38,303 bases of DNA from a virus, in the UHGV virus genome UHGV-0348957, one strand, 5' to 3'. The position numbers were made by a program, and so were the translations under genes. Within the stretch, counting starts at the first letter, position 1. Every line of letters starts with the position of its first letter. This document shows, one piece after another, positions 1 to 38,303 of this stretch. The notes below the pieces were generated by a model, which saw nothing but the letters and a program-made list of their open reading frames with translations, was not told where the DNA came from and searched no databases.

Positions 1-486
1 GCCGCCGACAAGGGCGGCAAGTGGGAGATTTGCGGCATTTGCGACGGCATTGAACCGGACGTGTTTAACAGATTGAAGGCCCTGCTGGATGCCGGAAGGC
101 GTGAAGAGGCCTGGGAGGGATGTCTCCAGTACGTCCTGGATAATACCGCCGCCGTACGTTCCTGGCTGGGTTCCGACGCTTTTCCTGGCGTTGAATTCAT
201 CCTGCGGGACCATTTTTTCAATTCCGGGAGCAGGAATACCGGGAAGATTTTGCAGCGCGCGCTGAATGTCCACGGCGCTGGGCTTGTGGTGGACGGGATT
301 GTCGGCCCCAGGACCCGGCAGGAGTTGCAGGACCAGCTGGCCGCTACGGGTGAAGCGGTGTTCCTTATCGCTCTGCAGGAGAAGCGTCAGGCGTTTTACC
401 GCTCCTGCAGGCAGTTTCCCGTGTTCGGCAAAGGATGGCTGAACCGCTGCGACGATGCGTTCAGCGTGGCACAGGAGCTTGTTTAG
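1..486 (+). CDS. Endolysin-like protein, C-terminal part (GH108-like region followed by PG_binding_3 peptidoglycan-binding domain); 5' end outside window
   Basis: Open frame from position 1; FILRDHFFNSG...LVVDGIVGPRTRQEL...FPVFGKGWLNRCDDAF matches the conserved C-terminal pattern of PG_binding_3 domains found fused to GH108 lysozymes. Confidence 0.6.
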   Translation, partial: AADKGGKWEICGICDGIEPDVFNRLKALLDAGRREEAWEGCLQYVLDNTAAVRSWLGSDAFPGVEFILRDHFFNSGSRNTGKILQRALNVHGAGLVVDGIVGPRTRQELQDQLAATGEAVFLIALQEKRQAFYRSCRQFPVFGKGWLNRCDDAFSVAQELV

Positions 487-505
487 TTGTTTACCATTAG
501 TTGTT

Positions 506-796
506 ATGAGTTCAAATCCATTAAAAGCTGTCGGAGGGGCCCTGGCAAATATCGCCACGTTCGGGGGATATGGAGCCAATAAGGCGGCCAAGAAGCAGGC
601 AAGCGCCGCCAACGCTATGGCCGATGCCATGGCGAATGCCCCGGAGCAGAAGGTTATTACTACGGAAACCAAGGATGTTTCCCAAGCGGAGAATGCGGTG
701 AATTCGTCTGCCCGCCGCCGCTTGAAGCTTAGTAATACGACGAACCGGAGTAATCCTCTTTCTTCCCTGGCTGGCCTGAGGAAGACGCTGGGTTGA
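506..796 (+). CDS. Hypothetical small virion/structural-module protein (97 aa, Ala/Asn-rich)
   Basis: ATG at 506 inside track ORF 455..796; positioned between lysin and portal; no recognisable domain. Confidence 0.35.
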   Translation: MSSNPLKAVGGALANIATFGGYGANKAAKKQASAANAMADAMANAPEQKVITTETKDVSQAENAVNSSARRRLKLSNTTNRSNPLSSLAGLRKTLG

Positions 797-814
797 TTTT
801 TACACAGGAGATCC

Positions 815-2479
815 ATGGAAAATGTTAAAGATTTATTGAGGACGGCAGACGCCCTGTTCACGGAGATGAATAAGAATTCCGGGGATTGGGATGAATTGCG
901 CCGGCGCATTATGCCGCGGATGGAGGGGAAGGCCCGCCAGCAGGAACAGGCTAATGAGATGACGGCTGCGTCCATTTTTTCTCCGGTGGCGCATAAGTCC
1001 CTTTTGAATTTGGCGTCCGCTCATCTTCTTTTTATTACTCCCATGGATCAGAAGTGGTTTTCCCTGCGGCCGCAGGAGGAAAGGGATGATTACACCGATG
1101 AGGACGATTGGTACAGCAAAGCGACGGAGGCCGTCTACCGCGCGCTGGCGGATTCCAATTTTTATGCGGCGGCCCACGAGGTTTACCTGGACCGTTGCCT
1201 GACAGGGACAGGCTGCATGTTTGCAGATGTTTCCCGTGACGGGTCCCTGGTGTTTAAACACGTCCCTACCGGGACTTATGCGATTGCCGAGGGAGCCCAC
1301 GGGGAGGTGAATACGCTGGTGCGGACGTTGAAGTTTACTGCCCAGCAGGCCGTGGAGATGTTTAAGCTGCGCAATCTGCCTGTCAAGATTCAGGAGGCGT
1401 ATAAGGATGCGGAGAGGCGGTACACCGAGATGTTCGAGTTTGTTCACCTTGTACTGCCCAACAGCCGGGCGCAGTTCGGTTCCGACATGGTAAGGCCTGG
1501 CCGCCGCAAGTGGTTGGACGTGTATATTGCCAGGGAGGCGGAGAAGATTGTTTTCCATGGCGGCTTTTACGAGTTTCCTTTTTTGGTGACGCGCTTTTTG
1601 AAGGGTGGCGTTTCTTCTTACGGCGAGGCTCCGGGCAAAGCTGTGCTGCCGGAGATTAAGGCTACCCTGCTGATGGATCGGGTGATGGATGTGGCCGGCA
1701 GCCGGGCGGCAATTCCCAGCGTTATTGTGTCGGCTAAGATGGCAAAGGAGGTTGATTTGCGGGCCGGAGGCAAGACGGTTGTTCCGGATGAGCTTATTGG
1801 TTCACAGTTTCCGAGGGAATGGGCGAACGTGGGGGATGTGAGGTTTATGCTGGAGCGGCAAGATAAGAAGGAGAAGTTGATCAGGGAGGCGTTTTTCAAT
1901 GATATTCTCCAGGTGGTTTCAAGCGTGGACCGCGAGATGACGGCTACGGAGGTGAATGCCCGCGAGTCGGAACGCATTATTTGCTTTTTTTCTTCTTTCA
2001 TTCAGTTTTCGCAGGATTTCCAGACGATGATGAATCGCATTGTCTGCCTGATGTTCCGCAATATGCAGGGGGCCGTGCTTCCGGGCGACGCGCCTGATGA
2101 GTTTTTTGTCCGTTCCGCCGATGGGGAGAAGTTTGAGTTGCGAACTCCCCGCACCCGCTATCTGGGCAAGATTGCCCAGGCATTTGACCGTTTGCAGAGG
2201 TACGGCCTTGAGGGGGTGCTGAATGGGTTGGCGAAGTATATCCAGGTTTCGGGCGATACCCGCATTGCCAAGCGCATGAAGGCATGGGAGGTGTTGCGGT
2301 TTATGTGGGACAGTTCCGGCGCCCCGTCCAAGTGCATTGTGTCCGCGTCCGAGAATAGCAAGATGGTTGAGGAGGAGAGGGCGCAGGAGGATCAGATGCG
2401 TCAGGCCGCCCTTGCGGAACAATTGGCCAGGGCCGGCAGGGATAGTGCCGCGGCATCCGCACAGTTTAATACGGAATGA
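815..2479 (+). CDS. Portal / head-to-tail connector protein, T7 gp8-like
   Basis: 554 aa; segments LLNLASAHLLFITPMDQKWFSL, SNFYAAAHEVYLDRCLTGTGCMFA and YAIAEGAHGEVNTLV align by pattern with T7 gp8 (LNNLASKLMLALFPMQTWMRL, SNSYRVTLFEALKQLVVAGNVLLY, YRLSSYVVQRDAFGNVLQMV); Gln/Ala-rich C-terminal tail like gp8. Confidence 0.6.
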   Translation: MENVKDLLRTADALFTEMNKNSGDWDELRRRIMPRMEGKARQQEQANEMTAASIFSPVAHKSLLNLASAHLLFITPMDQKWFSLRPQEERDDYTDEDDWYSKATEAVYRALADSNFYAAAHEVYLDRCLTGTGCMFADVSRDGSLVFKHVPTGTYAIAEGAHGEVNTLVRTLKFTAQQAVEMFKLRNLPVKIQEAYKDAERRYTEMFEFVHLVLPNSRAQFGSDMVRPGRRKWLDVYIAREAEKIVFHGGFYEFPFLVTRFLKGGVSSYGEAPGKAVLPEIKATLLMDRVMDVAGSRAAIPSVIVSAKMAKEVDLRAGGKTVVPDELIGSQFPREWANVGDVRFMLERQDKKEKLIREAFFNDILQVVSSVDREMTATEVNARESERIICFFSSFIQFSQDFQTMMNRIVCLMFRNMQGAVLPGDAPDEFFVRSADGEKFELRTPRTRYLGKIAQAFDRLQRYGLEGVLNGLAKYIQVSGDTRIAKRMKAWEVLRFMWDSSGAPSKCIVSASENSKMVEEERAQEDQMRQAALAEQLARAGRDSAAASAQFNTE

Positions 2480-2748
2480 TGATGAATATGTTTGAAGATA
2501 AGCCGACACCGGAACAGGTTGAGTTTCTCAAGAGGCTCAACCGGAGACGAGCCGCGCTGAAGGAGGCTTTTACTCCGGAGGTGCTGGATATTTTAGAGAA
2601 GGAGTTCCAGACGAATTTGCCCTGCTTTCAAGGGAAGGCTGGTTCCTACGATCCCCTTGACGCAATGCGCCGAGACGCCCAGCGGGAGGTTCTCCTGTGG
2701 GTAAGATACGAGATTGAACAATATAACCCTGATTTACATGACCTATAG
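2476..2748 (+). CDS. Hypothetical protein (90 aa), translationally coupled to portal (ATGA overlap)
   Basis: ATG overlaps portal stop; no domain recognised. Confidence 0.4.
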   Translation: MMMNMFEDKPTPEQVEFLKRLNRRRAALKEAFTPEVLDILEKEFQTNLPCFQGKAGSYDPLDAMRRDAQREVLLWVRYEIEQYNPDLHDL

Positions 2749-3493
2749 TAGACTATTCCATAACAGGTTCTTATACGAAGAGGCCATTCCGGAAGGGGGG
2801 GCTGGCGGCAATGGCGCTCCGTCTCCCACGAATGGCGCCCCTCCTGCGAATCCCACAGGAGGCGGTTCTCCCGCGGATCTTCCTGTCCCGTCCAATCCCT
2901 ACGATTTTTCAGGGGGTACGGAAGAGCCCGATCCGGCTCCCGGCAGTCCTCCCCCGCTTTCTCCGCAGGAGGAGACCGAGTATGAGATTGATTTTGGGGA
3001 GGGGTTTGTGGAGAATGATGCCCTGCGGGATATGTTGAAGGGACATGCCAGGGCGGCAGGGCTGCCGGCCGATGCCGCCGGGAAGTTTCTTTCCGAGGTG
3101 GCTGCCAGCATCCGCGCGGACGAGGAGGCGGCTTTTAAGGAGGCTGACGAAGCGTTGAAGGACGAATGGGGAGCGGAGTATGAGAGGAATGTTTCTGCCT
3201 CCAAGGCTTTTGCCCGGAAGCTTTCCGTGGAGTCCGGCGTTCCTATGGAGAAGATGGCTGTGTTTGCGAGTCCGGACGGGTTCCGCGTTCTGCACGCCAT
3301 TTCCCGGATGATAGGCGAGGGAGGCTTGAAGGGCGGCGGTCAGATTCCGGCGAAGACGGATCCTGCCGACGAGGCTCAAGCTGTTTTGTCCGACCCCAAT
3401 CACCGTTATTATAAGGCAATCGCCGATCCTTCACATCCACAGTGGCGGGAGGCTACCGATTATTATAATAAGCTGGTGGGGATTTCCGGTTAG
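2714..3493 (+). CDS. Putative scaffolding protein (acidic, Pro/Gly-rich N-terminus, helical C-terminus); alternative start at 2738
   Basis: Position immediately after portal as in T7 gp9; acidic helical composition (EEAAFKEADEALKDEWGAEYERN). No specific motif, so the call is positional and compositional. Confidence 0.4.
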   Translation: MNNITLIYMTYSRLFHNRFLYEEAIPEGGAGGNGAPSPTNGAPPANPTGGGSPADLPVPSNPYDFSGGTEEPDPAPGSPPPLSPQEETEYEIDFGEGFVENDALRDMLKGHARAAGLPADAAGKFLSEVAASIRADEEAAFKEADEALKDEWGAEYERNVSASKAFARKLSVESGVPMEKMAVFASPDGFRVLHAISRMIGEGGLKGGGQIPAKTDPADEAQAVLSDPNHRYYKAIADPSHPQWREATDYYNKLVGISG

Positions 3494-3521
3494 TTTTTTT
3501 GCGTTGACTATTGGTTCGGAG

Positions 3522-3556
3522 GGGTGTCCTGCTGTGCGGGGCGCCCTTTCTTTTTT
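3522..3556 (+). terminator. Rho-independent terminator candidate after the scaffold gene
   Basis: GGGUGUCC / GGGCGCCC stem (two G-U pairs), 8-nt loop, followed by TTTCTTTTTTT. Confidence 0.45.
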
Positions 3557-3563
3557 TCATTTG

Positions 3564-3585
3564 TTCAAGTTACGGTTGTATTCAT
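3564..3585 (+). promoter_or_regulatory. 22-bp motif TCAAGTTACGGTTGTATTCATC (copy 1), 19 bp upstream of the gp11-like start
   Basis: Exact 22/22 identity with 33184..33205; the 11-bp core TTGTATTCATC also occurs at 22181..22191. Confidence 0.5.
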
Positions 3586-3603
3586 CAGGCCTGGGGATGT
3601 GGC

Positions 3604-4173
3604 ATGATGCCTCAAATGGATAAGGTGACCGTTTTTAACCAGGCTTTGGCCCAGTTGGGGGACCGGGAGTATGTGAAGGGTTCCCCAGCCGGTCGCGCCG
3701 TTGATTTGTGGTGGCCTACCGTGTTGCAGGAAGCGCTGTTGTTCGGGGCATGGACCTGGGCAACCAAACGGGTTGAGATGGAGCGCTCTGTCATGAGGCA
3801 TCCGATTCCGGATGATTGCCTGCGCGTGTTGTATGTGGGGGCGGATTTGTTCCGCATTGAGGGGCGTGATTTGGTGGTTGAGCGTTACGGGAAACGCGCC
3901 GCCGGGACCGATAAGCTGGTGGTGGATTATCTTTCCGACGAGGTGGCCCGCTCCGAAGTGCTGCCGGATCATAGTCCGTTTTTCATCAAGGGCGTTGTGT
4001 TTCTTCTGGCTGGCAGGTGCGCTTTGAAGCTGGCTTCTTCACCCCAGCTTGCGGCCGCTTTGGAGGCACAGGGTGAGGCGTTTTTAAGCAAGGCCCTTTA
4101 TTGGGACACCTGCCAGCATGCTTCCAATGACCAGGATCCGTTAACAGAGATTTTAAACAGTTCCATTTTCTGA
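3604..4173 (+). CDS. Tail tubular protein A / adaptor-like protein (T7 gp11-like)
   Basis: 189 aa; FNQALAQLGD...LLFGAWTWATK resembles T7 gp11 VNDILASIGE...QSRGWTFN; size matches gp11 (196 aa). The track ORF start at 3511 is rejected because the upstream region holds a terminator and the repeated motif. Confidence 0.45.
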   Translation: MMPQMDKVTVFNQALAQLGDREYVKGSPAGRAVDLWWPTVLQEALLFGAWTWATKRVEMERSVMRHPIPDDCLRVLYVGADLFRIEGRDLVVERYGKRAAGTDKLVVDYLSDEVARSEVLPDHSPFFIKGVVFLLAGRCALKLASSPQLAAALEAQGEAFLSKALYWDTCQHASNDQDPLTEILNSSIF

Positions 4174-4177
4174 TGTT

Positions 4178-4873
4178 ATGAGTTCCGATTTCGGGGTTTC
4201 CCAGCAGTATAAGTATCAGGGGCAGGCGGCTTTGAGCAACGGGCGCGCCACGCAGGCGGCTTATGAGAAGAAGGCCCGCGCCCTGGAGGCAGAGGCGGTT
4301 TCCGATTCCCACCTGGCCGCCCGCAATATGAAGCGGATGCGCCAGAATCAGAATGCCGCCATGGGGTCTGCACGGGCACAGCGCGGCGGATCCGGTTTTA
4401 CTTCCGAGGGTTCCGGAAGCCAGGCGGAGGTGGCGGTGGCGGATGTGTGGGAGAGCGCCATTGGGGATGCGGCCCTTTCCAACGCGGTTTCCGATGCCAA
4501 TAAGCGGTTTGCCGCGGAGTCCGCCCGATACCAGGGTGATCTGGCCATGATGGCGGCACACAGCGAGGCGGACCAGTATAAGATGCTTTCACAGAATGCC
4601 CTTGGTTCTGCCATGATCCAGACGGCCCTGACGGTGGCGGGGGGAGTCATGGGGGAAGCAGGAATGTCCGGTGGAGGATTGCTGGGGGGTGTTACCGAGA
4701 GCGGGGAGAAGTGGGGAGCCAAGGTAGGAGGAGCCCAGGGGGCTTTTTCCGGGATGATGAATGCTTATTCCCTTTCCGGTTCCCTGGGGGGGATGGTGCC
4801 GGGGAGCATGCAGTCTTCCAACAGGTTGAGGGATTCCCTGCTGGCTAATTTCATGGGTTTTGGAAAGAGATGA
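4178..4873 (+). CDS. Gly/Ala/Ser-rich internal virion protein (gp14-like?), 231 aa
   Basis: Low-complexity GGVMGEAGMSGGGLLGGV... region; position in the internal-core gene block; no catalytic motif. Confidence 0.35.
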   Translation: MSSDFGVSQQYKYQGQAALSNGRATQAAYEKKARALEAEAVSDSHLAARNMKRMRQNQNAAMGSARAQRGGSGFTSEGSGSQAEVAVADVWESAIGDAALSNAVSDANKRFAAESARYQGDLAMMAAHSEADQYKMLSQNALGSAMIQTALTVAGGVMGEAGMSGGGLLGGVTESGEKWGAKVGGAQGAFSGMMNAYSLSGSLGGMVPGSMQSSNRLRDSLLANFMGFGKR

Positions 4874-5211
4874 GCGTTTCTCCCATGCAGCAGGCTTTTT
4901 TACTGATGGAAGCCCAGCGCCCCGGCTGGTTCCGGGAGACCGTTTCCCTGGCGGATGCGGGAGGCGGGGTCGTGTGGTGCTGCCCTTCGTTGTTTTTTGC
5001 GGGGGTGCCAGATCCGGAGTCCCCCAGGACGTTGATTATTCTTTTTGCCCACGGCCGTATGGAGGCCGTCAGGGAGCTGGCTTGTCTGGTGCAGGGGCGT
5101 TTTGACCGGGCAAGGTGGCAGCGCTGCATCCGCGGACGCGAGGACTGGAAGGAGATTTCCATCCCAAGGTTTTTAAGTTTTAACCGTTTCAAGATGAACG
5201 AAGATGAGTGA
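4870..5211 (+). CDS. Hypothetical protein, 113 aa, translationally coupled on both sides
   Basis: ATG overlaps the upstream stop (ATGA) and its stop overlaps the downstream start. Confidence 0.35.
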   Translation: MSVSPMQQAFLLMEAQRPGWFRETVSLADAGGGVVWCCPSLFFAGVPDPESPRTLIILFAHGRMEAVRELACLVQGRFDRARWQRCIRGREDWKEISIPRFLSFNRFKMNEDE

Positions 5212-7162
5212 TTTACAGCAACCCTTGTACGGAGGAACCCGGATGAATGCGGCTTCCTCCACCCCTTCCCCGATCCAGATGCCGGATGTTTCTTCCAAGC
5301 CCGTTCAGAGGGCGCTGCAGAATGCCCAGGAGTTTGTGTCTGATGTTGCCCACCAGTACCAGCGCATGAAGGATTTCGGCGAGCAGACGCGGCTGGAAGG
5401 CCAGATGAATGATTTGGCCAGCGAGTTTGAGCAGGAGATAACACGGAGATTGGGGTTTGCCCGCGGTCATGAGCTGTCTTTTTACGATCGTGACGGGAGG
5501 CTGAAAGAGAGCGCCCTGAATACGTTTGTACGGAATTACGAAGGGAAGTTCCGCGGGTTGAAGGGGAGTTTTGTTTCCCAGGAGGAGGCCTCCAGGTTCG
5601 GAGCCAGAAAGCAGGATGTGATGCGCCGACTCCAGGGGCGGGCATCCGAGTTGATGCTTAAGGGGCAAATTCAGGAGTCCAGGCAGGCTTTTGAGGAAGG
5701 GTTGAAGGGGGATTTGCTGCGGAGGGATTTCCAAGGAGCCACCCGTAGGCGCATTCAGGCTTACGAGGCCGGCATTATTTCTGAGAATGGAATGAACGAC
5801 GGTATTCTGGAAGATACACGGAACGGCCTTTTGGACGAATACGAGCAGGATATGCTGATTAACCCCAGTGTTGCTTTTACGAAGCTTGGGGACGGCTATT
5901 TTGATGCTCTGGGCGCAGGAGATGTTTTAAAGCTGAAGGAGAAGACCAGAAGGTTTTTACGTTCCGCGAACCGCTCCGAAGGTGAAGATGGAGCGCCCGG
6001 TTACAGAAAGGGTTCTCTTTGGCCGAAAGCTTCCCTCCGTTACGGAGCCACGGAGCAGGAATACGACTGGGTGGAGCATTATAACCGGACCGGCAGTTAC
6101 GGGAAATACGCCCCTTCCATTAAGTTTGCCTTCCGGGAGGATTTACGGAATCTGCCTCCCGCCAATTCCGGCGAAGAAAGAACGAGGTACGTCAATGACA
6201 TGTTGAAGAAGTGGGGGCAGTATGGACAGGTTCTTGGAGATGAAAGGAAGCTGCGCCTGTTTGTAGAAGACCGGATTGACGCCATGGGGAGACCCAATAC
6301 GAACCGGAATAATATAGAGGCCGTTTTGAAGGCCATGCCGGATCATGTGTATATTCCTTATTTTTCTTACCAGGTAGCTAATGCTTACAAGAGTGGCGAC
6401 CAGGAGCAGATTAAGAAGGCAGAGAGTACGCGGGATGAGGTGGAGGCAGATATTTTGTATAAGACGGAACTTTCCATGACGGAGTGGAGACAGGCTCATC
6501 CCAATGCCACACTTGCCCAAGATCTTGCGCAGATCCATCAATTTACCGCTTTTCATGCCGGGAACAGGTTTGCCTATCGGCCTATTATTGAAGAAGATAA
6601 GAAAAGATCTGACGAGAGCCGCATGAAGAAGGCGCTGGAGTCCATGCCTTTGTATTCTTTTGAGCAACAGGAAGAGTTGAACGTGTCTCCAGAAGAGAGG
6701 GAGGCCCAGCAAAAGAAGGCGGCACAATATATTAAGGGCCAAAGACCTTATTTGCCTTCCCCTCTTGAGAACCACCCTGTTTCTTTTGTCCGGCATGCTA
6801 CATCCGGAGCGTATGTTTCCAAGCAGGCTTATGAGGCTATCAAGGCTAAGTTTGGGAATAGACCTTTTGCCCGCATTTCTCTGGGACGCAACGGAGCTTT
6901 CCTAAGGGTTCCCGTCGTCGGGGTCTATGAGGGAACCCCGCGGGGCGTTGAGGTTTCAGGACCGCTTTATGAACGCATGGCGTTAAGGTTTCCCGGTGAA
7001 CAGGCCAGCGGGAATGTCAGCATTTACGACGGGAAGGATGAACCGGAAGCGCCGGAAGATGGATACGGACCAGGGTTGCTGCCTCCTTTGCCGGGTGGAG
7101 ACGATACTTACACGCAGGTGAACGATATTGACGACTCCGCTCTTCTTCCTCTTTATCAATAG
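5204..7162 (+). CDS. Internal virion / ejection protein candidate (gp15-like by position), 652 aa, highly charged and helical
   Basis: Lies between gp14-like and the giant gp16-analog gene; no specific motif recognised. Confidence 0.35.
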   Translation: MSDLQQPLYGGTRMNAASSTPSPIQMPDVSSKPVQRALQNAQEFVSDVAHQYQRMKDFGEQTRLEGQMNDLASEFEQEITRRLGFARGHELSFYDRDGRLKESALNTFVRNYEGKFRGLKGSFVSQEEASRFGARKQDVMRRLQGRASELMLKGQIQESRQAFEEGLKGDLLRRDFQGATRRRIQAYEAGIISENGMNDGILEDTRNGLLDEYEQDMLINPSVAFTKLGDGYFDALGAGDVLKLKEKTRRFLRSANRSEGEDGAPGYRKGSLWPKASLRYGATEQEYDWVEHYNRTGSYGKYAPSIKFAFREDLRNLPPANSGEERTRYVNDMLKKWGQYGQVLGDERKLRLFVEDRIDAMGRPNTNRNNIEAVLKAMPDHVYIPYFSYQVANAYKSGDQEQIKKAESTRDEVEADILYKTELSMTEWRQAHPNATLAQDLAQIHQFTAFHAGNRFAYRPIIEEDKKRSDESRMKKALESMPLYSFEQQEELNVSPEEREAQQKKAAQYIKGQRPYLPSPLENHPVSFVRHATSGAYVSKQAYEAIKAKFGNRPFARISLGRNGAFLRVPVVGVYEGTPRGVEVSGPLYERMALRFPGEQASGNVSIYDGKDEPEAPEDGYGPGLLPPLPGGDDTYTQVNDIDDSALLPLYQ

Positions 7163-7179
7163 TTTTAGCACAAGAATAT

Positions 7180-10100
7180 ATGTTTGCACAGGATGTTTTT
7201 GAGAGGTTGGGGCTGTCCCAAGATATGGATTTATTGAAAGAACTCCAGAAAGAGGCATTGTTAGAGCCAACGGAAGCGGCGCAGAGCCCCTATATGGATG
7301 ACCCGGCATATGCCGGTTTTGAGACCTTGCGCGGTTTGTTTGGTTCCAACCATGGAGATAATCCCTCCATGTATTGGCTGGCACAGGGAAAAGAGATGCC
7401 TGAATTTGCCACCGTGGCGGACGCACAGGCTGCCGTCTGGAAGGATTTCCAGAAAAAAGCCCGTGCTTGTCAGGCAGAGCAGGAGCGACAGCAACAGGCA
7501 CGGGAGGCATTGGCTGCTACGATTGATCCCTTCATTGACCGGTACGTGCGCGGGGACACTGTTGTTCCCTCCCCTGAACAGGTAATGATGATGCAGGAGG
7601 CGGGCATTTCCTGGGAGAGTGTCAGACGAGCCCGCAGAGGGATGCAACTTGTCCGGGAATATGACGCGCAGGGCACCCTGTACGACGACAGGATCATCAA
7701 TAATCTGGCGGAACAGGTGGGAGATGATGAGCTGGCACGGCGCATTGTGCTGAATATGTTTTATAATGACGCCAGGAAGTACGCCAAGGATAAGCACGGT
7801 GACGAGTGGACCGGGATTGACTGGATAGATAAGGCAGCCCAGGGGGTAACGGGGATGGTACGCACCGGGGGCGTGAAGGGATGGCGGACAGGTCAGAAGG
7901 CCTGGCGGAATTTACAGGTAATGGGAGAGGTGGATGCCGTTACGAATGCAGCTAAGCGTCTGCCGGAGTTGATTGCTTCCGGAATGGATGTGGATGAAGC
8001 ACGCGCTCAGATTGAGAAGGATGCCACTTTTCTTGAGATACGACGCCGCTGGGCTGCCGATCTGGTTGAAACTATGGAAGCCGGGGAAAAGGAATATCTG
8101 GAAGGGGAGGACCGTCATTTGGTTGGCCGCATTGGTTCGCAGCTTGGTTCCATTATCGGAGATACGGCTCCCTGGTTCATTCCTGCCATTGGTCCTGCTA
8201 TCGGAGCTTCCTCCGCCATGCAATCCCGCAGGGATGAGGGGGTGAGCATTGGGTTAACGATGGAGGAAACGGAGAAGAGGGCCATGATGTTCGGCCAGGC
8301 AGATGCTCTGGAAGAGATGATTGCTTTTTCCCCCATCGGGCGGTTGACGCCCGGATATAAGTGGTTGAAGAAGGCGCTTGGCGGTGGGAAGGCCGCCGGG
8401 AAGCTGGCCCCGTGGCGGGCTCAATGGATGGCGAGTCCGAAGGCCCAATACGCTATTCAAGGGCTTTCCGGTGCTGCGGAAGAGGCCATTTTTGAGCCTA
8501 CAGCCGGGTATTTGATGCGTACTGTACAGAGCATGAACCTGACGGACGAACGCGGAAAACAGACTTTCCGTCAGTATTTGGACGATATGGGGCAGATGAT
8601 GCACGGAGAACAGGGTCTTGCCCTGCTGGCATTTACGTTTGGGATGTCCGGCTTTAATTATCCTCAAATCAAAAAGGCGGCCCAAGAGTTTGGCCTTTCT
8701 TTGCAACATTACAAGGAACTGGGAGGCACGGTCCAGGGGTATCTGGAAGCCAGGGAGGAAAAGACCGCCGAAGGTTTTTTGAATAAGGCTCTTTCCAATT
8801 TGCATGATTCCTGGATGGAGGATCCGCAGGCTTCCATGGAGCGGGCGAGCGCGGCTGCCGGAGAACGCCTTTCCGGGGAACGCATTGAGTCTTTGCGGGA
8901 GCTGGACGCGTGGCGGGCCGCCGAGGATGCCGGCATGGTGCCCAGGGTGGAGCCGGCGGAACAGGAGGGGATGTTCCGGGTGTATGCTCCGGCGCGCGGC
9001 ACGGAAGCGCCGCGGGAGGATGCTTCCGTTTCCGGAGAGGGGCAGGAAGAGGGCGCCCCTTCCTACACGCTGATGGACGGCGAGCAGATGACGGCTTATT
9101 TGCAGGCGTTTGTGGATGCCGATATGGAACATGCCATTGTCGGGGCGCAGCATTTGCTGGCCGGGGATGTGACCGTGGGCCAGGCTCTTGCCCAGGGGCG
9201 TTTTGACGCGGCGGAGGTGATTACACGCACAGTGACGGATGAACAGACAGGGGCCGAACGGGTGGTGATTGCCCCGGAGACGCTGGGGCAGATGAAGGCC
9301 CGCGCGGATATGGCAATGGCCGCTATCCGCGCCCTGGAGGCGGAGGGGGTGAGTTATGAGGAGGCCGCCGCCCGCATGGATGCGTCCCTGAGCGAGCATA
9401 TTCCGCTGGGGACCCTTGTGCAGACATGGGAGGAATCCCAGGAACGCATCAGGACGGAACAGGCCCGGAACCCGGAGTTTAAGGCTCCTGCCATGGATGC
9501 CCCGTTTTCCAACGCTTATGTGACGAAGGTGCGCCGGGGAGATACGTTCCGCCGGGTGTTGAGGTATGCCCGCGGGAGCGCGACGGTGGAGGATTTGATG
9601 GAGGAGACGATGGAACAGGCGGTCATTTCCTGGCAGGCGGAGCAGGGTTTGTCCTGGGACGAGTTCGGCGCGATGCTCCAAGAGGCGCAGAGGGTGATGA
9701 TTGAGTTGTTTCCGGAGGCGCGGGGGGAGGAGATGCAGTTTATTCACCTGGACGCCGGGAAGCCGGTGACGGGTCATGACGCGATTGAGGCGTTTTCCAA
9801 AATCGGGCGTTCCCGCTGGCTGGCGGACACGGTGCGGAGTACGTCCCTGCCCTCCTGGCTGCGGAAGTTGCTGAATCACCTGGTGAAGTTCCTGGGGTAT
9901 TTTAAGGCGCGCGTGGAGTTGGGCGAGATGGTGCGCCAGGCGGAGGAACAGGGCGTGTTTTCCCTGCCGGTGCGTCAGGCCCTGGCGGTGATGCTGGATG
10001 CGGGGAATGCCCTGTACCGGGACCAGCAGGGGGATTTGATGGAGTTGTCCATGGAGCGGGCCAGAGCGCAGGCGGGGCTGGACGCGATGTTTGGCGCGGG

Positions 10101-13100
10101 CGTGGCGACGGAGGCCCGGACGCTGGAGGATGAGCTTGCGGAGAGCAAGGCGCAGGATGAGGCCGACGCGCAGGCGGCAGCGGATGAGGCGCGGGCGCCG
10201 GAGAATTCCCCGGAGGCACAGGAGGCGCGGCGCGAGCGGGAGCAGGCCCGCGTGGAGGCGCTGGGCGAGCCGGATGGGTCAGGGGTGTTTAACGGGGCGT
10301 TTATTGAGGTTCAGGAGGGGGTGCGCCAGGGGTTTATTGAGAAGTCCCGGCTGACGCTTTGCCCGGATGTGCCCCAGTTTAAGCAGGGGGCGGATGAACA
10401 GACCGGGGTGGTGAATCCGATTGTGGGGGCATGGCAGCGCAATGCCGCGCCGATTTCCGTGTGGAGGCGGAAGGATGGCGCCCTGCAGGTGATCAGCGGC
10501 CGGCACCGTTTTAACGCCTGCACGGATGAGGATATTAATTGCACGGTGTATGATGAGGCGGCCGGGTTTGATTTGGATTGGGCGCAGACGCATGATGTGG
10601 AGAATAATATCCGGGACGGGCAGGCTTCCCTGTTTGAGATTGCCCGTTATGTGAGCCGGAAGCGTTTGACGAAGGAGGAGGCGGTGGAAAGGGGGATTTT
10701 CCGCAAGGGGCAGTCCCGCCGCGGAGTGGAACTGGGCCTGTACGGCTGTTCCGATTTGCTGGACGCGCTGGGGAATGAGCTTGTTTCTCCGGATGACGCC
10801 TGGCGCGTGGCGATGGCGTTCCGCAATCAGAACGAGGTGCAGCGGGCCGGGCTGCGTGCCCTGATGGAGGGGAAGAGCTGGCAGGCCGCTTTGGCCGTGA
10901 TGCAGGTGGCCGCGAATATGGACCGCATCCGCGGGCTGGCGGAGGCGGCCGGGATGACGTTTGAGACGGATTTGTTCGGCAATTCCCACGCGGAGGAGTA
11001 TTTTTCAAGGCTGGCCCAGTACGCCGCCGCCCGCGTGAGCGAGCTGACGAGGGAGATTTCTTCCATTAGCGGGGCGAGCAGACGCCCGGAGACGGCCAGG
11101 AAGTATGGCGTGGATGTGAGGGATGCCGCCGCGCTGGAGGCGGTGGTGAAGGATTTGAAGGCGCAGAGGGCCCGATGGCAGAATTTCGGCCTACATGAGG
11201 ATTTGATTAAGGAGGCCAATGACGCCGTGATGGTGGAGCTGGGGGTGAAGACGCGAGAGGAGGTGGACCGGGAGAACGGCGTTCTTCCTTTGGAGGCGCC
11301 GGAACAGGAGGCGGGTTCCGCCGATACGGGGATGTTGCAGCTTTCCCAGGATGTGAGCCGGATGCTGGACGCGGCGCTGACGAGGTGGGCCGCCCCTGCG
11401 GAAGATGAGGCTCCCGCAGCGAATTTTTCCCTGGTGTCCATTTCTTCCGGGGATGTGGTGAGTTCCGCCGCCGGGATGCGGGCGAGGTTGAAGCCGTTGC
11501 AGGGCAAGGTGTTCGTCAATAAGAATACGGGGATCCAGGCCGTGATTGAGGCGCGCGTTTCCGGCAAGACGGTGGGCAAGGCCGGGGCTTCACAAATGTC
11601 CGTGGCGAATTTGAAGGCGCTTGGGTTTTCCGCGGAGGAGGCCCGGAGGGTTCATTATACGGCGGCCACCCGCATTCATGAGTTGTTTGAGAATGCGGAG
11701 GATGGATTTTTTGAAGAGGCGTATAAACAAGATGCCTCAAAAGCCGGAGCCTATCATTTTTTCAATACAGTAGATATTGAAGGGATAGGAGCGTTTGATG
11801 TTAATGTTACAGCAATCAAATACGTTAAGGAACAGGAAGGTAACGTTCTTTACACGCTGGAATTGACCATAGAAAACCCCGCCACTAGGGGAGCTGCTAG
11901 CCGGGAAGGCCGCCTACCTACACCCTTCAAGGACGGGGTTTCTACCCGTAATTTATCTTCTTACCGTTCTTTTGTCGAGAAGGAAAAGGCGGCTGTCAGG
12001 AAGAAGGCGGAGTCTGACGGGACGTTCATGAAGGCTCCGAATGGGAAGGATACGAACCTGACGGAAGACCAGTGGCTTTCCGTGCGCACGGAGGCGTTTA
12101 AGAGTTGGTTTGGCGATTGGGAGCATGACCCGGAGAACGCTTCCAAGGTAGTGGACGAGAATGGGGAGCCGCTGGTGGTGTATCATGGTTCCCCGCATGT
12201 TTTTACCGTGTTTGACGTGGAGCGTTCCGGAGAGAATTTTAACCGGAGCCGGGAGGATGGAGGGTTGTTGTTTTTTTCTTCCCTGCCGGAGACGGCGGAA
12301 GATGTGCTTTATGATTTAGAGGGACGTTTTCCGGGGACCGGGTTGGAGAGTGCGCGGCTGTATGCGTGTTTTATGAGGTTGAGGCGTCCGTTTATGCTGG
12401 ATCTTGGCGATGCTTCACAGCGCCCGTTTTCCGGGGAAGGTGTGCCGGAGAACGTGAAGGGTTCCCCGATGGCGTGGTATTTGTTTCCTCACGAGTTGAG
12501 GAGAGGGTTTGATGAGGGGAATGCTCATGGCGCGGGTTATGACGGTGTTGTTTTGAAGGGCAAGAATGCTTATGACGGGAGTCCGGAGGTGTGGGGGATG
12601 GCTACGGATTCCCGGCAGGTGAAGAGCGCTGTCGATAACCGCGGGACGTTTGATTCAGATAGTCCGGATATTACGTTTTCCATTATTGGGGAGAAGGCTG
12701 AATCCTTCCAGGAGTACCACAATAACGGCCTTTCCTACACGGATCCGGCGGACGGGAAGCGGAAGGCGATTATTGATTCCCGCGGGGTGCGGTTGAGGAA
12801 GGAGCACGTCAGCGTGAGCGAGGGGGGGCATGTGAATGTTTCCCTGGCCGCGGCCCTGGATTTTCCGGAACTGTTCCGGGCCTACCCGGAGCTGCGGAGG
12901 CTGCGGGTGGATTTTTACCGCGACAGCGGGAGCGGCACGGGAGGGTTTACCGATCCGCAGGAGCATTATATTGCCGTGAATGTGGCACGGGGCGGGAAGA
13001 ACGCGGCTCCCGGCATGGTGCTGGATACGATTTTACACGAGGTGCAGCATGTGATTCAGGGGTATGAGGGGTTTGCCCAGGGGGCCGGGAGCATGAGCCG

Positions 13101-16100
13101 GGAGCAGGCGCTTGCTTATCTGGGCGGGAGCATGAGCCAGCTGGCGGGCCGGGGCGACGACTGGGCGAAGGCGGCCCTACCCCGCCTGGAGCGGATGAAG
13201 CGGGAGCTGGAGGCTGGGACGTTGCAGCCGGCGTTTGTGTATGTTTTTTCCCACGGGGAGCAGGAGGCGCGGCTGGCCGGGACGTTTGAGAAGAATAGCG
13301 AGGGGGTCTTGATGAGCGGGCTGAACGGGTTCCGGCTGCTGGACGCTCCGCAGTTTTCGATTCCGCTGACGGGGGATATTACGGAGCTTGGCGGCATTAC
13401 GTTCGGGGCCGGGAGGTTTGGACGGATGGCCGGCAGGGTTCTGGCTCCGAACGGGGATTGGCTTTACGATGAGATGGTGTTCAGGATGCGGGCCGCCACG
13501 CAGCGGTCCGTGAGTAAGCTGCGCCTGTTTGAGACCGGGGACCGGGAGCGCGGCCTTGAGCTGCTGGCGGAGGCGCAGGAGCTGATTTCCACGGTGGAGC
13601 GGTATTTGCCTGATTCTTACGGGTTCGGGCTGGAACCTTACAAGATCTGGCTGAATGTGTTTTCCCTGCTTTACGGGAATAGCGGGAAGATGGCGCCGGG
13701 CGATGCGGTGGCCAGCGCGTTGGAAGCGATTCCGATGAGGAGGTGGCCGGAGATTATGGAGGGGAGCATTGGCAGGAGTTTTGTCAATTGGGCGGAGAAG
13801 AGGCCGGAGCTGGAGGATGTGGTGGTGGAGGCCCGGAGGGAGATTGCCGAACGGCAGGCCGATTACGAGCTGGATTCTGCTCCGGACGCGGATAACAGGG
13901 CCGCCCTGGCGGCCCGCAAGGGGGTGGAACAGGAGGTGTGGCGCCGGTTGTTTGAGGAGCACGGGGCCGAGTTTCTGGAGGAGTACGGGGAGCAGAAGGT
14001 GTTCCGGCTTGTAGGGAAGTTTATGGAGCGCGTGGTGGAGCAGATTGACCGCTTCCGGAAGGACCGGACGCTGGGGCGCATCCGCCGCGTGGCGGCTTCC
14101 GTGGCTCCGCGGACGAATCCGCAGGGGAAGCCGATGCGCGGGAAGATGGACGCGGAGAGTTACCGGAGGCTGGAGAGGTGCTTGCGCCTGCTGGAGATGA
14201 CCGAGAGCCAGTACGATGAGTTTTTCCAGAAGAATTTTCCGGAGGATGCCGAAGAGGGGAAGAGGTGGGAGGATCTGGCCCCGGATGCGCTGGTGCTGGT
14301 GACGCTGCCCGACGCGGAAGGGAGGCTGGAAGAGGTGGCCGTAACGCAGCGGGAGTTTGAGGTTTACGCCTGTTATGAACGGATGGACGTGAATACCGCG
14401 GAGAAGTGCGGCGCGGCCCTTGGAGAATTGATTGCCACGTCCCGCCATGCCTGGGAGAACGCAGCGGAGAAGAAGAAGCTGGAGGTTGCCGCCATGGCCG
14501 CCCCACTGCTGCAGGCCACCGGGGAGTTGGATGATAACAGGATGGCGACGTTCCGCCGGAAGGCGAGGCTGCGGGCCCTCCCCAAGAAGCCCCTTTCCCT
14601 GTTTGATTATCTGATGAATTTTAATCAGTATATGCAGGCGCTTTCTTCCGTGGAGCCGTTTGCCGGGGTTGCCCGCCAGTTTGAGGAACGGGCGGCGCGG
14701 TTTAATGTGCAGCGGCAGGCGAGCGAGAAGGAGATGCTGCGTTTTGTGCATCATACCGTAGCGGAGATTGCGGGGTCCGCGGACCGGTATGATATTGCCG
14801 AGTGGATTTATGAGGGGCGCATGAAGCAGGATACGGGGATTTCCGTTGTGGAGCGGGAACCGGATTGGAACAGGAAAGCAAACGCCCTGTACCGGGAACG
14901 CCTTCTTCATTTGCTGCGCCGGAAGGTGAAGTCCCACGGGCTGGAAGCGGTGCAGCTTTATTTGAGGGAGTTTAAGCTTTCCGAGGATTTGAAGAAGGAG
15001 GTGAACGCCCTGTTCGGGCACCGCCGCAAGGAGATTTCCGCCAAGCAGGCGAAGAAGGCATTGGAGCACATGGAGCGCGTGTTTACGCAGAAGGAGTGGG
15101 AGCGGTACGGGGACCAGAAGGTTTTTGCGAGGGAGCGGGCGGAGATGCTGCGCTCCAGGACGAAGTACGCCAAAGAGGGGTATCAGCCGAAGAGTTTCCG
15201 GCTGGATGGCCTGTCCCGGATGGAGGCGGCGTATTTGGTGCTGTTGTCCGAGCAGGCGGATTATACCGAGGCCCTGGCGGAACGCGGGTTTGACGCGGAG
15301 GTGATGGACCAGCTGCGCGGGTTTGCCGGGGATGAGGTGATGCAGTTTGCTTACGCCTTGAGAGAGAAATTGAATGAACGGAGCGGACAGGTGCAGGAGA
15401 TGACCGAGAGGCGCTACGGCACGCCGTTTCCGCTGACGGAGAATTATTTCCGGGCGTTTTTCGATGTGACGATGGAGGCGATTGATAAGTCGATTGCTGA
15501 TGCGGCGTCTTACGGGGAAGCGGCCACAGGCGGGAAGTTCGGGTTGATTCACGCCCGCCGGAAGCATCAGGCACACCTGGATTTGGAGATGGATGTTTGC
15601 ACGGCGTTTATGGCGGCCATGACCGAGCAGGATCTTTACCTGTATGGTTCCGAGATCAGCCGTGATTTGCGGGCCCTGCTGAATTTTAAGGGTGAGGATG
15701 GCGAGGCGGGCCGGAGCCTGGAGGTGCTGTTGGGGCGGGATGCCGTGGGCAAGCTGATGGCCTGGGCGGATGCGTTTGACCGCGCCGGGGCGGAGAGTAT
15801 CCGGGGGCACCTGGATATGAACCGCCTGATGAACCGGCTTTCCGGCGCGGCGGCGCGGGTGCTGCTGGCCGGGCGCGTGGGGACGCTGACCAAGCAGGTG
15901 ACGACAGTGATTAACGCGATGTATGCTTCCGACGAGATTGGCCTTGCCGAGTGGCTGGGGGCCGTCCGCCGGTATCACGCCGGGAAGCTGGTGAAGCCTG
16001 TGCGCGAGATAGAGGCTCTGCCGGAGCTGGACAGCCGCGACAAGACGCGGTTCAGCGCTACGCTGGCTGCCATGGGGGCCGACGAGGCCGGGCGCCGGGT

Positions 16101-16965
16101 GTCCCGCCTGGAACGCTGGAACCGGGAGGGGATGGATTTGCTGGAGCGGGTGGATATGAAGGGGAATGCGATTTCCGCGGCTATTTTGTACGATGCGGTT
16201 TACCGGAAGATGAAGCGTGAGACGCCGGACGCTGCGGAGGCCGAGCTTGACGCGGCCGCCATGGCGGAGGTGCGGCGCTCCCTGTCCCGCAAGGGTCAGC
16301 CGATGACGCAGCTGCAGAAGTCCCTGGCCGCGCAGCACCGAACCTGGATGCAGGCGGGGATGTTGTTCCTGGGCGGCGAGTCAATCAATACGATGGGCAA
16401 TGTGTTTTCCCTGGCCCGCAGCGGGCAATGGGGGAAGGCCGGGTTGATGTGGGTTTCTCACGGGGTGGTGCTTGCGATTCTGAATGGCCTGCTTAATTTC
16501 ATGACCGATGACGAGAAGCGCCGCCGGAAACGGGAGTGGTGGCACGCCCTGTTTGATGTGGTGATGGGGCCCGTGATGGGGATTCCTGTAGTAAGCGGGC
16601 TGGCTGGTGAGGGCGTGAGGCAGCTTGCGAAGCTGTGCGGGTATCATGCTTTTATGCCGGGGAATAATTTGCTGGTGCCGTTTTCTAATGCGGCGGATAT
16701 CGGGAAGGCGTTTTCCAACGCCTGGAAGTTGTTTGACGGCAAGGAACGGCCCTGGGAGGATGACGCCCTTTCTTTCCACGAGCTTTTACGCACCGCAGTA
16801 GCGGGGACGGTGGCTTTTTCTCCACGGACAACCAAGGGGGGCGCCGCTGCTGTAGGAGCCGCCCTGACGATGGCGCTTCTGCTGAATGTGACGGAGTTTG
16901 CCCTTAAAACAGTCCGCAGCGTTCAGGAGAACGGTGCGGACTGGGATAAGTGGGTTGGGAAGTAG
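7180..16965 (+). CDS. Giant polyvalent virion protein (3261 aa): ParB-like nuclease domain, ART-like (ADP-ribosyltransferase, polyvalent-protein type) module, HExxH zincin-like metallopeptidase, hydrophobic C-terminal segments
   Basis: ParB motif: GALQVISGRHRFNAC (~nt 10476-10520). ART-like: FKSWFGDWE...PLVVYHGSPHVFTVFDVERSG...LLFFSS (~nt 12097-12290). Zincin: MVLDTILHEVQHVIQGYEGF (~nt 13020-13080). Predicted C-terminal TM-like segments AGLMWVSHGVVLAILNGLLNF, VVMGPVMGIPVVSGLAG, AAAVGAALTMALLLNV (~nt 16350-16930). The single ORF has uniform codon usage. Confidence 0.75.
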   Translation: MFAQDVFERLGLSQDMDLLKELQKEALLEPTEAAQSPYMDDPAYAGFETLRGLFGSNHGDNPSMYWLAQGKEMPEFATVADAQAAVWKDFQKKARACQAEQERQQQAREALAATIDPFIDRYVRGDTVVPSPEQVMMMQEAGISWESVRRARRGMQLVREYDAQGTLYDDRIINNLAEQVGDDELARRIVLNMFYNDARKYAKDKHGDEWTGIDWIDKAAQGVTGMVRTGGVKGWRTGQKAWRNLQVMGEVDAVTNAAKRLPELIASGMDVDEARAQIEKDATFLEIRRRWAADLVETMEAGEKEYLEGEDRHLVGRIGSQLGSIIGDTAPWFIPAIGPAIGASSAMQSRRDEGVSIGLTMEETEKRAMMFGQADALEEMIAFSPIGRLTPGYKWLKKALGGGKAAGKLAPWRAQWMASPKAQYAIQGLSGAAEEAIFEPTAGYLMRTVQSMNLTDERGKQTFRQYLDDMGQMMHGEQGLALLAFTFGMSGFNYPQIKKAAQEFGLSLQHYKELGGTVQGYLEAREEKTAEGFLNKALSNLHDSWMEDPQASMERASAAAGERLSGERIESLRELDAWRAAEDAGMVPRVEPAEQEGMFRVYAPARGTEAPREDASVSGEGQEEGAPSYTLMDGEQMTAYLQAFVDADMEHAIVGAQHLLAGDVTVGQALAQGRFDAAEVITRTVTDEQTGAERVVIAPETLGQMKARADMAMAAIRALEAEGVSYEEAAARMDASLSEHIPLGTLVQTWEESQERIRTEQARNPEFKAPAMDAPFSNAYVTKVRRGDTFRRVLRYARGSATVEDLMEETMEQAVISWQAEQGLSWDEFGAMLQEAQRVMIELFPEARGEEMQFIHLDAGKPVTGHDAIEAFSKIGRSRWLADTVRSTSLPSWLRKLLNHLVKFLGYFKARVELGEMVRQAEEQGVFSLPVRQALAVMLDAGNALYRDQQGDLMELSMERARAQAGLDAMFGAGVATEARTLEDELAESKAQDEADAQAAADEARAPENSPEAQEARREREQARVEALGEPDGSGVFNGAFIEVQEGVRQGFIEKSRLTLCPDVPQFKQGADEQTGVVNPIVGAWQRNAAPISVWRRKDGALQVISGRHRFNACTDEDINCTVYDEAAGFDLDWAQTHDVENNIRDGQASLFEIARYVSRKRLTKEEAVERGIFRKGQSRRGVELGLYGCSDLLDALGNELVSPDDAWRVAMAFRNQNEVQRAGLRALMEGKSWQAALAVMQVAANMDRIRGLAEAAGMTFETDLFGNSHAEEYFSRLAQYAAARVSELTREISSISGASRRPETARKYGVDVRDAAALEAVVKDLKAQRARWQNFGLHEDLIKEANDAVMVELGVKTREEVDRENGVLPLEAPEQEAGSADTGMLQLSQDVSRMLDAALTRWAAPAEDEAPAANFSLVSISSGDVVSSAAGMRARLKPLQGKVFVNKNTGIQAVIEARVSGKTVGKAGASQMSVANLKALGFSAEEARRVHYTAATRIHELFENAEDGFFEEAYKQDASKAGAYHFFNTVDIEGIGAFDVNVTAIKYVKEQEGNVLYTLELTIENPATRGAASREGRLPTPFKDGVSTRNLSSYRSFVEKEKAAVRKKAESDGTFMKAPNGKDTNLTEDQWLSVRTEAFKSWFGDWEHDPENASKVVDENGEPLVVYHGSPHVFTVFDVERSGENFNRSREDGGLLFFSSLPETAEDVLYDLEGRFPGTGLESARLYACFMRLRRPFMLDLGDASQRPFSGEGVPENVKGSPMAWYLFPHELRRGFDEGNAHGAGYDGVVLKGKNAYDGSPEVWGMATDSRQVKSAVDNRGTFDSDSPDITFSIIGEKAESFQEYHNNGLSYTDPADGKRKAIIDSRGVRLRKEHVSVSEGGHVNVSLAAALDFPELFRAYPELRRLRVDFYRDSGSGTGGFTDPQEHYIAVNVARGGKNAAPGMVLDTILHEVQHVIQGYEGFAQGAGSMSREQALAYLGGSMSQLAGRGDDWAKAALPRLERMKRELEAGTLQPAFVYVFSHGEQEARLAGTFEKNSEGVLMSGLNGFRLLDAPQFSIPLTGDITELGGITFGAGRFGRMAGRVLAPNGDWLYDEMVFRMRAATQRSVSKLRLFETGDRERGLELLAEAQELISTVERYLPDSYGFGLEPYKIWLNVFSLLYGNSGKMAPGDAVASALEAIPMRRWPEIMEGSIGRSFVNWAEKRPELEDVVVEARREIAERQADYELDSAPDADNRAALAARKGVEQEVWRRLFEEHGAEFLEEYGEQKVFRLVGKFMERVVEQIDRFRKDRTLGRIRRVAASVAPRTNPQGKPMRGKMDAESYRRLERCLRLLEMTESQYDEFFQKNFPEDAEEGKRWEDLAPDALVLVTLPDAEGRLEEVAVTQREFEVYACYERMDVNTAEKCGAALGELIATSRHAWENAAEKKKLEVAAMAAPLLQATGELDDNRMATFRRKARLRALPKKPLSLFDYLMNFNQYMQALSSVEPFAGVARQFEERAARFNVQRQASEKEMLRFVHHTVAEIAGSADRYDIAEWIYEGRMKQDTGISVVEREPDWNRKANALYRERLLHLLRRKVKSHGLEAVQLYLREFKLSEDLKKEVNALFGHRRKEISAKQAKKALEHMERVFTQKEWERYGDQKVFARERAEMLRSRTKYAKEGYQPKSFRLDGLSRMEAAYLVLLSEQADYTEALAERGFDAEVMDQLRGFAGDEVMQFAYALREKLNERSGQVQEMTERRYGTPFPLTENYFRAFFDVTMEAIDKSIADAASYGEAATGGKFGLIHARRKHQAHLDLEMDVCTAFMAAMTEQDLYLYGSEISRDLRALLNFKGEDGEAGRSLEVLLGRDAVGKLMAWADAFDRAGAESIRGHLDMNRLMNRLSGAAARVLLAGRVGTLTKQVTTVINAMYASDEIGLAEWLGAVRRYHAGKLVKPVREIEALPELDSRDKTRFSATLAAMGADEAGRRVSRLERWNREGMDLLERVDMKGNAISAAILYDAVYRKMKRETPDAAEAELDAAAMAEVRRSLSRKGQPMTQLQKSLAAQHRTWMQAGMLFLGGESINTMGNVFSLARSGQWGKAGLMWVSHGVVLAILNGLLNFMTDDEKRRRKREWWHALFDVVMGPVMGIPVVSGLAGEGVRQLAKLCGYHAFMPGNNLLVPFSNAADIGKAFSNAWKLFDGKERPWEDDALSFHELLRTAVAGTVAFSPRTTKGGAAAVGAALTMALLLNVTEFALKTVRSVQENGADWDKWVGK

Positions 16966-17082
16966 ATACAAAAACTTGCCTGTTGAAAATAATCGTGGGA
17001 GTGATATTTCCCAAATAATTCATATGGAAAGAGTATTGGGAAAAGATATCATGCATTCTATTTATTGCTATAATATTAGTAA

Positions 17083-17517
17083 TTAATCAGTTGGGAAAGA
17101 ATTTGTTTTTATACTTTTCCCTGTTCCCAATTTTATTTCTGCAAATTTTGCTCCCATTTTTTTCATTCTCTCGTAATCCTCTTGTGGATAATATACAGAA
17201 ACGTTAGAAAATGGTTCTAATTTAATAGGAAACGTCCCTCCATTAGAAATTCTGGCTTTCGCAGAAAAGTAATTTTGTTTATTATGCAATGGAAAATATA
17301 CATTTTGAATGTAAACAGCATCTCTTCCTTTATTAATAATTTCTATACTTATATAATGCTTTGTGTATGGCCCCCAACATCCTATAGCAAATCTAAAATT
17401 TGCTTCAACTTTTAATTTATCACGGGAATATTGACGATATGCTACAAATACACTAACTATAGTTGCTATTATACTTAATATAAAGCTTACATCTTCTCTT
17501 AAAATAGTAAATTCCAT
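17083..17517 (-). CDS. Membrane-anchored hypothetical protein (N-terminal TM helix), AT-rich accessory gene
   Basis: 144 aa; TM segment FILSIIATIVSVFVAY; low GC unlike the phage core. Confidence 0.5.
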   Translation of the reverse strand: MEFTILREDVSFILSIIATIVSVFVAYRQYSRDKLKVEANFRFAIGCWGPYTKHYISIEIINKGRDAVYIQNVYFPLHNKQNYFSAKARISNGGTFPIKLEPFSNVSVYYPQEDYERMKKMGAKFAEIKLGTGKSIKTNSFPTD

Positions 17518-17569
17518 TTATTTACTCCTCCACAGATTTTACAGTTATTGCCTCTGGGCGTAGCGCTGG

Positions 17570-18250
17570 CTATAAATGGGCTCCGTTTTTAATCAGTAAA
17601 TTCACAATATCAGATTGCCTATGTCCATGCACTCTTAAATAAAATAAAGGTGTCCATCCTTTAATATTCTTAGTATTAACATCTGCTCCATAGTTAATCA
17701 GCAATTGAAGCATTTCTGAGTTATTAGATAACACTGCTTGCCATATTGGAGGGTATACACTCTTTGTTCCTTGATGTATATTCGCTCCATTTTCCAAAAG
17801 AATCTTAGCAACTTCCAAATGATTGCCTCCAGAAGCAGCTATAAGAGGAGTAGAATCTCCACATAAGGCATTTACATCAGCCCCTCTTGATATTAGTAAC
17901 TTTGTTGTTTCTATAAAATGTTGTTCATTTTTTTTATTTGATGATATTGAAAAATATAATGCTGTCTCTCCTGTGTTGTATCTTGTCTCAATATTAGCCC
18001 CCTTATCTAATAACAATTTCACCATAGCAACATCACCATTATTTGCTGCTTCTAATAATGGGTTAAAATCGTATCTATGTTGGCGAACACTATTTATAGC
18101 TGCTCCTTTTTCAATCAAATCTTTTGCTTTCCCGACATCGGAAGATCTAACCGCTTCTTCCAACTGAATATTTAATTCAGCTTGTCTTTGTTGAGGAGAT
18201 ACACAAGAAACAATGCTCAATAAGCAAATAAATAGCACCACCTTTTTCAT
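17570..18250 (-). CDS. Ankyrin-repeat lipoprotein
   Basis: Signal peptide with lipobox-like MKKVVLFICLLSIVSC; at least 4 ANK repeats (e.g. FNPLLEAANNGDVAMVKLLLDKGANI, GDSTPLIAASGGNHLEVAKILLENGANI). Start chosen at the MKK ATG (18250). Confidence 0.75.
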   Translation of the reverse strand: MKKVVLFICLLSIVSCVSPQQRQAELNIQLEEAVRSSDVGKAKDLIEKGAAINSVRQHRYDFNPLLEAANNGDVAMVKLLLDKGANIETRYNTGETALYFSISSNKKNEQHFIETTKLLISRGADVNALCGDSTPLIAASGGNHLEVAKILLENGANIHQGTKSVYPPIWQAVLSNNSEMLQLLINYGADVNTKNIKGWTPLFYLRVHGHRQSDIVNLLIKNGAHL

Positions 18251-18261
18251 ACTTTTTCTAA

Positions 18262-18549
18262 CTATTTGTTTGATCCCCCACAAATCTTGCAGTTCACTCC
18301 GCTGGGCGTATCGCTGGCTCGTCCTTTACAAGCCCGGTAGTACCGGCAGTTTTTGTTATGGGTTTTGCCCGTTGAGCTGATCCAGTACGCTTTTTCTTCC
18401 GCTGCCGGTTTGGCTGCCGGTTTCCGGTGGTAGTGGTATTCCCCTGTTTTGCGGTTGTAGTGACCGCCGTTGGCGTCCAAGCCGCCAGGGTGCGCCTCCG
18501 AGAATGAAGTGAGGGAAATAACAGCTAAAATGAGAGAGAATAGTTTCAT
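18262..18549 (-). CDS. Small secreted Cys-rich protein with G-G-H-Y-N-x-K-T-G-E-Y-H-Y-H motif (YHYH-motif protein, tentative)
   Basis: Signal peptide MKLFSLILAVISLTSFSEA; YHYH motif; 4 Cys in C-terminal 30 aa (C-x5-C...C-x2-C). Confidence 0.55.
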   Translation of the reverse strand: MKLFSLILAVISLTSFSEAHPGGLDANGGHYNRKTGEYHYHRKPAAKPAAEEKAYWISSTGKTHNKNCRYYRACKGRASDTPSGVNCKICGGSNK

Positions 18550-18557
18550 ACAAATTC

Positions 18558-18587
18558 ATAATACCATGAAATAAAGAGAGTTGTAAA
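18558..18587 (-). promoter_or_regulatory. Sigma70-like promoter candidate (TTTACA-N18-TATTAT) directly upstream of the YHYH gene
   Basis: - strand reads TTTACAactctctttatttcatggTATTATgaatttgtATG; the -10 is only 8 nt from the ATG, which would imply a leaderless or near-leaderless transcript. Confidence 0.3.
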
Positions 18588-18675
18588 TAATTTGCTTAAC
18601 TCCTTCAAAAGCATTATGAAATGATTATTTCCAACATTTTAGGAGATATTTCCTTCTCGACTCTAGGTAGCAGTA

Positions 18676-18708
18676 ACAAAAAAGCCCCTGGCCCGGAGGC
18701 CAAGGGGC
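18676..18708 (-). terminator. Rho-independent terminator candidate downstream of the HTH gene (- strand)
   Basis: Imperfect GC-rich stem gccccttggcc/ggccaggggc followed by TTTTTT on the - strand. Confidence 0.4.
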
Positions 18709-18716
18709 GAAGTGTT

Positions 18717-19046
18717 CTACGATTCTTCCATCTTCTTTCTTACCCATTTATCAATGTCTACCACTTCACCAGGTTTCAGGTGCAACGCAATCCACGCCCG
18801 GAGGATGGTGTTTTCCAGTTGCAGGGCTTCAAAACTTCCCGCCTGCACTCCTCGAATTACTCCCAGGGGTTGTTTCACCTCCCCCATCAGTTCTCCAATA
18901 CGTACTCGTGATTTGGCAGGGATAGAACGACGTGACGACATCCAGCCATAGACCGTGTGAATGCTGACTCCGCATTGTTCGGCCAACCAGTCACAGTCTT
19001 TTCCATTTTCCTTGAGCCATTTCTTGATGTCACTTTTTGAGTGCAT
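18717..19046 (-). CDS. HTH DNA-binding protein, paralog of the prophage repressor N-terminal domain (no S24 peptidase domain)
   Basis: SDIKKWLKENGKDCDWLAEQCGVSIHTVYGWMSSRRSIP aligns with repressor NDIKKWLKASRKSREWLAEQCGVNKRQVDNWLSAARPVP; about 70% nt identity over the first ~60 nt. Confidence 0.6.
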   Translation of the reverse strand: MHSKSDIKKWLKENGKDCDWLAEQCGVSIHTVYGWMSSRRSIPAKSRVRIGELMGEVKQPLGVIRGVQAGSFEALQLENTILRAWIALHLKPGEVVDIDKWVRKKMEES

Positions 19047-19099
19047 TCCCCAGAATTATCATACCGGAAAAGGGAAAACAAGAGGTGATGCATTCAACA

Positions 19100-19132
19100 A
19101 AAAAAGGAGCTGCCCCGATAGGGGCAACTCCT
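19100..19132 (-). terminator. Rho-independent terminator downstream of hicA (- strand)
   Basis: ggagttgcccc-tatc-ggggcagctcc stem (11 bp, one G-U) followed by TTTTTTT on the - strand. Confidence 0.5.
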
Positions 19133-19150
19133 GAATGGAGTCAGGTGCTG

Positions 19151-19357
19151 TTAATCTTCCCAAGTTCCACCTGCAGCTTCAATAGCATCCCGTACCTGAG
19201 CTATAAGATAGTGGGGGGCATTGTTATTATCGTGGCCCGGGATAGTCACCGTCTGGCCATGAGGATGATCGTATACACGATGGGAACCCCGTCCTTGTCC
19301 TTGCTGCAGAATGAATCCGGCATTTCGTAAGCGTCTAATCAGATCTCGTATTCGCAT
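19151..19357 (-). CDS. hicA: HicA-family mRNA interferase toxin (YcfA-like)
   Basis: 68 aa; LIRRLRNAGFILQQGQGRGSHRVYDHPHGQTVTIPGH...IEAAG matches the HicA consensus (GSH, vtvP.H, C-terminal ...agl). ATG at 19357; the track ORF extends further on a TTG. Confidence 0.65.
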   Translation of the reverse strand: MRIRDLIRRLRNAGFILQQGQGRGSHRVYDHPHGQTVTIPGHDNNNAPHYLIAQVRDAIEAAGGTWED

Positions 19358-19665
19358 AAGTGATGTTGAAGATACGAGAAGAGGGGAGAGTTTCAATGGA
19401 CGCTGTCCGAATGGAAGAATCAGGCTTTTCAATAGCTGAGGATTACATGAAGCTGATGGTCTGGATAAGACGAGTGTTCGGTTCTGCGGGTGGGTTCGTC
19501 AAGTGGAATGACGAGCAAGACAGTTCAAGCTATTGGACAGTACATGACGCTAGGGGCTGCGCTGATGAATTCGGTGAAGACGTTGGCGGATGTGGTGAGG
19601 TGAGAACAAAAAGCCCCCCTCCAAGGTGTTGGAGCATCTTAGAGGGGATTACTGACAAGGTTTTT

Positions 19666-19878
19666 CTATTGTTCCTTTTTTGTTTGGGTTTTTTTTACTA
19701 TATTTCTTTTAGAATCTACTTTTTTTTCATTCAAAGTACTTTTCCTTAACAAGTCCAAAGCCCTTCTTCTTGTTTCCTGATCATCCTTAACTGTATGAGT
19801 AGAACTATGAATGATAATGTTTCTATTTCTCTCAGGTTCTTTATGAGATTCTTTTTTGTCTTGTTGTAAAAAAATCAT
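19666..19878 (-). CDS. Small basic Lys-rich protein (70 aa) immediately downstream of the protease gene
   Basis: Starts 4 nt after the protease stop, suggesting a coupled operon; low complexity, so this could be spurious. Confidence 0.3.
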   Translation of the reverse strand: MIFLQQDKKESHKEPERNRNIIIHSSTHTVKDDQETRRRALDLLRKSTLNEKKVDSKRNIVKKTQTKKEQ

Positions 19879-19882
19879 AATA

Positions 19883-20767
19883 CTAATTCTTTATTTTTGA
19901 TTCATCTTTGACTTTAATATTATCATCATTTGCGTAAAAAATAATAGCATCTTGTGACAATGTCTGCGGATTTAAGGCCCTTGCGTTAAGATTATTTTTG
20001 AATTCCATTTCATCCTCCGTCAATTCTCGAATAATATTAAATATTGTTTTGGCTTCTTGCCTATCAATCACAAAAGAATGATCTGGATAATCAACAGTCA
20101 AATGACGCAACAAGCCGGGCCTAAGGTTCTTTGTTATATCATTAAGTCTATTTCCGTAATGCTCCGCTACTTGAAGGAAGCGACTATTTTCTCCTATCCT
20201 TAGAGGATCTATTTGAGCATACAAAGGAGCCATTAAACCTGTGGTCATATCAATGGCGACTTGTGCCGCTTTACCGAATGATATTTTTCCAGCTTTTTTC
20301 ACTTCGTCAGCCATTTTCTTATATAGAGAAATGGCTTGCCTCTCTAAACATTTAAATGTTTCTTCTATTACGAGCCCTGAATCTCTAGAAATAAAATCAT
20401 CGCTACGTAAAATTTGTACATCAAGAGGGCCTAGTTCCCCTAAATCATCCATAGCCACTTCATGCGCACCAATTGCGCACAAAGTTCCAGCACTTTTACA
20501 ATCGTTCCATATTATGATAGAAATATGTTTGTACGTTTCTTGCAGCAAACGAGAAATTTTATATGCAGCATCTAAGGAACCTCCATATGTGGTTAAAACA
20601 TATCTTAATTTTTCATGTTTATTTTTTCTAGAACGAATTAATTGCCTTAGTTCATGGTAAGTTGACCAATTAATAGGTGCATTGATAAATAAAAAATCAC
20701 AATCATTTTCATCAGATATTTTATTTGCGATGGAAATAAGTGGATTCTGGTTTGTTTTACCGTTCAT
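19883..20767 (-). CDS. SDH-family (ClpP/S49-like) serine protease
   Basis: 294 aa; YVLTTYGGSLDAAYKI...ISIIIWNDCKSAGTLCAIGAHEVAMDDLGELGPLDVQ matches the SDH_sah / ClpP-fold pattern (hTpGG..A..I ... SgGTLIAlaadeivMd..A.lGPvDpq). Confidence 0.65.
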   Translation of the reverse strand: MNGKTNQNPLISIANKISDENDCDFLFINAPINWSTYHELRQLIRSRKNKHEKLRYVLTTYGGSLDAAYKISRLLQETYKHISIIIWNDCKSAGTLCAIGAHEVAMDDLGELGPLDVQILRSDDFISRDSGLVIEETFKCLERQAISLYKKMADEVKKAGKISFGKAAQVAIDMTTGLMAPLYAQIDPLRIGENSRFLQVAEHYGNRLNDITKNLRPGLLRHLTVDYPDHSFVIDRQEAKTIFNIIRELTEDEMEFKNNLNARALNPQTLSQDAIIFYANDDNIKVKDESKIKN

Positions 20768-21190
20768 ATGGTTGAAAACTCATTCTACTACTATACTTTC
20801 AGAAAAGACAACACAAGAGGCACACTTGTTAGATTCATTTTTTGTCTGCTCCAGCACGATATACACGGTTATTACCGTATTACAAGCGCTTTTCTTCGAG
20901 GTTTGTTCTGGAGTGTGAATATTCTGTTGTGGTGTTGGAATTGTTCTACTCAGTTCTGTAGTTGGAGTCATCACGTCTAATATGTTATGGATTTCTACTC
21001 CGATCTTGTTTGACCTTTCCACCTAGTCTATTCTCACCCTCATGGAGACTTACCTCTTTCTCTCCCTGTTCTTCCTGATTCTTTGCGTCGTGTTCGTCTG
21101 ACTGTCCGTCAGGAGAATGCGAGCTGGCAAGCCTCCTCGTGTATGTTTGTGGCTACCCGGTCTTTCGATGCCTCAAGAATGACGAGCGGC

Positions 21191-21225
21191 AACAAAAAAC
21201 CGCCCGCGTTTCCCAACGTGGACGG
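21191..21225 (-). terminator. Rho-independent terminator candidate downstream of the repressor gene (- strand)
   Basis: CCGUCCACG-loop-CGCGGGCGG imperfect stem followed by UUUUUU on the - strand. Confidence 0.4.
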
Positions 21226-21276
21226 CTAACGGAAAATAAAAAAGAGGATTTACCTATAACATATTTCCCCGGAGCG

Positions 21277-22095
21277 TCAAGCTTTCTCCCACCTGTCCAG
21301 GGTTTCTACGTATAGAGCGGAGATTTTGCCGCCGTCCATTGGTTCGATGTCTCCGAAGGCAGGGTTGATGGGATGGAGGGTGTATTCCATTTTGCCGGTT
21401 TCCGGGTTTTTCCTGCGGACCAGTTTTTTGAGCGTCACGCCGCGTTCATCATGGTATTGAACAATGGTTCCGGGTTTGGGGATGGGGGGGATGGTGTATT
21501 TTTTCATGATGACTACGGAGCCGTCCGGAATGGAAGGTTCCATAGAGTGGCCGTTCACGCGCAGCAGGTATTCCCCTTTTTCCAGTTCACGGTATAGCCG
21601 GATGTCCTGCGGAATGGTGTCTCCATCCGCCAGGTTGCCGGCGGCAATGTTGCCGATGATTTGTCCCTGGGCTTCCAAGGGGGGGACTGTAAATGTTTCT
21701 ACCAAGGTAAATTTCTTACGGGCGGCTTCTTTTTCTTTGGCGGCGTTTTGAAGGGCTATGTCTGCAAACTCTTTGAGCGCGTTACGGAAGGCGCTGTTGA
21801 TAAACTCCATGAACGTTTGCTGGGTGGCGGTCATGGCTGCGCTTATTACCTCCCATTCCTCGTCCGTGAAATCAAGTTCTACCTGGGGAGAAATGGGAGA
21901 GGTTTTTTCCGCCATAAGACGCTGAATGATGAGGAGGGCTTTTGAGGGCACAGGACGAGCCGCGCTTAACCAGTTGTCAACTTGCCTTTTGTTAACACCG
22001 CACTGCTCTGCAAGCCATTCACGTGACTTCCTAGAGGCTTTGAGCCATTTTTTGATGTCGTTCTTACTTGGCGTCATGCGTTGATAATACAGCAT
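21277..22095 (-). CDS. Prophage repressor, CI/LexA-like (N-terminal HTH + C-terminal S24 peptidase domain)
   Basis: HTH: DIKKWLKASRKSREWLAEQCGVNKRQVDNWLS. S24-like: LLRVNGHSMEPSIPDGSVVIMKK...GVTLKKL (Ser in GHSME, Lys downstream). Alternative ATG at 22077. Confidence 0.8.
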   Translation of the reverse strand: MLYYQRMTPSKNDIKKWLKASRKSREWLAEQCGVNKRQVDNWLSAARPVPSKALLIIQRLMAEKTSPISPQVELDFTDEEWEVISAAMTATQQTFMEFINSAFRNALKEFADIALQNAAKEKEAARKKFTLVETFTVPPLEAQGQIIGNIAAGNLADGDTIPQDIRLYRELEKGEYLLRVNGHSMEPSIPDGSVVIMKKYTIPPIPKPGTIVQYHDERGVTLKKLVRRKNPETGKMEYTLHPINPAFGDIEPMDGGKISALYVETLDRWEKA

Positions 22096-22206
22096 TTTGG
22101 TGATATGTCAATATTCTCTTTGATAGGATATTCAGCAAATGCGGAAAATATTTCTTGAAAAATGTCAGCATATACGGAATATTGTATTCATCAAACGCAA
22201 TACGCC
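22096..22206. promoter_or_regulatory. Divergent promoter/operator region of the lysogeny switch
   Basis: Intergenic region between the - strand repressor and + strand Cro-like gene; TTGATA...CAGCA half-sites recur (22098, 22148, 22164); contains the TTGTATTCATC core 16 nt upstream of the 22207 ATG. Confidence 0.4.
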
Positions 22207-22401
22207 ATGTACTCAATCATCAAATTCAGCGAAATGGAGGACGGCATCAAGAACTGTCTGCTGGCCTATGCCGAGCAAGGAATACGTCCCAAAGAAGTAA
22301 TGAAGTCCCTTCTTATCCGAGAAGCTCAAAGGCTTGGGTTTGTACTGACCACGGCCCGCGATCTCCCCCGCTCGAAGAACCCCAGGAAGCCCGCGGCATG
22401 A
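22207..22401 (+). CDS. Ribbon-helix-helix (Arc/CopG-like) regulator, Cro-equivalent candidate
   Basis: MYSIIKFSEMEDGIKNCLLAYAEQGIRPKEVMKSLLIREAQRLGF gives the RHH beta-alpha-alpha pattern; divergent from the repressor. The track ORF starts at 22162, but that 5' extension overlaps the conserved motif. Confidence 0.45.
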   Translation: MYSIIKFSEMEDGIKNCLLAYAEQGIRPKEVMKSLLIREAQRLGFVLTTARDLPRSKNPRKPAA

Positions 22402-22934
22402 AAACAGAAGATTTAGTCGTCCGGATAGAGTTTCTTAATAGCAAACGGGGAGAGTCTAAAGATACGCCATGTATTGGGGTGAATGCGGATGGTACCAACA
22501 TCGACCAGGAATCCTTTGTTTACGAGACAGCGGACGCTTTTGTCCGCAGGGTCGAGTTCAAGCTCGGCGCTCTGGGATTGAACAAAGGAGAGAAGCCTTT
22601 TCTTCTCGTCTTTGGGGAGACTTTGGAAGATACGTTCGTTCCTTTTCTCTGCGGCACGGTTGGAAGAAAGCTGGAGAAGATTGCCGCCGAGCTTCCCCAT
22701 GATGCGCACCAGGATAATGGAAACACTAAGCAGGAAGATGATATATGCGACGTGGTTGTGCTGGTTTGTCCACTCGGAGATGCCAAGTGGTATCAGAAGT
22801 TTCTCTGGGGTGATGAGGTAAATCCCGCTGGCACAAGCAAGTACGCAGTCCGTGTGTTTGATGGCGAGCGTTTTAAGGAGCTCCGCGAGTGGGCCAAGCG
22901 TGGCGATTTCCATAGACGGGATTTTACCCGATAA
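22398..22934 (+). CDS. Hypothetical early protein (178 aa), ATGA-coupled to the RHH gene
   Basis: ATG at 22398 overlaps the RHH stop; the N-terminal 81 aa of track ORF 22155..22934 is rejected. Confidence 0.45.
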   Translation: MKTEDLVVRIEFLNSKRGESKDTPCIGVNADGTNIDQESFVYETADAFVRRVEFKLGALGLNKGEKPFLLVFGETLEDTFVPFLCGTVGRKLEKIAAELPHDAHQDNGNTKQEDDICDVVVLVCPLGDAKWYQKFLWGDEVNPAGTSKYAVRVFDGERFKELREWAKRGDFHRRDFTR

Positions 22935-22957
22935 CCCTAATTATTTCAAACCTAACA

Positions 22958-23224
22958 ATGATGATGAATACGAATACAGAATTACCGAGGAATGCTCGGA
23001 TGTTGACCAAGGAAGAAGCAGATGACTGGGACAAGAGCTGTTCCGCTTTCGGCCCCATTTTCCTCGAAGTAGATGGGGAAATACGCGAGTTTGAAAGAAT
23101 AAGTTCCTGTCCTTCCCCTGTTCTGGGGAAAGGTTTCCTGGTATTAGCTGTCTCTTGCCCCGAATGGGGGAAAGAGAAACTAGTGATTGTTGCCAGATGT
23201 AAAGAAGGAAAGGAGGTAGTTTGA
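22958..23224 (+). CDS. Hypothetical protein (88 aa)
   Basis: ORF with an ATG cluster at its start; no domain. Confidence 0.3.
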   Translation: MMMNTNTELPRNARMLTKEEADDWDKSCSAFGPIFLEVDGEIREFERISSCPSPVLGKGFLVLAVSCPEWGKEKLVIVARCKEGKEVV

Positions 23225-23374
23225 ATGAATGATGCGGAATCTAGAATTCGCGTTAGGGATGGTGAGAATATAGGTATAGGTTCCGTCGTCATTTTTATCA
23301 ATCATAGCAATGTAATCCACATTCACGATATGGGGACGACCAGAAGAATCTTCTATTGTGATGAATTTAGGCAT
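23180..23374 (-). CDS. Hypothetical small protein (64 aa) in an AT-rich patch, - strand
   Basis: Non-repetitive sequence of balanced composition (FITIEDSSGRPHIVNVDYIAMIDKNDDGTYTYILTIP); AT-rich context resembles the other accessory genes. Confidence 0.25.
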   Translation of the reverse strand: MPKFITIEDSSGRPHIVNVDYIAMIDKNDDGTYTYILTIPNANSRFRIIHSNYLLSFFTSGNNH

Positions 23375-23536
23375 AACGGAATAGTAGCCTGACAGCTTTC
23401 ATCTTCAAGAATAATGAGCCGGCATGCGCATGAATTTAGGCAATACGAGCACATTCAAAGCCAAGACGTTACATTGGCAGGCTCTCCACTTTTATTTAAG
23501 TAATAACAACCAATATTAATCACTAACAAATAATCA

Positions 23537-23686
23537 ATGATGAACTGGACTGAATTTATTGTTGTCACGATGCTCAACCTGGCAGGCTACTTGTCCGCGT
23601 TGATGCTTGGTATCAGCCTGGGAGAGAAACACATCATACGCCAGGTAAACAGAACCCTGGATCAGATGAGAAAGGAGCGGGCATGA
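23537..23686 (+). CDS. Small membrane protein (49 aa)
   Basis: MMNWTEFIVVTMLNLAGYLSALMLGISLGEKH... has one TM helix; below the track cutoff; its stop overlaps the next start (ATGA). Confidence 0.3.
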   Translation: MMNWTEFIVVTMLNLAGYLSALMLGISLGEKHIIRQVNRTLDQMRKERA

Positions 23687-23847
23687 TTGTCGAATACGAT
23701 AACGAGGATCGGTGCATCCGGGTGAATGGAGAATACGTCGCCATCCGGGAAGCGGAGGGCCTCATGGACGATTTGACGCTGGCGATTGACCAGTGGGAAG
23801 TGGATCACGCCTCACAGTGCGACAATCCCGACGGACATACCGACTGA
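23683..23847 (+). CDS. Small acidic protein (54 aa)
   Basis: MIVEYDNEDRCIRVNGEYVAIREAEGLMDDLTLAIDQWEVDHASQCDNPDGHTD; coupled to the preceding small ORF. Confidence 0.3.
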   Translation: MIVEYDNEDRCIRVNGEYVAIREAEGLMDDLTLAIDQWEVDHASQCDNPDGHTD

Positions 23848-24029
23848 ACCATGGAAGAAGCCCTGATCGAAGAATTGAAGCTGCTCGGCTGGCACGAGCT
23901 TTAACTAATCGCCCGGCCCAGGTGGGGCCTGAAACCAAAACACAAATCGAAACGGAAAAGAGTAATACGGTCTGGCAGGCGCGGGGCGGCGTAAAGTCCC
24001 GTCCGGGCGGCCATTTTAATTAACCGAAT

Positions 24030-24449
24030 ATGAGCACGAATGAAAAAACGTTGAAGAGTCTGGCGGATGCCCTGGAAACCATAGCCAGGGTTCTTAAGGA
24101 GGCTGCTTCTTCTCCTGTTCCTTCCTCCCCAGAGGCGGCGAGCGTGGGATTATTGCCTGATTCCGACGAGGCGCAGGCGATTACCGCCTTCCGCGGCAAG
24201 GTAGTTGTCACTCTGGATGACGTGAGGTTCATGACGGGCTGGGGAAGAGAGCGTATTCTTGCCCTTGTCCAGGACGGCAGCATTCAGGCATTGCCCGGAA
24301 CAGGAAGCGCCGGATGCCCCTATGAGTTCCCTGCCCTGTCTGTATGGCGCTATATCCACCAGCAGGATCATGCGCAGAAGCCTCAAGTGAATGGAGTGGA
24401 TATGAATATTCTTCCCCCGCGCAGAAGACGAAAGGGGGCTGCGGCATGA
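24030..24449 (+). CDS. DNA-binding protein with excisionase/MerR-like HTH
   Basis: KVVVTLDDVRFMTGWGRERILALVQDGSIQAL gives the HTH pattern of Xis/AlpA/MerR-type proteins. Confidence 0.4.
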   Translation: MSTNEKTLKSLADALETIARVLKEAASSPVPSSPEAASVGLLPDSDEAQAITAFRGKVVVTLDDVRFMTGWGRERILALVQDGSIQALPGTGSAGCPYEFPALSVWRYIHQQDHAQKPQVNGVDMNILPPRRRRKGAAA

Positions 24450-24652
24450 AGAGTTTTTTCAAATTTCTGGGAGCCTGCTCCTTTGGTTTTTCCGCTGTAA
24501 GTCTGTTCTGGCTGGCGGTGGAGCTGGATAACGCCGAGCTGCAGGCCGGCAAGAGTCCGCATTCCGGGTTTTGCCCGGAGTCTCCCTCCCCCATGAAAGC
24601 TTTTGACGGTTTGGAAAAACCGTCCCGCCCTCACGGTATGAGGAAACAATGA
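24446..24652 (+). CDS. Small membrane protein (68 aa), ATGA-coupled
   Basis: MKSFFKFLGACSFGFSAVSLFWLAVEL TM segment. Confidence 0.35.
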   Translation: MKSFFKFLGACSFGFSAVSLFWLAVELDNAELQAGKSPHSGFCPESPSPMKAFDGLEKPSRPHGMRKQ

Positions 24653-24721
24653 GTTGGCCGGGGACGGCGGCAACCGAACCCCGACCTGTTATCAATAGCT
24701 AACCAATAGAATACTAATAAC

Positions 24722-25612
24722 GTGAATACCACTACAACAGAATCCCTGACTTTACAAGAGCAAGGACAGCAACTGTCCGTTCTGGGAGCGTTTGCTAATA
24801 GTGAACAGTTCCAGATGGCGAAGCAGGCCGCCGAAATGCTTGCCTCCTCCAGCATGGTGCCTGTTACCTACCAGAATAACCCCGGATCTTGCTTCATCGC
24901 CCTGAATACTGCCCTGCGGCTACGGATGGACCCTTTGATGATCATGCAGAATCTTTACGTGGTTCAGAATCGCCCGTCCTGGTCCGGACAGTTTGCTATT
25001 GCTCTTGTGAATATCTGCCCGAAGTTCTCGGCGACTTGGTTCGAGTACCGTAATGAGGAGGATTTTCAGAAGGGTGTGAGAATGTGTGCCCAGCTGAAAA
25101 CGGGACAGAATGTTTACGGAACCTGGATTACCCCGGAGATGGTGAAGGCCGAAGGATGGGGGAAGAAGTGGCAGACGATGCCAGAACAGATGTACAAGTA
25201 CCGTGCCGCGGCTTTTTTCGCCCGGACGAATTGCCCGGAAGCGTTGCTGGGATTGAGCGTGGAGGGAGAGGCGGAAGATATTGCCGACAAGAGCCAGCCG
25301 GATATTAAGCCGCCCCTGTTCAAGTCCAGGGCTTCCATGGGGGACGTTGTGGATGCCGAGAAGGTTGCTGACTCCCCGCGTCTCCCAGTTGCCGCGGAGG
25401 TCCCCGGCAAAAGCGACGCGGAGATTCCGCCTCCTCATATCCGGTTGATGGAAGCCATGTCTTGCACGGAAGAGGAGTTGAATGCCGTGTTTAAGAAGGC
25501 GTCCGGCGGCAAGGTGGATAGCTGGAAGAAGCTCACTACCGCAAAGCTGGAAGATTGCCTGGGGAACCTGGGAGAGATGCAGGCTGTGCTGGCTGAAATT
25601 CAAGCGCAATAG
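24722..25612 (+). CDS. recT: RecT-family single-strand annealing protein
   Basis: SCFIALNTALRLRMDPLM...LYVV...SGQ and KKWQTMPEQMYKYRAAAFFAR match RecT conserved blocks (SFVSAIVQCSQLGLEP... / GPWVTHWEEMAKKTAIRRLFK). Confidence 0.6.
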   Translation: MNTTTTESLTLQEQGQQLSVLGAFANSEQFQMAKQAAEMLASSSMVPVTYQNNPGSCFIALNTALRLRMDPLMIMQNLYVVQNRPSWSGQFAIALVNICPKFSATWFEYRNEEDFQKGVRMCAQLKTGQNVYGTWITPEMVKAEGWGKKWQTMPEQMYKYRAAAFFARTNCPEALLGLSVEGEAEDIADKSQPDIKPPLFKSRASMGDVVDAEKVADSPRLPVAAEVPGKSDAEIPPPHIRLMEAMSCTEEELNAVFKKASGGKVDSWKKLTTAKLEDCLGNLGEMQAVLAEIQAQ

Positions 25613-25629
25613 GAAGGAGAAGCAGATAC

Positions 25630-26811
25630 ATGGATACGTTATCGACTTATGATCCCCGCCAGGGGCTGCCCTCCGCCTCCGCATTTGGCCGGCTGGCGCT
25701 GTGTCCCGGCTCTTTTACCTTAGAGCAGTCTTGCCCGGATGAAATTTCCGCCGCGGCGAACGAAGGAACCTTGCTGCACGCCTATATGGAACAGTTGCTG
25801 ACCGGGGAACCCTGGGAAGGCGCCCCCTTGACTGCGGAACAGGTGGAACTTTGCGAACGCGCCCTGCGTATGTTGGACGGGGTGAAAGAGATGATTGAGA
25901 GAGATCATCCCGGCGCCGTGTTTTATCTGATCTCCACGGAACAAAGAGTGTTTTACCGCAACCTGTTCGGGACTGCGTACTATTCCGGACAGTGGGACGC
26001 CTTGTTTGAAGTGAATTGCCCCGATGCCAGCTTCATGCTGGTGGCGGACTGGAAATTTGGCCGTGTGGAGGTGGATTCCGCCGAGGCCAATCGCCAGCTT
26101 GAGGCCCTTGTCCCTTTGGTGGCCCAAAAGGAGCAGAATGACAACGTCATTCATCAAGGCATTTACGCCGCTGTTATCCAGCCGCGGGTAGCCGGTCCCG
26201 CATCCGTGGCATTTTATGATGCCGAGGCGATTGACCAGGCCGAACAACGTTCTCTCGCCGTCGCCAAGGCGGCTATGGCCCCGGACGCCCCGCGCTATTG
26301 CAGCGAGGAAGCTTGCCGGTATTGCCGGGCCAAGGCTGTGTGCCATGAGGCAGCGGCCCTGGTGGAGCAGGCGTCTTTGATTACTACGGAGAGGGATAAG
26401 TGGGAGTTGTTTTCCCCTGCCGAGAAGGTGAAGGCTTACCGCCTGGCGAAGACGGCAAAGAAATGGGCGGCGGCTGTGGATTACCGGTTTGAACAGGATG
26501 TGGCCGCCGGCCTGATTCCCGGTTTTGAGATGGCGCCCGGACGCACCAGTTTCACGGTAACGGATCCTTCCGGGGCGTTTTCCGCGTTGAATGCCGTGTT
26601 CCCGGACGAGGTGACGGCGGAAGCGTTTGCCGGATGCTGCAAAGTCGGCATCACGGAACTGGACAGACTGGTGCACGCGGTCCGTAAAGCGGCGGATCCG
26701 AAGGCGACCACGAAGGCCAGCCGCGAATGGCTGCGGCAGTTGCTGGCGAAGTACGGCGAATCGAAAACCACGAAGGGTTCCGTGAAGGAAGTGGAAGGAG
26801 GTGCGGCATGA
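25630..26811 (+). CDS. PD-(D/E)XK exonuclease, Cas4/RecB-like, with C-terminal Cys cluster
   Basis: GQWDALFEVN...MLVADWKFGRVE gives a D...D/E-x-K pattern; C-x4-C-x2-C-x5-C (CSEEACRYCRAKAVC) resembles Cas4 Fe-S clusters; partner of RecT. Confidence 0.55.
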   Translation: MDTLSTYDPRQGLPSASAFGRLALCPGSFTLEQSCPDEISAAANEGTLLHAYMEQLLTGEPWEGAPLTAEQVELCERALRMLDGVKEMIERDHPGAVFYLISTEQRVFYRNLFGTAYYSGQWDALFEVNCPDASFMLVADWKFGRVEVDSAEANRQLEALVPLVAQKEQNDNVIHQGIYAAVIQPRVAGPASVAFYDAEAIDQAEQRSLAVAKAAMAPDAPRYCSEEACRYCRAKAVCHEAAALVEQASLITTERDKWELFSPAEKVKAYRLAKTAKKWAAAVDYRFEQDVAAGLIPGFEMAPGRTSFTVTDPSGAFSALNAVFPDEVTAEAFAGCCKVGITELDRLVHAVRKAADPKATTKASREWLRQLLAKYGESKTTKGSVKEVEGGAA

Positions 26812-27206
26812 TGACCACATTGACCATTACCTTGCCCCACACGCCGCGGGAACTCTCGCCTAACGCCAAGACTCCCCTCACGCAGAGGGGGGCCATTGTG
26901 GCAAACAAGAAGAAGGTGTCTGCCAAACAACGTGCCCGGACGATGGCGTGGGCAATCACTTGGGAAGCCCTGAAGGGGCAGAAGTTTGTACCCACTCACT
27001 ACCGGGTAATCTGGTATTTCAAGGGAGACCCGCCCGATGATGATAATGTCCTGACGCGCTGTAAATATTATAAGGACGGGGCGTGCAAGGCCATGAAGAT
27101 TGACGACGGCCCCCTGCGTTGCCTGGGGATTGACCGCGTGCATGATCTTACCCGCGCCGGACAGGTGGAAATCGTGTTTGAAAGGAGGGACGATGAAAAC
27201 GCCTAA
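26808..27206 (+). CDS. rusA: RusA-like Holliday junction resolvase
   Basis: PPDDDNVLTRCKYYKDGACKAMKIDDGP matches the RusA catalytic block (DxDN..K..lDal...DD). Confidence 0.55.
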   Translation: MMTTLTITLPHTPRELSPNAKTPLTQRGAIVANKKKVSAKQRARTMAWAITWEALKGQKFVPTHYRVIWYFKGDPPDDDNVLTRCKYYKDGACKAMKIDDGPLRCLGIDRVHDLTRAGQVEIVFERRDDENA

Positions 27207-27570
27207 ATGCCCTATTTGCGGTGTACCGTTGAAACCCATTCGAGGATATGATGTCCATGGAATAACAACCGACTGGGTTGCTGGTTGCTACAATTGTTTC
27301 TTCCAGAGTTCCCATTTTTGGAAAACCAAGAAGGCATGTATTGAAGATATGGATAGGCTTGTTTCCCTGTTCCCACCCATCATGAGGGTCTGGCCGGGGG
27401 ACAAGTTGCAAGTAGAGGATGGAAGCATTTGTGAAGTGATAAACGTTAATAAAAATCTAGCAATGATGGACGTGAGGAGAGGTGAAGGAAGACCAGTATT
27501 CACGATTGCAGATAATCATGTCATTAGATGGCCCTGGGAACTCGATCAGAAAGGAGGGAGCAATGATTAA
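27193..27570 (+). CDS. Zinc-ribbon protein (125 aa)
   Basis: CPICG...CYNC Cys pairs. Confidence 0.4.
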   Translation: MKTPKCPICGVPLKPIRGYDVHGITTDWVAGCYNCFFQSSHFWKTKKACIEDMDRLVSLFPPIMRVWPGDKLQVEDGSICEVINVNKNLAMMDVRRGEGRPVFTIADNHVIRWPWELDQKGGSND

Positions 27571-27982
27571 CATCCTCTTATCCGTCAGGCGACCTTATTC
27601 AAGATATATTCTTAATGACGAAAAACACGACGAGGTAAGAAAAACAGCACCCTTGAAATTTAAGAGAGGGAATACAACCATTTATTTATATGAAAGCGGA
27701 AAAAACGGAAATCATGCCATTATAGGAAAATGTGAAATGTACGGAGCCTCTTTAGTTACAGAATCGAGAGGTGAAAACGCTATTCGCATTTTGGCCGCGC
27801 AGGCAAGGGTAGGATTTGCGGAACTTGTAAATTATTTGCCCTGTTGGGATTGGGGAATAGGAGCGCCCGAACTGTTTTTGAATGCCGTGCCCCTCTCTGC
27901 CATTGGACTGACCCGTCCGCCGCAGAGCTGGCAGTATATCACTGACGAGCAAGCGGCGATACTGGAAAGGAGGGGAGAATGA
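27563..27982 (+). CDS. ASCH-domain (PUA-like) protein
   Basis: MINILLSVRRPYSRYILNDEKHDEVRK...TIYLYES resembles the ASCH N-terminal beta-barrel motif; adjacent to methyltransferases as in many phages. Confidence 0.4.
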   Translation: MINILLSVRRPYSRYILNDEKHDEVRKTAPLKFKRGNTTIYLYESGKNGNHAIIGKCEMYGASLVTESRGENAIRILAAQARVGFAELVNYLPCWDWGIGAPELFLNAVPLSAIGLTRPPQSWQYITDEQAAILERRGE

Positions 27983-29169
27983 AATACCTCTCCGTCTGCT
28001 CCGGAATTGAGGCCGCATCCGTGGCATGGGAACCCCTGGGATGGGCCCCCGTGGCTTTTTCCGAAATTGAACCTTTTCCGTCCGCCGTCCTCGCCGAGCG
28101 GTTTCCGGACATTCCTAACCTCGGCGATATGACAAAATACCATGAATGGAATATACCAGCAATTGACCTTTTGGTCGGAGGAACCCCCTGCCAGGCGTTC
28201 AGCGTCGCCGGAAAGCGCGGCAGTCTCGGAGATGACCGGGGAAACCTCTGCCTCACCTTCTGCCGCATGGCTGACTACTTTGCCCCTAAATGGGTCTTGT
28301 GGGAAAATGTCCCCGGAGTCTTATCTACGCCGGATAATGCGTTTGGATGCTTCTTGGGCGCTCTTTGCGGAGCTGACGCCCCCGTCATCCCTCCAGGGGG
28401 AGGGAGGAAGCACCCCAATAGCGGTGTGGTGGCCGGACCCAAAAGAACCGTGGCGTGGAGGGTGCTTGACGCCCAATGGCACCGAGTACCCCAGCGACGA
28501 AAACGTGTGTTTGTCCTGGCTGTGGCAGGTGCTGGAAACTGGGCCTGTGCCGACGCGCTATTACCTGTCGGCGAACGCGTGCCGGGGGATCTTGAGGCGT
28601 GCCGAAAGGCGTGGAAAGAAGCTGCCGGAGATGCTGGAAGCCGCTTTGAGGGCTCGCATTGGGATGGGGGACGAGTCCACCCCACCTTGTTCGCCCACAA
28701 GTCAGGAGTCGGCATGAGCGACCAGGAGATTTTCAGGCAGCGCGGGGCGTACCTGGTGCCTGATGTGGCGCCCACGCTTGATGCCAATTATGGCAACAAA
28801 TGGACGGGCGACCAGTATTGTTTCCGCGATGGATTTTTCGTTTATGAGAACCACGCCCAGGATTCCCGCGTCCGTGAAATGGGGGATGTCTGCTCCACCG
28901 TGTCGGCCAAGTACGGTACAGGAGGCGGCAATACGCCGATTGTGGTGCATCTGCAACGGCACTATGTCGTGCGCCGCCTGACACCGCGGGAATGCGAGCG
29001 TTTGCAGGGCTTCCCGGATGACTGGACGCAAATCCCGTGGAAGAGAACACCTGCTACGAATTGCCCGGACAGCCACCGCTATAAAGCCACGGGAAACAGC
29101 ATGGCCGTGCCGGTCATGTGGTATATCGGCAGGAGAATTCAGATTGTGGAAAGGAGGATAGCTGCATGA
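27979..29169 (+). CDS. dcm: DNA (cytosine-5)-methyltransferase
   Basis: Motif I CSGIEA; motif IV GGTPCQAFS; ENV motif VI (LWENVPG); motif X GNSMAVPV. Confidence 0.85.
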   Translation: MKYLSVCSGIEAASVAWEPLGWAPVAFSEIEPFPSAVLAERFPDIPNLGDMTKYHEWNIPAIDLLVGGTPCQAFSVAGKRGSLGDDRGNLCLTFCRMADYFAPKWVLWENVPGVLSTPDNAFGCFLGALCGADAPVIPPGGGRKHPNSGVVAGPKRTVAWRVLDAQWHRVPQRRKRVFVLAVAGAGNWACADALLPVGERVPGDLEACRKAWKEAAGDAGSRFEGSHWDGGRVHPTLFAHKSGVGMSDQEIFRQRGAYLVPDVAPTLDANYGNKWTGDQYCFRDGFFVYENHAQDSRVREMGDVCSTVSAKYGTGGGNTPIVVHLQRHYVVRRLTPRECERLQGFPDDWTQIPWKRTPATNCPDSHRYKATGNSMAVPVMWYIGRRIQIVERRIAA

Positions 29170-29948
29170 ACACGAGAGCCCCCCGTAAAAGGGCTCTGGC
29201 CCGATACCTTGGAGGCAAAAACCGCATTGCCCCCTGGATTATCAGCTTTTTTCCGGCTCATAAAATCTACGTTGAACCGTTCGGAGGTTCCGCCGCCGTT
29301 CTCCTGAATAAGCAGCCCGCCTGGATGGAGGTCTATAACGACCTTTATGACCGGGTGGTGAATTTCTTCGAGGTGTTGAGAGATCCGGAAAAATCCGAAC
29401 GGCTGGCCAGCCTGTTGGAATTGACGCCCTACGCCCAAACCGCCTATGCCCGGTCATTTGAGATTGCGGAAGATCCTGTTGAAGATGCTCTCCGCTTTGC
29501 CGTCAATAGTATGATGAGCTACGGCGGGGGAATCCACAAACCAGGTTTCAAGCGCAATGGCTTACTTCGCACAACACCCTATCCGCAGACATGGCGGGAA
29601 TATCCCGACGTAGTGCGGGAATGCGCGGCGGAACTCCGGCGCCGGAACATTGAGATCAACAACATGGACGCCCTGCAGGTCATGTCCCGGTACGATACGC
29701 CGGAAACGCTACATTACGTTGACCCGCCCTATGTGCAGTCTTCGCGCAGTAGCCGCATGAGGTACGCGCACGAGTACGATCAACAAGACCATGAGCGGCT
29801 TCTTGTCTTTTTGAAGACCTTGAAAGGCAAGGTTGTTCTGTCTGGTTATGATTCCGACCTTTATTCCAGGCATCTTTCCGGCTGGCGGAAGGAGTGCAAG
29901 GTTTCCCACGACACGCAGGGCGGCAAGAAGATTGAATCCTGTGGATGA
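29166..29948 (+). CDS. dam: DNA N6-adenine methyltransferase (Dam-like, D12 class)
   Basis: RYLGGKNRIAPWII...EPFGGSAAV (AdoMet region) and HYVDPPY (DPPY motif). Confidence 0.8.
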   Translation: MNTRAPRKRALARYLGGKNRIAPWIISFFPAHKIYVEPFGGSAAVLLNKQPAWMEVYNDLYDRVVNFFEVLRDPEKSERLASLLELTPYAQTAYARSFEIAEDPVEDALRFAVNSMMSYGGGIHKPGFKRNGLLRTTPYPQTWREYPDVVRECAAELRRRNIEINNMDALQVMSRYDTPETLHYVDPPYVQSSRSSRMRYAHEYDQQDHERLLVFLKTLKGKVVLSGYDSDLYSRHLSGWRKECKVSHDTQGGKKIESCG

Positions 29949-29978
29949 ACTACACCCTCCAACTGACGCTTTTTTGAT

Positions 29979-30731
29979 ATGCCAACACGATTGATCAGAG
30001 ATGCTATTTTGACATCAGGGCGCGTCGCCTCCCTTTCGTGGGAGGCCGAGGTGTTCTACCGACGCCTGATGTCTGTGGCAGACGATTACGGCCTTTATGA
30101 CGCCAGGACGCCCATTCTCCGTTCTGCGCTGTATCCTCTCCAACTCGACAAGATGAGCGAGTGCAATATTCAACGCTGCCTCTCCGCGTGTGAGGCCGCG
30201 GGGCTTATTCTGCTTTATTCTCACAATGAGAAGCCATACTTGATGATTCTGGGGTTCGACCAGCAGGGGAAGTCCATGCCCAAATGGCCGCTTCCGAACG
30301 GTTACGAAGTGCTGAAAGTTTCCGACAAGAAGTACGAACTGCGGAAATTCGTAACAGGTCGTAACGATTCGCCTCAACCCGTTACTTATGCGAATGCGGA
30401 TGCGTATTCGGATACGAAGACGGATGCGGATGCGAAGAATTTGCCTGTAAGCCGAGGCATAGAGCAATTCCCGTGGAGCGCGGAGGATGTGCGGCTTTTC
30501 ATGGCGGCCCAGCTTATGGCTCCCAAGGGGGATGATTTGAGACGGTGCGCAGAGTCGTTTTTTGATGATTTTTCTGCCCGTGGATGGAGGGATAGCAAGG
30601 GGATTCCTCTTGCCGACTGGAAGCCTGCAGCCCGGAAGTATGCCCGTTCCTGGGCTACCAACAACGCGCAGCGGGGGCAGCAAGGCGCGTCTGGACGGAA
30701 TGACGCCAACGCGGGAAGGAGGTACGAATGA
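29979..30731 (+). CDS. Putative replication initiation / replisome-organizer protein
   Basis: Sits directly upstream of the DnaC-like loader; N-terminal region resembles phage replisome-organizer proteins; contains a hexanucleotide-periodic repeat (30388..30440). Confidence 0.4.
   Translation: MPTRLIRDAILTSGRVASLSWEAEVFYRRLMSVADDYGLYDARTPILRSALYPLQLDKMSECNIQRCLSACEAAGLILLYSHNEKPYLMILGFDQQGKSMPKWPLPNGYEVLKVSDKKYELRKFVTGRNDSPQPVTYANADAYSDTKTDADAKNLPVSRGIEQFPWSAEDVRLFMAAQLMAPKGDDLRRCAESFFDDFSARGWRDSKGIPLADWKPAARKYARSWATNNAQRGQQGASGRNDANAGRRYE
30388..30440 (+). repeat. Hexanucleotide-periodic repeat (rTGCGr x ~8) inside the replication gene; iteron-like origin candidate
   Basis: atgcgaatgcggatgcgtattcggatacgaagacggatgcggatgcgaag encodes ANADAYSDTKTDADAK. 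Confidence 0.4.
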
Positions 30732-31354
30732 TGGATGATATTCAACATTTGGCCGGGCAGGTTTCCGCGGTGCCTTCCCAGGACGGGATTGTCCGCAGTT
30801 ATAAGCCGGTACGGTATGATATGGGCGGGTTTGACGAGTCCGTTCATCCGGAGGTTCAGGCCATGCACCGGGAAGTTCAGTGGTTTATTAACGATGTGGT
30901 GAATAAGGTTCGCCCGCGCCGCTGGCTGTCCCTGCTGGGGGCTTCCGGGGTGGGTAAGACACATTTGGCCGAGGCTGCCAGGGATGCGCTGACCGAAGTA
31001 CGCCCCACGCTGCCCATTCAGTTTTGGAAGTGGCAGAAGGTGGTTTCCATGCTTCGTTCCGGGGATTGGGCGTTTATTGAATATTTGGTTAAAGAGGTGT
31101 ACGTGCTGATTTTGGATGATATTGGCGCGGAGAATTCTTCCCCGGCTATTCTTTCCGCTCTTAACCGTGTGGTTGACGGGCGGCTGGGGAAATGGACGAT
31201 GCTCACGTCCAATTTGTTGCCGAAGCATATCGGGGAGCAGTTGGATGCACGTATCGCGTCACGGCTTTACCGCGGCAATAATGTGGTGTGCCAGGTTAAG
31301 GACGCTCCGGATTATTGCTTTGAACGGTATATGAGAAGGGAGGAGGGGAGATGA
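30728..31354 (+). CDS. DnaC/IstB-like AAA+ helicase loader
   Basis: Walker A LLGASGVGKTHLA; Walker B VLILDDIG. Confidence 0.75.
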   Translation: MMDDIQHLAGQVSAVPSQDGIVRSYKPVRYDMGGFDESVHPEVQAMHREVQWFINDVVNKVRPRRWLSLLGASGVGKTHLAEAARDALTEVRPTLPIQFWKWQKVVSMLRSGDWAFIEYLVKEVYVLILDDIGAENSSPAILSALNRVVDGRLGKWTMLTSNLLPKHIGEQLDARIASRLYRGNNVVCQVKDAPDYCFERYMRREEGR

Positions 31355-31659
31355 AGCAGTCGGAGTTAAAATTGATGTCTATCATGTCTGCTGCTTTTTC
31401 ACGGCTGAAAATGTCTCCGGTTCAGATAGCCATTCTTTCCTGTATCGGTCTTAATCCCGGCATTCGGTTCGGAGAAATTGCCAACCGCGTTTCCGTATCT
31501 TCCAGCCGTCTGTGCTTTCACTTGAATACCCTTTGCGGTGCAGGAGACGTTTCTACCTCCCAATATGGCGGCAGATTCAAAAAAGGTTATTTCCTCACGG
31601 CACAAGGGCGTAAACGATTGGAAGACGCGATCACACGAACGATGAAAGACCATGCCTAA
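31351..31659 (+). CDS. Winged-helix transcriptional regulator (MarR/ArsR-like)
   Basis: SPVQIAILSCIGLNPGIRFGEIANRVSVSSSRLCFHLNTLCGAGDV. Confidence 0.4.
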   Translation: MKQSELKLMSIMSAAFSRLKMSPVQIAILSCIGLNPGIRFGEIANRVSVSSSRLCFHLNTLCGAGDVSTSQYGGRFKKGYFLTAQGRKRLEDAITRTMKDHA

Positions 31660-32248
31660 GAGAGATAAAACATCTATTGCCACAGAGAAGAAGAAGGAAT
31701 TTGCCAGGCTCTTGGTTGAGTCAAAATTGTCCAAAGCGGACGCATACCGTAAAGCTTACAAGCGCAAGGACATGAGTAATGACGCGGCCAGTAAGGCGGC
31801 TTCTCGTTTGTCCAAAGATGGCGAAGTTTTGCGAATGATTGATGAATTGAATGCCCAGTTGGACAGATCAGCGATTGCCACCAAGCAGGAATGCCTTGAG
31901 TTTCTTACTGCTGTGTTGCGTACACCGATTGGAGAAGTAGGAGAAGATTCTCCTTTATGCCAGGAGGTTGCCTACACAGATTCAGGGATGCGCAAGAAGA
32001 TGCCCGGCAAGATTGAGGCGGTGAGGGAGCTTTCCAAGCTGGCCGGTTACAATGAGCCGGAACCGGTAGATGTTCCCGGCCTGTCGCAGATTGCCGCGGT
32101 GCTTGCCGGAACGCAACAGGAGCATCTTGTACATCCTGATAATGGCAAAGCCGCTCCGATTGAGTTTGACGGGATAGATGCCGCACCGGAAGAAAAAGAA
32201 CACCGCCCAGGGTTAATGGACGGTGTGAAGGATGAACCGTTGGTTTAG
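31652..32248 (+). CDS. terS: Terminase small subunit
   Basis: EKKKEFARLLVESKLSKADAYRKAYKRKDMSNDAASKAASRLSKDGEVLRMIDEL matches the Terminase_2-type N-terminal DNA-binding region. Confidence 0.5.
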   Translation: MPKRDKTSIATEKKKEFARLLVESKLSKADAYRKAYKRKDMSNDAASKAASRLSKDGEVLRMIDELNAQLDRSAIATKQECLEFLTAVLRTPIGEVGEDSPLCQEVAYTDSGMRKKMPGKIEAVRELSKLAGYNEPEPVDVPGLSQIAAVLAGTQQEHLVHPDNGKAAPIEFDGIDAAPEEKEHRPGLMDGVKDEPLV

Positions 32249-33114
32249 GGATGAAATTTTATATTTGATTTCACATAGTTTAACATATCATCCTCACTTT
32301 GAAATGGGGAAATAAGAAGATATTTTTCTACAAAATCATCTTTATAGATATTAGAAGGAAAATACTGAAGAACTCTTTCAACATCATCTTTTTTATTTAT
32401 CATCAATAACGATATATATAAAAGAGATAAAAAATTGGGAGGTATTTGAGAAACTATCATCCATAAATCATTTTTTAAGATATTTCTATAATCCTCATCC
32501 CATTGAGAATCCTCTATGATACATATTGTTTTCTTTAATGCCGAATAACAAGTAGAAGCTACAGGAGCCATAATGACTGAATAATGAGAAACTAGAGCAA
32601 CTTCCTCACCAATTTCTTTATCTGTTGGCATTTTTTCTATATTCCCCTCGAACCAAGATTTTATTGTTAAAAAATGACGTTGATAATCCTTCAAAACATT
32701 TATACCTTTTGATTCTTTTTTATCTATTCCGATCATATCGTATAACACACATAAATTTTTTACAGAATCGCGTATTAATCCTGTATAATTAAGAACCATA
32801 GAATCTACTCTATCTTTCCTCATTTCGGAAATCTGTTTATTAAAATCATTTTGTTGCTCAAATATTGTATAAATCAATACAACAAATGCTAATCCCGCAA
32901 ACAAGGCATTTAATCCTCCATACATATCTCCACTGATCCCGAAACGGGAGGTTTCTGGAAAATTGATTCCTTCAAACAACCTGTCCGCTATACCAAGGCT
33001 TATCCATGTGATGAAAGGCCATGCAATAAAAAGTACGGAAACAATGATGAGCACGCCACACATACAATTCCGCTTTGAACGTTTCTTTTTTGACAAAGAC
33101 TTTTGATCTGCCAT
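32245..33114 (-). CDS. Two-TM membrane protein with cytoplasmic domain, AT-rich accessory gene between terS and the nozzle gene (Abi/superinfection-exclusion candidate)
   Basis: TM1 CGVLIIVSVLFIAWPFITWISLGIA, TM2 LNALFAGLAFVVLIYTIF; low GC; antisense to the phage operon. Confidence 0.55.
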   Translation of the reverse strand: MADQKSLSKKKRSKRNCMCGVLIIVSVLFIAWPFITWISLGIADRLFEGINFPETSRFGISGDMYGGLNALFAGLAFVVLIYTIFEQQNDFNKQISEMRKDRVDSMVLNYTGLIRDSVKNLCVLYDMIGIDKKESKGINVLKDYQRHFLTIKSWFEGNIEKMPTDKEIGEEVALVSHYSVIMAPVASTCYSALKKTICIIEDSQWDEDYRNILKNDLWMIVSQIPPNFLSLLYISLLMINKKDDVERVLQYFPSNIYKDDFVEKYLLISPFQSEDDMLNYVKSNIKFHP

Positions 33115-33183
33115 AGAGGAAAATGTAATCCTTTCATATCCCGATTGTCAAAGTATTTCACTAATCTAACCATGTAGATTTAG

Positions 33184-33205
33184 TCAAGTTACGGTTGTAT
33201 TCATC
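33184..33205 (+). promoter_or_regulatory. 22-bp motif TCAAGTTACGGTTGTATTCATC (copy 2), 28 bp upstream of the nozzle-like gene
   Basis: Exact duplicate of 3564..3585. Confidence 0.5.
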
Positions 33206-33233
33206 CTTCAGCTTTTTGTTGTAATGATGGTAC

Positions 33234-36059
33234 ATGATTCGATGCGCTTTCAACGGAGGCGAGCTTTCTCCTACTTCTGCCGTCCGGGCGGATTTAGATA
33301 ATTTTCACCGTGGGGCTTCCAGGATTGAGAATCTGGACCTGGGCCAGATGGGCGGCGTTTCCCGGCGCCGCGGGTTCCGGCGCGTGGCTGCCGCTTTGGA
33401 GGGTTCCGTGATTTTGCCTTATGTTTATTCCACCAATGACCGTTTTCTTGTGGAGGTGTCCCCTTCCCTGTTGCGCGTGTTGTCCGCCGAGGGGGATGTG
33501 GTTGCCTCCCTGTCTTCCGTATGGAGCCAGGACGATGTTTCCTCTTTGCGCCACAAACAGGTGAACAGCATGTTGTTTCTGGCCTGCCCCACGCATGAGC
33601 TGATGGTGCTGAAACGGGATGACGAGGGCGCGTTTTCCCTGGCTCCCTATGAGTTTAAGGCCCGCCCCTGGCGGTATGAGGAGTTCCGGGATTTTCCGGT
33701 GCGCCTGACGTTGGATGAGGGGTGTTACAGGGTGTCTTTCGGGGATCATGCGTCCGATCCGGATGCGGCGGTTAACGAGGGGGATGTGATGCGCGTCCAG
33801 GTGACGGTGCCCCAGCAGACCGGGTTCAGCACGGGGGCCGTGGTTCGCCAGGGTTGGGTGATTGCCAAGGCGTTTACGGCAGCCAGCACTTTCACGGCTG
33901 GGAAAAAGCTCTGCCTCAATGAGGGGAGTTATTGGTCCTGGTGGACGTGCGACAGGGATTTTAACGGGGCGGCGGATTTTGTGGATGGCCTGACGTCTCC
34001 GGCGGATTATCCGGAGCATTTTCATAAGGGTGTGATTTGCCATTCCAATACGATTACCTGCAAGGGGACCTGGACGTTTTATTGTTATAAGGAGTGGTAC
34101 GGCACGTATGCCGTGGAGCGGCGTTTTCCGAATGAGGATTGGCAGCTGCTTGGTACGTCCAATTCCCCGGTGGGGGCCGCTTCCAATTTGCAGCTGACCG
34201 GGAACGAGGCGGGGGAGGAGTGTTATTTACGCCTGATGTTGTATGAGTCCCAGCTTTCCAACGGTTCCGATCCCAGCCAGGGGTTTCCGGCTGATTCCTG
34301 CGGGAATAAGCTGGTGGTGGATGCTTATAAGAAGGATGTGGTGCTGCGGCTGCATTCCCTGTCTACCAGCGACGTGCGCAAGTTGACGCTGCCTTTGGGG
34401 AGTGATTTTTGCGATTTTTTCGAGAAGAAGGGCCTGCCGTTTTTTTCCGCATTGTTGATTGATGGGGCCAAGGTGGACGGCGGGTTTGAGGTGTCCAGGG
34501 AGGGACGGATGCTGACGGTGAAGCCCGATGGGTTGACGACGGATGATGTCGGCGCCGGGAGCATGGTGCGCCTGGAATGGGAGCAGGCAGAGGTGAGTTT
34601 GGACCGGTTTGCGGAGGGGTCGATTGAGATGTATCGTTTTTTTCTTCCGGCGGGTACAGTTGTGTCGATGCAGGGGTTTGTCTGCGTTTATGCCGGACAG
34701 ACGATTCGACTGAATTCGACGTTGAATGTGTGTTCTTTTTGCGAGGGTAATGGCGGTTCTTATTCGTTGAGGTCTGTGTTTTCCACGATGGAGAAGGCGT
34801 CTTTTACGGTGCTGGAGGACGGGGTTTATGTGGTGAGGATGGAGACCTGGACCGGAGGTTCCGTCAGTCAACGGGCCAGAGCGCAGCTGGAGGTGCCGGC
34901 CTGTACGGCATGGATGGAGGCGGAGGTGGCCGAGGTGACGGCTTCCGCGGAGTATTCTCTTTGGGATAATGTGTCCGCGGTTCCGGAGGGTGTACCCCCG
35001 TCCGGGGAGTCGTTGATGTGGAGTTTCGCGGCGTTCCGGGGGGTGTACGGGTTTCCTTCCCTGGTGGATGTGTTTCAGCAGCGCCTGGTGCTGGCCGCTA
35101 CGCAGGCCCAGCCGCAGACGGTGTGGTTGAGCAAGACGGATGATTTGAATCATTTCGAGGTGGGGAAGCAGGATGATTCCGCGCTGGCTTTGACGTTGAG
35201 CACCACAACACAGAACAGGATTTGCTGGCTGATGGCGCAGAGTTCCCGGCTGCTGTTGGGGACGGCGGACGCGGAGTGGGCGGTGTCCGGAGGCCAGGGG
35301 GTGATGACTTACGCCAATGCGCGGGCGGATAGCCACGGGTTTGTGGGTTCTTCCGATGTGCCGGCCCTGATGGCGACCGATAAGGTGCTGTATGTGGAGA
35401 GGGGCGGCGGACGGGTGTATCAGTACGGGTATGATTACGAGAGCGACGGGTTTGTGTCCCGCGATTTGACGGTGTTTGCCGATCATGTGCTGGCCGACGG
35501 CGGTGGGTGCCGGGGTGTTGCTTTTGTGCGCAAGCCGGAGCCGCGGGCGGTGTTTGTACGCCGGGACGGGGCACTGGCGCTGATGACTTATAATAGCATG
35601 CACCAGGTGCATGCCTGGCACCGGTACACGACAGAAGGAGTGTTCGAGGGGGTAGCCGTTTTGCCCAATGGGGATCAGGCGGATTTGCTGTTTGCCCTGG
35701 TGGAGCGGGAGGATGGACGGTTTATTGAGGTGCTGGCGCCGGGTAATGAGTTTCAGGATCCAGGAGGTAGGGATTTTGTGTCTGTGTTAGAGACTAACGC
35801 CCTGATTTCTCTTGAAGCTGCTGGACGCCGCCAGCATAGCGGCGGAGTGATGTTTTTCTTTGGCTCTGATGCACTGGTGGATGGTGTTGAGGTAAGCATC
35901 GACGGAACCCGCTGGGATGTACTGGACCGTTCCCCGTCTTCGTTTTTAACAAGGGGATGGCATTCTCTAGTTTCTGATGGATGCTGGAATTACGATTCCA
36001 TGGTGGGCATCCGCGTTTCCGGCAACCGCGATTTCAATTTATTAGCTATTCAGGCATAA
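33234..36059 (+). CDS. Tail tubular protein B / nozzle-like protein (T7 gp12-like), 941 aa
   Basis: N-terminus FNGGELSPTSAVRADL...VSRRRGF...LPYVYSTNDRFLVEVSPSLLRVLSAEGD parallels T7 gp12 LKGGISQQPDILRYP...GLQKRPP...APYIHLINRDEHEQYYAVFTGSGIRVFDLSGN; location between terS and terL is unusual. Confidence 0.45.
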   Translation: MIRCAFNGGELSPTSAVRADLDNFHRGASRIENLDLGQMGGVSRRRGFRRVAAALEGSVILPYVYSTNDRFLVEVSPSLLRVLSAEGDVVASLSSVWSQDDVSSLRHKQVNSMLFLACPTHELMVLKRDDEGAFSLAPYEFKARPWRYEEFRDFPVRLTLDEGCYRVSFGDHASDPDAAVNEGDVMRVQVTVPQQTGFSTGAVVRQGWVIAKAFTAASTFTAGKKLCLNEGSYWSWWTCDRDFNGAADFVDGLTSPADYPEHFHKGVICHSNTITCKGTWTFYCYKEWYGTYAVERRFPNEDWQLLGTSNSPVGAASNLQLTGNEAGEECYLRLMLYESQLSNGSDPSQGFPADSCGNKLVVDAYKKDVVLRLHSLSTSDVRKLTLPLGSDFCDFFEKKGLPFFSALLIDGAKVDGGFEVSREGRMLTVKPDGLTTDDVGAGSMVRLEWEQAEVSLDRFAEGSIEMYRFFLPAGTVVSMQGFVCVYAGQTIRLNSTLNVCSFCEGNGGSYSLRSVFSTMEKASFTVLEDGVYVVRMETWTGGSVSQRARAQLEVPACTAWMEAEVAEVTASAEYSLWDNVSAVPEGVPPSGESLMWSFAAFRGVYGFPSLVDVFQQRLVLAATQAQPQTVWLSKTDDLNHFEVGKQDDSALALTLSTTTQNRICWLMAQSSRLLLGTADAEWAVSGGQGVMTYANARADSHGFVGSSDVPALMATDKVLYVERGGGRVYQYGYDYESDGFVSRDLTVFADHVLADGGGCRGVAFVRKPEPRAVFVRRDGALALMTYNSMHQVHAWHRYTTEGVFEGVAVLPNGDQADLLFALVEREDGRFIEVLAPGNEFQDPGGRDFVSVLETNALISLEAAGRRQHSGGVMFFFGSDALVDGVEVSIDGTRWDVLDRSPSSFLTRGWHSLVSDGCWNYDSMVGIRVSGNRDFNLLAIQA

Positions 36060-37690
36060 TGGATAATAATATAGAGATTCTAAAAGAACGACTTTCCGAA
36101 CGCGTGTGGAGATTAAATCACCTTTACTGGATTATCAATAAAGAGGGCAAGATGCAAAGGTTCCAGTTGAATTGGGCCCAGCGGCGGCTTCATGAGCAGT
36201 TATGGTACAGGAATGATATTCTGAAAGCGCGCCAGCTGGGAATTTCCACGTATGTGGCCATGCTGATGCTGGACATGTGCCTGTTCCGATCCAATTTCCA
36301 TTGCGGCATCATTGATAAGACTTTGGTGGATGGGACTGGCAAGATTGGCAAAATTGAGTTGGCTTACAGGAGTTTGGATTATGTACCGGATTCTCCCACG
36401 GAAGAAGACGTTGCCCTGGCCGAATTAGGACGCCTCATTAAAGGGGAGATTCAAGCCAGACCTTCCAAAACGACGGTATCTTTTTCCAATGGGAGTAAAA
36501 TTACAGCCGGCACATCTCTCCGTGGCGGCACATTTCAGTTTTTGCATGTCTCAGAACTTGGATACGTCGCGGCCCACGCCCCTCTGCGGGCCCGCGAGAT
36601 TGTGACAGGGGCCATGAATGCCGTTTCCAAAGATGGAGTGATTGTTCGAGAATCCACCCATGAGGGAGGAAAGTTTGGCCTCAATTACGAGATGACCAAG
36701 ACGTCCATGGAAATGGTCGGCAAACATCTTTCTTCCCTGGATTGGAAGTTTTTTTTCTTCCCCTGGTGGAAAAATCCGGAGTATTTCCTTGAGGCTGATG
36801 ATGAACAGGGAGGCGGTTTTCCGGAGGATTTGCAAAAGTATTTCGAGGATTTGAGGTTAAGGTGCGGTATTTCCCTGAATGATGCCCAAAAGCGTTGGTA
36901 CGCCTCCCAATACAAAACATTTGGAGGATTGGTCCGTCAGGAATATCCCTCTACACCGGAAGAGGCGTTTCAGTCATTGGTGGAAGGGTCTATTTATGGC
37001 TCATACATTGATATGTTGAGATCCAAAGGGAGGTTGTGCGGAGAATTTGAAAAGGACGACCTGGCTCCCTATTACGTGTCCTGGGATATTGGCATGGCTG
37101 ATTATATGGTTCTCTGGCTCTGGCAGGTGAGGGGAGACGGCAAGTTTTACGTGATGGATTGCTTGCAGGCCAATGAAAAGCCCTTGGAGTGGTATATCAA
37201 TTTCATCCGAACGAAGTGGGAAGTGATGTTTGGACCCATTTACAAACATCTGGTTCCCCACGACGCAGGGAGGAGAGATCCCCACGGGATTACCTTTGAC
37301 GTGTATTTGAGGCGAGCAGGGTTCAATGTGTCCGTAGTGCCGCGCATTTCCGATGTGTGGAATGGTATTTTTGCGGTACGGCGCCTCCTGAATCATTGCA
37401 TTTTTCATGAGCGATGCTCCCGGCCCCTGAAAATTGACGGAGTGGAATATATGTCTGGCGTAAATGCCCTGGAGAATTATCAGAAGGCCCCGGCAGGAGC
37501 ACATGGTGTTGAACGGGATACCCCCCTGCATAATAGGTGTTCTCACGCAGCGGACGCCTTTAGGACATTTGCGGAAGCTTATGAAAATGGCCTTGTTGGA
37601 GCAGTTGGAGCCGTTGCCATGCCTGCACAAGCGGTAGAATCACGCCAGACACAAGGACTTGCCATAGGCGCGGATGCGCTCTTTTTCTAA
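36059..37690 (+). CDS. terL: Terminase large subunit (T4 gp17-like / Terminase_6)
   Basis: Walker A-like ARQLGISTYVAMLMLDMCLF (compare T4 [20 protein letters not shown]); Walker B-like FQFLHVSELGYV; C-terminal nuclease block SWDIGMADYMVLWLW; ATG overlaps the nozzle gene stop (TAATG). Confidence 0.8.
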   Translation: MDNNIEILKERLSERVWRLNHLYWIINKEGKMQRFQLNWAQRRLHEQLWYRNDILKARQLGISTYVAMLMLDMCLFRSNFHCGIIDKTLVDGTGKIGKIELAYRSLDYVPDSPTEEDVALAELGRLIKGEIQARPSKTTVSFSNGSKITAGTSLRGGTFQFLHVSELGYVAAHAPLRAREIVTGAMNAVSKDGVIVRESTHEGGKFGLNYEMTKTSMEMVGKHLSSLDWKFFFFPWWKNPEYFLEADDEQGGGFPEDLQKYFEDLRLRCGISLNDAQKRWYASQYKTFGGLVRQEYPSTPEEAFQSLVEGSIYGSYIDMLRSKGRLCGEFEKDDLAPYYVSWDIGMADYMVLWLWQVRGDGKFYVMDCLQANEKPLEWYINFIRTKWEVMFGPIYKHLVPHDAGRRDPHGITFDVYLRRAGFNVSVVPRISDVWNGIFAVRRLLNHCIFHERCSRPLKIDGVEYMSGVNALENYQKAPAGAHGVERDTPLHNRCSHAADAFRTFAEAYENGLVGAVGAVAMPAQAVESRQTQGLAIGADALFF

Positions 37691-37835
37691 ACTCCACCGA
37701 AAAGCCACACGTCAGCCACACGCCACAAGTACTAAACAAATATAATTTAGATGTATATACAATTTCAAAAACATTGAAATTACAATGATATAATAAAATG
37801 CTTTAGTTTACCTTAATGATAAAATCTGCCTTGTA

Positions 37836-37874
37836 AGCGGACGGTCGTCAGTTCAAATCTGACAAGCGGCTCCA
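37836..37874 (+). tRNA. tRNA (or tmRNA) 3'-end fragment: T-arm + 3' acceptor strand + CCA; probable attR core of the prophage
   Basis: GTCAG-TTCAAAT-CTGAC T-arm, then AAGCGGC-T-CCA; no complementary 5' acceptor strand (GCCGCTT) within 100 nt upstream, so this is not a complete tRNA. Confidence 0.5.
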
Positions 37875-37878
37875 TCAT

Positions 37879-37917
37879 AACCCGCTCAAGGTCAATCCTT
37901 GAGCGGGTTGCTTTTAT
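37879..37917 (+). terminator. Rho-independent terminator (host tRNA terminator)
   Basis: Perfect 13-bp stem aacccgctcaagg / ccttgagcgggtt with loop tcaat, followed by gcttttat. Confidence 0.6.
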
Positions 37918-38303
37918 GAGGCGTGCGCCATTACTCGTTCCCATGAATTTCCGGCGTGCCGCTTTTGAACATTCATCATCCATTCATATCTCCGGCGGAA
38001 TGCGGCAGCCGCAGGAAGCAAAGCGGACACAACATCTGGCAAGAGGCCATTCCACCCACGGGCATCCCCGTCAACTTCCGGCAGCGAAGGGCCATTCCCG
38101 GAGCGGGAAGAAGGTTCCGTTGGCGATAACGCCGCCTCAGCAAGCCGTTTCCCTCCTTGAATACGCCTCCATTGCCGTTTCGACCAAGGGAACCATGATT
38201 CAAACCAATGGATACTACAGAAAAAAAGATGGCCGCGGCTATCCTCCGGTTTGAAGACAGCCGCGTTACCGGGCCGGATTCCCTGCGCGTTTCCCGCCTT
38301 CCT

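Follow-up and report, generated by a model that had tools for sequence, protein, structure and literature searches.

A 3261-residue polyvalent protein on a conserved scaffold, from the last gene of a probable internal-virion-protein cassette in a podovirus-like Akkermansia prophage

Polyvalent proteins of phages are predicted to be packaged and injected into the host, with an autoprocessing role predicted for their metallopeptidase (MPTase) domain (Iyer et al. 2017, PMC5512222). In the H-Y-D class of ADP-ribosyltransferases (ART), the active site consists of a His in strand 1, a Tyr in strand 2 and an Asp in strand 5 (Iyer 2017, PMC5512222). The virion RNA polymerase gp50 of phage N4 contains an MPTase, and some of its relatives carry an ART of the same clade as the one described below (Iyer et al., PMC5512222). 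In phage phi24B, gp47 (2811 aa) was found in virions by proteomics, and it was proposed to act in ejection by building a conduit across the periplasm (bioRxiv 10.64898/2026.04.10.717836). Both concepts, that of polyvalent injected proteins and that of giant podovirus ejection proteins, are already published.

Here we compare with these systems a giant gene of the window, that is, of the whole 38,303-nucleotide stretch of DNA that was analysed. The element is an Akkermansia podovirus-like prophage in which the giant gene ends the internal-virion-protein cassette. Its product is a polyvalent protein in the sense of Iyer et al. 2017, combining a ParB/Srx-like domain, a borderline LPD3 domain, an ART-PolyVal domain and a zincin-like domain in one ORF, and it lies in the corresponding phage-type context, a late operon with portal, adaptor, nozzle, TerS and TerL. 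In our assessment it is probably a polyvalent protein of the phage type that has a conserved giant scaffold as its frame and occupies the last slot of a podovirus ejection-protein cassette. The relevant genes are:

815..2479, + strand: T7-type portal protein (PF12236, E 1e-76)
3604..4173, + strand: head-tail adaptor, 189 aa (phrog_394; N-terminus VFNQALAQLGD)
4178..4873, + strand: 231-aa protein rich in Gly, Ala and Met, at the "gp14 position" and also conserved among relatives
4870-5211: 113-aa ORF following the 231-aa gene
5204..7162, + strand: helical 652-aa protein in the "gp15 position", immediately upstream of the giant gene
7180..16965, + strand: giant ORF, 3261 aa plus stop, closing gene of the late (structural) operon
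33234..36059, + strand: tail nozzle (gp12 analogue), 941 aa (PDB 8ck1_A "Tail Nozzle", E 2e-49)

The gene order in the window is portal, scaffold, gp11-like adaptor, 231 aa, 113 aa, 652 aa and giant, with the nozzle displaced in this lineage to just upstream of the large terminase; TerS and TerL are also encoded by the element. The adaptor N-terminus resembles the sequence VNDILASIGE of T7 gp11. The giant gene starts 18 nt past the gene in the gp15 position, in the same orientation and within the structural operon, and the GC content drops from ~60% to ~32% directly 3′ of it. Relatives at 22-37% identity, which have a T7-type portal (PF12236) and a Phage_capsid_2 context, show the order capsid, adaptor, nozzle, 171-257 aa, ~113 aa, 529-801 aa and giant (capsid-147-adaptor-nozzle-171-635-giant in L038, nozzle-256-114-692-giant in L063, and capsid-230-232/257-692/801-giant in L079 and L081). 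Homologs of the 652-aa protein, 529-801 aa long, precede the giant gene in every relative examined, and the latter is often the last late gene, adjoining the integrase. The T7-like synteny of the relatives supports the "gp16 position" of the giant gene. The preliminary description of this DNA had called the three genes gp14-, gp15- and gp16-like, which holds for their position; a likeness to the T7 proteins in sequence or fold was not found. The giant protein showed no sequence or structural similarity to T7 gp14, gp15 or gp16 or to any solved ejection protein, and PDB sequence searches with the giant, the 652-aa protein and both family profiles gave nothing usable and no gp15 or gp16 match. 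The 652-aa protein had no database match (tblastn against 50,697 phage genomes was empty). Neither the giant nor the three partner proteins encoded upstream of it yielded a peptidoglycan-degrading domain, a Glucosaminidase match in the giant (E 0.33) being noise. The window also carries moron-like flanking genes, for an ankyrin-repeat protein and a ClpP/SDH-like protease, and a SieB-like gene occurs in contigs related to the window.

In the 38.3-kb element we could recognise neither a gene for a major capsid protein nor one for an integrase or a tail fibre, and a PF19821 capsid gene is present in the relatives examined in detail. The 652-, 231-, 251- and 941-aa proteins were considered as the missing capsid and rejected, since their homologs coexist with a PF19821 capsid in relatives; the 941-aa protein is moreover the tail nozzle. 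Since genes of these three kinds are unrecognisable in the lineage, packaging is putative for this particular copy, and the window element may be defective or helper-dependent.

Within the giant ORF, the following regions can be distinguished:

7180..8079, + strand: N-terminal region, aa 1-300, helical, with a low-confidence model, allelic
8080..10299, + strand: conserved N-side scaffold, aa 301-1040, common to 25-50 of 87 large homologs
10327..11214, + strand: ParB/Srx-like domain, core aa 1050-1215 with a helical extension to aa 1345
11491..11784, + strand: LPD3 domain (PF18798), aa 1438-1535, borderline score
11995..12651, + strand: ADP-ribosyltransferase module, head aa 1606-1650 and ART-PolyVal (Pfam PF18760) aa 1659-1824
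12673..12684, + strand: junction motif TFSI, aa 1832-1835, an insertion site in relatives
12802..13314, + strand: zincin-like metallopeptidase, aa 1875-2045 (HEVQH, E1963, GEQEAR)
13363..16962, + strand: C-terminal all-helical scaffold module, aa 2062-3261, shared by ~290 cluster representatives
16438..16494, + strand: hydrophobic TM-like segment 1, aa 3087-3105, with the charged loop TDDEKRRRKRE after it
16546..16602, + strand: hydrophobic TM-like segment 2, aa 3123-3141, with P3136 invariant
16849..16905, + strand: hydrophobic TM-like segment 3, aa 3224-3242, with N3236 invariant

The preliminary description had read a ParB-like fold, an ART-like module, an HExxH zincin and a hydrophobic C-terminus from motifs, and these domain calls were all borne out, firmly for the ART and at family level for the ParB-like and zincin modules. 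As for the C-terminus, Kyte-Doolittle peaks of 1.3 or more occur nowhere in the giant protein but at the three TM-like segments, all of which fall within its last 180 residues. The model of the C-terminal module (aa 2062-3261) has a pLDDT of 62.7. A BFVD search with it gave 24 matches at E<1e-3, all of them C-terminal pieces of giant phage proteins; two podoviruses, Tenacibaculum phage Gundel_1 and Flavobacterium phage elemoC, are represented among them by a "Structural protein". In the PDB, Foldseek found no match at E<0.1, only non-specific helical ones at E>=0.15. The C-terminal module has two alleles in Akkermansia phages, with ~45% identity.

These helices bear on the alternative that survives best, though we think it improbable, namely that the giant is a late membrane-anchored multi-enzyme that goes unpackaged and acts in the producing or lysogenic cell, in superinfection exclusion, in host takeover or as a toxin-like protein, with the C-terminal helices anchored in the membrane of the producer. 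The TM-like segments would fit such a role, as would the moron-like genes in the window and in related contigs and the purifying selection on the ORF in an element with no recognisable capsid gene. However, the gene lies inside the structural operon, co-oriented and 18 nt past the gene in the gp15 position, it recurs at the same position wherever a relative has a complete podovirus module, its fold relatives are annotated as podovirus structural proteins, and there are packaging precedents for the polyvalent class.

The best identified of the enzyme modules is the ART. The PF18760 ART-PolyVal model matched aa 1659-1824 with 56.3 bits on the whole protein and 62.3 bits on a tile (cutoff 31.2), a solid assignment from sequence to the Tox-ART-HYD2 clade, and all of the motifs named in the preliminary description were located (FKSWFGDWE at aa 1640, VVYHGS at aa 1666 and LLFFSS at aa 1696), the first of them closing a conserved head, APNG..LT..VRT..FKSWFGDWE (aa 1606-1650). 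The His (H1669 of VVYHGS) and the Asp (in YDGV) are conserved across all alleles. A further site is occupied by Tyr in the GFYFT alleles, by Phe in the window and by F, I, W or C elsewhere, the strand assignment being made from sequence alone; catalytic competence is uncertain, because the Phe of the window replaces the Tyr of other alleles.

The ParB/Srx-like fold is supported at family level by an invariant motif and several weak, mutually agreeing matches. The motif VISGRHR at aa 1104-1110 (G1107, R1108, H1109 and R1110) is invariant in a set of 14 giants with identities of 20-32%, and its counterpart in the alignment with Noc and SbnI is their GERR/GVHR motif. In the structure model of the N-terminal 1200 aa (pLDDT 45.9), only aa 1030-1200 are interpretable, the sole confident stretch (pLDDT 77-90). 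Its top Foldseek match in the PDB is Caulobacter ParB 6t1f_C (probability 0.90, E 0.099, target TM 0.26), with the N-domain of pNOB8 ParB (5k5a) in rank 8 (probability 0.75), and all six PDB matches of the family profile have the ParB/Srx fold (Noc, SbnI and sulfiredoxin), with weak E values of 0.18-0.4. No Pfam ParB model (ParBc PF02195, ddrB-ParB) matched the tile aa 900-1250 at E<=5. One homolog, P0022, carries a precomputed PF02195 flag that was not reproduced at E<=0.01. The LPD3 call on the window protein is borderline, with 25.5 bits for PF18798 on the whole protein (cutoff 27) and 29.0 bits as a tile. The region aa 1400-1600 occurs as two alleles with 15-22% identity, and the alternative one (L019) reaches 37.4 bits for LPD3.

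The zincin peptidase is likewise supported at family level, by invariant motifs and weak agreeing matches. The lone HEVQH of the giant spans aa 1953-1957 (nt 13036-13050), and GEQEAR spans aa 2026-2031; H1953, E1954, H1957, E1963 and G2026-E2027-x-E2029 are invariant across distant homologs, and the helices of the putative zincin are separated by a variable insert of the kind described for the polyvalent MPTase class. Five of eight homologous segments matched the DUF6782 metallopeptidase (best E 2.3e-7), and other homologous segments matched SprT-like or Tox-MPTase2. The window copy itself is below threshold, with 14.4-16.3 bits against a DUF6782 cutoff of 27, a cutoff exceeded by homologs P0015 (27.8 bits) and the L030 insert (28.0 bits), and the Pfam MPTase-PolyVal model had no match on the window giant.

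Given these scores and the Phe of the ART, the modules could be taken for non-catalytic, decayed relics in a purely structural ejection or core protein analogous to gp16, especially as the scaffold is conserved far more widely than the modules and both the ParB-like and zincin copies of the window fall below Pfam thresholds. We think this reading improbable too, and give it slightly less credence than the unpackaged multi-enzyme: the presumed catalytic motifs (GRHR, HExxH...E...GExEAR and the ART His and Asp) are invariant at 20-30% identity, the dN/dS of the module regions is 0.04-0.56, and modules are exchanged and duplicated, not lost.

In regards to the architecture of the family, an exhaustive phmmer search with aa 2062-3261 recovered 290 cluster representatives, nearly all of 2.2-6.1 kaa and matching at their extreme C-terminus. 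Many of them also share aa 300-1350 and the zincin, and only a minority have ART and LPD3. Among 13 distant members, Pfam found ART-PolyVal in 5, PBECR5 in 5, LPD3 in 3 and MuF_C in 1. A homolog search by a word-index method with three 1000-1200-aa pieces recovered Akkermansia relatives only, and a profile search with a six-sequence alignment reached Akkermansia MAGs only. The order scaffold-cassette-scaffold is fixed across the large family: the N- and C-terminal regions are conserved scaffold, and the effectors vary in a central cassette (~aa 1350-1870), to which turnover is confined and in which relatives hold extra modules. At the TFSI junction, at aa 1836, relatives have insertions of 228, 338 or 536 aa, each flanked by xTFSx, that add another zincin, another ART-like module or one of each. 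The cassette junctions are recurrent, the FKxWFGDW head being counted 30 times in the family against 0 in shuffles and the PDITFS tail 40 times against 3.3. Cassette modules and terminal alleles swap by recombination, as seen from sharp dS breakpoints along the giant gene and from the independent assortment of the terminal alleles, whose four N-terminal/C-terminal combinations all occur as recombinants. The first 300 aa exist in at least three variants (16-35% identity), and these co-vary with the gene upstream, which itself occurs in 652/786/695-aa variants. The N-side scaffold (aa 301-1040) had no Pfam, PHROG or PDB match and holds a Gly/Pro-rich, semi-hydrophobic motif, GDTAPWFIPAIGPAIG (aa ~326-345), in which P335 is invariant. 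About 60% of the protein had been thought to be without a recognisable domain and to offer room for further effectors. The unannotated share is real but nearer 70%, recognised domains making up ~25-30%, and the expectation of more effectors is mostly unsupported, since this part is mostly conserved scaffold in a fixed order family-wide and not spare effector space.

That the giant is one uninterrupted 9.8-kb ORF, as initially described, was confirmed. It starts with ATG and runs through 3261 codons without an internal stop, and it is full-length in 38 complete copies drawn from IMG/VR and ENA/Logan contigs (31 distinct sequences of 3099-3951 aa, at 65-99% identity). Its dN/dS is 0.03-0.56 in nearly all segments, with a maximum of 0.85 in one short patch; the gene is under purifying selection along its entire length. 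The intact copies and the dN/dS exclude a frameshift or fusion artefact. Least probable of all is that the ORF is real but functionless, a relic in a defective prophage that cannot build capsids, since an unselected 9.8-kb ORF would decay quickly and the 38 intact copies, their dN/dS well below 1 and the recombinant alleles in all four combinations speak against it, even though the capsid, integrase and fibre genes that relatives have are unrecognisable here. The enzyme modules, the TM helices at the C-terminus and the podovirus setting led us to reject a reading as a tail fibre or tape-measure protein.

If the giant is, as we favour, a polyvalent protein in the last slot of an ejection-protein cassette, it would be synthesised late and packaged in the head with the 231-, 113- and 652-aa proteins, and at infection it would be ejected through the portal, adaptor and nozzle channel, both packaging and ejection being proposed by analogy. 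The C-terminal module and the three hydrophobic helices may then enter the cytoplasmic membrane and form or anchor a trans-envelope conduit, like T7 gp16. The central cassette, with a predicted NTP-dependent nicking or nuclease module of ParB/Srx type, LPD3 and an ADP-ribosyltransferase putatively of the H-Y-D class, would thereby be carried up to or into the cytoplasm and, judging by its domain families, could target DNA or proteins of the host as infection begins. The zincin would most likely self-process the polypeptide and free the modules, as proposed for the class by Iyer et al. 2017.

A more specific form of this account, an "ejectosome plus payload" in one polypeptide, is possible but tentative. 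Here the C-terminal module with its terminal TM hairpin would form or anchor the inner-membrane end of the DNA conduit, and the zincin would cut at the FKxWFGDW-head and PDITFS-tail junctions, freeing into the host cytoplasm a payload (ParB-like, LPD3, ART, PBECR and others) exchangeable by recombination; scaffold and payload would therefore evolve separately. It is less likely that the lineage of the window no longer has a capsid gene of its own and yet keeps the 9.8-kb gene under purifying selection, which, if true, would imply helper-dependent packaging or a role independent of the virion.

The phages of Akkermansia muciniphila, a major commensal of the human gut, have hardly been characterised. 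The giant gene makes up one quarter of the phage genome. Given that share, it probably does more than any other gene to shape the first minutes of infection, whether in host takeover, in counter-defence or in the exclusion of competitors. The concept of polyvalent injection, already described, is unchanged by it; of practical use is the split between a ~2000-aa delivery scaffold, for which there is no existing domain model, and a swappable effector cassette, a split that can guide mutagenesis of ejection parts versus effector parts. Several hundred natural variants could be used to define new domain models.

Among known systems, T4 Alt is a head-packaged ADP-ribosyltransferase that is injected with the DNA and modifies host proteins, and the giant likewise bears an ART; Alt, however, is of the R-S-E clade, single-domain and from a myovirus. 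The N4 virion RNA polymerase gp50 and its relatives (about 3500 aa) are giant, packaged in podovirus heads and ejected first, but the window giant has no RNA polymerase module, and both its phage lineage and its scaffold are different. T7 gp16 is, like the giant, the last and largest of a three- to four-gene cassette following the adaptor and nozzle genes (upstream partners of 231 and 652 aa here versus 196 and 747 aa in T7), and both are helix-rich with hydrophobic segments compatible with insertion into the cytoplasmic membrane. The giant is 2.5 times the size of T7 gp16, whose N-terminal lytic transglycosylase it is without, and carries enzyme modules absent from the latter. Gp47 of Stx phage phi24B (L080 24149-32572) is likewise a giant polyvalent protein encoded by the last gene of the structural region of a temperate podovirus; its domains (LPD5, LPD1, LPD38, MuF-C) and its capsid and portal lineage differ. 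Homology between the two was rejected, hhalign giving only a weak alignment over the zincin helix (probability 0.3). The polyvalent proteins of Iyer 2017 (J Bacteriol; P1 DdrB/DarB and the Helicobacter prophage jhp1044 family) similarly hold several unrelated effectors per giant, with the same hub domains (ParB, ART of the H-Y-D class, putatively so in the giant, zincin MPTase and LPD3), are encoded next to virion structural genes, have extensively mosaic orthologs, and are predicted to be packaged, injected and self-processed by the MPTase, as we propose by analogy for the giant. Unlike them, the window giant bears no head-targeting domain of the MuF or SPP1-gp7 type and matches neither ddrB-ParB nor MPTase-PolyVal in Pfam, and its modules are set between ~2000 aa of conserved scaffold that corresponds to no Pfam or LPD model and ends in TM-like helices.

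The 3261-aa ORF at 7180-16965 (+), hereafter the giant, runs without interruption from an ATG 18 nt past the stop of the 652-aa gene. Orthologous ORFs were pulled from 52 IMG/VR and four ENA/Logan loci, and 38 of them were complete and intact (3099-3951 aa, 65-99% identity). Nei-Gojobori dN/dS, estimated for 11 segments of the giant against five divergent alleles, was 0.03-0.56 in almost all segments, with a maximum of 0.69-0.85 at aa 2061-2300, a segment that includes a small hypervariable patch. The giant is therefore a real gene, with selection acting on it from end to end, which bears out the single ORF of the preliminary description; the opposed reading, several genes joined by a frameshift, fails. 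The patch (aa ~2200-2300, window 13780-14080) exists in two versions of 42-49% identity inside an otherwise conserved scaffold, and could be a diversifying or interaction surface.

The ART module that had been proposed for the giant is confirmed by Pfam, ART-PolyVal scoring 56-62 bits against a cutoff of 31; a conserved head lies upstream of it (APNG..LT..VRT..FKSWFGDWE, phrog_30335), and the ART Tyr position is Phe in the window allele. LPD3 is borderline (25.5 or 29.0 bits, cutoff 27), with an alternative allele on other contigs at 37 bits. The HExxH zincin-like peptidase is supported by its motifs: HEVQH occurs once in the giant, and eight aligned homologous segments (32-42% identity) all keep the HExxH, the Glu six residues on and a distal GExE(A/S)R helix. 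A variable insert separates the zincin motifs, as in the polyvalent-protein metallopeptidases (MPTases) of Iyer et al. Five of the eight homologous segments match the DUF6782 metallopeptidase (best E 2.3e-7) and others SprT-like, Tox-MPTase2 or Peptidase_M91; the zincin of the window copy by itself is below the Pfam threshold.

As for the suggested ParB-like fold, no Pfam model for such a domain matched. However weak individually, the other lines of evidence all point in its direction and support it. A tblastn search with aa 1058-1345 matched Vibrio and Shewanella phage polyvalent proteins of the DarB-like or "methylase" kind, and VISGRHR is unchanged in 14 giants at 20-32% identity. The N-terminal AlphaFold model is confident at aa 1030-1200 only (pLDDT 77-90), and the best Foldseek PDB match of this part is Caulobacter ParB (probability 0.90), and a family profile retrieved only ParB/Srx proteins from the PDB (Noc, SbnI and sulfiredoxin), with the GxxR motif aligned (E 0.18-0.4). 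The C-terminus is hydrophobic, as had been described: Kyte-Doolittle peaks of 1.3 or higher occur at just three places among the 3261 residues, aa 3087-3105, 3123-3141 and 3224-3242, with a strongly basic loop, TDDEKRRRKRE, between the first two. No peptidoglycan hydrolase was found in the giant or its upstream cassette.

Aa 2062-3261 were run in an exhaustive HMMER search against 1.84 billion cluster representatives, which returned 290 proteins at E<=1e-3, 90 of them at E<=1e-30, nearly all 2.2-6.1 kaa long and matched at their extreme C-terminus. When the whole giant was searched again against 87 large matches, most had aa 2300-3200 in common with it, about 50 shared aa 700-1300 (including the ParB-like domain) and about 25 shared aa 300-700; the zincin was present in 30-36, and the LPD3 and ART region in 9-22 only. 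Among 13 distant members, Pfam detected ART-PolyVal and the PBECR5 nuclease in five each, LPD3 in three and MuF_C in one. The C-terminal model is all-helical (pLDDT 62.7) and has no PDB neighbour; its 24 BFVD neighbours at E<1e-3 are all C-terminal pieces of giant phage proteins named after various enzyme domains, and include proteins called "Structural protein" from Tenacibaculum phage Gundel_1 and Flavobacterium phage elemoC, both podoviruses. Together, the sharing pattern and these neighbours indicate a fixed scaffold, made of the N-side, the ParB-like domain, the zincin and the C-terminal TM module, that surrounds a variable cassette at its centre. The earlier suggestion that the part of the protein without a recognised domain, ~70% by the present count, may hide further effectors is thus mostly not supported.

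Within Akkermansia phages, two or three alleles were found for each of several regions of the giant: the first 500 aa (16-56% identical), the LPD3 region (15-22%), the ART C-half (11-27%), the patch at aa 2200-2300 and the last 960 aa (27-74% in individual 100-aa blocks, mostly 42-59%). All four combinations of N- and C-terminal alleles were found, and dS jumps between neighbouring segments, e.g. from 0.03 to >1.1 at aa 2300 in the contig L009. Relatives carry insertions of 228, 338 or 536 aa at aa 1836, every one flanked by xTFSx, which add another zincin (28 bits to DUF6782), another ART-like module (23 bits) or the two together. In the wider family, strong enrichment over shuffled sequences was seen for the head motif F[KRQ]xWF[GS].. 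(30 against 0) and for the tail motif [IVLA]T[FY]S[ILMV] (40 against 3.3), with a typical head-to-tail spacing of 190-220 aa. The N-terminal alleles travel with those of the adaptor, 231-aa and 652-aa genes upstream, as linkage or co-adaptation with these partners would give.

Judged by its sequence, the window is an Akkermansia phage, with 90-94% nucleotide identity over short stretches to the Akkermansia phages Chambord, Chantilly and DTMo-2021a. Its features are as follows, the late genes in order from the endolysin to the giant.

Late region: endolysin
Late region: T7-type portal (PF12236, E 1e-76)
Late region: scaffold-like protein, 251 aa
Late region: gp11-like adaptor (phrog_394)
Late region: 231-, 113- and 652-aa proteins, unannotated
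7180-16965, plus strand: giant
Immediately after the giant, low-GC minus-strand block: 144-aa ORF
17570-18283, minus strand, low-GC block: ankyrin-repeat protein (Ank E 1e-29)
19883-20767, minus strand, low-GC block: ClpP/SDH-like serine protease
Minus strand, low-GC block: S24 repressor
Early genes: RecT, exonuclease, two DNA methyltransferases, replication genes
TerS
Between TerS and nozzle: 289-aa ORF, unknown, 36% GC
33234-36059: 941-aa tail nozzle (PDB 8ck1_A, E 2e-49)
TerL

The 193-aa endolysin ORF (PG_binding_3) is continuous from the window end (38087-38303) into its start (1-486), hence the window represents a genome that is either closed or circularly permuted. The identical giant protein is found on >23 gut-metagenome contigs, one a 242-kb scaffold. 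Same-lineage contigs (L002, L006, L027 and L044) have ~5 kb extra between TerL and the endolysin, a Chantilly-like stretch that encodes a 684/752-aa protein, has another three small ORFs and gave no Pfam match; in L058-L060, host genes (ParB, M28 peptidase, BatA) lie ~1.3 kb past the endolysin, beyond two small minus-strand ORFs. The minus-strand blocks at 17000-21000 and 32245-33114 have 32-45% GC, the rest of the genome 55-63%, and look like horizontally acquired morons. The nozzle gene, the gp12 analogue, is displaced, lying outside the adaptor/internal-protein cassette and directly upstream of TerL, and has a ~200-aa internal duplication or insertion compared with the 759-877-aa nozzles of relatives. 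In the early region (27979-29948), a C5-cytosine (PF00145) and a Dam-like D12 (PF02086) methyltransferase are adjacent, so the phage also has conventional anti-restriction methylation, separate from the giant.

The gene context of the giant is kept in relatives at 22-37% identity. L079 and L081 show the order amidase, portal (PF12236), ~90 aa, scaffold, capsid (PF19821), adaptor, 232-257 aa, 692-801 aa, giant, followed in L079 by an integrase and host genes; in L038 it is integrase, capsid, 147 aa, adaptor, nozzle, 171 aa, 635 aa, giant, the integrase immediately preceding the capsid gene. L063, L072 and L074 have an 828-838-aa protein in the nozzle position, for which no homology to the nozzle of the window was detected; it is followed by 256-273 aa, ~113 aa (L074: 146 aa), 602-748 aa (L072 with a 225-aa ORF in addition) and the giant. 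In the distant prophage L083 (19827-24926) the integrase adjoins the giant on its downstream side, and capsid, scaffold and portal lie beyond it on the opposite strand, so that the attachment region divides the structural module into two divergent arms. The order in the other relatives is that of T7 (gp10, gp11, gp12, gp13/14, gp15, gp16), and it supports the gp16 label of the giant well as a position. Homology to gp14, gp15 or gp16 is not supported, as single-sequence, family-profile and fold searches all gave no such match. With one genome per species scanned, the closer family (29-92% identity) turned up in Akkermansia MAGs alone, of human, sheep, roe deer and rabbit origin.

No major capsid protein gene is recognisable in the whole 38.3-kb element, tblastn of three family capsid proteins against the window gave no match, and neither an integrase nor a tail fibre or receptor-binding protein was found in it. 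The giant-bearing relatives L038, L066, L079 and L081 have a Phage_capsid_2 gene (PF19821) between scaffold and adaptor (in L038 it is followed directly by a small ORF and then the adaptor), and L083 has it on the opposite strand; in the window these neighbours are just 110 bp apart (junction 3493-3604, within 2738-4173). The element could be a defective prophage, depend on a helper, or have an unrecognisable capsid gene; that the giant is under strong purifying selection speaks for its continued use.

Overall, the preliminary reading of the giant is supported, except for the hidden extra effectors and with the gp14/15/16 labels restricted to position. The giant and its relatives are a large family whose scaffold regions have no domain model, and we infer packaging, ejection, membrane insertion, catalysis and self-processing for the giant. 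Iyer et al. 2017 (PMC5512222) defined polyvalent proteins, listed MPTase, ART (H-Y-D class), DdrB-like ParB and LPD3 as phage-type hub domains, noted that they are extremely mosaic and associated with late and virion genes, and suggested that they are packaged, injected and self-processed by the MPTase. The 2811-aa polyvalent protein gp47 of Stx phage phi24B, which is not homologous to the giant, was detected in virions by proteomics and proposed to be an ejection protein forming a trans-periplasmic conduit (2026 preprint, 10.64898/2026.04.10.717836). Given these precedents in other phages, the idea behind our finding is not new.
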